Origin: an uncultured Methanosarcinales archaeon
Lineage (GTDB): Archaea > Nanobdellota > Nanobdellia > Woesearchaeales > JABIAG01
Reading direction: 5' to 3'
Length of the DNA: 42,143 nucleotides
Assembly (NCBI GenBank): GCA_964427985.1
Contig: CAYRWJ010000003.1
Span: 753-42,895 of the forward strand
Made by a program: the position numbers and the translations under genes. Numbering within the stretch: the first letter of the stretch is position 1; each line of letters starts with the position of its first letter. Under the pieces are notes generated by a model that saw only the letters and a list, made by a program, of their open reading frames with translations, searched no databases and was not told where the DNA came from. Below, piece by piece: positions 1-42,143 of this stretch.

Positions 1-129
1 TTCGCATTGGCGAAAGAATGCTTGTAGAAGTTAAATGGGTTCGTCATTAGTTGTTTTTGTGTTATTAATCTTTCATAATTGCTTTCTAAACTAGAAATAT
101 ATATAAATGCCTTTTGATGATTTCTTTTT

Positions 130-1218
130 ATGAATCAAGAAGATATTATTACGTTTATTAGAAATAAGGGCCCTATTGTGCCTATGGACCTGGCAAATAA
201 TATGAAAGTTGAGTCATATATTGCTTCTGCTCACTTATCTGATCTTTTATCAAAAAAGCTCATTAAAATTAGTAATTTAAAGATGGGTTCTTCTCCATTG
301 TATTTTCTTCCTGAGCAAAAAAAAATGTTAGAAGGATTTTCAGATTATTTGCACCAAAAGGACAAAATTGCATTTAATGAGTTAAAGGAAAGACTGGTTA
401 TCCGAGATTCTAAAATTCTTCCTTTGTTAAGAGTTTCATTGAGAAATATTAAAGATTTTGCAGTTCCATTAGAAGTGACTTACAAAAACAAAAAAGAAAT
501 TTTTTGGAAATTTTATTCTTTATCTAATGATGAAGCTAGTGATAATATTCGTAAATTATTATTACCTAAAAATGAAGTTAAGCCTGTTGAAGTTGAGAAA
601 GAGGTTAAACATATTGTTAATAAAGAAGTTGAAAAAGAGGAAGTAAAAGAGGAAGTAAAAGAGGAAGTAAAAGAAGAAAAGAAACCGGAAGTAATTAAAG
701 AAGAAGTAAAAGAGGAAGTTAAAGAGTTAAAAGAAATAAAGGAAAAACCAAAACCAATTAAACAAGAGGTTAAACCTATTGTTAATAAAGAAGTTAAAAA
801 AGAGGTTAAACCAAAAGTTATTGATGTTGAAAAAACAGAAAAAAAGGTTATAGTAAAAAAACACAAAAAAGATATTCAAAAACATTTTGAGAAAAAGATT
901 GATTCCTCTGATAAATTTCTTAAACAAGTGAATGATTATTTTGTTGGTATTAACTCCAAGATTATTACTTATGAAATCATTAAAAAAGATTCTGAAATTG
1001 ATTTAGAGGTTGAAATTTCTAGCAGTATTGGAACTTTAATTTATTTTTGTAAAGCTAAGAATAAAAAACGTTTAAATGATTCTGATCTTCATGCTACTTA
1101 TGTTGGTGGTGAATTAAAAAAATTACCTTCAATTTTATTAACATCAGGTAATTTAACAAAAACTTCACAAGAAAAGTTATCTAAAGACTTTCGTAATATT
1201 ATTTTTCTTCAACTTTAA
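130..1218 (+). CDS. Hypothetical protein: N-terminal winged-helix-like region, long E/K/V-rich repeat linker, C-terminal Mrr/PD-(D/E)xK-like domain (function uncertain)
   Basis: 362-aa ATG ORF. TATA-like ATATATATAAAT at 97-108 lies about 27 nt upstream. N-terminus looks like tandem wHTH. The middle is EEVK-type low complexity. The C-terminus has EIDLEVEI...YFCKAKNKK followed by LLTSGNLT, resembling an Mrr-type nuclease core (by eye only). Confidence 0.55.
   Translation: MNQEDIITFIRNKGPIVPMDLANNMKVESYIASAHLSDLLSKKLIKISNLKMGSSPLYFLPEQKKMLEGFSDYLHQKDKIAFNELKERLVIRDSKILPLLRVSLRNIKDFAVPLEVTYKNKKEIFWKFYSLSNDEASDNIRKLLLPKNEVKPVEVEKEVKHIVNKEVEKEEVKEEVKEEVKEEKKPEVIKEEVKEEVKELKEIKEKPKPIKQEVKPIVNKEVKKEVKPKVIDVEKTEKKVIVKKHKKDIQKHFEKKIDSSDKFLKQVNDYFVGINSKIITYEIIKKDSEIDLEVEISSSIGTLIYFCKAKNKKRLNDSDLHATYVGGELKKLPSILLTSGNLTKTSQEKLSKDFRNIIFLQL
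637..672 (+). repeat. Three perfect tandem copies of the 12-nt unit GAGGAAGTAAAA (encodes EEVK x3) inside the 130-1218 CDS
   Basis: Read directly from the sequence; flanked by degenerate copies. Confidence 0.9.
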
Positions 1219-1223
1219 ATAAA

Positions 1224-1703
1224 TCATTTTTTCTTTTTTCTTAATATTATAAAAAAGAAAACTATGAGCAAGATTATTAATCCCAAAATTATTGTTTTTG
1301 TGTTTTTGGTTTTATTTAAGTCAAAACTCATTTGCTCGTTTTCTTTTGTTATTACTATTTCTTTTTCGTTTTCAAATGAGGGTATTATTAATGAAAAATT
1401 GAATTTGTTTTTTATCTCACTCCTTCCTAAATTGTATGTTCCATCAAAACCATCTAAATATTCTTTTGTAGGTGGTAAAAAGGTAAAAGAATACAATACT
1501 GTGTTTTCTTGTGATATTATTTTTAATAAATATCCTTCTTCAGGTTGTATGTTTCTATCAGGGTAATATCCAATTGTGTTAAATTTTTCTAATATGTTTA
1601 TGTTTTCATTATTATATTCAAGATTAATTACGTTTATTGATGTTGGTTCTGCATAAACTAAAGGAATTAGTAATAATAATAAAATCAAACTTATTTTTTT
1701 CAT
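1224..1703 (-). CDS. Small secreted / type I membrane-anchored protein (signal peptide plus C-terminal TM and KKKK tail)
   Basis: 159 aa. N-terminal MKKISLILLLLLIPLVYA signal-like segment. C-terminal IILGLIILLIVFFFIILRKKKK. ATGA overlap with the upstream protease gene. Confidence 0.65.
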   Translation of the reverse strand: MKKISLILLLLLIPLVYAEPTSINVINLEYNNENINILEKFNTIGYYPDRNIQPEEGYLLKIISQENTVLYSFTFLPPTKEYLDGFDGTYNLGRSEIKNKFNFSLIIPSFENEKEIVITKENEQMSFDLNKTKNTKTIILGLIILLIVFFFIILRKKKK

Positions 1704-2857
1704 TTGTACAGCCCCAATTTATTTTCTATTTCTTCTTTATTTATTGGTCCATAAACATCTCCACCTTTTTTGAAGTAAAGATTCATTATTGAATTTTTTG
1801 TTGCTCTATATAGTGTGCTTAATGTGCATCCTTTGTAACATGATGTTCCATTTACATCTTTCCAAGAATCACAATTAACTTTGTCACAATTGGGTATTTC
1901 ATCAGCTTTTATGTTAAACTGTCCATAATATGCATCATCCACGTATTCATCACCTAAATCACCAAATGCATGTCCAAATTCGTGTGCTAATACTAATGTG
2001 TTGTCTGCAGTATTAATTTTTACTAAATTTCCAATAGCTGAACTCCTTATTGGTGCTGCTAAATTTAATATTTTATTTCTTTCTGTAAGAACTATTATAA
2101 AATCTGTTGGACATTTTGATGCTTGTTTTTTTATTTCAAAATTATTGCATTTTATATAATATGTTAATTCACAATGTTTTGTTGGTTCATTTATTTGATA
2201 AAAATTGAATTTGTTTTTGTTGTTTGAATAAGGTTCAAGTGTTTCAAATACGTTTTTTATGTAAATTAATGCATCATCTGTTAATTTTTTGTTAGTATCA
2301 TATCCATAACCAATAAAGGTTATATCAATTTTTTCTTTATCATCTCCATTATAAATCAAAGAGGTACATTCACTTTTTTTTATCTCTTCAGGATTTGCCG
2401 CAAGTATTTTTGTTTTTTCTCCTAAACTTTCTAATCTTAAGTTGATTTTTGAATTTATGTTTTTGATACAAAGAGGATTTGTTTCTATTTCAAAATTTTC
2501 TATTTTTGCTGAATGAAATTCTTTTGGTTTAAAAAAAATGTTTTTATCTGTTTCTAAATTGGTTTGTATGTCTATTTCTGGATTTGAAAATTTTTGTATT
2601 GTTCCGTTTCTATCAATAAAACAAACCATTTCTATTTGTTCGGGTATGGTGAAAGAAAATGTTTCTGTGCTTCCTTTATTTCTAGTGGAGTATTCATTTA
2701 CTTTTTTTTCTATATTTTTTAGAAAATTTGTGTGTTCTAATCCTATTACTGTTGTATTTACTTCTGATGTTTTTTGATAAAAGAATACTGCAATTAATCC
2801 AATTAATATTATGCTGATGATAATTATAAATGGTAATGCATTGATTTGTCCTTTCAT
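1700..2857 (-). CDS. Membrane-anchored extracellular zinc metallopeptidase (HExxH, M64-like)
   Basis: 385 aa. Motif LAHEFGHAFGDLGDEY (HExxH followed by GDEY, as I recall for the M64 family). N-terminus MKGQINALPFIIIISIILIGLIAVFF resembles a class III (pilin-type) signal or signal anchor. Confidence 0.7.
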   Translation of the reverse strand: MKGQINALPFIIIISIILIGLIAVFFYQKTSEVNTTVIGLEHTNFLKNIEKKVNEYSTRNKGSTETFSFTIPEQIEMVCFIDRNGTIQKFSNPEIDIQTNLETDKNIFFKPKEFHSAKIENFEIETNPLCIKNINSKINLRLESLGEKTKILAANPEEIKKSECTSLIYNGDDKEKIDITFIGYGYDTNKKLTDDALIYIKNVFETLEPYSNNKNKFNFYQINEPTKHCELTYYIKCNNFEIKKQASKCPTDFIIVLTERNKILNLAAPIRSSAIGNLVKINTADNTLVLAHEFGHAFGDLGDEYVDDAYYGQFNIKADEIPNCDKVNCDSWKDVNGTSCYKGCTLSTLYRATKNSIMNLYFKKGGDVYGPINKEEIENKLGLYK

Positions 2858-2872
2858 TTGTTAGTTGTGTGA

Positions 2873-3427
2873 ATGGATATATTTAAATACTTGTTTATAT
2901 CAGTATTTATTATGTTTGAAATGTTTAGTTCGGCTTTATACTCTTCAGAAGTTTTTGTAATTATGCTCATTTTTTATGTACTTTCTTTAGTTTTTACTTA
3001 TGTTTTTATAGGTTTAACTTTACAAAAGGTGGCTAAAAAGTTAAATTATTCTAAATTTTGGTTGGCCTGGATTCCTATTGCTAATCTTTTGATGCTTCCC
3101 GCTCTTGCTAAAATGCATTGGTGGCCTTTTTTAGTATTTATTGGAGGATTTATTTCATATTTAATTATTATGCTAATTTCTTTTTTTATAGATAAGCTTA
3201 AAATAATAAACCCCACTAATCCTGCATTTTTTTTAATTTTGGTGTTTTTTTTAATGATTTTTTTAATTTCTGCAATTATTTTCACTATTTTTTCTGTTGT
3301 TTGGCAGTGGAAAATTTGTGAAAGAATGAACAAACCCGGTTGGTGGGCTGTTCTTTTGTTAATTCCTTTTTTTGGAATAATTTGGATGTATGTTATGTGG
3401 GGTTTGCTTGCTTGGAGTAAAGCTTAA
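2873..3427 (+). CDS. Polytopic membrane protein of unknown function
   Basis: 184 aa, almost entirely hydrophobic helices. The W-x-x-IP motif occurs twice (FWLAWIPIANLL and GWWAVLLLIPFFG). Start is only 15 nt from the divergent protease start. Confidence 0.6.
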   Translation: MDIFKYLFISVFIMFEMFSSALYSSEVFVIMLIFYVLSLVFTYVFIGLTLQKVAKKLNYSKFWLAWIPIANLLMLPALAKMHWWPFLVFIGGFISYLIIMLISFFIDKLKIINPTNPAFFLILVFFLMIFLISAIIFTIFSVVWQWKICERMNKPGWWAVLLLIPFFGIIWMYVMWGLLAWSKA

Positions 3428-3457
3428 TTTTATATACTTCCTATTCTTTTTACACAC

Positions 3458-4489
3458 ATGGGTGTTTCACTTAAAGATTTGATAACTAAAGAAGAAATAG
3501 AACTTAAAGATTTGAAAGATAAAGTTCTTGTTTTTGATACTTTTAATATGTTATATCAATTTTTAACAACCATCAGGAGTGTTGATGGGTCTCTTTTAAC
3601 AGATTCTAAGGGCCATGTAACTTCTCATTTGATTGGATTATTTAGCAGGTTGGTTCGTTTTTTAGAAGTGGGTATCAAACCAGTTTTTGTTTTTGATGGG
3701 GAAGCACCAGATTTAAAAAAGAAAGAGAGAGAACGTAGAAAAAAGCTTAAATTAGAAGCTGAAGCTAAGTATAAAATTGCTGTTAATGAAAAAGACATAA
3801 ATTCTATGAAAAAGTTTGCCTCTCGTTTTTCTAAATTAACTGAAGAGATGGTTAATGATTCTAAAGAGCTTATACGTGCCTTTGGTATTCCTATTGTTCA
3901 AGCTGTTAGTGAGGGAGAGGCTCAAGCAGCTTATATGGTTAGTAAGGGTGAAGCGTATGCTTGTGTGAGTCAGGATTATGATAGTTTGTTGTTTGGTTGT
4001 AATCTTCTTATTCATAATTTATCTCTTGCAGGTAGAAGAAAAAAGATTCATGGGTTGGGGTATAAAACTGTTAAACCTGAAATCATAAGTGCTGCCAAAA
4101 TTTTCAATGAGTTGGGCATAGATCGTGATAAATTAATTATTTTAAGTATGTGTATTGGTACGGATTTTAATGTGGGGGGTATTAAAGGTGTTGGTCCAAA
4201 AGGGGCATTAAAAAAAGTTAAAGAAACTGATAATTGGGATGAATTTTTTAAGGAGTTAAAATGGGATGATTTTTTTTCATATCCTTGGGAAGAAGTTTTT
4301 AATTTGTTTAAAAAACTTCCACATACTGATGATTATAAATTAGAATGGGCACCTTTAGATAAAGCAAAAATTCAAAAAATTCTTGTTGATGAACATGATT
4401 TTTCTGTTGAACGAGTTGAGTCTTCTTTAGAAAAGTTAAAAAAGAGCGAAGATAAGAAAAAACAAAAAAGTTTAGGAGATTTCCTGTAA
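3458..4489 (+). CDS. fen: Flap endonuclease 1
   Basis: 343 aa. N-terminal MGV...L, VFVFDGEAP, SEGEAQAAY, QDYDSLLFG, GTDFN..GIKGVGPKGA (H3TH). C-terminal PIP box QKSLGDFL. TATA TTTATATA at 3428-3435. Confidence 0.95.
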   Translation: MGVSLKDLITKEEIELKDLKDKVLVFDTFNMLYQFLTTIRSVDGSLLTDSKGHVTSHLIGLFSRLVRFLEVGIKPVFVFDGEAPDLKKKERERRKKLKLEAEAKYKIAVNEKDINSMKKFASRFSKLTEEMVNDSKELIRAFGIPIVQAVSEGEAQAAYMVSKGEAYACVSQDYDSLLFGCNLLIHNLSLAGRRKKIHGLGYKTVKPEIISAAKIFNELGIDRDKLIILSMCIGTDFNVGGIKGVGPKGALKKVKETDNWDEFFKELKWDDFFSYPWEEVFNLFKKLPHTDDYKLEWAPLDKAKIQKILVDEHDFSVERVESSLEKLKKSEDKKKQKSLGDFL

Positions 4490-4490
4490 A

Positions 4491-5372
4491 ATGTATGAGT
4501 TTTTAATTACACTTCCTTGGTGGGTGTATGTTTTAGTTGGAGTAATTATTGGTTCTATTGCGTTTATTACTAGAAAGGATGTTTTAACTCATGAGCATGC
4601 TTTGGAATTCACATCTTTCAGGTCTTTTATTAATCTTATTTTATTAGCTATTTTGTCTTTGTTTATTAATTTAAGAATTTCTATGAAGGGTATGATTTTT
4701 GTTTTAATTATTGCAGTTATTGGTGCTTGGGCTATTTTGCATCGAAATAAGGTAGTTAAACATTCTAAGATTAGTGAAATTGCTCCTTTGGGTGGTTTGG
4801 GTAATCTTTTTGTTCTTGTTTTGGGTATGTTATTCTTAAGTGAGTTTCCTTCGTTGATAAATTTTATTGGAATTATTATTATTTTTCTTGGAGTTTATGT
4901 TTTGGAGTTTAGTCATAGGAGTTTTCTTGACCCTTTTAAGACTGTTTTTAAACATAAAGAATTAAGAATGTATTTGTTTATCATTTTGCTTTTTTCGTTT
5001 ACTACGATTCTTGAGAGACATATTTTACTTGAAGAAAACTTTCTTACTGTTTTCTTTTATACTTGGTTTTTTATTAGTTTGTTGGTTACATTTAAAGAAG
5101 TATCCACTTATGGTTTTCAAGATTTGAATGATTTTAAGAGAGATTTTAAAAAAATAACTTTTATTACGGTTATCATGTTTTTTAGAAATATTCTGATGTA
5201 TTTTGCAATGTCTTTTCCTGGAGCACATGCTGTTCTTGCTAATGCAGTAGGTAGTTCAGGTAGTGTTATTATTACTTTTTTTGGTGGAAGAATTTTTAAA
5301 GAAAAACACATTTTAAAAAAGACTATTGCAACTTTGATTATTGTCCTTGGTGCAATTTTGGTATTATTATAA
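4491..5372 (+). CDS. EamA/DMT-superfamily membrane transporter
   Basis: 293 aa with about 10 hydrophobic helices in two similar halves. Starts 1 nt after the fen stop. Confidence 0.7.
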   Translation: MYEFLITLPWWVYVLVGVIIGSIAFITRKDVLTHEHALEFTSFRSFINLILLAILSLFINLRISMKGMIFVLIIAVIGAWAILHRNKVVKHSKISEIAPLGGLGNLFVLVLGMLFLSEFPSLINFIGIIIIFLGVYVLEFSHRSFLDPFKTVFKHKELRMYLFIILLFSFTTILERHILLEENFLTVFFYTWFFISLLVTFKEVSTYGFQDLNDFKRDFKKITFITVIMFFRNILMYFAMSFPGAHAVLANAVGSSGSVIITFFGGRIFKEKHILKKTIATLIIVLGAILVLL

Positions 5373-5375
5373 AAA

Positions 5376-6212
5376 ATGAAATTAAAAGAATTATTAAAAA
5401 AAGAATTAACAAAAAAAGAGTTATCTATTTTACCTTCTTCTTTTGATTTTGTTGGAGATCTACTTATTTTTAATGATTTTCCTATTGAATTAATAAAAAA
5501 AGAAAAAAGAATTGGAAAAAAGATTTTAAATCATTTTAAAAATATTAAAGTTGTTACAAAAAAAGTAAAAAAGTATTCTGGGGTTTTTAGAACGCCTGTT
5601 TTAAAAATTATTGCTGGTGAAAGAAGAAAAACTACGGTTCATAAAGAGAATGATGTTAGATTAAGTGTTAATCCTGAAAAAGCTTATTTTTCTAGTAGAA
5701 CATCTACTGAACGGAAGCGTATTTTTCAATTAGTTAAATTAAATGAATCTGTTTTGGTAATGTTTTCAGGTATTGCGCCGTTTCCAGTTACAATTTCAAA
5801 AAATACTAAGGCAAAAGAAGTTTTTGCTATTGAAATAAATCCTCTTGCGCATGAGTTTGCAGAGGAAAATGTTAAGCTTAACAAATTAGATAATATTAAA
5901 TTGTTTAATGGTGATGTTAATGATATTTTTCCTAAAATCAAGAAAAAGTTTGATAGAATTATTATGCCTCTTCCAAAATCTGCTGAATCTTTTTTAGAAC
6001 TGGCATTAACTAAAATAAAAAAGAAGGGAGTCATTCATCTTTATTCTTTTCTTGATATTGATGATAAAAAGTTAGTAAAAGAAAAAAAACAATTAATAAA
6101 ACAAGTTTGCAAACAAAACAAAAAAGTGTGTAAATCAATTAAACTAGTTAAGTGCGGACAATTTTCTCCCCAAGAATCAAGAGTTTGTTTTGATATTAAT
6201 TTGAATTCTTGA
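5376..6212 (+). CDS. Trm5/Taw2-like (Met-10+) SAM-dependent tRNA methyltransferase
   Basis: 278 aa. FDFVGDLLIF N-domain, SAM motif I VLVMFSGIAPF, AIEINP, and IIMPLP (compare the (V/I)MNLP motif of Trm5). Confidence 0.78.
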   Translation: MKLKELLKKELTKKELSILPSSFDFVGDLLIFNDFPIELIKKEKRIGKKILNHFKNIKVVTKKVKKYSGVFRTPVLKIIAGERRKTTVHKENDVRLSVNPEKAYFSSRTSTERKRIFQLVKLNESVLVMFSGIAPFPVTISKNTKAKEVFAIEINPLAHEFAEENVKLNKLDNIKLFNGDVNDIFPKIKKKFDRIIMPLPKSAESFLELALTKIKKKGVIHLYSFLDIDDKKLVKEKKQLIKQVCKQNKKVCKSIKLVKCGQFSPQESRVCFDINLNS

Positions 6213-6279
6213 ACCAATTATATGTTTTTTAAACCAAAAGTTTAAATAACAGCGTAAATCTTTTTTAATTGGTGATAAT

Positions 6280-6513
6280 ATGGCTAAAACTAAAATTAAA
6301 ATCGAAGGTAAGTGGATGCAATCGCACAAATTTATGTCTGGAAAGAAAACTTTTTCGTTGATTACTACTAAACGGACGGATAGTGAAGGTGTTGAGGTGA
6401 ATAAGCTTACTGAAATAAAAATTAAAGATAAATATCTTATGGCTTGGTTAATTAACAGTTTAGGTGATGGTGAAAGCGGTACATTTGAAATTGAGTTAGT
6501 TGATCATAATTAG
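6280..6513 (+). CDS. Hypothetical small protein
   Basis: 77-aa ATG ORF preceded by SD-like GGTGA at 6271-6275. No recognisable motif. Confidence 0.5.
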   Translation: MAKTKIKIEGKWMQSHKFMSGKKTFSLITTKRTDSEGVEVNKLTEIKIKDKYLMAWLINSLGDGESGTFEIELVDHN

Positions 6514-6581
6514 TAATTAAATTATATTTTAGTAAGACTGAGCTAAAAATAATTTCTTTTTTCTTTATTTTAGCATAAACC

Positions 6582-6589
6582 TTTATAAA
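6582..6589 (+). promoter_or_regulatory. TATA box (TTTATAAA) positioned to start transcription at about 6612
   Basis: TATA centre to G6612 is about 26.5 nt, the same spacing seen between TATA boxes and ATGs of first genes elsewhere in the window. Confidence 0.45.
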
Positions 6590-6611
6590 CTACTTTTATC
6601 TCTTATTAATT

Positions 6612-6674
6612 GTGCGATGATCTGGTGAACACCAATTGACGAAAGGATGATATAAAAGAGTAACTGATGAGCAC
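6612..6674 (+). ncRNA. Candidate C/D-box (K-turn) sRNA, about 63 nt, with non-canonical boxes
   Basis: 5' GUGC pairs with 3' GCAC. C-like AUGAUCU (6617-6623), D'-like UUGA (6636-6639), C'-like AUGAUAU (6647-6653), D CUGA (6664-6667) or AUGA (6667-6670). Spacers are 12 nt and 10-13 nt. Own TATA upstream and a T-tract downstream. Lies in a 212-nt non-coding gap. Confidence 0.5.
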
Positions 6675-6686
6675 TTTTCTTTTTTT
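6675..6686 (+). terminator. Oligo-T tract (TTTTCTTTTTTT) directly after the sRNA candidate
   Basis: Archaeal intrinsic termination uses T-runs. Position is immediately 3' of the closing GCAC. Confidence 0.4.
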
Positions 6687-6725
6687 CCAGAAATCTTTTT
6701 AAATTAGTATTTATTACTTTTATTT

Positions 6726-7160
6726 ATGACAAAAAAGTTTGGTAATTTAAGCGTAACTGAAGAAGGTGGCGTTGATCACCTTGTTATTGGTGGCGGATTT
6801 CCTTTTTATCTTGTTCGTGGCAGGGTAATTCGTCCTTTAAGAGGAAGAGATAATTTTATTGAGTTTGGTATTGATAATCCTAATACTATTGAACGTAGAC
6901 CTAAGTTTGAAGGTTATCTTCCTATTCTTCCCGGAGATATTGCCATTGTTGTTTTTAAACAATTTTATAGGAATGATAAAACAAATGATCGTGTTTGTAC
7001 TAAACCTGGAGAAATTATAGCTCCTTATGCTGCCGCTGTTGCATTTCAAAGAGGATTTCATAATTTTATTGGAACTTTTGTTGATACAAAAACTGCAGAT
7101 TTACCTTCTAAATTTGATGTTGAAGAGTTAGAAAGAGAACTTAATGCTTATTTTCAATAA
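6726..7160 (+). CDS. Hypothetical protein
   Basis: 144-aa ATG ORF with non-repetitive composition. Its stop abuts the PAN stop codon (TAATTA, 0-nt gap). Confidence 0.6.
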   Translation: MTKKFGNLSVTEEGGVDHLVIGGGFPFYLVRGRVIRPLRGRDNFIEFGIDNPNTIERRPKFEGYLPILPGDIAIVVFKQFYRNDKTNDRVCTKPGEIIAPYAAAVAFQRGFHNFIGTFVDTKTADLPSKFDVEELERELNAYFQ

Positions 7161-8285
7161 TTAACCAAACATTTTACTATCTAATTCTTCTTCGTCAATA
7201 CTTACTTTCGCTATTGCTTTCATGAAGTCTTCTTCTTCCACACTTCCTCTTTTGTCTCTTATTGCAAAATATCCTGATTCTGTGCATACTGATTTTATTT
7301 GTGCTCCGCTCATTCCTTCCATTAGATTGCTTAGTTTGTCAACACTTATTTTTTTTGTATTCATGTTTTTGCAATGCACTTTAAATATTTCTTTTACTCC
7401 TTGTTTATTTGGTAGAGGCACTTCAATTAATCTGTCTAACCTGCCAGGTCTTATGATTGCTGAATCGAGAATGTCTTTTCGATTTGTACATCCAATTATT
7501 TTTACGTCTCCCAAATTATCAAATCCATCTATTTCTGCTAATAATTGCATGAAGGTTCTTTGTACTTCTCTTTCTCCACTAGTACCTACCTCTATTCTTT
7601 GTGATGCTATTGCATCTAATTCATCTATGAATACTATTGATGGTGCTTTTTCTCTTGCCATTTGAAATAAATCTTTCACTAGTTTTGCTCCTTCTCCAAT
7701 AAACTTTTGTACTAATTCTGAGCCAACGATTTCGATGAATGTTGAATTGGTAGATGCTGCAACGGCTTTTGCTAATAATGTTTTTCCAGTTCCTGGCTCG
7801 CCATGTAACAATACTCCTTTTGGTGGTTGTATTCCTATTTTTTTGAATAGTTTTGGTTTTTTTAGTGGGAGTTCAATTACTTCTTTTATTTCTCTTATTT
7901 GGTCTTTTAACCCACCTATATCATTCCAACTTAAATCGGGTTTTTCTATTATTACAAATTTTTCTACATCAAATTGGGTATTACCGCCATGTTTTTTTAC
8001 AATATTCAAATTTCTTTGTTCTACAAATACGTGATCGCCAGGCACTAATCTTTCTGCTTCACAATTATATTTTACTAAGAAGGCATTCCCGTTTGGTACT
8101 TTTATTATTGCTTCTTTTTCAAAAACATCTTTTACTTCACAAACCATTAAAGGAGTTGTTTTTAATCCATCTAATTCTGTTTTTAATTGATTTACGGTAC
8201 TTTTTAATATTTGATTTTCACTTTCTAATTGATTTATATTTATCACATAAGAATACATTTCTTTTTCATAATCCACACTACTCAT
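7161..8285 (-). CDS. pan: Proteasome-activating nucleotidase (AAA+ ATPase)
   Basis: 374 aa. N-terminal coiled coil and OB segment, Walker A GEPGTGKTLLAKA, Walker B IVFIDELD, GRLDRLIEVPLP. TATA at about 8308-8315. Confidence 0.93.
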   Translation of the reverse strand: MSSVDYEKEMYSYVININQLESENQILKSTVNQLKTELDGLKTTPLMVCEVKDVFEKEAIIKVPNGNAFLVKYNCEAERLVPGDHVFVEQRNLNIVKKHGGNTQFDVEKFVIIEKPDLSWNDIGGLKDQIREIKEVIELPLKKPKLFKKIGIQPPKGVLLHGEPGTGKTLLAKAVAASTNSTFIEIVGSELVQKFIGEGAKLVKDLFQMAREKAPSIVFIDELDAIASQRIEVGTSGEREVQRTFMQLLAEIDGFDNLGDVKIIGCTNRKDILDSAIIRPGRLDRLIEVPLPNKQGVKEIFKVHCKNMNTKKISVDKLSNLMEGMSGAQIKSVCTESGYFAIRDKRGSVEEEDFMKAIAKVSIDEEELDSKMFG

Positions 8286-8391
8286 GTTTTTTCGTTAAAC
8301 GCTTGCTCTTTAAATAGATTTTGGATATACTTGCCTGTGGTAACAACCCTAAAAAATAAAACTTTAAAAACAATCAGTTATTTCTTAGATT

Positions 8392-9462
8392 ATGGATCCA
8401 AGAATTAAAGAGTTAGCAAGAATTTTAACCGATTATTCTATCAAAATTAAGAAGGGTGATAAGATTAAATTATCTTTTGATGCTGAAGCGAGAGAGCTTG
8501 GCTTAGAATGTTACAAAAATATTTTGAAAAAGGGTGCTTTCCCTGTTGTTCATATTGGTTTACCTGGTTTTGGGTATGCGTACTATACTCTTGCTTCTGA
8601 TGAACAATTAAAATCTTTTCCTGAATTGGCAATGCATGAAGCAAAAAGTTGTCAGGGAACGATTAGTATAGGTGCAGAATATAATACTAAGGAATTTTCT
8701 AATGTTGATCCAAAGAAGTTTTCTATAAGAAGTAAAGTAACTGAAAAAATTTCTGATTTCTTTTTAGAACAGGATAATTGGGTTGGTACAGAGGTTCCAA
8801 CTCAGGCTCTTGCTCAGGATGCTGAAATGTCTTTAGATGAGTTTGAGGAGTTTGTTTATTCTGCAACTAATGTTGATTGGGCTGAAGAGTCTAAGAAGCA
8901 GGATGCTCTTAAGAAAGTTTTAGATGAAGGTAAAAAGGTTCACATTATTGGTGAGAATACAGATTTAACTTTTAGTATTGATGGTAGGCAGGGTGTTAAG
9001 TGTGATGGTAAAAGAAACATGCCTGATGGTGAAGTTTTTATTGCACCTGTTGATGATTCAGCTAATGGTGTTATTGAATATTCATTTCCCATTATCAAAG
9101 GGGGTCGAGAGGTTCAAGGTGTCAAATTGGAATTTAAGGATGGCTTGGTTGTTAAGGCTTCTGCAGAAAAAAATGAGGAATTTCTTAAAGAAATGTTAAA
9201 TACTGATGCCGGAGCTAAGCGGTTAGGTGAGTTTGGTATTGGTCTTAATTTTGGTATTAAAAAGTTTGTTAAACAAATACTTTTTGATGAAAAGATTGGT
9301 GGCACTATCCATTTGGCGCTTGGAAGAGCATATAAAGAAGGTGGCGGTAAGAACGAATCTGCAATTCATTGGGATATGATTAAAGATTTGAGAAAGAATG
9401 GTAAATTTTTGATTGATGATAAAGTTATTATGGAGAATGGTAAATTTTTGATTGATTTGTAA
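8392..9462 (+). CDS. M29-family aminopeptidase (AmpS/aminopeptidase T-like)
   Basis: 356 aa. MDPRIKELARILTDYSIKIKKGDKI start, MPDGEVFIAP, GGTIHLALG, HWDMI motifs typical of M29. Confidence 0.85.
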   Translation: MDPRIKELARILTDYSIKIKKGDKIKLSFDAEARELGLECYKNILKKGAFPVVHIGLPGFGYAYYTLASDEQLKSFPELAMHEAKSCQGTISIGAEYNTKEFSNVDPKKFSIRSKVTEKISDFFLEQDNWVGTEVPTQALAQDAEMSLDEFEEFVYSATNVDWAEESKKQDALKKVLDEGKKVHIIGENTDLTFSIDGRQGVKCDGKRNMPDGEVFIAPVDDSANGVIEYSFPIIKGGREVQGVKLEFKDGLVVKASAEKNEEFLKEMLNTDAGAKRLGEFGIGLNFGIKKFVKQILFDEKIGGTIHLALGRAYKEGGGKNESAIHWDMIKDLRKNGKFLIDDKVIMENGKFLIDL

Positions 9463-9485
9463 TTTTCTAACTTATATTTATTATT

Positions 9486-10106
9486 TTAAGATTTTGGTAT
9501 GATTTTTAATTCTCTACTTAATTTTGTTAATACGCCTTCTCCAACACAGACATCATCTTCTATTCTTATTCCATAATGTCCTTTTAGGTAAAATCCGGGT
9601 TCTATTGTGATTACTTCTCCTTTTTTTAGTTTTGTGTTCATTTTTGCGTGAACTTCTTTCCCTAATCCATGGCTTAATGCATGTATAAATAATTTATTTT
9701 TATTTCCTAATCTTTTTCTAAATGCTTTTTCAATATATTTGGGTTTTGCATTAATTTTAACTTGTTTTAACATTTTATAATGTTCTCTTAATAAATAATT
9801 ATACAACTTTTTTTCTTCATCTGAGGGAGTTCCAAGATATATTGTTCGTGTTACATCTCCACACATCCCGTTATGTTTGATTCCAAAGTCTATTACACAA
9901 AAACCTTTTTCTAATATTTCATTTCCAAAATAATGTGGGTTTGCTGCGTTTTTTCCTGATGCTACAATGGTTTCAAAGGATAATTCTACATTTTTTTCTA
10001 AGAATTCTTTTACTTCTTTTTCAGTTTTGAATGAATCGAATTTTTCAATACATTCTTTTATTCGTTCACAGGTTAATTGACATGCTTTTTTCATATCTTG
10101 ATTCAT
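9486..10106 (-). CDS. Minimal M24 metallopeptidase (Xaa-Pro/Met aminopeptidase pita-bread domain only)
   Basis: 206 aa. Putative metal ligands in VIDFG, GDVTRT, HGLGKEVH, TIEPG and IRIEDD. No creatinase-like N-domain. Confidence 0.82.
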   Translation of the reverse strand: MNQDMKKACQLTCERIKECIEKFDSFKTEKEVKEFLEKNVELSFETIVASGKNAANPHYFGNEILEKGFCVIDFGIKHNGMCGDVTRTIYLGTPSDEEKKLYNYLLREHYKMLKQVKINAKPKYIEKAFRKRLGNKNKLFIHALSHGLGKEVHAKMNTKLKKGEVITIEPGFYLKGHYGIRIEDDVCVGEGVLTKLSRELKIIPKS

Positions 10107-10414
10107 TTTTGTGTCATCATTGATTTAAGTTGATATTTAAATTCGTTATCATCTACTTTTACTTTAATTGAAATTGTTAAGGTAGTTAAACTTCTTAGTA
10201 TTTCAATATTTATTTTTTTTATTCTTTTAAAATCAAAGCTTTTTGTTAATCGTTCTTTGAAAAAGAAGGCGCACATTTTATCAAAACTATCTTTTTCTTC
10301 TAAAATGTTGGTTATTCTTTCTTTTGGATGGTCTTTATAGTATCCAAATAATATTTGATCTTCTAAATGATGTGCTAAATCATGTATTATGCCATTTATT
10401 ATTGTTAGTTTCAT
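10103..10414 (-). CDS. Hypothetical protein, translationally coupled to the M24 peptidase (ATGA overlap)
   Basis: 103-aa ATG ORF with a 4-nt overlap to the downstream gene. Confidence 0.5.
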   Translation of the reverse strand: MKLTIINGIIHDLAHHLEDQILFGYYKDHPKERITNILEEKDSFDKMCAFFFKERLTKSFDFKRIKKINIEILRSLTTLTISIKVKVDDNEFKYQLKSMMTQK

Positions 10415-10440
10415 TAATATTAAGAATTAGTTGGTATTTA

Positions 10441-10531
10441 TATGTCTTTAGACATTCAAAATGAACTTAAGTGTCCGTTTTGTTATGTCTTTAGACATTC
10501 AAAATGAACTTAAGTGTCCGTTTTGTTATGT
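10441..10531. repeat. Perfect 43-bp tandem repeat (2 full copies plus 5 nt), each unit carrying the palindrome TGTCTttAGACA
   Basis: 10441-10483 is identical to 10484-10526. Palindromes at 10443-10454 and 10486-10497. An extra TGTC half-site at 10472-10475 and 10515-10518. Lies in a divergent intergenic region. Confidence 0.95.
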
Positions 10532-10579
10532 ATACTAAAAAATCGATAGATTTAAATATCCTCATGTTTTAGTTATTAT

Positions 10580-10840
10580 ATGGATGAAGACAAAAACTTT
10601 TCACGAGATATAATCGGCAAAACTGTTGTATCTAAAAATGGTAAAACGTATGGTAATATTGCTGATGTTGAGTTTGAAACTCGTTCTGGTGAATTAATTC
10701 ATATTATTCTTAAAAACCCTACTGCTAATGCAGAAAAGTTAGAACTTGAAAAGGATGCTAGTGGTAGTTTAAAAATTCCTTTTTCTGCTGTTATTGCAAT
10801 TGGTGATTTCTTAGTTATTGCTGAAGAAGATATTGTTTAA
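10580..10840 (+). CDS. PRC-barrel domain protein
   Basis: 86 aa. IIGKTVVSKNGKTYGNIADVEFETRSGELIHIIL pattern. TTTAAATA at 10551-10558 upstream. Confidence 0.72.
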   Translation: MDEDKNFSRDIIGKTVVSKNGKTYGNIADVEFETRSGELIHIILKNPTANAEKLELEKDASGSLKIPFSAVIAIGDFLVIAEEDIV

Positions 10841-10880
10841 GATAACAATCTTTTTAAAACATTAATTCTTTTTTATATTC

Positions 10881-11834
10881 ATGGAACATTCTATTTGGAT
10901 AGAAAAATATCGGCCCCAAAATTTTGAGGAGATTAAAGGACAGATTGAGATAATTAAGAGAATAAAAGCATTGGTTGAAAAAAAGAATCTTCCTCATTTA
11001 TTGTTTACTGGTCCTGCTGGTGTTGGTAAGACTACTTTGGCGGTTGTTATTGCTAAACAATTGTTTAAGGATACTTGGAGAGAAAATTTTTTAGAATTAA
11101 ATGCTAGTGATGAAAGGGGCATTGATATTGTTAGGACTAAAGTTAAAGACTTTGCTCGTACTAAAGCGATTGGTGAGGTTCCATTTAAAATTATATATCT
11201 TGATGAGTCTGATGCTTTAACAAAGGAAGCTCAACAGGCTTTGCGTAGAACTATGGAGAATTATACTCAAAATTGTCGTTTTATTTTAGCTGCTAATTAT
11301 TCTTCTAAAATTATTGATCCAATTCAGTCTCGTTGTGCTGCTTTTCGTTTTAAACCATTGGAGAAAGAAGAAATTTTTAAATTAATTGATATTATTGTTG
11401 AAAAAGAATCTTTAGTAGTTGATGATAAAGCTAAAGAGGCATTATTTCAGATTAGTCATGGTGATTGTAGAAAATTAGAAAATACACTTCAAAGTTGTGC
11501 GTCTATTTCTAATACTATTACTGAAGAAACTGTTTTTTCTTTAGCGTCTTTTGCTAAACCTGATGAATTAAAGACTGTTTTAACTTTAGCTCTTAAGCAG
11601 GATTTTGAGGCATCTAGGAATGAATTATTAAAGACCATGCTAAAGTATGGTTTAGCTGGTACCGACATTATAAAGCAAATACAGCAAGAAATTTGGAATT
11701 TAGATATTGATGATAAAGCTAAAGTATCTCTTATAGATAAGTGTGGGGAGATTGAGTTTCGTATGGTTGAAGGTAGTGATGAGTTTATTCAGTTAGAATC
11801 TTTGCTTGCACATATTATGATTTCTAAGTCTTGA
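10881..11834 (+). CDS. rfcS: Replication factor C small subunit
   Basis: 317 aa. WIEKYRPQ, Walker A GPAGVGKTT, Walker B IYLDESD, SRC motif QSRCAAFRF. Confidence 0.95.
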   Translation: MEHSIWIEKYRPQNFEEIKGQIEIIKRIKALVEKKNLPHLLFTGPAGVGKTTLAVVIAKQLFKDTWRENFLELNASDERGIDIVRTKVKDFARTKAIGEVPFKIIYLDESDALTKEAQQALRRTMENYTQNCRFILAANYSSKIIDPIQSRCAAFRFKPLEKEEIFKLIDIIVEKESLVVDDKAKEALFQISHGDCRKLENTLQSCASISNTITEETVFSLASFAKPDELKTVLTLALKQDFEASRNELLKTMLKYGLAGTDIIKQIQQEIWNLDIDDKAKVSLIDKCGEIEFRMVEGSDEFIQLESLLAHIMISKS

Positions 11835-11882
11835 TAACTGTTAGTAAGAATTATTAATTAAAAAATAAAAAAGAATAAAAAT

Positions 11883-12791
11883 TTATTCTGTGTGTTTTAT
11901 TATTAATGTTGTTGATATGTCATCACTTACGGAATAACTTAGGTCTATTGTTATTGTTTTTTCATAATCTGTTGCAGAATCTATTTCTACGTTACATCTT
12001 ATTGTTTTAGTTCCATCTTGTAAGTTCACGTATCCTTCGCTGTCTGTTCCTTGACAGGTTAGTCCGTCTATTCCACTAACTTCTACTTTTACTTTATTTT
12101 CAACACTTCTTGTTCCGTCACAGTTTACATTTTCTTTGTATATTTTATTTACACTTCCTTGGTTTGCTATTGTAAAATCAAATTCAATTTTGTTTTGTCC
12201 TGCTGCTCTTTCTGTTAAGGAGGTTATTTGAATTGGAGCTCCTGAACTAAATGTGGGTTTGGATTCTCCAACTTTACATACTTTGCTGTCATCTTTTAAT
12301 ATGTCTTTTATTATACATAAATCGCTTACAGCTTTTGTTGCATAGTCGTAACATATGCTTGCTACGATTGGTCTTTCTAATTCTGCGCCAATAATTGTTC
12401 CTTCATAATTTAATTCATCTATTGTTACTTCTGTTAGTTGGCCGTCAATTAATCCTGCTGAATCTTTTGATGCTCCTTCTAGGTCATCTCTAGGAGTTAA
12501 AACAAAGTCTGTATTACTTAAACCAAATTCTTCTGGGTCAAGTCCTTTTATTGTTACGCTTGCATCTGTTTTTGCTAAATCTGTTTCTCCAATGTTTTCT
12601 AGTTCAATTGCTATTTCAAATGGGAAGTTTCCGTTATCAAATACTTCTAAGGGTGGTGCATCTTCTAAAAATGACATTTTTATTCCTGTTGTTCCACCTG
12701 CAAAGGGGTTTACTTTTCCTGTTTCTTCTTTTTTACATCCCACTAACATGATAATCATTACAATAAATAATGCTAAAATTATTTTTTTCAT
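11883..12791 (-). CDS. Predicted lipoprotein, envelope-operon paralog 3 (unknown family)
   Basis: 302 aa. Signal peptide ending in lipobox LVGC. Shares collinear motifs with 12803-13693 and 13765-14700 (F..APP.E, C-x-Y-x-Y...D-x-C-I, GAPIQITSL, FTIANQG). Confidence 0.75.
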   Translation of the reverse strand: MKKIILALFIVMIIMLVGCKKEETGKVNPFAGGTTGIKMSFLEDAPPLEVFDNGNFPFEIAIELENIGETDLAKTDASVTIKGLDPEEFGLSNTDFVLTPRDDLEGASKDSAGLIDGQLTEVTIDELNYEGTIIGAELERPIVASICYDYATKAVSDLCIIKDILKDDSKVCKVGESKPTFSSGAPIQITSLTERAAGQNKIEFDFTIANQGSVNKIYKENVNCDGTRSVENKVKVEVSGIDGLTCQGTDSEGYVNLQDGTKTIRCNVEIDSATDYEKTITIDLSYSVSDDISTTLIIKHTE

Positions 12792-12802
12792 TTTGTTTTA
12801 CC

Positions 12803-13693
12803 TCAGTCTACCCTTTTTATAATAACTCTTTTTGTGATAGAATCTTTATAATTATATCCTAACTGAATGCCTAAAGATGTTCGGTATGATGGTTCGTCTT
12901 CATCTAAGTCATCTCCTGTACATGTTATTGTTCCAGCACCATTTATTATTCTTATCCATTCTGATGGGTTGCAATCTAATTCTTCATCCCCTAAATATAC
13001 TTCTAATAGTTCTACTACGTCTTTGTCGCTTCTTTCTGGGTTTAAACAATCATCATCTCGGAATACTTTTCCCCCACCAACATTTGATATTTTTATTGTA
13101 AATCTTACTTTTTCTTTTAGAGATTCTTGTTGAATTGATGTAACTCCTATTGGTGCTGCTTGTCCGCCCAATCCTGAAACCATTCCTGGAGTACAAGTAT
13201 CTTCATCATTTTTTGTAGGGTTTGGATCAATACATACGTCGATTGGAGCTCGTGTTTCATAATAATAACAGGATGTTACTCTTATGTCTTGAGGTAATGA
13301 ATCTGCATCTTCGTATAATCTTACGTCAAATTCTTCTTCATAAAATTCTAATCCGCCTTCGGGATTAGTTTGTGATTTTCTTCCTTCGATTTCTATTGAA
13401 TCATCATATGACAAATCTATTAAGTTTCGGTCAAAGCCAGAAAAGTATAAATCAACATCTAATTCGTCGTCTTCCTCTTCTGGGAATCCACCTCTATTTC
13501 GTAATTCAATAACTAAAGGGTATGTTTCACCAGCATATAGGTCTTGTGGCGGACTGTTTGTGCTAAACTCTAATACTATTCCTTGATTTCCAGTTTTCCA
13601 GTTTGAGTATTCTCCTGTATCACTGCCTGTACATCCAACCAATACTATTAATGCTAAAATTGTTAATATTATTATCTTAATTTTCATTTTCAT
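12803..13693 (-). CDS. Predicted lipoprotein, envelope-operon paralog 2 (unknown family)
   Basis: 296 aa. Signal peptide with lipobox LVGC. Motifs SPPQDLY, SCYYYETRAPIDVCIDPNP, AAPIGVTSI, IKISNVGGG. Acidic composition. Possible own TATA at about 13718-13727. Confidence 0.75.
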   Translation of the reverse strand: MKMKIKIIILTILALIVLVGCTGSDTGEYSNWKTGNQGIVLEFSTNSPPQDLYAGETYPLVIELRNRGGFPEEEDDELDVDLYFSGFDRNLIDLSYDDSIEIEGRKSQTNPEGGLEFYEEEFDVRLYEDADSLPQDIRVTSCYYYETRAPIDVCIDPNPTKNDEDTCTPGMVSGLGGQAAPIGVTSIQQESLKEKVRFTIKISNVGGGKVFRDDDCLNPERSDKDVVELLEVYLGDEELDCNPSEWIRIINGAGTITCTGDDLDEDEPSYRTSLGIQLGYNYKDSITKRVIIKRVD

Positions 13694-13764
13694 TTATTTT
13701 TCCTCTTTAAGGTATTTAAACTTTTCTATAAGTTTAAGCTCAGAGCGTAATACAATTCGCTTTT

Positions 13765-14700
13765 TTATATTTGTTTTTTTATTATAAATAGGTTTGTGTT
13801 AGTTTCATCTTTGTATCCATAATCTATTGTTAAGGTTATGCTTCCTAAATATGCTTCTTTTGAGTATGAAATTTCGGTTCCTTCACATATCATTTCAGTA
13901 GTTTCTACCTCAACATATTCATCCCCGTCTTGTCTTTGTTCTATTTTTAGTTGGTTGTGGGTGCAGGTTAGTTGATCATATCCTAAATAAATTTTACTTA
14001 CATCTAATAATCCCACTTTTGCAGGTTTTAGTCCTGTTGAAGAACAGGCAGTTTCATATGAATCTTTTGCTATTACTGTTCCTGTTCCAAGATTTTCTAT
14101 TTCAAATTTGAAGGTGGGGATTACTCCTGTTTTTGTGGGTAACATTTTTGTATCCATTGAGATTACAGCAACTGGCGCTCCTTGTCCGTTTCTAAATGAT
14201 CTTTTTTGTTCTGGACATTCTTCTGGCTTGTTTGTTTTTTCTCCAAGAATATCTGGGTCTATACATATGTCTGTTGAAAAAATAGTAGTATAAGGATAAC
14301 AATAACTAATTTTGAATTCTGTTTTTTGCATTTCAGATGCAAAAATTGTTTTTGTTTGGATGTCAATTACTTTTATTTCAGTATCTCCATAAGGATTTTC
14401 TAAACTTCTTCCATCTAATCTTGCATAATAAAGATCTTCAAAATTTTCAAATAAACTTCTTTGAGTGCTCAACACAATTTTTGCTTTGTCTATGTCTGCT
14501 GTGCCTGCGTTGTGAGCATTAAAGCCTAATGAGAACTGGTTGTTTTCATATACTTCTTTGGGTGGTGCATTTGGTAAAAAATCAATTATTAATCCTTCTT
14601 TTCCTTGATGTATGTTGTATTCATTAGATTGGTTTCCACTACATGCAGTAATTAAAAATAAGCCGATGATAATCAGTGTTGTTAATATTATTTTTTTCAT
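13765..14700 (-). CDS. Predicted lipoprotein, envelope-operon paralog 1 (unknown family)
   Basis: 311 aa. Signal peptide with lipobox ITAC. Motifs APPKEVY, YCYPYTTIFSTDICIDPD, GAPVAVISM, FEIENLGTG. Confidence 0.75.
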   Translation of the reverse strand: MKKIILTTLIIIGLFLITACSGNQSNEYNIHQGKEGLIIDFLPNAPPKEVYENNQFSLGFNAHNAGTADIDKAKIVLSTQRSLFENFEDLYYARLDGRSLENPYGDTEIKVIDIQTKTIFASEMQKTEFKISYCYPYTTIFSTDICIDPDILGEKTNKPEECPEQKRSFRNGQGAPVAVISMDTKMLPTKTGVIPTFKFEIENLGTGTVIAKDSYETACSSTGLKPAKVGLLDVSKIYLGYDQLTCTHNQLKIEQRQDGDEYVEVETTEMICEGTEISYSKEAYLGSITLTIDYGYKDETNTNLFIIKKQI

Positions 14701-14704
14701 TTTT

Positions 14705-16576
14705 TTATGCTACTTCAAATGTTTTTATTCTACAACCATATCGGCCATCTATCCATTTACATTGATTTTTTGTGCTTTCACAATTTTCTTCTGTTTTTTC
14801 TTTGCAATCTATTGCAATTTGTTTGTGGGTTTCTCCACAATTTTCTCCATTTTCTAATAATTTTGTGCTTTTTTCTTTTCCTGCAACAGTGATTATACAT
14901 TCACAAGTGTCTACTGTGCATAACTGTATGTCGTCATTTTTAATCACCACAATCTTTTCAAATTCTTGTATTTCAAATTTTACGCCTTTTTGTATTCTGT
15001 ATTCATATTCTGCTAATACCTGAAAAAAATCTCTTGTGATTTCATCTGCCACATAAAGCGCTTCAGGTGTGATTAGTAAATCACAGGTTATTTTCATTCG
15101 GTTTCCAGGTTCCATGTTTCGATTTTTTGTAAATTTTAAGTATGATTGAGTTTTTTCATAATTTAATACCGCAGGATTGGTTCCATCCATTGGCGGATTG
15201 CAAGCTCTTATTTTTACTCCTTCTGGTAACATTAATGAAATTTGTTTAAAATGGTCTATTGTTCCTTCTCCAACATTTTCAAATTCTACCCCAAATCTGA
15301 CTGGCATTTCTTGAGTTGCTATTAATACATCTTTTTTGACAAAAGTATCTAAAATCTTAATTGATACTGGTCCTGGGGTGTATCTTGCAGTACTCTTTTC
15401 AAATTGATATCCTGTTTTAAACAGTTCATCAAATTTTGTTACACTTACCATTGGTTTTTCTATTGAACTTGCTGAAATAAAATCAAATTTTGCTTGCATA
15501 AATATTGTTCTACTTTTATCATTTCCTACTTCTAAATTATTAAAATTACATGATGTTCCAATAAATTGGTTTTCGATGTATTTAAAATCTAATATTGCTG
15601 GAACCATGGTTCCTTGTTCATTTCTATTTGTAAAACAACTTAATTCGATTTGGTCTGATGCGCATTTTACTCCTGCAGTTTGGCATATATCTGAGTCTAA
15701 TCCTCTTCCAGATATTCCTCCAGTTATGAATGCATACTCAACTTTTCCGTCTGTTTTTATGAGTGGTTGTCTTTCTGAACTGGTTGTTTTTTGGTCATCA
15801 ACTTCGAGATTTAATCCTAATTTTTTATTTGCGTATTCATCAACTTTTCCTGCAAACACATCTCCTGTTATGGCTATTTCTGCTTGTCTGTCAAATTGTC
15901 CTTTTATTTTATCTATAGTTTTTGCAAATAAACTTCCAACTTTGTTTAATGTTTGCCAATATTCTTCTTCGGCAAAGTATTTTATGAATTTTCTACCTGC
16001 ATTCCCCACAAATTTTGCTCCTGAGTCTCCACTAAATAAGAATCCTGCTGATAATATTAATATAATTACTATTATTGCTGCAATAACCATTGTTGGTTTC
16101 CTTCCTTTTTGCATTAATATCCTAATTTTTTGTTTTGTTGAAGCTTGTTTTGTATCTGCTCCAGAAATTTTATCAACTGTTTTGTTTAATCTGCTTAGTC
16201 CTGTAATTTTTGATAGAACTGGATGTGCATCTCCAAAACTTCTTGCTAATTTTACTCCTGCTCCAACTGCCATGCCTTCAGGTCCAAATCCTGATGCTAA
16301 TTGTGCTACTTGTTCGCTTCCTTCTCGTTTAGCATTAGCTGCTTGTTTTTCAATATCTGCAACTTTTCTTTTTTCTCTTGCTGCTTTTAGTTCTTGATAA
16401 GAAATAGCATGTTCTTTCATTAACTTTCTTTTGTCTTGTGTTCTTAGTTGAGGATCATGAAATATTTTGTGTGAAGCGCCTTTATTTTTTATTTCAACTT
16501 TTAATTTAGAAGGAGTAATTCTTTTTTTATTTAGATATGCATCTATTGCTAAATCGATTGCACTTTTTTTAGCCAT
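14705..16576 (-). CDS. Bitopic membrane protein: basic cytoplasmic N-domain, one TM, large ectodomain related to the lipoprotein paralogs, Cys-rich C-terminal tail
   Basis: 623 aa. TM helix MVIAAIIVIILILSAGFLF around residue 165. GPVSIKIL...FGVEFENVGEG module. 8 Cys in the last 71 residues. 4-nt gap to the downstream gene and 1-nt gap to the upstream gene. Confidence 0.75.
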   Translation of the reverse strand: MAKKSAIDLAIDAYLNKKRITPSKLKVEIKNKGASHKIFHDPQLRTQDKRKLMKEHAISYQELKAAREKRKVADIEKQAANAKREGSEQVAQLASGFGPEGMAVGAGVKLARSFGDAHPVLSKITGLSRLNKTVDKISGADTKQASTKQKIRILMQKGRKPTMVIAAIIVIILILSAGFLFSGDSGAKFVGNAGRKFIKYFAEEEYWQTLNKVGSLFAKTIDKIKGQFDRQAEIAITGDVFAGKVDEYANKKLGLNLEVDDQKTTSSERQPLIKTDGKVEYAFITGGISGRGLDSDICQTAGVKCASDQIELSCFTNRNEQGTMVPAILDFKYIENQFIGTSCNFNNLEVGNDKSRTIFMQAKFDFISASSIEKPMVSVTKFDELFKTGYQFEKSTARYTPGPVSIKILDTFVKKDVLIATQEMPVRFGVEFENVGEGTIDHFKQISLMLPEGVKIRACNPPMDGTNPAVLNYEKTQSYLKFTKNRNMEPGNRMKITCDLLITPEALYVADEITRDFFQVLAEYEYRIQKGVKFEIQEFEKIVVIKNDDIQLCTVDTCECIITVAGKEKSTKLLENGENCGETHKQIAIDCKEKTEENCESTKNQCKWIDGRYGCRIKTFEVA

Positions 16577-16577
16577 A

Positions 16578-17789
16578 TTACCTCTTTCTTTTTTCTATTT
16601 TTATTGCAAGTTTTAGAACATCTATTGAATCATCGTCCACAGATAATTTGATTACGTTATTGCCTTCTTCTAAATAACTGTCAATTATTTTTGTAAATTC
16701 TTCATCTCTTTGATAGATGCCAATATCTCGATTGTTAATTTCTAGTTTCATGTTGATGTATTCATCATCAACTACAAATTCCATAGTCATATTTGCGATA
16801 TAATCACTATCTGATATGTCTTCCCATTGGTCTTCATTTATATATACATAAAATTTTGGTTCTCTTTTTTCTTTTAAATCAGTTTTTACTTTGATTCTAT
16901 CTACTAAATATGTTCCTTTTTCTGTTTTAAATCCGATTTCATTTATGCCCGTTGTTATGTATGCTGGCGGAATAAAAAGTGTGTTTAATACATTGCAATC
17001 TGGTACTGCACTAAATATTTCATTTGTGTTTATTCTTATGTGTAGTTTTCCTGCACCTATGCCTTGACATTCAGGTACAAATCTTAATCTTGCTTCGTTT
17101 ATGTTGTCTCTTGAGTCTAATATGTTAAATACAGTTTTTGTATCTTGTCCTGAAACATCTGTTATGTCTGCTAATATTTTTACGTTTTCAAAAGAATAAT
17201 CGTTTGCATTCCAAAATGCAATTCCTACTGATGATGTTGAAAATTCAACGGTATTACTTCCTGTGCTTAATTTTTCTTTTGGTAACATTATTGAATCAGA
17301 ATTATACTGATTTATGTCTTTTTCATAAATCATTTGTGAGTTTAATCTTATTGATAATATTCCCTCATTTTTTAAGGTGTTAAAAGATAATAATAAATTA
17401 TTTATGTTGTTTTTATCTATTATTTCAAATTCTATTGTTTTGGCTTTTTTTGTAAACCAACTATTCTTAATAATGAATGGATTTTCTTTTTTTATAATTT
17501 CGGCATCGGTGGTTCTTACAAGTTTAACTGAAGGTAAATCATATTCATATTGTGTTCTTCCTTCTTCTTCTATTCTTCCTGGACTAACATCTAATAATAC
17601 TCTGCTATTAGTTGTGCTGGTTATTGTTCCTGAACTATGTACGTTTCCATTTCCAATACTTGATCCTGTGTCCAAATCTAATAATTCATTTCGTGCATCA
17701 GAAGGAATTAATAACACATATAATATTAAAAATATCGCAAATAAGAATACTAATACTGCTGCATATGCAGCATCTCCTTTTTTATTCAT
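16578..17789 (-). CDS. N-terminally anchored (possibly class III/pilin-type signal) extracellular beta-rich protein, first gene of the envelope operon
   Basis: 403 aa. MNKKGDAAYAAVLVFLFAIFLILYVLLIP N-terminus; the rest is hydrophilic and beta-strand-like. Leaderless-type spacing to the TATA at 17807-17818. Confidence 0.72.
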   Translation of the reverse strand: MNKKGDAAYAAVLVFLFAIFLILYVLLIPSDARNELLDLDTGSSIGNGNVHSSGTITSTTNSRVLLDVSPGRIEEEGRTQYEYDLPSVKLVRTTDAEIIKKENPFIIKNSWFTKKAKTIEFEIIDKNNINNLLLSFNTLKNEGILSIRLNSQMIYEKDINQYNSDSIMLPKEKLSTGSNTVEFSTSSVGIAFWNANDYSFENVKILADITDVSGQDTKTVFNILDSRDNINEARLRFVPECQGIGAGKLHIRINTNEIFSAVPDCNVLNTLFIPPAYITTGINEIGFKTEKGTYLVDRIKVKTDLKEKREPKFYVYINEDQWEDISDSDYIANMTMEFVVDDEYINMKLEINNRDIGIYQRDEEFTKIIDSYLEEGNNVIKLSVDDDSIDVLKLAIKIEKRKR

Positions 17790-17806
17790 GTTCTAAAATA
17801 ATTAAC

Positions 17807-17818
17807 TTTATATATAAA
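17807..17818. promoter_or_regulatory. Perfectly palindromic TATA element TTTATATATAAA centred between two divergent start codons (17789 and 17837)
   Basis: Its reverse complement equals itself. The centre (17812.5) is about 24 nt from each ATG. Confidence 0.5.
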
Positions 17819-17836
17819 TGTTCCTATTTTACGCAC

Positions 17837-18886
17837 ATGAAAAAGATTTTCTTCGATTCTAAAAAAGGAGCCAGACTTCAGGTCGAAAATTTAGACGATT
17901 TGTGGTACTTAAGTCAGCTGGTAGATCAAGGCGATAGTTTGCGCGGTAAAACTTATAGAAAAATTAAATTGTCATCTTCTAATGAAAAGTCCAAGGTAGA
18001 AAAGAAACCAATTACTTTAACTATTTGTGTTGAAAAAGTGGATTTGACTGATTCAAATTTAAAGGTTAATGGGACTGTTTTAACTCCATCTGATGATATT
18101 CCTAAAGGATCTTATCAGTCTATTACTTTAGAAATTAATTCTATTTTGACTCTAACAAAAAATAATTGGTTTAAGTTTCAGATAGAAAGATTGAATGAAG
18201 CATGTTCCCAAAAAGTTAAAGGTATATTGATTGCAATATTGGACAGGGAACTTGCAATTTTTGCACTTACAAAAAATTATGGGTATGATGTTTTAGCTAA
18301 GTTAGAAGGAGATGTTCAAAAAAAGGAAGATCGTAATGTTGCTAAGTCTTCGTTTTATGGGGATGTTATTAATGTAATTCAAACATATTTGGAACGGTAT
18401 AAATTAGATAATGTAATTGTTGCCTCTCCTGCTTTTTGGAAAGAAGAGCTTATGAAAAAGATGGATTCAGAATTAAAAAAGAAGGTAGTTGTTGCTACTG
18501 TTCATTCTGTTGATGAGTCGTCAATTAAGGAAGTTCTTAAACGTGATGAAATTCAAACTATATTAAAAGAAGAAAGAATTACAAAAGAACTTATTGTTGT
18601 TGATAAGTTATTGAAAGAAATTTCTAAAGATGGAAAAGCAGTGTATGGAATTAGGGATGTGTTTAAAGCATCAGAGGTAGGAGCTATTGAAACTCTTCTT
18701 ATAACTGATTCTAAGATTAAAGAATATAGAGAAAAAGGAATTTATGAAAAAGTTGATAATATCCTGAAGGCAGTTGATGTATTAAAAGGTAATGTTAGTA
18801 TTATTAGTGCTAAAAATGATGCAGGTAAAAAATTAAATGGTCTTACAGGGATTGCAGCTATTCTTCGGTATAAACTTAATCTCTAA
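17837..18886 (+). CDS. pelA: Pelota/Dom34 mRNA surveillance protein
   Basis: 349 aa from the internal ATG. MKKIFFDSKKGARLQVENLDDLWYLSQLV N-domain and eRF1-like central and C-terminal domains. The tracked ORF's 75-codon upstream extension overlaps the divergent gene and promoter. Confidence 0.9.
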   Translation: MKKIFFDSKKGARLQVENLDDLWYLSQLVDQGDSLRGKTYRKIKLSSSNEKSKVEKKPITLTICVEKVDLTDSNLKVNGTVLTPSDDIPKGSYQSITLEINSILTLTKNNWFKFQIERLNEACSQKVKGILIAILDRELAIFALTKNYGYDVLAKLEGDVQKKEDRNVAKSSFYGDVINVIQTYLERYKLDNVIVASPAFWKEELMKKMDSELKKKVVVATVHSVDESSIKEVLKRDEIQTILKEERITKELIVVDKLLKEISKDGKAVYGIRDVFKASEVGAIETLLITDSKIKEYREKGIYEKVDNILKAVDVLKGNVSIISAKNDAGKKLNGLTGIAAILRYKLNL

Positions 18887-18906
18887 CAATCCTGTTCCAT
18901 TACCAT

Positions 18907-18923
18907 ATTTGGATTATCCAAAT
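18907..18923. promoter_or_regulatory. 17-bp palindrome ATTTGGAT-t-ATCCAAAT between pelota and the TrmB-family regulator
   Basis: 8+1+8 perfect inverted repeat read from the sequence. Function as operator or terminator is unproven. Confidence 0.35.
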
Positions 18924-19028
18924 CTTTAAAAGCTAAATTTAATAACAACTATTGAAGGGTGAAAAAGCACAACATATAAATAGTAGTAATGAATTGTATT
19001 TTTTAATAAAGGGGTGGGGTGAAACTAT

Positions 19029-19844
19029 ATGATTGTTAAAGACGAATTTTTAAGTAAACTGAGAAGGTACTTTTCATTAAATCTTTATGAGGTTAAAATT
19101 TGGACTGCTCTTCTTTCTAGAGGCGTTTCTACTGCAGGAGAATTATCTGATATTGCTGAAGTTCCAAGAAGTAGAAGTTATGATGTTCTTGAAAGTCTTG
19201 AGAAAAAAGGATTTATTATTACTAAAATTGGTAAACCAATTCGGTATATTGCTGTTGCTCCTAATGAAGTTGTTGAACGAGTTAAAATCAATCTTAAACA
19301 GGAAGCTGATGAGCGAGTTAAATATCTTGAAGATTTGAAAACTACTGATGTTCTTAATGAATTAAATAATTTACATACGCAAGGTATTGAATTAGTTGAG
19401 CCTTCAGAACTTTCTGGTAGTTTAAAAGGTCGACATAATTTATACAATCATTTAGAATTAACTATTAGAGGTGCTGAAAAATCAGTTACTATCTTAACAA
19501 CAACTCAAGGTCTTATTAGAAAAATTGAGGGTTTAAAACCAACTTTTGAAAAGTTGAAAAAAAGGGGAGTTAAAATTAGAATTGCTGCACCTTTAACTAA
19601 AGATTGTAAGGGCGCCGTTAAAGATCTTGGAGATTTAGCTGAAATTAAAAACACTGATCTTCCGGGTAGATTTGCTATTGTTGATGGTAAAGAATTAATT
19701 TTTATGATATTAAATGATACTGAAGTTCATCCAACGTATGATACCGGTATTTGGGTTAATACACCTTTCTTTGCTACTGCTATGGAAAATTTGTTTGATT
19801 CTTCTTGGAAGAACATGGATGATGCAAGTAAAATTATGAAGTAA
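19029..19844 (+). CDS. TrmB-family transcriptional regulator
   Basis: 271 aa. N-terminal wHTH YEVKIWTALLSRGVSTAGELSDIAEVPRSRSYDVLESLEKKGFI plus a TrmB-type C-terminal domain. Strong SD-like GGGGTGGGGTGA upstream. Confidence 0.85.
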   Translation: MIVKDEFLSKLRRYFSLNLYEVKIWTALLSRGVSTAGELSDIAEVPRSRSYDVLESLEKKGFIITKIGKPIRYIAVAPNEVVERVKINLKQEADERVKYLEDLKTTDVLNELNNLHTQGIELVEPSELSGSLKGRHNLYNHLELTIRGAEKSVTILTTTQGLIRKIEGLKPTFEKLKKRGVKIRIAAPLTKDCKGAVKDLGDLAEIKNTDLPGRFAIVDGKELIFMILNDTEVHPTYDTGIWVNTPFFATAMENLFDSSWKNMDDASKIMK

Positions 19845-20033
19845 CCATAACCTTTTTATATTTGTTTTTTCTTCTTTATTATATGAAACAATTAAATCAG
19901 TTAACTTTTAGTTTTGGTTTAGTTGGTGCTTTCTTCTTTTTTTAACGGGAGGATTTAGATTTTACTAAGTCCAAAAGAATAAAACTAGAAGAAATGCTAA
20001 AACTTTAAATAAAACATAAATACCACAAATAAA

Positions 20034-21551
20034 ATGGATATTAAAATATTGATGGAATCGTTGCATGCTTTGGAAATTAAAGTACTACCTTCGCTAAAAA
20101 AGTATACTAAATTTGAATATTTAGTAAAAGATTCTAATCTTAAAGAAGTAGAGGTTATGCGTGCACTTCAATGGTTAGAAAACAAAAAAGTTCTTAAAAT
20201 ATTTAAAGAAGAAAAAGAGTTGGTTGAACTTGATGTTAATGGTAAAGAATATGTTACTTTGGGTCTTCCTGAAAAAAGGTTACTTATTGAATTAGATAAA
20301 TGCGAAAAATCAATTAATGAAATTGAGTCTTTAAAAAAAGAGGAGGTTGGTATTTCTATCGGTGCTCTAAAAAGTAAGGCTGCTATTTTAATGAATCAAG
20401 GAAAATTATCAATAACTCCTCAAGGAAAAGCTTTACTAAAAAAGGAATTTTTAGAAGAAGCTTTTCTTAAAAAACAATTTCCTTTAGAAACCTCTGTTTT
20501 AAAAGAGGAAGAAGTTTTTGCTTTGAATAATCTAAAAAAGCGTAAACAAATAATTAAAGTGGAAAAAAGAAAGATTATTACTGTGGATTTAACTGATTTA
20601 GGTAAACAATTAATTACTCAAGATATTAAAGTAGGAGATTTTATTGATAGACTTACTCCAAAATTAATTAAGTCTGGTGAATGGAAAAATAAAAAGTTTA
20701 GAAGATATGATGTTTCTATTAATGTTCCTCAAATTGATGGTGGTAAGCGTCATTTTGTTAGCCAGGCGTTAGAATATGCTAAACAGGTTTGGATGGATAT
20801 GGGTTTTAAGGAGATGGTTGGACAAAAAATCCAAACTTCTTTTTGGAATTTTGATACTTTATTTACTCCTCAAGATCATCCTGTTAGAGAAATGCAAGAT
20901 ACTTTTTTTATTAAAACTGTTGAAAAAGGTAAGCTTCCAGATAATAAAAAATTGATTGCTGCTATTAAGGATGCACATGAAAATGGTGTTCAAGGTAATT
21001 TGGGCTGGGGTGGTAATTGGAATGAAGAAATTGCTAAAACCAATGTTCTTAGAACACACACTACCTGTTTGTCTGCTAAAACTTTGTCTAATCTAAAAAA
21101 AGAAGATTTTCCTGCAAAATTTTTTGCTTTAGGAAGATGTTTTCGTAATGAATCATTAGATTGGTCTCATTTATTTGAGTTTAATCAGACTGAAGGAATA
21201 GTTGTTGACCCAAATGCTAATTTCAAAAATTTATTGGGTTATTTAAATCAGTTTTTTAAGAAAATGGGTTTTGAAAAAGTTAGATTTCGTCCTGCGTATT
21301 TTCCTTATACTTTTTTATCTACTGAGATAGATGTTTTTCATGAGGGAAAACAAACTTGGTTAGAATTAGGGGGGGCAGGAATCTTTAGACCAGAACTTAC
21401 TATTCCTTTGTTAGGCGAAGAAGTGCCAGTTCTTGCTTGGGGTCCTGGTTTTGACAGAATCATAATGGATTATTATCAAATAAAAGATTTAAGAGAGCTT
21501 TACTCTAATAATCTTAAACAACTAAGAAAAATTAAAGCGTGGAATCAATAA
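20034..21551 (+). CDS. pheS: Phenylalanine--tRNA ligase alpha subunit
   Basis: 505 aa. N-terminal wH repeats. Class II motifs HPVREMQDTFF, GRCFRNE, GAGIFRPE. TATA at about 20003-20010. Confidence 0.95.
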   Translation: MDIKILMESLHALEIKVLPSLKKYTKFEYLVKDSNLKEVEVMRALQWLENKKVLKIFKEEKELVELDVNGKEYVTLGLPEKRLLIELDKCEKSINEIESLKKEEVGISIGALKSKAAILMNQGKLSITPQGKALLKKEFLEEAFLKKQFPLETSVLKEEEVFALNNLKKRKQIIKVEKRKIITVDLTDLGKQLITQDIKVGDFIDRLTPKLIKSGEWKNKKFRRYDVSINVPQIDGGKRHFVSQALEYAKQVWMDMGFKEMVGQKIQTSFWNFDTLFTPQDHPVREMQDTFFIKTVEKGKLPDNKKLIAAIKDAHENGVQGNLGWGGNWNEEIAKTNVLRTHTTCLSAKTLSNLKKEDFPAKFFALGRCFRNESLDWSHLFEFNQTEGIVVDPNANFKNLLGYLNQFFKKMGFEKVRFRPAYFPYTFLSTEIDVFHEGKQTWLELGGAGIFRPELTIPLLGEEVPVLAWGPGFDRIIMDYYQIKDLRELYSNNLKQLRKIKAWNQ

Positions 21552-21552
21552 A

Positions 21553-23190
21553 ATGCCTACGGTAAAATTAAATAAAGAAGTATTTGAAAAATTGGTTGGT
21601 AAGAAATTGCCTATTGAAAAACTTAAAGATCGTATTTCAATGTTGGGAACAGACCTGGATGGTATTGAGGGTAATGAGATTAATGTTGAAGTTTTTCCTA
21701 ATCGTCCAGATATGCTTTCTGAACAAGGATTTGCTAGAGCATTTGCTTCATTCATTGAGACAAAACCTGGTTTAAGAGAGTATAAAGTTGAATCCTCTGG
21801 AGAAAAAGTCATTATTGATAAAAGTGTAAATCCTGTTCGTCCGTTTACTACTTGTTCTATTGTTAAAGGTCTTAAGTTTGATGATGAAACTATTAAAGAG
21901 GTAATTCAACTTCAAGAAAAACTTCATATTACTTATGGTAGAAATAGAAAAAAGTTTGCGATTGGTATTTATCCTATGGAAAAGATTAAGTTTCCTATTA
22001 CTTTTTTTGCTGAAGACCCAGATAAAATTAAGTTTCAACCTTTAGAATATCCTTCTGAACTTACAGGTAGGCAAATTTTAAGTAAACATCCTACTGGTAG
22101 AGAGTATGCAGATCAGTTAGAGGGAATGGATAAATTTCCTTTTTTTAAGGATGCAAATGATAAAATTTTGTCTATGCCCCCGATTATTAATTCTCATGAT
22201 GTTGGTAAAATTGATGAAAAAACTAAAAATGTTTTTATTGAATGTTCTGGGTTCGATTTGGAATATTTAAAAAATGGTTTGAATATGCTTGTTACAGCTT
22301 TAGAGGATATGGGAGGTAAAATTTACAGTTTAGAACTTGATTTTGGTGATAAAAAAATTACGACTCCTGATCTTTCTCCAAAAGAGTGGCCTATAGATAT
22401 AGAATATATCAATAAACGATTAGGTGTTAAACTTAAAGAAAATCAACTTCAACATCTGCTTGCTAAGATGGGTCATGATTATAAAGATGGCAAGGTTCTT
22501 TCTCCAGCATATCGTACTGATATTATGCACCCTGTTGATTTTGTGACTGATGTTGCTATTGCGTATGGTTATGAAAATTTTGAACCTGAAATTCCTGATG
22601 TTTCTACTTTGGGCGAAGAGAATTCTTTTGAAAAATTTAAGAAAAACATTGCAAGAATTTTAACTGGTTTGAAACTTTTAGAGACTGAGACTTATAATCT
22701 AACTAGTAAAGAAAATCAGAATACTAAAATGCTTACAACCTTACCTCTTATTGAACTTAAGAGTGCAGTTAATAATGAGTATAATATGTTGCGTGCTTGG
22801 ATGCTTCCTAGTTTAATGGGGGTTCTTAATTTTAATCTTAATCAGGAATATCCTCAAAATATTTTTGGTATTGGAACTGTGTTTAAAAAAGGAAATACTG
22901 AAACTGGAGTTGAAGAAACAGATAGGTTAGCTATTACGTTATGTGATGAATCTGCTGATTTTACTAAGATTAAACAAGTTCTTGATTATTTAATGAGAAT
23001 GTTGAATATGACGTATGAAGTGGTGGAAACCGAACATCCTTCTTTTATTCCTGGAAGAGTTGGACGTGTAATAGTTAACAAAAAAGAAGTTGCATATATT
23101 GGTGAGTTACATCCTGAAGTTCTTACTAATTTCCAGTTAGAAAATCCAGTTGCTTGTCTTGAGCTTAACTTAACAGAACTGTTTGAATAA
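21553..23190 (+). CDS. pheT: Phenylalanine--tRNA ligase beta subunit (archaeal type)
   Basis: 545 aa. MPTVKLNKEVFEKLVGK start, B3/4 and B5-like regions. Starts 1 nt after the pheS stop. Confidence 0.95.
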   Translation: MPTVKLNKEVFEKLVGKKLPIEKLKDRISMLGTDLDGIEGNEINVEVFPNRPDMLSEQGFARAFASFIETKPGLREYKVESSGEKVIIDKSVNPVRPFTTCSIVKGLKFDDETIKEVIQLQEKLHITYGRNRKKFAIGIYPMEKIKFPITFFAEDPDKIKFQPLEYPSELTGRQILSKHPTGREYADQLEGMDKFPFFKDANDKILSMPPIINSHDVGKIDEKTKNVFIECSGFDLEYLKNGLNMLVTALEDMGGKIYSLELDFGDKKITTPDLSPKEWPIDIEYINKRLGVKLKENQLQHLLAKMGHDYKDGKVLSPAYRTDIMHPVDFVTDVAIAYGYENFEPEIPDVSTLGEENSFEKFKKNIARILTGLKLLETETYNLTSKENQNTKMLTTLPLIELKSAVNNEYNMLRAWMLPSLMGVLNFNLNQEYPQNIFGIGTVFKKGNTETGVEETDRLAITLCDESADFTKIKQVLDYLMRMLNMTYEVVETEHPSFIPGRVGRVIVNKKEVAYIGELHPEVLTNFQLENPVACLELNLTELFE

Positions 23191-23194
23191 TAAA

Positions 23195-23707
23195 ATGTCC
23201 TTTTCAGATAAAGATAAAGAGTTTATGAAACTTGCTTTAGCTGAAGCAAAATTAGCTTTTGAGGATGGGAATGTCCCTATCGGAGCGGTTCTTGTTATTG
23301 ATGGAAATATTGTTGATAAAAAACACAATACTAAAGCAGACCATAAAAATAGTTGGTTTTTTCATGCAGAATTAAATATAATTAAGGAAAATTCTAAGAT
23401 GATTAGAGAGAATTATAAAAAAAATAGATCTAAAATCGAATTATTTACTACGTTAGAACCTTGTCTAATGTGTTTGGGCGCGATTATTTTACATCGAATA
23501 AGCAGGGTGGTGTATGCGTGTCCTGACCCTTTTGCAGGGGCGATTAATTTGGATCCAAAATCATTAACTGCTTGGTATGAAAGAAAGTGGCCCGAGATCG
23601 AATCGGGATTATTTGAAGAAGAATCTTATAAGTTAATGATTGATTTTATGCAAGGAAAAGATAATTGGAAAGAAGTTCTTTCTGAGTTTAAAAAAATAAA
23701 AAAATAA
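23195..23707 (+). CDS. CDA-fold nucleoside/nucleotide deaminase (TadA/guanine-deaminase-like)
   Basis: 170 aa from ATG 23195 (the tracked start at 23183 is TTG inside the pheT stop region). Zinc motifs HAE and PCLMC. Confidence 0.82.
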   Translation: MSFSDKDKEFMKLALAEAKLAFEDGNVPIGAVLVIDGNIVDKKHNTKADHKNSWFFHAELNIIKENSKMIRENYKKNRSKIELFTTLEPCLMCLGAIILHRISRVVYACPDPFAGAINLDPKSLTAWYERKWPEIESGLFEEESYKLMIDFMQGKDNWKEVLSEFKKIKK

Positions 23708-23709
23708 AA

Positions 23710-23895
23710 TTATTTCTTTTTCTCGAATAATCCCATGAATATTCCTAATGTTACCATTACTGCTGCTATTGGTACAATAACCCACATTTGTTCTGCTGCT
23801 AGTATTGATAATAATGCAACGATTACAATTAAAGTTATTCCTACTGCCCAGGTTATTGCTGCAAACTCATCACAACTCTTTTTTCTTTTTAACAT
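23710..23895 (-). CDS. Small two-helix membrane protein
   Basis: 61 aa from ATG 23895, preceded by strong SD GAGGTGAT. The tracked longer start at 23922 is TTG. Confidence 0.5.
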   Translation of the reverse strand: MLKRKKSCDEFAAITWAVGITLIVIVALLSILAAEQMWVIVPIAAVMVTLGIFMGLFEKKK

Positions 23896-23946
23896 TTTAT
23901 CACCTCTGATATAATAAAACAAAAATTAAATTAGAATTATTTAAAT

Positions 23947-24465
23947 TTAACTATTTTTAGTTGCAGTTTTCTTAATCTTTTCTTTTGCATCTGATGTTTC
24001 TTTCTCCTTTTTTGGAGTATCAGATTCCTGAGGCTCAGAAACCTTTTTTTCCGTTTCAGAATCTTTTGCTTTTGTAATTTCTGCTTTTACTTTGGTTTCT
24101 AACCCAGATTCTTTTACTGGTGTTTCTTTTTTTGAATATTTTTCTTTTTTAACTTTCTGTTGTGCTTCTTTTTCTTCTGCAGTTTTTCCTTTTCTAATTT
24201 TTCTTGGTCTTTCTCCTGCTTTTTTTGGTTTTGTTTCCCAAACATCTAATTTTAATTTCTTAAATGCGGTTATAACGTCTGAATGTGAAGCTTTGTTCTT
24301 TATGTCAACTGTTTCTTTTAAGGGAATTAGATGAATTTTATTACATTTTCTTCTTCTTACATTTCCATCTATTGTTACAAAGTTTTTGTCTAGAATTTCT
24401 ACTATTACACATTTTCTGCCTGCATCTCTGCCTGCTAATTTAACACATAATTGTCCTTGTTTCAT
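23947..24465 (-). CDS. rpl14e: Ribosomal protein eL14 with a long K/E-rich C-terminal extension
   Basis: 172 aa. KOW-type N-terminus GQLCVKLAGRDAGRKCVIVEILD. The C-terminal half is K/E/T-rich. Confidence 0.87.
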   Translation of the reverse strand: MKQGQLCVKLAGRDAGRKCVIVEILDKNFVTIDGNVRRRKCNKIHLIPLKETVDIKNKASHSDVITAFKKLKLDVWETKPKKAGERPRKIRKGKTAEEKEAQQKVKKEKYSKKETPVKESGLETKVKAEITKAKDSETEKKVSEPQESDTPKKEKETSDAKEKIKKTATKNS

Positions 24466-24508
24466 TTTTGTTTCTCCTGTTTCAGTTTTTTTTATTACAA
24501 TAGTTGCC

Positions 24509-24775
24509 TTATTGTTCTGAAACTGTTGCTTTAATTTTTGCTCTCATACATTTACTGCATAAGTTTCCACCATATGGTCTTTCTGGTCGTTTTTCAGTTT
24601 TTGCTAACTTTTTTATTTTTGAAGGTATATCTCTTGGAACGCCCATTAGTTTAGCTCCGCAAACACATTTTGCTGCTTTTGGTTTTCTTCTTTTATAATG
24701 TATAACCGTCTTTCCACCTGGTGTTTTTACAAATATTCTTCTCAGGCGCCTTGACTTCTTTTTTCCTTCAACCAT
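24509..24775 (-). CDS. rpl34e: Ribosomal protein eL34
   Basis: 88 aa. [35 protein letters not shown] and CSKC zinc-ribbon. TATA TTTATAAA (24798-24805) is 26 nt upstream on the minus strand. Confidence 0.92.
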
Positions 24776-24923
24776 GGTTAATGGAACTCAGAAACTATTT
24801 ATAAAGCTTTCGAACAAAGTGAGAAAGGTTTATGCTTTGAACTGAACAAAATAAAGGGATATAAAGAGGATATCTTTCTTTAGAATAAATATTTTTAAAA
24901 ACTCTTGGCAATTTCTTAATTAA

Positions 24924-25529
24924 ATGCGTTGTAGACTTCAAGAAAAAAGTTATGATCAATTAAGTATTGCTATTGAAACTGCGTTAAGAGCTAAGTTCCC
25001 TCACAACAGGGGTTGGGGAGTGAAAGTTTTCCCAGTTATTGAGAGCAAGGAAGGTAACAGAAGTCAAAATATACTTATTTCTAATGATGGTCTGTATGTT
25101 TCACGTGCTGCTTCGTTTTATTGGAGTGTTGTTAAGGGTGAACAGCCAAATACTAAACGTGATGATTGTGATTGTTTTAATCGTTATTCTTTTAAATTAG
25201 TTCGAGGTTATATTGCTGGTTCTAAACCTGGCATGGTTAAAAAAAGAGCTAAGTCTGATAGAATTGAATTGGATGAACACGGCAAACCAATTATGATTGA
25301 AGGCAATGTGAGTATGTCTGATTCAGAAGTTAGTACTCGGTTTGAAGCAGTACGTTCAAGTTTAATAGAACTCGTTCCTGAGTTAGAGCAGGTTTTAAAT
25401 CAGCATGTTGAGTGTTCTTTTAATCCTAGAAATGAAAAGCCAGTTAGTCCTAACTATGTTCCTGCTAGGCCAGTTCCATTTAAAGGTAGGTTACTTAGAC
25501 AGCCATTTTTATGGGCGAATTATCTGTAA
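24924..25529 (+). CDS. Orphan hypothetical protein
   Basis: 201-aa ATG ORF on the opposite strand to its neighbours. No motif recognised. GC visibly higher than the local average for non-conserved genes. Confidence 0.6.
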   Translation: MRCRLQEKSYDQLSIAIETALRAKFPHNRGWGVKVFPVIESKEGNRSQNILISNDGLYVSRAASFYWSVVKGEQPNTKRDDCDCFNRYSFKLVRGYIAGSKPGMVKKRAKSDRIELDEHGKPIMIEGNVSMSDSEVSTRFEAVRSSLIELVPELEQVLNQHVECSFNPRNEKPVSPNYVPARPVPFKGRLLRQPFLWANYL

Positions 25530-25545
25530 ACAATATAGAATTGTG

Positions 25546-26322
25546 TTAGGCTAGTTTAAACAATTTTCTTAATGCTAAACTAAATACTAATGATGCTAAT
25601 ATATATGTTCCTAACCATCCTGGTTTCCATCCAAATAGTTTTATGTCTCCAAGTGGTTTTATTGGTTTGTTGTCAATTTTAATTGATTTAACTAAATCAT
25701 CTTTTAATAATTTGTCTGCAGGTTCATATTCGTTTTCTGTTGTTATTAAAACACTTTTATCATATACTTTGTCAGCGATTTTGTATTCTAACAAATACTT
25801 CCCGGCGGGGCCATTTAATTTCCAACTTACTATGTTTGAATTTACTTTTTGGGTTGCATCAGATAATATTTCAATTTCTTCTGGTGTTATTATGGTTATT
25901 TCTTGTCCAAATCCTTCTTTTAATTCTAAAGTTGTGGAAAAGTCTTCTCCTGGCATTATTGGATAATATGCTAAGTTTGCAGCTAGCCAAGAAAATATGA
26001 TTATGATTGGGATGAATGTTATAATTGTTGGTTTAAAGCTTTGGGTCATGTATTTCATGTTTGTTTCCATTGCTTGTTTTTGTACTTTCATCATTGCTTT
26101 TGGATCTTGTCTTAATGTTTTCATCTCTTTTTGTAATTCTTTTAATTCAGTTTTTAAGCGATGCATTAAACTTTGGTCTGTTGCCCATTTATAGACTAGG
26201 GTCATTACTAATGCTATTATAAAAGAAATTATTATTATTGCCCAGAATGGATTCAATTTAAGTAAGGGATTTAATACAGGGTCTAATATAAAATTTAGTG
26301 CGTTTCCTAATGATTGTAACAT
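25546..26322 (-). CDS. DUF106 / EMC3-TMCO1-YidC-like membrane insertase homolog with an enlarged extracytoplasmic loop
   Basis: 258 aa. TM1, then amphipathic coiled coil (KTELKELQKEMKTLRQDPKAMMKVQKQAMETNMKYM), then TM2 and TM3. Conserved archaeal position downstream of secY. TATA at about 26343-26354. Confidence 0.78.
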   Translation of the reverse strand: MLQSLGNALNFILDPVLNPLLKLNPFWAIIIISFIIALVMTLVYKWATDQSLMHRLKTELKELQKEMKTLRQDPKAMMKVQKQAMETNMKYMTQSFKPTIITFIPIIIIFSWLAANLAYYPIMPGEDFSTTLELKEGFGQEITIITPEEIEILSDATQKVNSNIVSWKLNGPAGKYLLEYKIADKVYDKSVLITTENEYEPADKLLKDDLVKSIKIDNKPIKPLGDIKLFGWKPGWLGTYILASLVFSLALRKLFKLA

Positions 26323-26384
26323 ATTTTAGAAAACACCAATCAGGTTTAAAAAGGTTTTTATTCAACAAGTTTGATTAGAACTAA

Positions 26385-27785
26385 TCATTCCATGAATTTT
26401 CGCATCATCGGATTCATGTCCATCATGTGTTGTTTTGCTATTTCTTCATATAATTTGTAAACAATCATAACGGTTAATAATAATCCTGTTCCAGAACTTA
26501 ATGCTCCTGATAAGTCAGCAAAAGCTGCTAAGAAACCAACTGTTAATGCTCCCATTATTGTTAATGGCCAAATGTATCTGTTTAATACTCTTTCAAGTAT
26601 TCTTTCATCTCTTCTAAATCCTGGTAGTTGTAATCCTGAACTCATCATTTGTTTTGCTTGAGAACGTGCGTCCATTCCTGAGGTTTGTACCCAGAATATT
26701 GAAAATAATACTGAACCTCCCATCATGATTAGTATATAAATTATAGAATTTGCTAATAATTTGCTGTTTATTGCACCAGTAATTAGTGCTCTAATTAAAT
26801 TTGGAGAATTTACCCATTCTATTAGTCCATGTCCTGATTGTGCTGTTCCAACTTGTCCTAATACAAATACGGATAACCATGTTATTATTCTTCCGCCTGA
26901 TGCTACTGCCATGTTTTGTGCTAGTCTTCCCCATAACTGAATGTTTGCTAATAATGCTGCCACTAATATTACTGGGATGTTTGATGTGTATATGAAACTT
27001 AATGGCCATCTTATTCCATGTCCTCTTACTCTTCCAAAAGAGAGAGGTATTTCAACTTTCATTGCTTGTGCATATACTGCGATTACAAATACTGCAAAGG
27101 TTGCTAATAATCCTGCAAACATGAGAGTTGCTGTTATTGGGTCTCCTGCTGAAACTGATTGAAATAGTGCGGGAATTGCTCCTGCTGCTATTTCTGGATT
27201 GTTTGGTGAGGGTAACCAAGATATTGCTCTCACTAGTATGGATTGCGATACTCCTGCGGCAATAAAAAGAGAGATTCCGGATCCAAATCCCCATTTACTG
27301 ACGACTTCATCCAAGAACATTATGAGTATTCCTCCGACGGCTAATTGAAATACTAACAGCCAGGGTGAAACGCCTTCTAGTGGGCTTAATCCTCCCATAA
27401 ATACGTATATTCCTGATTCAAATAATATGAAGAATAAAGATAGAATTTTTTGTATTCCTTGAAATCTTTTTTTACCTTCATCTGATGTTAAGTCAAATTT
27501 CCATATTCCTGAACCATTTAGTAATTGAAGTACTATTGATGCAGTTACTATTGGTCCGATTCCGAGAGAAATTATTGAGCCGAATTTTGCTCCTAAAATT
27601 ACTGATAAGATTTCAAATCGTTCTAGTGCATTTCCACCTAATCCATAAAGTGGTATTACTCCTAATATAAAAAATAAAACTAGAATTATTAGAGTCCATT
27701 TTAATTTTTCATTAAACCCTAATTTCTTTTGTGTTGGTCCTGCTACTTCTGGCAGGTTGGATGTTATCTTATCGAAAAAGCTCAT
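26385..27785 (-). CDS. secY: Preprotein translocase subunit SecY
   Basis: 466 aa, 10 TM pattern. KLKWTLIILVLFFILGVIPLYG, GIGPIVTASIVLQLL. Operon position after uL15. Confidence 0.96.
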   Translation of the reverse strand: MSFFDKITSNLPEVAGPTQKKLGFNEKLKWTLIILVLFFILGVIPLYGLGGNALERFEILSVILGAKFGSIISLGIGPIVTASIVLQLLNGSGIWKFDLTSDEGKKRFQGIQKILSLFFILFESGIYVFMGGLSPLEGVSPWLLVFQLAVGGILIMFLDEVVSKWGFGSGISLFIAAGVSQSILVRAISWLPSPNNPEIAAGAIPALFQSVSAGDPITATLMFAGLLATFAVFVIAVYAQAMKVEIPLSFGRVRGHGIRWPLSFIYTSNIPVILVAALLANIQLWGRLAQNMAVASGGRIITWLSVFVLGQVGTAQSGHGLIEWVNSPNLIRALITGAINSKLLANSIIYILIMMGGSVLFSIFWVQTSGMDARSQAKQMMSSGLQLPGFRRDERILERVLNRYIWPLTIMGALTVGFLAAFADLSGALSSGTGLLLTVMIVYKLYEEIAKQHMMDMNPMMRKFME

Positions 27786-28267
27786 TCTTCTTTTGATTCT
27801 TTTGAATTTGTTTGAGTTTCAGAAGTTTTTTTTTCTGTAATCTCAGGTTTAGTAGCTTCTTTTTTTTCTTTTTTTTCTTGAAAAATAACTTTCCCACCTG
27901 CTTTTTTAATTTTTTCTTCAGCTTTTTTAGTGCAGGTTTGAACCGTTATTTCAAACTTTTTGGTTATTTGTCCTGTTCCAATTATTTTTCCATATCCTTC
28001 TTTGGTTAAATCTACTTTTCCATCATATTTTTTATTTAAATCTCTCAAAGTTATTGCTTTAACTTTTTTATTATGTGAGAAAAATCCATATTTTCCAAAT
28101 TGTTTTAAATTTTTCCAAGTTGAAGGTTTTTTTGAGTCGGATCTTTTTCCACTTCCTGCGTTTCCTTTTCCTCCTCTACTTCCTTTTCCTCTATGCTTTT
28201 TTTTATGTCCCCATCCGTGGGTTTTATTTCCTCTTTCTCTTGAAAATTTATTTCTTTTGATTATCAT
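27782..28267 (-). CDS. rpl15: Ribosomal protein uL15 (K/E-rich C-terminal tail)
   Basis: 161 aa. THGWGHKKKHRGKGSRGGKGNAGSGKR. Conserved operon order. Confidence 0.93.
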   Translation of the reverse strand: MIIKRNKFSRERGNKTHGWGHKKKHRGKGSRGGKGNAGSGKRSDSKKPSTWKNLKQFGKYGFFSHNKKVKAITLRDLNKKYDGKVDLTKEGYGKIIGTGQITKKFEITVQTCTKKAEEKIKKAGGKVIFQEKKEKKEATKPEITEKKTSETQTNSKESKEE

Positions 28268-28662
28268 TATAACATCCTCTCAATTAGGTCGTTGATTTTT
28301 TCTTTTCTATCTCCTAATGCGCCACCAACACTGAAAGCTGTTTTGATTCCTTTTCTTCCAAACCCTTTTTTTGGTGAGTTTAGATTAAAATATCCTTTTT
28401 CTCCTCTTTTTTCTTTTAATTTTTTTATCATTTCATCAGTTACAGCACCCCAAGTTACATAATATCTTACTTTATTTAACATGCCTGCCATTGATTCAGT
28501 TTTATTTAGGACTACACAACAATTTTTCTTTCTTAATTTTAACATGTAAAGTGTATCTTTGATTTCTTTGTTTACTTTTACCATTCCTCTAACTAGTATT
28601 ACTGCAACCTTTTCTTGAGTTTTAGGTTGTTCTACCTTTTCTTGTTTTTCTTCACTCTTCAT
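28267..28662 (-). CDS. rpl30: Ribosomal protein uL30
   Basis: 131 aa from ATG 28662 (the tracked start at 28692 is TTG). VAVILVRGMVKVNKEIKDTLYMLKLRK. Confidence 0.88.
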   Translation of the reverse strand: MKSEEKQEKVEQPKTQEKVAVILVRGMVKVNKEIKDTLYMLKLRKKNCCVVLNKTESMAGMLNKVRYYVTWGAVTDEMIKKLKEKRGEKGYFNLNSPKKGFGRKGIKTAFSVGGALGDRKEKINDLIERML

Positions 28663-29431
28663 TTTTTTTATTGATTGGTATTTTTCCGGCAATCATACCT
28701 ATTTTTTCGTTGTGTTCTGGTAATGTGTGTGTTTGTGATAATTTTTTTAATGCATTAAAACATGCTTTTAATAAATTTGTTCTACTTGATGTTTGTCCTC
28801 TTGATTTTGACCATACATCTACAATTCCTGCTTTTTCAAGAATTTTTGCAAGTTCTTTTTCTACTACTAATCCTGTTCCTTTTGGGGCAGGCATTAATTT
28901 TACAATTACACTTCCGCATTTTCCTTCTACAGCGAAGGGTATGGTGTGTGGTGTTTTACAATCACATTGCCAACTTCCACATCCTCTTTTGATTTTTATG
29001 ATACTAACTTTTGCATTTCTTGTTGCTTTTTCTCTTGCTGGAACGGTTTCTTTACTTTTTCCAAATGCCATTCCAATATATCCATCTTTGTTTCCTACTG
29101 CTGCAACTGTTGAAAATTTTGGTTTGTTTCCTTCTCTTGTTTTCTTTTGGGTTTGTCTAAAGGCTCTTCTTTGTCCGCCACCAAATTTTCCTTTTGATTG
29201 TCCTAATAATAGTAAGTCTACTTCTAAATCTGGAATTAACATTTCTACAATTTCTTTTTCATATATTTTTTGTCCTAAATCTAAAATTTCATCTATGTTA
29301 GTTATTTCTTTATTTTTTACTTTTTTTCCTAATTCTGTTCTAGGTTTCCAGCTTTCTAATTCTGGTGAAATTTGTTTTATTTTTTCTTCTTCGTTTTTTT
29401 CTACTTTTACTACTTCGGATTCTTCAGTCAT
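28652..29431 (-). CDS. rps5: Ribosomal protein uS5
   Basis: 259 aa. WKPRTELGKKV, dsRBD-like and S5 C-domain. Operon order. Confidence 0.94.
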   Translation of the reverse strand: MTEESEVVKVEKNEEEKIKQISPELESWKPRTELGKKVKNKEITNIDEILDLGQKIYEKEIVEMLIPDLEVDLLLLGQSKGKFGGGQRRAFRQTQKKTREGNKPKFSTVAAVGNKDGYIGMAFGKSKETVPAREKATRNAKVSIIKIKRGCGSWQCDCKTPHTIPFAVEGKCGSVIVKLMPAPKGTGLVVEKELAKILEKAGIVDVWSKSRGQTSSRTNLLKACFNALKKLSQTHTLPEHNEKIGMIAGKIPINKKNEE

Positions 29432-29919
29432 TTTATTTTTCCCTTGATTTCTTCTATTTTATTAGCAAAATCTTCAATGTGTTTTCCATTTAGTCTTTCT
29501 TCTGTTGGAAATATTTCTTTTGAGCATGGAACTTTTAAGCCAGCATCTACTGCGCCTTTTAATGCAGAGTATATTCTTGAACCTTTTATTGTTGTATTTA
29601 GGCCTGTGTCTAAAATTGCTTCTGTTATTCCTGCAGTTAATGCTTTTTTCCCAATTAAGTATCCTGTTAAATATGCAGCAGGTATGTTTTTTAATCCACC
29701 AGTCCATCCTAATACTTTTAATGCGGTTGAATCTATTCCAACTTTTACTTTATCTCCTTTGATATCAAATTCGATTAGTTGTGTGATTATTTTTGTATTG
29801 GTTTTTCTAATTAAAAGTCTTAATTTTTTGGAAGACAAAATTTTAATTCTTTTTTTATAATCAGTTTTGCCTTCTCTTCTTCTTCTATGTTTTACTGTAT
29901 GTATATTACTTTTGTTCAT
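29428..29919 (-). CDS. rpl18: Ribosomal protein uL18
   Basis: 163 aa. KHRRRREGKTDYKKR. ATGA-type overlap with neighbours. Confidence 0.94.
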   Translation of the reverse strand: MNKSNIHTVKHRRRREGKTDYKKRIKILSSKKLRLLIRKTNTKIITQLIEFDIKGDKVKVGIDSTALKVLGWTGGLKNIPAAYLTGYLIGKKALTAGITEAILDTGLNTTIKGSRIYSALKGAVDAGLKVPCSKEIFPTEERLNGKHIEDFANKIEEIKGKIK

Positions 29920-30355
29920 TTTTTAGTATCCCTTGTTCTTCTAGGTAAACTTTTATGTGTCTTACACTTCTGAAAAAGTTTCCTTTACTTTTTTTGTACA
30001 TCTCTCTGTATATTTTTGTATTAATTTTTTTATTTTCGTATAATCTTTTTAAAAGTGATCTTTGTTTTCTTATTTTGTTTATCCATGTTTTTTTTGTTTT
30101 TTCTCTTGCGTTAGCAGTTCCTTTTCTTGAACCATGTCCTTTTCTTAGACCTTTTCTTTTTTGTTTTAAAATTTTATTAGCTCTTGCTCTTGATACGCCT
30201 TTTTTTTGTTTTGTTTTGATTGCTTTTTTTCCAAGTAATAATTTAACATCATGTTTTGTTATTGCTTCTTTTATTTCGTCTAATCTAGTTGGATCTAGTT
30301 TAATTCTTTTTGGTGAGCATTTCATTATTTTAGCTGCTATCTTTTTTTGTATCAT
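29906..30355 (-). CDS. rpl19e: Ribosomal protein eL19
   Basis: 149 aa. QKKIAAKIMKCSPKRIKLDP, RKGHGSRKGT. Confidence 0.93.
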   Translation of the reverse strand: MIQKKIAAKIMKCSPKRIKLDPTRLDEIKEAITKHDVKLLLGKKAIKTKQKKGVSRARANKILKQKRKGLRKGHGSRKGTANAREKTKKTWINKIRKQRSLLKRLYENKKINTKIYREMYKKSKGNFFRSVRHIKVYLEEQGILKNEQK

Positions 30356-30356
30356 T

Positions 30357-30962
30357 TTATACGGCTCCCTTTTTGATTAAGGCTTTGTCTATTTCTTTTT
30401 TCTTAATCTCTTCTTGAGAGAGGACAGGTTTACTTTTATCTTCTGGTTTATTTTTTGTAACATCTGATTCTGTTTTTTTTGTATCTTCTTTTTGTTTTTC
30501 TTCTTTTTCTATTTTTGCTTTTTCTTTTTTCTTTTCTTCTTTTTGTTTTTCTTCTTCTTTTCTTTGTTTTTGTTTTTTTTTTTTCTTTTTTATAAATTGT
30601 TCAGTATAATTTGAAAGTTTAATTTTATCTTCTGTTGCTTTTTTGATAATTCCAATTTTTTTCTTGGTTCCTACTGTTGCACTAATTACTCCAATCATTC
30701 CTTCTTCTATTTTTTTTAAATCGGCAACATTACAAATCAAAACTTCTTTTAATCCTTCCCTATTTAATCCTCTAACCGATTTTGGTGATTTATATCCTAC
30801 TTTTACTAATTTACCTTTTCCTTTTAATTGTAATCTTAATTTTGAGTCTATTCCTCTTGGTTTTCTCCAATTTTTTGCTAATCTTTTTTTCTTATGAGTG
30901 TCTTGTCTAATGAAATCTGGTTTTTTCTTTTTCATTTTATTTCTTATATCTAATTGTTTCAT
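30357..30962 (-). CDS. rpl32e: Ribosomal protein eL32 with a long K/E-rich C-terminal extension
   Basis: 201 aa. KKPDFIRQDTHKKKRLAKNWRKPRGIDSK core, followed by about 80 K/E-rich residues. Confidence 0.9.
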   Translation of the reverse strand: MKQLDIRNKMKKKKPDFIRQDTHKKKRLAKNWRKPRGIDSKLRLQLKGKGKLVKVGYKSPKSVRGLNREGLKEVLICNVADLKKIEEGMIGVISATVGTKKKIGIIKKATEDKIKLSNYTEQFIKKKKKKQKQRKEEEKQKEEKKKEKAKIEKEEKQKEDTKKTESDVTKNKPEDKSKPVLSQEEIKKKEIDKALIKKGAV

Positions 30963-31513
30963 TTGACTGGTACTCCTGCTTTTTCTATTATGTAAATTCC
31001 ATCCATGAATATTCTTCTATCAAATTTTGTTCTTTTTACCATTTTTTCTATATCCGCAGCTACTTGTCCTGCAAGTTCTTTATCAGGGGAGCTTATAGTT
31101 ATAATGTCACCATCAATTTTTATTTCTGTATTATCTTTGATTTTAAGTATTCTTGGTACTTTTTCTCCAATAAAGTTTGTTACTTCTATTTCTTGTCCTT
31201 TTAATGCAACTCCCATTGGAAAGTGAGATGAACAAATTTTTAGTTTGTATACATAGGGAGTATTTACTCCTTGTATCATGTTTTTTATGTGTGAGTTTAA
31301 TGTGTTGATTAATTTCTTTTCTGTTTTTGATGGTTTTTTTACATTTGGTTTAAGTATTACTTTTCCTTCTTTTATTTCTGCTGATAGTCTTTTAGTGGTA
31401 ATCTTTTTACTTATTTCTGCAGCCCCTTTTACAGTTACTATTCTTTCAGCTATCGTAATTGTTATTCCTTCAGGAATTAGTATTTCTTTTGTTAAGTTTT
31501 TTTTATTTTCCAT
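30959..31513 (-). CDS. rpl6: Ribosomal protein uL6
   Basis: 184 aa with the two-domain L6 pattern. Operon order. Confidence 0.92.
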   Translation of the reverse strand: MENKKNLTKEILIPEGITITIAERIVTVKGAAEISKKITTKRLSAEIKEGKVILKPNVKKPSKTEKKLINTLNSHIKNMIQGVNTPYVYKLKICSSHFPMGVALKGQEIEVTNFIGEKVPRILKIKDNTEIKIDGDIITISSPDKELAGQVAADIEKMVKRTKFDRRIFMDGIYIIEKAGVPVK

Positions 31514-31514
31514 T

Positions 31515-31904
31515 TTAATAACAATAAGCTAATAGTTTTCCTCCAATTTTCTTTTTTCGTGCTTCATCATTTGTCATGATTCCTTGTGATGTTGATATTA
31601 TTAACATTCCAAAATCTTTTGCAGGCAAAAATCTTTTTTCAAATTTTTCCATTTCTTCAATTTTTATTGCATATCTTGGTTTTATTGCTCCGCATTTGTT
31701 TATTTTTCCAATTAAGTTTATTATTAGTTTTGTTCCGCCAATTTCTTTTTTCTTTTCAAAAGTACCTATGTATCCTTTTTTATTTATTATTTCTAGTGAT
31801 GTTTCTATTATTTTCGAGGTTGGTTTTGCCTCTACTGTTGACTTTCCTATTTTTTCCGCGTTTAGTATTGCGGATAATGTATCTGCTAGTGTATCATTTA
31901 ACAT
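31515..31904 (-). CDS. rps8: Ribosomal protein uS8
   Basis: 129 aa. LNDTLADTLSAILNAEKIGK. Confidence 0.94.
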   Translation of the reverse strand: MLNDTLADTLSAILNAEKIGKSTVEAKPTSKIIETSLEIINKKGYIGTFEKKKEIGGTKLIINLIGKINKCGAIKPRYAIKIEEMEKFEKRFLPAKDFGMLIISTSQGIMTNDEARKKKIGGKLLAYCY

Positions 31905-31913
31905 TTTTTTCCC

Positions 31914-32144
31914 TCAGCTATATTGTTTAAATCCAATTTCTTCAGCATGTTCTCTGAAACATTGTCTGCATAAATGTAATCCATATTTTGAAATGTGTGC
32001 TCTTGTTCTATTGCATCTTACACATTTTTTTAAGCCTATTCCGCAACTTCTTTCTTTTGGAGCATTATGTTTTATGTATTTTTTTAGTTTTGCCGGTTTT
32101 TTAACCAGTTGTTTGAATACTTTTTTATAATCTGTTGCAGTCAT
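31914..32144 (-). CDS. rps14: Ribosomal protein uS14 (zinc-ribbon type, extended N-terminus)
   Basis: 76 aa. [25 protein letters not shown]. Confidence 0.92.
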
Positions 32145-32656
32145 TCTTTTATCTCCATATTTACTTTGTATTGTTCTTGCATGAATTTAATTGCTTCATT
32201 TTTGTTTATTTTATGTTTTGGTGATACTTTTTTCTTTTGAACTTTTCTATATTTTATTCTATACCCTGGTCTTTGTAGGGTTATACAAACTTGAAGTCCC
32301 ATTGTTCCTATTTCGGGGGAATATTTTAATCCGGGTATGTCAATATATTCGCTTATTCCGAATGATATGCTTCCATTTTGATCAAAATTGTTATTTCCAA
32401 GTACAAAATCTTTTGCTTCTACCATTCTTTTTAGTACATCTTCTGCAGTTTTTTTACGTAAAGTGATTTTACATCCAATTGGTAATCCAGGTCTTAATCC
32501 CCATCCTGCAATTCTTTTTTGTGTTATGGTTTTAATTGGTGTTTTTTGTGTTATAGTTTGTAATAATTTTAAACCTTTTTCTAATTGGTCTTGGCTTTTT
32601 CCAGTCCCTATATTAAGGGTTACTTTTTCTACTTGTATTTTTTGCATGTGATTCAT
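32141..32656 (-). CDS. rpl5: Ribosomal protein uL5
   Basis: 171 aa. [19 protein letters not shown]. Operon order. Confidence 0.94.
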
Positions 32657-33342
32657 TTTATTTTAACATATATTTTGTCTTTTCCTACTACATATGCGTG
32701 TTTTTTGATTGTTTCAAATATTTCATTTTTTTCATTTTTGAATATAAGTTTATTTTTTTCTATATTTTCAACAGTTCCTGTGGTGCCTATATGTTTTCCT
32801 CCTGTTAGAAGAATTTTAGCTCCTTTTTCAAATTTGAAAGATTCTAATATTTTTTGTGTTGGTAATTCAATTGCGATAGATGAGTTAACTTTTGCGTCAG
32901 TTTTTTCAACTAAAATATTTCGTCCATCAAATAGATTTAGTTGGATTTTTTTCCCAACCATTGTTTTTCCTGTAATTTTGTTTAGTTTAATTTTGTTTTC
33001 TTTTTCATCAATTTCAATTATGTTTAATTTTCCTTTGTCATCTAATATTATTCTATAACTTTTTTTGATTTTTGGAAAACTTATTACATCCATTAATCCA
33101 ACCGCTTTTTTATGGTCTTTTGTTCTTCTGCCGTCGATTAATACTTCTCTATGATTTAAAATATCTCTGATTTCTTTTCTTGTTCTTCCAATTTTTAATA
33201 TGTTTCTTAGTGCTAAGACTAAAGGAAATCCGTATTCCATCGAGTGGCTTCCTGGATTTGGTTTTGCCACATATTTTTCTTCTTTTTTGTGGATTTTCCA
33301 GTTTTTGTTTGTTGCTATTCGTTTTAAGTGATTTTTTACCAT
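32653..33342 (-). CDS. rps4e: Ribosomal protein eS4
   Basis: 229 aa. HLKRIATNKNWKIHKKEEKYVAKPNPGSHS. Confidence 0.94.
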   Translation of the reverse strand: MVKNHLKRIATNKNWKIHKKEEKYVAKPNPGSHSMEYGFPLVLALRNILKIGRTRKEIRDILNHREVLIDGRRTKDHKKAVGLMDVISFPKIKKSYRIILDDKGKLNIIEIDEKENKIKLNKITGKTMVGKKIQLNLFDGRNILVEKTDAKVNSSIAIELPTQKILESFKFEKGAKILLTGGKHIGTTGTVENIEKNKLIFKNEKNEIFETIKKHAYVVGKDKIYVKIK

Positions 33343-33343
33343 T

Positions 33344-33853
33344 TTATTTTTCCTTTTTTTCTTCTTTTTTAACAGTTTTTGTTTCTGTTTTTTTCTCTTC
33401 TTCTTCTTCTTTTTTGATTTCTTTTTTAACTGTTTTTGTTTCTGTTTTTGTTGATTCTTTTTTTACAACTTTTTCTTCTTTATTTGTTCCTTTGATTCTT
33501 TTTTTATCTTCAAGATTTAATTCTGTAATCATTATGTTTGATGGTTCTAGTGGATATAATGCTTTACTTCCGTCTCTTTTTTTGAAGTCTAATCCTTGAA
33601 TGTAAATTTTTGTATGTTGAACACTTATTTTTTCAATAGTTCCAGTTTTGCCTTTATGTTTTCCACGCATTACTTTTACTTTGTCTCCTTTTTTTATTCC
33701 AATTGTTCTTTGTTTGTGTTGTTCTTTTAGTTCTTTGCTAAGATGTCCGCCTAAAAACTTCTTTTTGATATGAAGAGGAGCATTATGTCTATACTTTCTT
33801 TGTTTTCTTGGTTGTTTACTACTTTTCCAGGTTGTTGAAAATGCGGTTTTCAT
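33344..33853 (-). CDS. rpl24: Ribosomal protein uL24 with a K/E/T-rich C-terminal extension
   Basis: 169 aa from ATG 33853 (ATGA overlap with the uL14 stop). KQPRKQRKYRHNAPLH and KOW GDKVKVMRGKHKGKTG. Confidence 0.92.
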   Translation of the reverse strand: MKTAFSTTWKSSKQPRKQRKYRHNAPLHIKKKFLGGHLSKELKEQHKQRTIGIKKGDKVKVMRGKHKGKTGTIEKISVQHTKIYIQGLDFKKRDGSKALYPLEPSNIMITELNLEDKKRIKGTNKEEKVVKKESTKTETKTVKKEIKKEEEEEKKTETKTVKKEEKKEK

Positions 33854-34251
33854 ACTATTATCCTCGCTAATTTTGCTATTGCAGGCCATCTTTCACATAC
33901 TTCTTTTGCGATTGGTCCTTTGAACATTGTTCCTTTTGGATTTCCTTGATCATCTTTTAATATTACTACTGCATTATCTTCAAATTTGACTCTTGTGCCG
34001 TCTTTTCTTCGGAATTCTTTTCTTTGTCTTACAACTACTGCATTAAATACTTGTTTTCGCATATCTGGTCTTCCTTTTTTTACGGTTACTACTACCATAT
34101 CTGCAATTCCTGCAGCAGGAAGTCTCCCTTTTACTGTTTTTCCTCTTTTTACTCCAAAGATTTGAATTAATTTTGCTCCTGAGTTATCACAAGGTTCAAC
34201 TTTTGTTCCAACATTTAATCCTCTTGTAACTCTAGCGCTTATTGCTTTCAT
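33850..34251 (-). CDS. rpl14: Ribosomal protein uL14
   Basis: 133 aa. LNVGTKVEPCDNSGAKL. Confidence 0.96.
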   Translation of the reverse strand: MKAISARVTRGLNVGTKVEPCDNSGAKLIQIFGVKRGKTVKGRLPAAGIADMVVVTVKKGRPDMRKQVFNAVVVRQRKEFRRKDGTRVKFEDNAVVILKDDQGNPKGTMFKGPIAKEVCERWPAIAKLARIIV

Positions 34252-34703
34252 TCTTCAGTTACCTCTTCTTCGGGTTCTGTTTGAGTTTCAGGTTTTACTT
34301 CTTCTATTTTTTCTTCTTTCTTTTCACTCTTTGTTTTTCCTTCTTCTAGAGCTTCTTTTTTCTCTTCGTAATGTTTTTCTTTTCCTTGATTTTCAACAAT
34401 AACGTGATGTACTGTTTTTGATAAAGGTCTTGTTGCAAATACTTTTACTTTATCTCCTTCTTCTACTTTTATGCATTCGGGACTATGAACAACAATTCTT
34501 GTTTTTTTCTTGGTATATCTTTCATATTTTGGTATTTTTATTTTTCTTCCCCATTCTATTACAACTGAATTGTGCATTTTTGCTGAAACTACTGTTCCAA
34601 CGAATGATTTTTTATTTACATTAATCTTTCCATGGAATGGACATTTTTTATCTGTACATTCTTTTTTAGGTTCTTTTATTCCGAATATTTCTTTGTTTGT
34701 CAT
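34248..34703 (-). CDS. rps17: Ribosomal protein uS17 with an E/K-rich C-terminal extension
   Basis: 151 aa. CTDKKCPFHGKINVNKKSFVGTVVSAKM. Confidence 0.93.
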   Translation of the reverse strand: MTNKEIFGIKEPKKECTDKKCPFHGKINVNKKSFVGTVVSAKMHNSVVIEWGRKIKIPKYERYTKKKTRIVVHSPECIKVEEGDKVKVFATRPLSKTVHHVIVENQGKEKHYEEKKEALEEGKTKSEKKEEKIEEVKPETQTEPEEEVTEE

Positions 34704-34981
34704 TTTATTGATATCCTTTCTTCAGGTCTTTTTTCAAGGAGTTTGCCCTCTATTAAAAATGTTTGCCCTTTATTTTCAATTTCAAATGTGTTTTGTTTTT
34801 TTATCATTTTTTTTATTTCCCAGTTTTGGGTGCCCGAATCTTGATTCTGAGCCTTTTTTTTTGTTTTGAGTGTGATTGTGTTTTTTGTTTCATCAATGAT
34901 GATCCCATTGATGCCTTTGTTAAATGGGTTGCTGCTTTCAACAACCTTTGCCATTTTTCCTATGATTTCTTTTGTTATCAT
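34700..34981 (-). CDS. rnp1: RNase P protein component 1 (Rpp29/Pop4)
   Basis: 93 aa. IGKMAKVVESSNPFNKGINGIIIDETKNTITLKT. Canonical position between uL29/SUI1 and uS17. Confidence 0.85.
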   Translation of the reverse strand: MITKEIIGKMAKVVESSNPFNKGINGIIIDETKNTITLKTKKKAQNQDSGTQNWEIKKMIKKQNTFEIENKGQTFLIEGKLLEKRPEERISIK

Positions 34982-35313
34982 CGAGTTTTTGGTTTTTGTT
35001 TGAAAAGTTGAACTTCGATTGTTTCTGGTGAAAATCCGATTTTAATTAGTTCTTCTTTAACTTTTTGTTGATGATTTCCTTGTAACTCAATTTTTCCATC
35101 TTTTGCTGTGCCTCCACAGGCAAATTTGTTTTTGAGTTGTTTTGCAAGGTTTTTAAGGTCAATTTCTTTGTTATCTACGCCTTCAACAATGGTATATGGT
35201 TTTCCAAACTTTTTTTTAACCATACTTACAACAATTTTTTGTGTTTCTTTTGCTATGCTTTCACACATACAAAGTTCTTTTGGAAGTCCACACGTTGTGC
35301 ATATTTCACTCAT
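34978..35313 (-). CDS. sui1: Translation initiation factor aSUI1 (eIF1 homolog)
   Basis: 111 aa. N-terminal CTTCG..CMC zinc knuckle. YTIVEGVD, KFACGGTAKDGKIELQGNH. Confidence 0.9.
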   Translation of the reverse strand: MSEICTTCGLPKELCMCESIAKETQKIVVSMVKKKFGKPYTIVEGVDNKEIDLKNLAKQLKNKFACGGTAKDGKIELQGNHQQKVKEELIKIGFSPETIEVQLFKQKPKTR

Positions 35314-35525
35314 TGCTTTTCTATAACCTCATTTTCAAGTTTTCTTGAATTTGTAATTGTCATAATTTTTGCGATTGTTTTTTTTCTTTGTTTTAACATT
35401 CCTGGACTTTTTGGAGAAGTACCTGCTGAAATTTGTGCATAATCTTGCATTAATTCTTTTTTTAATTCTATTAATTTATTTTGTAAATCGTCATTACTTA
35501 ATTCTCTAAGTTCTTTTGCTTTCAT
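35310..35525 (-). CDS. rpl29: Ribosomal protein uL29
   Basis: 71 aa. MKAKELRELSNDDLQNKLIELKKEL. Confidence 0.92.
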   Translation of the reverse strand: MKAKELRELSNDDLQNKLIELKKELMQDYAQISAGTSPKSPGMLKQRKKTIAKIMTITNSRKLENEVIEKQ

Positions 35526-36244
35526 TCTTTTTTAGCCTCTTTCTTTTTTTTAGGCTTTTTATCTTTGTTTATTTTATTTTTTGTTTCTGTTTTTTTCTTT
35601 TCTTTTTCAGGCTCTTTTATATCTTCACTTTCTTCTATTGTTTCTAGTCTGTCTCGTAATTCAATTTTATCAGGTAGTTCAACATCTCCTGGCATAATTC
35701 TTACTTGGATTCCTACTGTTCCACTTTTTAAGTTTGCAACAGTGTATGCTTTTAATACGCCTGATTTTGCAATGTGTCCAGATTTTTTTAGGTAACCTTG
35801 ATAAAATCTCCATCTTTTTGCTCGTGAACTTGGAATTTTCCCTGAGATTAATATTTCTGTTCCTAATGCGCCAGCTTTGATTATTGCTTCTAATACTTTA
35901 TGACCTATTGATTTAAATCTTCCTGAACCAAATCGTTCTAATGTTGTTGCAATTCTTTCTGCAATTATTTTTGGGTCTAGGTCTGGTTGTGTTATTTCTT
36001 CAATTTCAATTTGTGGATTTTCAAGGTTAAATCGTTTTTTTAATTCAGTTGTTAATAATTTGATGTTTTCACCTTTTCTTCCAACTACCAATCCTGGTTT
36101 TGATGCTGTGATTAATATTTTTTCTCCTAGAGGAGTTTTCTTTAATTTTACATCTGATTGTCCTGCTTTTTTTAATACTTCATTTACATATTCTTTAATT
36201 AAGTATTCTTTCAGGTTTTCTGATACAAATTTTCGTTCAATCAT
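35522..36244 (-). CDS. rps3: Ribosomal protein uS3 (K/E-rich C-terminal tail)
   Basis: 240 aa with KH domain. LVVGRKGENIK. Operon order. Confidence 0.95.
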   Translation of the reverse strand: MIERKFVSENLKEYLIKEYVNEVLKKAGQSDVKLKKTPLGEKILITASKPGLVVGRKGENIKLLTTELKKRFNLENPQIEIEEITQPDLDPKIIAERIATTLERFGSGRFKSIGHKVLEAIIKAGALGTEILISGKIPSSRAKRWRFYQGYLKKSGHIAKSGVLKAYTVANLKSGTVGIQVRIMPGDVELPDKIELRDRLETIEESEDIKEPEKEKKKTETKNKINKDKKPKKKKEAKKE

Positions 36245-36873
36245 TTTTTAATTTCCTCTGGTTTTTCTTTAGGAGTTTCAGTTTTTTCTTCAATCTTTTT
36301 TTCGATTGGTGTTGTTTCTGTTTTTTTCTCTTCTTCTTTTTTGATTTCTTTTTCAACAGGTTCTTTTTCTGTTTTGTTCTCTGTTTCTGTTTTGATTTCT
36401 TTTTCAACAGGTTTTGTTGATTCTTTTTTTACAACTTTTTCTTCTTTTTTTTGTGTTACTTCTTCAACAATAATTTCAATATGAGTTGATTTTGTTTTTA
36501 GTCCTCTTCTTCTTCCATAATGGTAGCTTCTTGAACCTTGATTTGGAATTATAGTTTTTATGATTAAGTTATCTACATTTAATCCTTTTGTGTTTGCATT
36601 TGATTCTGCACTTTTTACTATTTTTAATATGAATGTTGCTGCTTTTATTGGATAATTTCCTGGACCAATCCCTTTTCTATGTCCTACACTTCTAATTTTT
36701 TTACAAGGAATTGCAATTTTCATTTCGATTACATCTTCTAATATTTTTTTAGCTCTTTTTACGGATTTTCCTTTAATAAAATTACTAATTTCTAAACTTG
36801 ATTTTTTTGATATTGGTAAACCTACTCCCACTGCGATGGCTTCCCTTTCTGTTAATTGTTTTGTTGTTTTCAT
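36241..36873 (-). CDS. rpl22: Ribosomal protein uL22 with a long K/E/T-rich C-terminal extension
   Basis: 210 aa. Core to about residue 145, then a repeat-containing tail (PVEKEIK twice). Confidence 0.92.
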   Translation of the reverse strand: MKTTKQLTEREAIAVGVGLPISKKSSLEISNFIKGKSVKRAKKILEDVIEMKIAIPCKKIRSVGHRKGIGPGNYPIKAATFILKIVKSAESNANTKGLNVDNLIIKTIIPNQGSRSYHYGRRRGLKTKSTHIEIIVEEVTQKKEEKVVKKESTKPVEKEIKTETENKTEKEPVEKEIKKEEEKKTETTPIEKKIEEKTETPKEKPEEIKK

Positions 36874-36915
36874 TTTTTAAAATGTAAGTTCAAAAATCTT
36901 TGATTTTTGTTAATT

Positions 36916-37299
36916 TCATTTAACTGATACCGCACTACTTGATCTTGTTGCTCCTACTCCTGGAGCAGAGTGTGCTAATCTTTTTCTTGTTAATACAAAG
37001 TCTCCTAATCTATATCCTATCATTTCTTCAGTAATTATGATTTTTTCAAAGCTTTTTCCGGAATATACTAGTACTGTTTTTCCTATCATTAAAGGGATTA
37101 TTATGATTCCTCTACTGTGAGTTTTTAGTTTTCCTTTTCCTTCTTCTATTTTTTTCATGAATTTTTTTTGTTCTTCAGTTAATCCACGAGTTAAAGTTCT
37201 TCTTTCTCTAGTTGGTAATAAGGTTATGAATTCTTTTAAGGGCATTGCTTGTAATTCTTCAGTTGTTTTTCCTCTGTATTTGAATATTTTTTTTGCCAT
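36916..37299 (-). CDS. rps19: Ribosomal protein uS19
   Basis: 127 aa. FKYRGKTTEELQAM, GHRLGDF-like IGYRLGDFVLTRK. Confidence 0.95.
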   Translation of the reverse strand: MAKKIFKYRGKTTEELQAMPLKEFITLLPTRERRTLTRGLTEEQKKFMKKIEEGKGKLKTHSRGIIIIPLMIGKTVLVYSGKSFEKIIITEEMIGYRLGDFVLTRKRLAHSAPGVGATRSSSAVSVK

Positions 37300-37305
37300 T
37301 TTTAT

Positions 37306-38007
37306 TTACCTTTTCATTCCTGTTCTACTTGGTGCAATTTTTCCAACTTTTCTTCCAGGTGGAGCGTGTCTTGATACATGCATTGGTCTTCCTTTAACAT
37401 GTGAACATTTTCCTCCAAATGGATGGTCTACTGAGTTCATAGATATTCCACAAACTTTTGGATATTGCTTATGATGTGCTTTCATGTATTTAAATTTGTT
37501 TCCTGCTTTCATTAGTGGTTTTTCTATTTTTCCACCACCAGCAATTACGCCGATTGTTGCTCTGCATTCTTGGTTGAATAATTTAATCTTTTTTGATGGT
37601 AATATTACTGTTATTCCTTTGTTTGTTTTTTGTGATACTCTTGCAAAATTTCCGGCTGCTCTTACAAATTTTCCGCCATCTCCGTACTGTTTTTCTATGT
37701 TGTATATGTATGTTCCTTCAGGAATGTCTTTTAATGATAAACTATTGCCCACTTTTACGTTAGTAGTTCCATATTCTATTTGATCTCCAACTCTTATTCC
37801 TTCTGGTGCAATTATTAACCTTTCTTCTTTTCCAAATACTGTTCTTAGTAATGGTGCGGAATGTATTTTGTTTGTGATTATATCTACAACAACCCCTGTT
37901 TTTTCATCAGTTAGTTTAGCATGCTTTGCTTGTCCTTTTGATTGATGTTTTAGGGATTCATGTATTGAACCTTTTCCACGTCTTTGTTGTAATAGTCTTT
38001 TTCCCAT
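37306..38007 (-). CDS. rpl2: Ribosomal protein uL2
   Basis: 233 aa. GKRLLQQRRGKGS, MNSVDHPFGGK. Confidence 0.97.
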   Translation of the reverse strand: MGKRLLQQRRGKGSIHESLKHQSKGQAKHAKLTDEKTGVVVDIITNKIHSAPLLRTVFGKEERLIIAPEGIRVGDQIEYGTTNVKVGNSLSLKDIPEGTYIYNIEKQYGDGGKFVRAAGNFARVSQKTNKGITVILPSKKIKLFNQECRATIGVIAGGGKIEKPLMKAGNKFKYMKAHHKQYPKVCGISMNSVDHPFGGKCSHVKGRPMHVSRHAPPGRKVGKIAPSRTGMKR

Positions 38008-38008
38008 T

Positions 38009-38269
38009 TTATATCATTCCTAATTCTGTTGCAATATCTATTGCTGGATTTTCATTTGCTAATTTGACATATGCTCTTTTTTGTCCTTTTCTTGATATGT
38101 ATGTATTAACTTTGATTACTTTTACTTTGAACATTTCTTCTACTGCTTTTTTTATTTCAATTTTTGTTGCTTTAATGTTTACATCAAATAGTAATTTGTT
38201 TTCAAATTCCATTAATCTAATAGCCTTTTCTGTTGATACCGGATTTCTTATTATATCGTATGTTTCCAT
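38009..38269 (-). CDS. rpl23: Ribosomal protein uL23
   Basis: 86 aa from ATG 38269 (the tracked longer start is GTG inside uL4). IIRNPVSTEKAIRLME. Confidence 0.92.
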   Translation of the reverse strand: METYDIIRNPVSTEKAIRLMEFENKLLFDVNIKATKIEIKKAVEEMFKVKVIKVNTYISRKGQKRAYVKLANENPAIDIATELGMI

Positions 38270-38270
38270 T

Positions 38271-39071
38271 TTATATGAATAACTTTTCCTCACTAATTTT
38301 TTTAATTGAATTTTCACTAAATAATACTAATCTTCCTGCTTCTGCTCCTGGAGCTAACATTTTTGCATTAATTTCTTTTACTTTTGCAATTTCAACACCG
38401 GGAATATTTTTAACTTTTTCAATGTCACATTCTTCTGATATTATGATTAAAGGTCCTGTTTTTGTTTTATATTTTCTTCCTCTCATAGTTCCTTTTCCTG
38501 CTCTAATTTTCTTTTCTTTTACTCGGTCTAATTCTTTTGTAAATCCAAGAGCTTTTAATATTTTGATTAATTCAGATGTTTTTTTAACCTTTTCAATTTC
38601 GTTTTCTACTATGAATGGATAATCTTTTGGTACTTGATGTTTTGTTGCTACCACGTCTTTCATTAGTGTTGCGGATAGTGCGCATCTGATTGCTTTTCTT
38701 CTTTCTTTTCTGTTAATATTTTTGATTATGATTTTTTCTGCTTTTGGAGAATGTGCTTTTCGTCCACCAACTGTTCCTGGGGCAGTTGCTCCAACCCAAT
38801 TAAATCTTGTTCCTCTGCTTGACATTACTTTTCTTGGAACTCTTGATATTCCTATTCCGTAAGCTCCTCTGTAATTGTGTCGTCTTCTTGATACTTTGGA
38901 TGAAGATCTCATACCTGCATCTGGTTTTGAACCATATGGTTGGATAGTTTTTGAGTTTACTGCAATAAACGCTCTTTTGATTAAGCTAGGTCGTAATTCT
39001 TCACTAAATTGTTTAGGTAGATCTATGCTTCCTGTATTTTCTCCCTTTAAATTTAATATGTTTAGTTTCAT
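38271..39071 (-). CDS. rpl4: Ribosomal protein uL4
   Basis: 266 aa. RRHNYRGAYGIGISRVPRK. Operon order. Confidence 0.95.
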   Translation of the reverse strand: MKLNILNLKGENTGSIDLPKQFSEELRPSLIKRAFIAVNSKTIQPYGSKPDAGMRSSSKVSRRRHNYRGAYGIGISRVPRKVMSSRGTRFNWVGATAPGTVGGRKAHSPKAEKIIIKNINRKERRKAIRCALSATLMKDVVATKHQVPKDYPFIVENEIEKVKKTSELIKILKALGFTKELDRVKEKKIRAGKGTMRGRKYKTKTGPLIIISEECDIEKVKNIPGVEIAKVKEINAKMLAPGAEAGRLVLFSENSIKKISEEKLFI

Positions 39072-40000
39072 AGTATCAACTTTTTAAGTTCAATTTTTGT
39101 ATTTGGTTTTTTCTTTGCTCTTATTGCGTTTGTTAATGTGATTGGTCTCTTTTTTGATCCTGCAACGCTTCCTTTTATTATAACAAAATTATTTTTGATT
39201 TTACCGTAATGTCTGAATCCTTTTTCAGGTAGTTTGTCTTCTACTTTTAGAAGTTGTTTATTGTATTCGGTTCTTTGATGGAATCCCATCTTACCTGGTT
39301 GTGCAACTCGATACATCATGTGTGCTTGTGAAGTCCAACCACCAGATCTTGCTCCAACACTTCTTTGTCCTTTTTCGGATTTATGTGATTTTAAGTTTAC
39401 TCCAAATCTTTTAATTACTCCTTGAAAACCTTTTCCTTTTGTTACGGCATGTAGGTCAATAAATGTATTTTCTTCAAATACGTCTTTTATATTGATGTCT
39501 TTTTCTAAATTTTCTTTTACCCAGGTTAATTGTTCTTCTTTACTTCCACCTAATGCTAATTCAAATACGTCTGGAACTTTCTTTCCTAAGCTTGTTAAGT
39601 TTGGTTGAGTATATGCAAGAATTCTTATTTGGGTATATGGATCTTTCATATCATCTATTTTTTTAGAATAATCTTTTGGTAATTGTAATCTTTTTTTTAA
39701 ATTTTGATCGAGTTTTGGTGAAAGAATTTCGGTTTGAATTGAATTTTTTTGGTAGAAACGCACAGAAAGAATTTTTATTGGTGGACATTCAATCAAAGTA
39801 ACTGGGATTGCATGTTTAAATGTCAGTTTGCCTTTTTGTTCAGAACCCATCATATGAGCCATTCCAATTTTATACCCGACAAATCCTAATGGTTTTACTT
39901 GTTTTCCACTCCAATTTCTAACTCTAGTTAAAAGTTTCTTAGCCCGTTTTCTTGGCCAAAATTGCATACTTCCATGCCTTGGGTTTGCTTTTTTTACCAT
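39068..40000 (-). CDS. rpl3: Ribosomal protein uL3
   Basis: 310 aa. NPRHGSMQFWPRKRA, FQGVIKRFG. Confidence 0.96.
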   Translation of the reverse strand: MVKKANPRHGSMQFWPRKRAKKLLTRVRNWSGKQVKPLGFVGYKIGMAHMMGSEQKGKLTFKHAIPVTLIECPPIKILSVRFYQKNSIQTEILSPKLDQNLKKRLQLPKDYSKKIDDMKDPYTQIRILAYTQPNLTSLGKKVPDVFELALGGSKEEQLTWVKENLEKDINIKDVFEENTFIDLHAVTKGKGFQGVIKRFGVNLKSHKSEKGQRSVGARSGGWTSQAHMMYRVAQPGKMGFHQRTEYNKQLLKVEDKLPEKGFRHYGKIKNNFVIIKGSVAGSKKRPITLTNAIRAKKKPNTKIELKKLIL

Positions 40001-40068
40001 TTCGTAAATTTATTTTTGTTGTTGCTTCTACCACCTCTATCGGTATTCGCGTTTAATCGCCTTTTATT

Positions 40069-40108
40069 GAAAACATTGCAGAAGTACTTTCGTACTGAAA
40101 ATGTTTTC
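40069..40108 (-). other. Two-tier RNA hairpin in the region upstream of uL3, capped by a GAAA tetraloop on the minus (operon) strand
   Basis: Minus strand reads GAAAACAUU-UUC-AGUAC-GAAA-GUACU-UCUGC-AAUGUUUUC. It has a 9-bp outer stem, a 5-bp inner stem and a GNRA loop. Confidence 0.45.
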
Positions 40109-40130
40109 TTTTCAGGCTGTTTGTGATTGA

Positions 40131-40151
40131 TATCTGATCCATCGTCAGATA
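40131..40151 (-). other. Hairpin TATCTGA-N7-TCAGATA upstream of uL3
   Basis: 7-bp perfect inverted repeat with a 7-nt loop. Confidence 0.4.
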
Positions 40152-40176
40152 CTTAAAAAAGAATTTTATATGTCTT

Positions 40177-40200
40177 TATAAAGTTTTTCAAAACTTTATA
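40177..40200. promoter_or_regulatory. 24-nt A/T palindrome TATAAAGTTTT-tc-AAAACTTTATA containing TATA-like elements, between the primase stop and the uL3 region
   Basis: 11+2+11 inverted repeat read from the sequence, followed on the minus strand by TTCTTTTTT. Could be a promoter, a terminator, or both. Confidence 0.4.
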
Positions 40201-40243
40201 CTCGGAATAAAGACTTTGTTGTCGTAGTGACGTTGTATAAATG

Positions 40244-41608
40244 TTATTCTTTTTCCGAGGAAGAACTTTTTTTATCTTCTTTATTGTTTTTCTTTTTTTT
40301 ACTATTTTGTCCTGCAAAAACTCTTCTTCTTGAATAATTTACGGGATTTTTGACTTTTCTACATAAATTATCTGGGAAGCACATTTTCATTCCAGTATAA
40401 TACATTTCATTTGTGCAATTAGGGGGTAATTTTTTCCCATGCTTTTTTGTATATTTTAATTGACCTTTCCAATAAACTTCTTTTAGTGATTCTTTGTTGC
40501 ATTTATTCCATTCTTTTAATCTTTTTTCAATTTGGTCCCAACCCCAACCTGCGCTTGCAAGAAAATTTATTAAAATAAAAACAGCTCTTTTTTTACCATC
40601 ATCTAATCCTTTTAATATGTATTTTATGCAGGGAGGAAATAAGTCTTCCGGTACTGCTTCTTGTAAATCTTCATAGTTTGTTTTTTTCTTAAAAAGTTCT
40701 TCTTCTTCTTTTATTTCGGGTTTGTAATCCATTGCTTGAACAAATAATTGTTCTGCTTCGTTTGGAATTACGTTTTCCCTATCAAAAAATTTTAGAATAT
40801 TTCTTACATTTTCTGGTTTTGCATCAACCCTACTAAAACTTTTGATTTCTTCTGGTTTTATCACCACAGATATTAATCCTGATTTTTCATTATAACAATA
40901 TGGCATTCTACATAAATGTCTTGAAGATATTAGTATTGTATCAACATCTACAACTTCAAAAGGGTCAAACTTTTTTTCTTTTATTAATTCTTTTACTTCC
41001 TTATTTACGTTTTTTGCTATTTCTTCTATGCTTCCTTTTTCTAATAATCCTTTGATGAGATGTTCTCTTATCATTTCTTTTAGGTACATTGCCACTCTTC
41101 TTGCGCCTTCGGGAAACCAAGTTCTTACTTCTTGTTCCATTGTTCTTTTTGGAAATGCTTCAAATGGAACGCCAATATGAAACCCATGATTTCCAGAGAA
41201 TTTACACATTATCGATTTTATTTTATGGTGCTTTAATGCTTCAATTATTAGTGATGATGCAACTTTTGAGTATTCAAAAAATGGTGTGTCAATGTCAATA
41301 ATTAAATCCCATCCTTTTCGTAATTCATCCATTTCTTTTTGTTTTAAATCTAAATTAAGTTGAAGTGGGTCTTTCCATATTTCTTCTGAAAAATGAAATG
41401 ATGTTGCCCCATTTTTAGCTAATTCTAAAACATCAGCAGGGTTATTTATTACATCTGGACGTTTTCCATACCCATATTGGGTTCCATAATCATATTTCAT
41501 TCCTATCTCTTTATCTTTAGATTCTCTTGCTATTGATTTTTGGACGTCTTCACGGCTATAGAATTCTAATACTTCTTCTTTATCCAGTTTTTTGTCTTCT
41601 TTCCCCAT
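40244..41608 (-). CDS. priS: Single-chain archaeo-eukaryotic DNA primase: PriS catalytic domain fused to a PriL-type Fe-S C-terminal domain
   Basis: 454 aa. AEP motifs DLIIDID, FSGNHGFHI, SSRHLCRMPYCYNEKSG. C-terminal FPPCIKYILKG...LPPNCTNE...MCFPDNLCRKVKNPVNYSRRR matches the PriL-CTD four-Cys signature. Confidence 0.9.
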   Translation of the reverse strand: MGKEDKKLDKEEVLEFYSREDVQKSIARESKDKEIGMKYDYGTQYGYGKRPDVINNPADVLELAKNGATSFHFSEEIWKDPLQLNLDLKQKEMDELRKGWDLIIDIDTPFFEYSKVASSLIIEALKHHKIKSIMCKFSGNHGFHIGVPFEAFPKRTMEQEVRTWFPEGARRVAMYLKEMIREHLIKGLLEKGSIEEIAKNVNKEVKELIKEKKFDPFEVVDVDTILISSRHLCRMPYCYNEKSGLISVVIKPEEIKSFSRVDAKPENVRNILKFFDRENVIPNEAEQLFVQAMDYKPEIKEEEELFKKKTNYEDLQEAVPEDLFPPCIKYILKGLDDGKKRAVFILINFLASAGWGWDQIEKRLKEWNKCNKESLKEVYWKGQLKYTKKHGKKLPPNCTNEMYYTGMKMCFPDNLCRKVKNPVNYSRRRVFAGQNSKKKKNNKEDKKSSSSEKE

Positions 41609-41682
41609 ATTAAATAATATACTTTAAAGCTTTAATAAGATTGTGGAAATCTTTTTATCTATTGTAGTATTTCTTTTTTTTT

Positions 41683-42143
41683 ATGATAATTCCTGTGTTT
41701 GTTCACCAGGATATTCCTTCTCCTAATAATTTTTCTGAAGAGATTCTGCGAGTAAACTTTTCAGATGAAGAAATTGAGAAGTTTAGTGGAAGTAAAAGTT
41801 ATATTGATGCGTCTTGTTCTATTATTCAAGAGGGTGTTGGACCCAATCATATTGCTTTAGGAAGAAAATGTTTATGTATGTATGAACACACTCCAAAACT
41901 TCCACGAGTTGTTGCAGTTTATCCAAATTTGAAAAATCATGTGTGGGATCATCAAGAACATTGTTTTGATGTTCTTAGAAGGGCAATTAAAGCTAATCCT
42001 AAAACTACTTTTTATGTTGTGACTTGTTATAATTTGGAAATGAGTTTTAATAATTCGGAAATAGATAAATTGGTACGTAGTTCCCCTACTTTTAATGATC
42101 AGTCTACTCCCAATACTGTTGTTTCTGTTTTTACTAGAGAGTT
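41683..42143 (+). CDS. Hypothetical protein, 5' part (ORF runs off the window end)
   Basis: ATG at 41683 followed by 153 stop-free codons in an AT-rich genome (MIIPVFVHQDIPSPNNFSEE...). TATA-like TTTTTATC about 27 nt upstream. Not in the supplied ORF track because it has no stop. Confidence 0.6.
   Translation, partial: MIIPVFVHQDIPSPNNFSEEILRVNFSDEEIEKFSGSKSYIDASCSIIQEGVGPNHIALGRKCLCMYEHTPKLPRVVAVYPNLKNHVWDHQEHCFDVLRRAIKANPKTTFYVVTCYNLEMSFNNSEIDKLVRSSPTFNDQSTPNTVVSVFTRE

Follow-up and report, generated by a model that had tools for sequence, protein, structure and literature searches.

Introduction

No woesearchaeon has, to our knowledge, been brought into culture, and literature searches turned up no known host for the group. 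The only published clue to an interaction of this group with bacteria consists of scattered 'large SLT proteins'. Large extracellular murein transglycosylases (SLT) of Woesearchaeota and Pacearchaeota were described as fam00969 (Castelle et al. 2021, PMC8204110), and a GH23 'large lytic murein transglycosylase' was described for the same two groups (Vigneron et al. 2022, PMC9723730). These proteins were proposed to bind or degrade bacterial walls (PMC8204110, PMC9723730). Both papers deal with the catalytic domain of single proteins only; a shared scaffold, lipoprotein paralogs, the protein called g1 below and an operon do not appear in them. A paper on in situ expression in Woesearchaeota mentions neither the proteins studied here nor murein hydrolases.

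Here, we analyzed a 42,143-nucleotide stretch of DNA (the window), in which a preliminary description had pointed out five adjacent genes (g1–g5) as an undescribed cell-surface system. The claim of novelty stands for the operon and its other four components, for which no description was found in the literature, but not for g2, as SLT-bearing homologs of g2 already figure in PMC8204110 and PMC9723730. The SLT proteins can now be placed in a defined, position-conserved five-gene system, with a shared scaffold and four partner proteins identified. We propose, and give about an even chance to, a surface complex that is particular to this lineage and serves to contact the cell walls of bacteria.

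Results

Operon layout, signals and transcription elements

The five minus-strand ORFs (403, 623, 311, 296 and 302 aa, at 11883–17789) were confirmed in coordinates and strand, and the gaps between them, from g1 to g5, were 1, 4, 71 and 11 nt, as claimed.

16578–17789, minus strand: g1, ORF of 403 aa
14705–16576, minus strand: g2, ORF of 623 aa
13765–14700, minus strand: g3, 311 aa, lipoprotein paralog at operon position 1, lipobox ITAC
12803–13693, minus strand: g4, 296 aa, lipoprotein paralog at position 2, lipobox LVGC
11883–12791, minus strand: g5, 302 aa, lipoprotein paralog at position 3, lipobox LVGC

Homologs of each of the five proteins occur on many contigs at 30–86% identity and in the same order; therefore, g1–g5 are real genes and not chance ORFs. 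Each product also carries the anchor or export signal ascribed to it: a hydrophobic helix in g1, one hydrophobic segment in g2, and the lipoboxes of g3, g4 and g5. Candidate transcription elements were read around the genes.

17807–17818, minus strand: TATA-like box TTTATATATAAA, read from the sequence, about 29 nt ahead of the g1 start codon (ATG)
13711–13724, minus strand: BRE/TATA-like element AAAGTTTAAATACC, 27 nt upstream of the g4 ATG, inside the 71-nt gap
11860–11881, minus strand: oligo-T runs directly past the g5 stop codon (11883–11885)

The TATA-like box falls within the 47-nt divergent spacer (17790–17836) between g1 and the Pelota gene, the ATG of which lies at 17837 on the plus strand. 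By archaeal promoter architecture, it is a candidate g1 promoter. The BRE/TATA-like element is kept in loci L006 and L001 and partly in L004, and a GAGG (13702–13705) lies between it and g4. It is probably an internal promoter that would drive g4 and g5. The oligo-T runs are probably an archaeal terminator that closes the operon; RFC runs convergently towards this g5 end and stops at 11834.

Genomic position and spread

The operon was situated between Pelota and RFC in 10 of 10 contexts examined (the window, L001, L002, L004, L005, L006, L016, L017, L018 and L019), RFC being seen wherever the contig reaches so far. The gene order of g1, g2 and three paralogs was kept across all ten, and the identity of g1 to the window copy ranged from 34 to 84% in the six loci measured. 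Pelota, RFC and PheRS are the flanking core genes. Gene linkage, the absence of which had been named as a possible refutation, is strongly kept in the related loci; these belong to the Woesearchaeota, which bears out the guess of a DPANN archaeon. A locus search with an alignment of the 8 closer g1 sequences returned 10 genomes, a count that reflects the sensitivity of the pattern and not the distribution. A viral or mobile origin was rejected on the grounds of the conserved flanking core genes and the lack of specific matches. The best explanation of these data is that the operon is specific to Woesearchaeota-type DPANN archaea and is vertically inherited. Its site beside informational genes is equally compatible with an essential envelope role.

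The lipoproteins g3, g4 and g5

The three lipoproteins, which had been called paralogs, are related over their full length (BLASTP E = 1e-19, 1e-15 and 5e-24; 25–27% identity), and the relation holds in proper alignments. The lipobox Cys column is invariant in the family (34/34 members). A regular expression of the [LVI][ASTVI][GAS]C type matched 33 of the 34, the exception being L-M-G-C. By the lipobox, g3, g4 and g5 are predicted lipid-anchored proteins. Nothing relevant to lipid-modification enzymes was found within the annotated parts of the window.

In 157 of 168 comparisons between genomes, the best match of a lipoprotein had the same place in the operon. The median bit score was 129 for the same position between genomes versus 63 for different positions within a genome. 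Judged by these scores, g3, g4 and g5 are ancient orthogroups, each fixed to one operon position, which argues for non-redundant subunits. Locus L003 has a lipoprotein paralog with LRR repeats, an adhesion-type module, fused to it.

The AF2 model of g5 (pLDDT 90, pTM 0.82) showed two tandem beta-sandwiches, which bears out the Ig/CARDB-like fold guessed in the preliminary description. An x-N-x-G strand and a terminal Y-x-Y hairpin are present in both. Six conserved Cys residues accompany the lipobox Cys in g5, and the total is seven in nearly all paralogs. The N-domain and C-domain of the paralogs matched each other with an hhalign E of 0.0014. CARDB itself (PF07705) reached 12.9 bits (E = 0.13) on g5 residues 189–243, below the gathering threshold of 22.7 bits, and gave no match in g2, g3 or g4 in the Pfam scan. 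Foldseek returned generic tandem Ig-like matches for g5 in the PDB (integrin alpha legs, ClfB/SdrG/FnBPA and CupB6) and generic ones in BFVD, with a DUF11-domain protein at the top.

Across the five proteins, scans of Pfam, NCBIfam and PHROGs yielded nothing that places any of them in a named family; the sole PHROGs match, phrog_19175, has no assigned function and falls on the signal-peptide end of g3 (E = 3.2e-5). When the paralog, g1 and g2-family alignments were run against PDB sequence profiles, all that came back was noise from signal peptides or TM segments. The Foldseek matches of g5 and g1 (PDB) and of g5 (BFVD) had TM-scores of 0.1–0.25, and since they are generic beta-sandwich or jelly-roll matches, no family was assigned from them. 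Known S-layer proteins, ABC substrate-binding proteins and proteases gave no significant match in Pfam, NCBIfam, PDB sequence profiles or Foldseek. The view that these proteins resist placement in a named family was upheld, as neither a confident profile match nor a specific fold match to a characterized family emerged.

The g2 scaffold and its ectodomain module

According to hydropathy, g2 has a basic cytoplasmic N-terminal region (about residues 1–162) and a single TM segment (about 163–185). A conserved ectodomain core (186–545) and a Cys-rich tail (546–623) follow.

14957–15514, minus strand: paralog-like module in g2 (residues about 355–540), homologous to the C-terminal beta-sandwich of the lipoproteins
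14708–14941, minus strand: Cys-rich tail of g2, 78 residues with about 10 Cys, where many relatives have a peptidoglycan-hydrolase domain

An exhaustive HMMER scan, with a profile built from 4 sequences only, collected 234 representatives of the g2 family at E ≤ 1e-3. Most relatives have 3–5 N-terminal TM segments, so the single-TM g2 of the window is a reduced variant.

The module is recognizable by the landmarks YTPGPVS... FGVEFENVGEG ... CN ... ITCDL ... YEY. The claim that g2 carries the C-terminal module of the lipoproteins held at the profile level only; pairwise BLASTP gave E = 0.05. The g2 family aligned with the trimmed paralog family at an hhalign E of 4.9e-6 over 157 columns, and with the paralog C-domain alone at 5.1e-6, while reversed and column-shuffled controls gave 0.16–0.6. 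These module E-values rest on the trimmed alignment with its reversed and shuffled controls. The values from the untrimmed alignment A2 (1e-23, and a g1–paralog match) were rejected, because its ragged C-terminal columns produced an artefactual score of about 135, also with a reversed query. The first ectodomain domain of g2 showed no similarity to the paralog N-domain detectable with hhalign.

The exchangeable end of g2

A Pfam scan of 133 g2-family proteins gave 27 peptidoglycan-hydrolase domain matches from seven families (SLT 19, Glucosaminidase 2, 3D 2, and one each of Amidase_2, Lysozyme_like, Peptidase_M15_4 and NlpC/P60), and no other enzyme class. Two further loci bear hydrolases, Glucosaminidase in L002 (E = 1.3e-16) and SLT in L005 (E = 7.9e-12). 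All mapped SLT-like domains come after the conserved core, on its C-terminal side. Since no TM segment lies beyond the core, these domains are expected to be extracellular. A rough NJ tree built on the core shows them dispersed over about 13 positions. The Cys-rich tails form a group of 22 representatives including the window, most of which cluster around it on the NJ tree. In the window, the Pfam scan of full-length g2 gave nothing in the tail, and SLT (PF01464), present in 19 of the 132 other family proteins scanned, gave no match at E ≤ 10.

The preliminary description had seen no catalytic motif, which is right for this window but not for the g2 family, given the 27 hydrolase matches. Its suggestion of an attachment apparatus gained support, and because of the hydrolase domains in the family, it can be sharpened to an apparatus probably aimed at bacterial cell walls. 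Woesearchaeota-type archaea are not known to make peptidoglycan, so binding to a bacterial wall would be the most likely job. A hydrolase tip was found in roughly a fifth of the family representatives. The remaining share (about 80%, window included) has no recognizable hydrolase, and therefore wall cutting is not the universal function.

This last figure also fits a different reading, which we regard as rather unlikely: the operon would encode a general scaffold of the archaeon's own envelope (an S-layer anchor, a pseudo-periplasm spacer or a shape determinant), and the hydrolase tips would be secondary in some lineages. The operon looks single-copy and stays beside Pelota, RFC and PheRS in the ten contexts, and its paralogs are tandem beta-sandwiches, like many archaeal surface-layer proteins. 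However, the sole enzymes fused to g2 target a polymer that these archaea are not known to make, and the variable tips and the LRR-fused paralog look like outward-facing interaction modules rather than parts of a uniform lattice. The S-layer searches reported above speak against this reading as well. The contact complex aimed at bacterial walls remains the reading that we prefer.

The g1 protein

The g1 protein starts with MNKKG followed by DAAYAAVLVFLFAIFLILYVLLIP, that is, with K-K-G and a hydrophobic helix of about 22 residues (residues 6–27 in the AF2 model). Its 22 homologs were collected, and [K/R][G/A] stands 4–7 residues ahead of the hydrophobic core in 19 of 20, with a helix of about 21 residues. 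This agrees with the class III pilin-like pattern (at the very N-terminus, [K/R][G/A] and then a hydrophobic helix of about 20 residues). [K/R][G/A] before a hydrophobic helix is the site pattern of archaeal prepilin peptidases. The N-terminus would thus be a class III/prepilin-like signal or an uncleaved signal anchor.

Residues 38–60 form a disordered Ser/Gly/Thr-rich linker, followed by an all-beta region (AF2 pLDDT 81.6, pTM 0.49). Foldseek matched beta domains of GH35 and GH101 enzymes, BcsB, reelin and Cry1Ac (E = 5e-8 to 1e-3). The region may consist of carbohydrate-binding-like (lectin-like) jelly-roll domains, a weak assignment because the matches are generic and the TM-scores low. 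No profile similarity to the lipoprotein paralogs was seen (hhalign E = 0.42).

With this fold and its class III-like N-terminus, g1 could take part in scavenging of glycans or muropeptides. Together with the lipoproteins, it would capture wall fragments or other glycans that the g2 tip or other enzymes set free, and these would then be taken up. In function, such a set would parallel Sus-type lipoprotein sets or the Sulfolobales bindosome, the binding proteins of which carry class III signals. Like SusE and SusF, the lipoproteins are tandem beta-sandwiches, and a 2026 preprint (10.64898/2026.04.22.720090) reports a wide occurrence in archaea of binding proteins that carry class III signals. 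We nevertheless hold scavenging to be distinctly unlikely: none of the loci showed a transporter gene within the operon or next to it, and no similarity to substrate-binding protein families was seen in Pfam, NCBIfam or PDB sequence profiles.

The N-terminal motif would also suit an accessory of a type IV filament, with g1 as a large minor pilin or tip adhesin, g2–g5 as a membrane base or tip complex, and the machinery encoded elsewhere. This is quite improbable: no prepilin peptidase, assembly ATPase or platform protein was found in the operon, among the annotated window genes (those outside the ribosomal-protein block at about 27.8–39 kb) or in the flanks of related loci, and the motif could just be the positive-inside flank of a signal anchor that stays uncleaved.

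Discussion

A proposed surface complex for contacting bacterial walls

Our proposal of a wall-contacting complex starts from the observed genes, signals, folds, paralogy, synteny and domain fusions. The five products would physically assemble into one cell-surface complex with g2 as its membrane-embedded core. Four homologous modules, one integral (g2) and three lipid-anchored (g3, g4 and g5), would form a hetero-oligomeric stalk or pedestal on the outward-facing side of the membrane; we infer this packing because the g2 ectodomain contains the beta-sandwich module of the lipoproteins. The C-terminal end of g2 would act as an exchangeable tip, carrying a hydrolase (SLT, glucosaminidase, amidase, M15, NlpC/P60 or 3D) in some relatives and, in the window, forming a small disulfide-rich knob with no enzyme. 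The pilin-like helix, whether or not its signal is processed, would hold g1 in the membrane, and the flexible linker would present the jelly-roll domains for glycan binding. In biological terms, the partner would be a bacterium, either host or prey; the complex would bind its peptidoglycan-containing wall, and lineages with a hydrolase would open this wall locally. The version in the window would bind without cutting.

A bolder form of this proposal, which we consider doubtful, is an ancestral Woesearchaeota host-contact organelle. This multi-subunit surface machine, not recognized before, would combine the four homologous beta-sandwich modules with g1 as a lectin on a pilin-like anchor and with the exchangeable tip, and it would dock onto bacteria and breach their walls. 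If true, this very large DPANN lineage would have bacteria, not archaea, as its hosts or prey, and the polytopic N-terminal membrane domain of most g2 relatives could be part of a conduit through which host material is taken up.

As a means of contact between these uncultured archaea and bacteria, the operon is a good candidate. The tip of g2 is modular, with several unrelated wall hydrolases or a putative non-enzymatic knob in the same place. The lectin-like domains of g1, the tip modules and the lipoproteins are testable reagents for finding partners and for identifying a contact structure by cryo-ET. The Pelota–operon–RFC arrangement can serve as a marker locus for comparing lineages with and without wall-cutting tips.

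Comparison with known systems

The VirB1-like wall hydrolases of Gram-positive conjugation (such as PrgK and TcpG) are N-terminally membrane-anchored and expose murein hydrolase domains outside the cell. SusE and SusF are tandem beta-sandwich lipoproteins that accompany a surface enzyme. Both cases are functional analogies only, with no sequence or specific fold relation to the present proteins. Unlike these systems, the operon has no secretion-system or transporter genes nearby, and it is chromosomal and vertically inherited, not mobile.

The CARDB and DUF11 domains (PF07705 and PF01345) are all-beta sandwiches with an x-N-x-G strand, like the paralogs. In contrast to them, the paralogs combine two such domains in a fixed unit that also has a lipobox and six conserved Cys residues. 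The Sulfolobales bindosome proteins GlcS and AraS share with g1 a class III-type N-terminus and a large C-terminal extracellular domain (10.64898/2026.04.22.720090). The short basic N-terminus, the [K/R][G/A], the hydrophobic helix and the large extracellular domain are arranged in g1 as in these proteins, whereas g1 lacks a substrate-binding-protein fold and has no assembly ATPase, platform or peptidase nearby.

A close relation is to the SLT proteins of Woesearchaeota and Pacearchaeota, from which the g2 of the window differs in having no SLT or other hydrolase domain; likeness to fam00969 itself is by description only. Some SLT-bearing g2 relatives in Woesearchaeota are named 'transglycosylase SLT domain-containing protein' (P0095 and P0110). 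The SLT-bearing proteins P0098 and P0200 matched the g2 core profile (hmmsearch E = 2.7e-9 and 5.8e-6), as did that of L005 (E = 2e-38), and all three lie within the Pelota–RFC operon. The woesearchaeal SLT proteins share with g2 the conserved ectodomain core, the operon position, the lineage and a predicted extracellular location.

Operon layout and genomic setting

Re-examination of the sequence gave exactly the five minus-strand open reading frames that the preliminary description had placed in the window, with intergenic spacings of 1, 4, 71, and 11 nt from g1 to g5.

16578-17789, minus strand: g1, 403 aa
14705-16576, minus strand: g2, membrane protein, 623 aa
13765-14700, minus strand: g3, lipoprotein, 311 aa
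13711-13724, minus strand: AAAGTTTAAATACC element, also present in the equivalent gaps of the related loci L006, L001, and L004
12803-13693, minus strand: g4, lipoprotein, 296 aa
11883-12791, minus strand: g5, lipoprotein, 302 aa

The window is chromosomal, with a G+C content of ~30%. Neighboring the operon are genes for an RFC small subunit, a PRC-barrel protein, Pelota, TrmB, and PheRS; SecY, ribosomal proteins, and the putative fused primase lie farther away. A TATA-like box was located 29 nt upstream of g1, within the 47-nt divergent spacer common to g1 and Pelota, and oligo-T runs directly follow the g5 stop codon. The largest gap precedes the second lipoprotein gene in L001, L004, and L006 too. 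The AAAGTTTAAATACC element is kept 25-45 nt upstream of this gene in genomes with as little as 54% g1 identity to the window. It suggests an internal BRE/TATA promoter before g4; the operon would then consist of two units, g1-g2-g3 and g4-g5.

The remainder of the window contained the following features.

40244-41608, minus strand: 454-aa protein matching both PF01896 and PF04104 (primase small-subunit and large-subunit Pfam families)
1700-2857, minus strand: 385-aa protein with a Peptidase_M64 (IgA-peptidase-like) domain (E = 4.4e-12)
130-1218, plus strand: ORF without Pfam match
1224-1703, minus strand: ORF without Pfam match
6726-7160, plus strand: ORF without Pfam match
10103-10414, minus strand: ORF without Pfam match
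24924-25529, plus strand: ORF without Pfam match

The double match of the 454-aa protein points to a fused PriS-PriL primase. This fusion is known in Nanoarchaeota, and the protein would therefore fit a DPANN origin. The Peptidase_M64 protein is an uncommon sort of enzyme in a reduced archaeon. The five further ORFs (103-362 aa) gave no Pfam match at E ≤ 1e-3.

Conservation and variants of the locus

The synteny expected for the operon was recovered: the order g1, g2, and three lipoprotein genes was found again in nine related loci (L001, L002, L004, L005, L006, L016, L017, L018, and L019), always adjoining Pelota, and also RFC wherever the contig extends that far. The identity of g1 to the window was 34-84% in the six loci measured. 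The arrangement was present in every g2-family context examined, including the weakest listed match, which is labelled 'Binatia bacterium' and is evidently a mis-binned archaeal contig. According to the depositors' labels, the named homologs of g1 and of the lipoproteins come from Candidatus Woesearchaeota or Nanoarchaeia. The operon-bearing contigs L007, L008, L010, and L012 bear the title 'uncultured Methanosarcinales archaeon' (binchicken co-assemblies), and that of the homolog P0207 (L018) the title 'Candidatus Binatia bacterium'. Pelota, RFC, and PheRS accompany the operon on these oddly titled contigs, and both titles are probably taxonomic mislabels or reflect mis-binning.

Three loci carry variants. 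L003 encodes a single 1135-aa lipoprotein (11834-15241, plus strand) in place of the three, in which leucine-rich repeats come after one full paralog module (residues 58-356); the gene for a small LRR protein lies downstream. L011 has two paralogs, and the g2 core HMM missed the 1319-aa protein encoded there at the g2 position. The gene order is rearranged in L014.

Lipoprotein paralogs and the module common with g2

Canonical lipoboxes were found in g3, g4, and g5, and the lipobox Cys column is invariant among the 34 family members found. The proposed paralogy was substantiated by full-length alignments (BLASTP E = 1e-15 to 5e-24). The best hit in another genome was at the same operon position in 157 of 168 comparisons, with a median bit score of 129 between genomes at matching positions versus 63 within a genome between different positions. 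Seven Cys residues are present in almost every paralog. Judged by these sequence comparisons, the three lipoproteins are ancient orthogroups, each with a fixed operon position.

The AF2 model of g5 (pLDDT 90, pTM 0.82) displayed two beta-sandwich domains in tandem, each of which contains an x-N-x-G strand and ends in a Y-x-Y hairpin. Profile comparison of the N- and C-terminal halves of the paralogs (E = 0.0014; controls 0.055-0.56) lends weak support to an origin by internal duplication. Foldseek retrieved for g5 generic tandem Ig-like proteins only, at low TM-scores (integrin alpha legs, ClfB/SdrG/FnBPA, and CupB6), and the matches in the viral fold library included a DUF11-domain protein. 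Residues 1-93 of g3 matched phrog_19175 (function not known) weakly (E = 3.2e-5); this match covers the signal-peptide/N-terminal end only and probably stems from the lipoprotein signal.

The module that the preliminary description had assigned to both g2 and the paralogs was not recovered by pairwise BLASTP (E = 0.05), but it was detected at the profile level. With hhalign, g2 residues ~355-540 aligned with paralog residues ~130-293 at E = 4.9e-6 over 157 columns, and the g2 family aligned with the paralog C-domain by itself at E = 5.1e-6 (controls 0.16-0.6). These values were taken after the removal of an alignment-end artefact detected by reversed-query controls, in which ragged C-terminal columns scored ~135 (E ~1e-18) against any query, reversed ones included.

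Architecture and hydrolase tips of the g2 family

Members of the g2 family typically consist of 3-5 N-terminal TM segments, a conserved core, and a variable C-terminal tail (median 105 aa); the core is never followed by a TM segment. Window g2 has one hydrophobic segment (residues ~163-185) preceded by a basic region, and this protein and its closest relative (P0024, from L006) have only a single TM segment ahead of the ectodomain. By comparison with the family, this N-terminus is a reduced form. When the N-terminal region (window 16081-16576, minus strand) was compared with the homologs P0025 and P0026 and with L001 10197-12311, its weakly hydrophobic stretch (ASGFGPEGMAVGAGVKLA) aligned with the region of the relatives' TM helices, which suggests that the polytopic domain was lost recently.

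With the core ectodomain as the query, exhaustive HMMER searching yielded 234 representatives at E ≤ 1e-3.

Hydrolase families in Pfam scans of 133 g2-family proteins (50%-identity cluster representatives; these are family hits, so one protein may count in two families)
SLT (murein lytic transglycosylase domain): 19 members
Glucosaminidase: 2 members
3D: 2 members
Amidase_2: 1 member
Lysozyme_like: 1 member
Peptidase_M15_4: 1 member
NlpC/P60: 1 member

No enzyme class beyond peptidoglycan hydrolases was found in these scans, and the non-catalytic matches were confined to PKD domains, an FN3-like domain (Pur_ac_phosph_N), and one DUF4112. Two further syntenic examples were L002 (Glucosaminidase, E = 1.3e-16) and L005 (SLT, E = 7.9e-12). 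When predicted to be enzymatic, the modular tip on the integral subunit was always a murein hydrolase. SLT-like tails lie C-terminal to the core in all mapped cases and occur at ~13 separate places in a rough, quick NJ tree of the core built on the profile alignment. Window g2 belongs to a subclade with a Cys-rich module of ~40-125 aa as the tail instead of an SLT-like one. No SLT domain was found in window g2; therefore, it is not one of the 'SLT proteins', but belongs to the same scaffold family as a member without a hydrolase.

N-terminal signal and fold of g1

The N-terminus of g1 is MNKKG followed by ~22 hydrophobic residues. In 19 of 20 homologs, a [K/R][G/A] dipeptide stands 4-7 residues ahead of the hydrophobic core, often as KGQ, RAQ, or KAQ. 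This is the pattern of archaeal class III (prepilin-peptidase) signals, and g1 matches it with a putative cleavage site; a plain signal anchor is also possible. The AF2 model (pLDDT 81.6) comprised an all-beta region joined by a disordered linker to a helix at the N-terminus. Foldseek matched it to jelly-rolls of the carbohydrate-binding-like type in GH35 and GH101 enzymes, BcsB, reelin, and Cry toxins, which indicates the fold class and not the family, because the TM-scores were low. Profile comparison (hhalign) revealed no relationship between g1 and the paralogs (E = 0.42).

The g1 family numbered 22 homologs in the sequence search. Longer forms of g1 with extra domains (559-692 aa versus the usual ~400) occur in several distant lineages (L011 1252-2970, L013 3784-5862, L017 117-1823, and L019 5289-6968). 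In the homolog P0004 (380 aa), Gly_rich_2 (PF21722) at residues 31-125 replaces the usual linker and first part; on its 1.2-kb contig, this may be a genuine variant or an artefact of assembly or gene calling.

Proposed function and comparison with known systems

The operon is real, vertically inherited, and lineage-specific. Its five exported or anchored proteins include four copies of one beta-sandwich module and one protein with a pilin-like anchor and beta domains resembling jelly-rolls (g1). None of the five fits a curated family: as initially proposed, no assignment was obtained from Pfam, NCBIfam, or PHROGs, and PDB sequence profiles gave no matches. From the sequences and models, we infer with about an even chance of being right that the four homologous modules would assemble into a hetero-oligomeric stalk, with g1 binding glycan. 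The target would be the wall of a bacterial partner, since to our knowledge murein synthesis is not known in these Woesearchaeota-type archaea, and the enzyme-less version in the window would bind rather than cut.

A structural envelope scaffold is an unlikely alternative reading of the same components, and a set for scavenging glycan or muropeptide is somewhat less likely again. An accessory role for a type IV filament seems improbable.

A wall-directed stalk can be compared with earlier reports. Large extracellular SLT-domain proteins were noted in Woesearchaeota and Pacearchaeota by Castelle et al. 2021 (PMC8204110) and Vigneron et al. 2022 (PMC9723730), who proposed attachment to bacteria or predation on them; the proposal is cited in a 2025 paper on peptidoglycan hydrolases of archaea. 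The scaffold that the family shares, its partner genes, and the operon were not described in any of the literature searched. Those SLT proteins have a common scaffold family with window g2, although the SLT domain is theirs and not that of window g2. The operon is related in kind to surface adhesion and wall-hydrolase complexes, from which window g2 differs in having no hydrolase.

Follow-up and report, generated by a model that had tools for sequence, protein, structure and literature searches.

Ribosomal proteins are usually regarded as among the most conserved proteins. In eukaryotes they bear extensions that are ordered and contact rRNA expansion segments. The ER/K single alpha-helix (SAH) domain is known from myosin VI and X or caldesmon. 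Among prokaryotes, many ribosomal proteins have low-complexity regions (PMC6821194, Ntountoumi et al. 2019), and a survey of 102 archaeal proteomes from a 2017 UniProt release lists S3, S24e, L10, L12 and FtsY as frequent archaeal carriers (PMC6821194). Extensions, mostly disordered, occur on 11 of the 52 ribosomal proteins of Mycoplasma pneumoniae, and disrupting these affects fitness (PMC9534751, Xue et al. 2022). Here we analyze a stretch of DNA of 42,143 nucleotides (the window) from a tiny DPANN archaeon of a Woesearchaeota-like order, sampled in a salt-lake metagenome. Its minus strand carries an operon of archaeal ribosomal proteins, running from uL3 at 40000 to eL14 at 23947, and seven of its proteins end in lysine/glutamate-rich tails.

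Tail boundaries and gene structure

We set the core ends by aligning each protein with archaeal chains from solved ribosomes (Pyrococcus, Thermococcus, Sulfolobus and others). A sequence-only reading of this DNA had named seven tailed proteins, and each of them extends past the end of its solved archaeal homologues (Table 1); the lengths it gave, about the last half of eL14, 80 aa of eL32 and 65 aa of uL22, also hold. Solved archaeal chains stop at query residue 118 of eL32 (chains of 123-130 aa) and residue 140 of uL22 (150-156 aa), and uL15 from Thermococcus and Pyrococcus (147-148 aa) stops at residue 128-129. For the remaining proteins, the aligned span is residues 23-133 of uL24 (Pyrococcus, 121 aa), 8-105 of uS17 (109-114 aa) and 2-204 of uS3 (Thermococcus and Pyrococcus, 209-210 aa). 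In eL14 the Pfam KOW core occupies residues 4-33 and the solved chains (81-96 aa) align only to residues 3-73. Pfam recognizes the conserved cores of the window genes and of the other tailed proteins of the genome; the tails are appended to these cores and, as the sequence-only reading had stated, are absent from the model archaea in the alignment. The EEVK-type repeat that had been pointed out in a non-ribosomal protein at 130-1218 is likewise present.

Table 1. Tails and the related repeat in the window, with the end of each conserved core and the excess over solved archaeal homologues
Feature	Residues	Position	Strand	Gene	Core end	Excess (aa)
eL14 C-terminal tail	79-172	23950..24231	-	23947-24465	about 75-78 of 172	~94
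uL15 C-terminal tail	130-161	27785..27880	-	27782-28267	129 of 161	32
eL32 C-terminal arm (predicted long helix, loop, end motif)	122-201	30360..30599	-	30357-30962	118-121 of 201	80
uL24 C-terminal tail	141-181	33347..33469	-	33344-33889	about 140 of 181	41
uS17 C-terminal tail	114-151	34251..34364	-	34248-34703	about 113 of 151	38
uS3 C-terminal tail	206-240	35525..35629	-	35522-36244	about 205-210 of 240	30-35
uL22 C-terminal tail	141-210	36244..36453	-	36241-36873	140 of 210	70
EEVK-type K/E repeat, non-ribosomal protein without Pfam family	142-256	553..897	+	130-1218		

The tail frames are continuous, and the tail stops overlap or abut the start of the following gene, with 4-nt stop/start overlaps at uL22/uS3, uS3/uL29, uS17/uL14 and uL15/SecY. 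In about 30 genomes the motif that ends the eL32 tail stays in frame after 55-80 variable codons, and independent contigs of the likely source run agree exactly with the window over several tails. Based on these continuous frames, the fit of the stops to the next gene starts, the in-frame eL32 motif and the exact contig match, we count the tails as real C-terminal appendages belonging to their genes and predicted to be translated with them. The tails do interrupt assembly graphs and coincide with spikes in read depth, which might suggest low-complexity assembly errors or stops missed through a wrong frame. However, the same genes are tailed in dozens of independently assembled genomes, and with the contig matches and the fitting starts of neighboring genes the probability of such an artefact is negligible.

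Composition, disorder and the rRNA question

Seven further tailed ribosomal proteins lie elsewhere in the genome (uL16, eS24, eS6, eL31, eS19, uL11 and P0), for at least 14 in all and ~900 extra residues in total. Lysine and glutamate make up 47-67% of the tails versus 18% of the predicted proteome, and hydrophobic residues 2-31% versus 37.5%. Only 66 of the 918 predicted proteins contain a 30-aa stretch in which K+E make up at least 50%. Where such a stretch reaches the C-terminus, the protein is ribosomal in 12 of 24 cases (13 of 25 with eL32 counted); with ribosomal proteins accounting for at most ~7% of genes (an upper bound of ~65 genes was used), this is an enrichment far beyond chance. 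Similar K/E segments also occur at the N-terminus of FtsY, in Rpo7 and in the protein at 130-1218, so this type of sequence is not specific to the ribosome.

The charged fraction of the tails is 0.50-0.71, their charges are better mixed than in shuffled tails, and their net charge per residue spans -0.21 to +0.20. Seven tails out of 14 have a neutral or acidic balance, the uS17 tail being net acidic at the lower limit of this span, and the set as a whole is not basic. We also considered acidic tails of the halophile type and rejected them: lysine equals or exceeds glutamate in most tails and reaches 10.4% of the proteome, despite the salt-lake sample. Like disordered or low-complexity terminal extensions in general, the tails combine compositional bias with internal repeats. 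Structure predictions cover two of them. The uL22 tail has no secondary structure in AlphaFold2 (pLDDT 50-72 from residue 139 on) and is thus predicted to lack a fixed structure; eL32, predicted helical, is the exception.

The sequence-only reading had offered the tails as possible rRNA-expansion substitutes, a suggestion that our data speak against. As RNA-binding arms, the tails would replace lost rRNA helices or neutralize rRNA charge. Lysine is indeed the commonest tail residue, and nucleic acid binding has been suggested for lysine-rich low-complexity regions of ribosomal proteins (PMC6821194). However, the narrow range of net charge, near zero or negative in half of the tails, indicates that these are not basic RNA-binding arms, and disorder is predicted for the uL22 tail. 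Moreover, the 23S rRNA of the same-genus genome G001 (2907 nt) covers all 2987 model positions, a comparison of overall length and coverage in which G001 stands in for the window's own genome, G000, which has no assembled 23S. The 23S of G020 (2912 nt) likewise covers model positions 1-2987. We therefore regard RNA-binding arms as very improbable. Extensions of the eukaryotic type, with rRNA expansion segments as partners, were rejected as well, the 2907-nt 23S of G001 showing no expansion.

Duplication, cassette copying and turnover of the tails

The DNA of the tails contains tandem repeats whose periods are nearly all multiples of 3. For instance, the eL32 tail has in-frame repeats of periods 15, 36, 51 and 54 (30473-30601), the uL24 tail has periods of 12, 33, 36, 45 and 57, and the uL22 tail has a 51-bp repeat in 1.9 copies at 91% identity (36315-36413). 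The protein at 130-1218 has periods of 12, 24 and 63 (622-774). These repeats demonstrate growth of the tails by in-frame tandem duplication of purine-rich codons.

Tails of different genes also have DNA in common. Eleven tail pairs score at least 60 bits versus 0.26 expected from codon shuffles, and the six best (80-123 bits) are all in frame (6/6). The uL22 and uL24 tails match in frame over 139 bp at 75% in the window and over 130 bp at 87% in G001, where the match outscores every orthologous tail pair. In the protein at 130-1218, the repeat matches the tails of eS19 (105-111 bp at 77%) and eL31 (79 bp at 81%). Cassettes have thus evidently been copied between the tails of different genes, and the uL24 tail is by its DNA a relative of the uL22 tail, which means that existing tails can give rise to new ones. 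The tails had been taken to be independent of one another; given these common cassettes, they are not.

Among 38 same-order relatives, tails are restricted to certain proteins. They are found in eL32 (37/37), uS3 (30/35, at least 20 aa and up to about 90-100 aa) and uL22 (26/36), and never in uL14, uS8, uL6 and others. Tails of at least 20 aa occur in uS17 in 17 of 38 relatives, in just 9 of 34 for uL15, and in 14 of 15 true eL14 orthologues, a tally that leaves out four false matches between the eL14 tail and the low-complexity tails of uL22 or eL32. A long uL24 tail is present in six of 38; within the genus, from which three genomes including G000 were sampled, only the window and G001 have it, and G002 has 12 aa. 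A lineage-specific habit had been proposed, and the eL32 tail bears this out, being present in every same-order relative tallied and in about 97% of the matches listed among 251 genomes of the phylum. The alignment of orthologues proposed along with it delimits the tails and finds no equivalents in model archaea; in another archaeal phylum, eL32 frames are short in 42 of 51 genomes. A contig search with eL32 gave only three loci, K-rich patterns being unspecific.

Tail sequence turns over fast while the charged, near-neutral character persists. The pooled tails have a dN/dS of 0.36 versus 0.12 for the cores, values obtained with dS near saturation and with low-complexity alignment that inflates identity, and the value for the uL15 tail is close to 1 (about 1 versus G001). 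Total tail length is uncorrelated with genome GC over 25-63% (rho 0.16, p 0.37); alanine and proline increase with it (rho 0.69 and 0.60), so that only the filler residues vary with GC.

The sequence-only reading had set these tails against random drift, a contrast weakened by the fast turnover, by gain and loss among relatives and by the dN/dS values. High turnover and the uL15 value agree with individual tails being under weak selection or none. The tails may be near-neutral and functionless, a by-product in DPANN lineages that are symbiont-like and have small populations: slippage during replication and ectopic recombination would keep adding purine-rich codons to tolerant C-termini, and the biased composition would reflect the mere removal of sticky hydrophobic variants. 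Tandem duplication and copying between genes provide a constant supply of tail sequence, similar segments occur in non-ribosomal proteins, the pooled tail dN/dS is threefold that of the cores, and the tails of uL22, uS17, uL15 and uL24, missing in many relatives, come and go. Against this, tails persist across the whole GC range with their length unlinked to it, the same proteins are tailed throughout an order that has 37 families or more, the eL32 tail holds its length and end motif, and the pooled dN/dS stays below 1. On balance we view a functionless by-product as possible but doubtful.

The eL32 arm, proposed roles and known systems

The eL32 tail is a separate case. AlphaFold2 predicts for it one continuous 49-residue helix with a high content of K, E and Q (121-169, pLDDT 90-97), a loop (170-182) and a second helix (183-196). 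The tail ends in the motif EKKEKDKxLTKK, in which K188, E190, K193 and L195 are nearly invariant. The tail is found across the class; the motif is specific to the order and missing in other orders of the class. AlphaFold2 is prone to over-predicting helices in K/E-rich sequence. The fraction of i,i+4 opposite-charge pairs is 0.22, which is not above shuffles (z +0.9). We propose that this tail may be a rigid, charged arm, helical over about 49 residues, whose order-specific end peptide most likely docks on a putative partner.

Could all tails be specific interaction modules, that is, arms that tether or recruit partners such as membranes, host-contact structures, chaperones or translation factors, comparable to eukaryotic ribosomal protein extensions or the P-stalk? 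The conserved terminal peptide of eL32 on its long predicted helix points this way, as do the conserved stretch that often opens uS17 tails (EKxYxxKKEALEEGK) and P0, which in this genome has a different end in place of the usual peptide. However, no conserved motif is seen beyond eL32 and partly uS17, the sequences are interchangeable cassettes common to unrelated proteins, and even the eL32 motif is absent from other orders of the class. For the tails as a set, we find interaction modules improbable.

Instead, we propose that the tails arose by duplication and copying and are mostly disordered polyampholyte bristles, with the eL32 helical arm standing apart; we give this account a probability of roughly one half. 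Most tails would be hydrated bristles on the solvent side of the ribosome, probably without stable rRNA binding, and would act through bulk properties such as solubility, ribosome spacing or weak transient contacts. Weak selection on composition would keep them at C-termini that tolerate an appendage, and from known ribosome structures we infer that only C-termini facing the solvent bear tails. A bolder version holds that the tails are a selected DPANN feature, a charge-balanced brush plus a docking eL32 arm, convergent with eukaryotes and spread by a cassette copying undescribed for ribosomal genes. We think this version rather unlikely as a whole; if true, it would mean altered ribosome packing, solubility or attachment in very small, crowded, host-dependent cells.

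About a fifth of the ribosomal proteins thus have fast-evolving appendages, some 900 residues per ribosome, despite stripped-down genomes. If functional, the tails represent an unexplored tuning of ribosome surface properties in the smallest known cells and a prokaryotic model for the possible beginnings of eukaryotic ribosomal protein extensions. If neutral, they show cleanly that constructive neutral growth can affect genes that are essential and highly expressed, and that unrelated genes can evolve in concert. In practice, such tails break assemblies, produce false cross-matches in homology searches (here with eL14) and can distort marker-protein alignments for archaeal phylogeny.

Compared with described systems, the tails resemble the low-complexity regions of PMC6821194 in being terminal segments of abundant ribosomal proteins with a composition biased towards E, K and A, and S3, S24e, L10 and FtsY carry such segments here too. 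That survey does not include tails on eL32, eL14, uL22, uL24, uS17, uL15, uL16, eS6, eS19, eL31 or uL11, nor a habit extending to about 14 proteins, copying of cassettes between genes or an eL32 helical arm. Our literature search, with most subscription journals outside its coverage, found no DPANN-specific description of such tails and no SAH on an archaeal ribosomal protein. The Mycoplasma pneumoniae extensions are a bacterial case with a partly different protein set; they were seen on ribosomes in cells and insertions in them affect fitness (PMC9534751), whereas the archaeal tails are known from sequence. Like SAH domains, the eL32 tail is predicted as a single 49-residue helix that would serve as a stiff spacer; its i,i+4 salt-bridge pattern is not clearly enriched over shuffles. 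Lastly, eukaryote-specific C-terminal extensions occupy the same C-termini in uL22 (L17), uL24 (L26), eL14, uS3, eS6 and uL4. Part of the uL22 tail of the window (to residue 159-168) and part of its uL24 tail (to 156-158) align with eukaryotic extensions in PDB chains, suggesting that the same permissive positions are used, although the similarity may be compositional only. The tails here are of low complexity, the 23S of same-genus G001 shows no expansion, and their likeness to the eukaryotic extensions is likely convergence.

Extent and distribution of the tails

K/E-rich C-terminal extensions had been described on eL14, uL15, eL32, uL24, uS17, uS3 and uL22 by the sequence-only reading. We delimited these tails by aligning the window proteins to solved archaeal ribosome chains, and find that all seven overrun those chains and that each conserved core is recognised by Pfam. 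Lysine plus glutamate (K+E) make up 47-67% of the seven tails. The tails belong to the genes that carry them, since the stop codon of each one lies at, or just inside, the start of the gene that follows.

Tails on ribosomal proteins. Residue numbers are those of the window proteins; the last column shows in how many same-order relatives the tail is 20 aa or longer (for eL14, true orthologues only).
Protein	Solved chains (aa)	Chain end (residue)	Window protein (aa)	Overhang (aa)	Relatives with tail
eL32	123-130	118	201	~80	37/37
eL14	81-96	~75	172	~94	14/15
uS3	209-210	~204	240	30-35	30/35
uL22	150-156	140	210	~70	26/36
uS17	109-114	~113	151	~38	17/38
uL15	147-148	129	161	32	9/34
uL4					8/34
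uL24	121	~140	181	~41	6/38

The operon was collected from 38 genomes of the same order, which spans at least 37 families and genome sizes of 0.6-2.1 Mb, and every protein was aligned. Tails of this length occur in no same-order relative on uL3, uL23, uS19, uL29, uL14, uL5, uS14, uS8, uL6, uL30, uL18, eL34 or SecY; the habit thus belongs to particular proteins. At the phylum level, eL32 open frames of at least 170 aa make up about 97% among the matches listed for 251 genomes, and two genomes of 0.5-0.6 Mb, each a single contig, are among the short exceptions. In another archaeal phylum, by contrast, the eL32 frame is at most 177 aa in 42 of 51, with occasional tails there as well. The tails are a habit of this lineage, in line with what had been proposed. 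Three unpublished genomes (G004, locus L003, of the same order, and G262 and G263 of the phylum) are in the tallies but outside alignments A1 and A2; dropping them alters no conclusion. One eL32 with a tail, from a 2.4 Mb genome titled Bathyarchaeota (G270), probably acquired it independently, since eL32 frames are short in most genomes sampled from that phylum.

In eL32 the first part of the tail is conserved, the K/E-rich middle varies in sequence but keeps a steady length, and EKKEKDKxLTKK forms the end motif. K/E tails of similar length are kept on eL32 in other orders of the class, though with different endings, and a single family shows a conserved ending of its own.

Coordinates of features. 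Positions are in the window (GC ~30%) unless a contig or locus is given.
Feature	Position	Strand	Observation
Main archaeal ribosomal protein operon	uL3 39068-40000, through SecY, to eL34 and eL14 23947-24465	minus	
orf362	130-1218		non-ribosomal; EEVK-type repeat
uL24, start region of longest ORF	33851-33889		start falls 40 nt within uL14
uS5	28652-29431		K/E-rich N-terminal ~30 residues before Pfam domain; start codon uncertain
uL30	28267-28692		K/E-rich N-terminal ~28 residues before Pfam domain; start codon uncertain (TTG as listed, inside uS5)
Depth peaks at tail-holding bins	33276-33509, 34212-34445, 35382-35615, 36318-36551		contig depth up 3- to 6-fold, contig breaks; four salt-lake metagenome runs
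Tandem repeat	10441-10531		perfect 43-bp unit, 2.1 copies, 100% identity; intergenic (gene end 10414, gene start 10881)
Five consecutive genes	11883-17789	minus	products with N-terminal hydrophobic segment
Three of these five	11883-14700	minus	~296-311 aa; lipoprotein-like N-termini (…LVGC, …ITAC)
uL11	G000:C8:23573-24355 (L045)		genome's longest extension: ~120 residues follow both Pfam domains (260 aa in all, core up to residue 137); part E/K-rich, part A/G/E-rich
P0	G000:C16:15110-16243 (L041)		377 aa; lacks usual hydrophobic factor-binding end peptide; terminus ...WKEKDKPKQTAQDIIKDADKA
aP1	G000:C16:14732-15046		neighbour of P0; ...GLGALFG ending retained
80-aa protein	G000:C41:2119-2361 (L049)		nearly all K/T/A-rich
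Cold-shock-like protein	G000:C23:8745-9083 (L050)		acidic A/E/S repeat tail
Cysteine-rich 112-aa protein	G000:C5:32160-32498 (L048)		K-rich tail; no Pfam family
eL32 of G270	L055:1444-2097		~80-residue acidic E/A/K tail; no Woesearchaeota-type end motif

At its N-terminus uL24 seems to have 19 extra residues, but homologues align from residue 23 on and a methionine at residue 13 fits them, so the start was probably called too early and Met13 is the likely true start.

Repeats within tails and DNA shared between them

Tandem Repeats Finder detects repeats in the tails of eL32, uL24, uS17 and uL22 and in orf362, with periods (12, 15, 18, 24, 33, 36, 45, 51, 54, 57 and 63) that are multiples of three, a few weak rows excepted. 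When the window's own genome (G000) is compared with itself, tails of different genes are alike at the DNA level and in frame. Among the six best pairs are eS24-P0 (128 bp, 81%, 123 bits), uL22-uL24 (139 bp, 75%, 101 bits), eL31-eS19 (89 bp, 83%, 98 bits) and eS19-uL16 (113 bp, 77%, 80.6 bits), and eS19 also pairs with FtsY (80 bp, 84%, 81.5 bits). A K/E segment of the same kind had been noted in the unrelated orf362; it is present and matches the eS19 tail in frame (105-111 bp, 77%, 83 bits). Codon-shuffled controls reach a maximum of 73 bits. From the shuffles 0.26 pairs would be expected at 60 bits or above; 11 tail pairs reach that score.

In G001, a relative of the same genus, the uL22 and uL24 tails have 130 bp in common at 87%, above every orthologous tail pair; the tails of uL24 orthologues have only 41 bp in common. 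The uL24 tail is almost absent from G002, also of this genus, which together with the strong uL22/uL24 likeness in G001 indicates that this tail is young. On these sequence comparisons we infer that the uL22 tail gave rise to it and that homogenisation between the two is ongoing. The depth peaks at the tails are consistent with cross-mapping of many similar K/E-coding cassettes from the community.

Composition, structure and selection

Based on their charged fraction (0.50-0.71), net charge per residue (-0.21 to +0.20), charge mixing (more even than in shuffled tails) and hydrophobic content (2-31%, compared to 37.5% in the proteome), we describe the tails as putative expanded polyampholytes rather than basic RNA-binding arms. 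AlphaFold2 predicts a confident core and a structureless tail (pLDDT 50-72) for uL22 with 34 homologues, and for the eL32 tail a single helix at 121-169 (pLDDT 90-97) that a loop connects to a short helix at the end. The idea that the tails substitute for rRNA expansions found no support. The 23S was judged on relatives, as the G000 assembly has none: that of G001 (2907 nt) spans the full 2987 positions of the model, the same is broadly true of two further relatives, and none of the three gives any sign of large loss or gain.

The total length of the tails shows no correlation with the GC content of the locus (25-63%; rho 0.16, the relatives not being statistically independent), and therefore AT bias does not account for the existence of the tails; with rising GC, alanine and proline take the place of part of the lysine and threonine. 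Relative to G001, dN/dS is roughly estimated at 0.12 for cores and 0.36 for tails, with the uL15 tail near 1. We prefer the reading that most tails are selected bristles, at a probability of about one half; that most are tolerated by-products is a possible but less probable account.

Tails across the genome and known extensions

G000 (794 kb, 45 contigs, 79.7% complete) probably comes from a salt-lake metagenome and is tentatively treated, on weak labels, as a DPANN archaeon of a Woesearchaeota-like order. It has 918 genes in our ORF calls, and its predicted proteome is 10.4% K and 7.7% E. K+E reaches 50% or more over some stretch of 30 residues in only 66 of the 918 proteins. The stretch reaches the C-terminus in 24, of which 12 are ribosomal (13 of 25 counting eL32), an odds ratio of ~17 for ribosomal proteins if G000 has at most ~65 of them. 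Outside the window, tails occur on seven Pfam-confirmed ribosomal proteins (uL16, eS24, eS6, eL31, eS19, uL11 and P0), and combined the tails add ~900 residues. Comparable segments are found in Rpo7, the FtsY N-terminus and orf362. The KEKDK of stalk protein P0 resembles the eL32 end motif, a likeness that may be due to chance in K/E-rich sequence.

The tails are real, lineage-wide, limited to certain proteins and of clear origin. In the literature searched we found no description of a ribosomal protein tail habit of DPANN. Low-complexity regions are common in prokaryotic ribosomal proteins (PMC6821194), and extensions that are for the most part disordered have been described from M. pneumoniae and widely among bacteria (PMC9534751). 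The general kind, low-complexity extension of ribosomal proteins, is already known, and the DPANN tails are a form of it.
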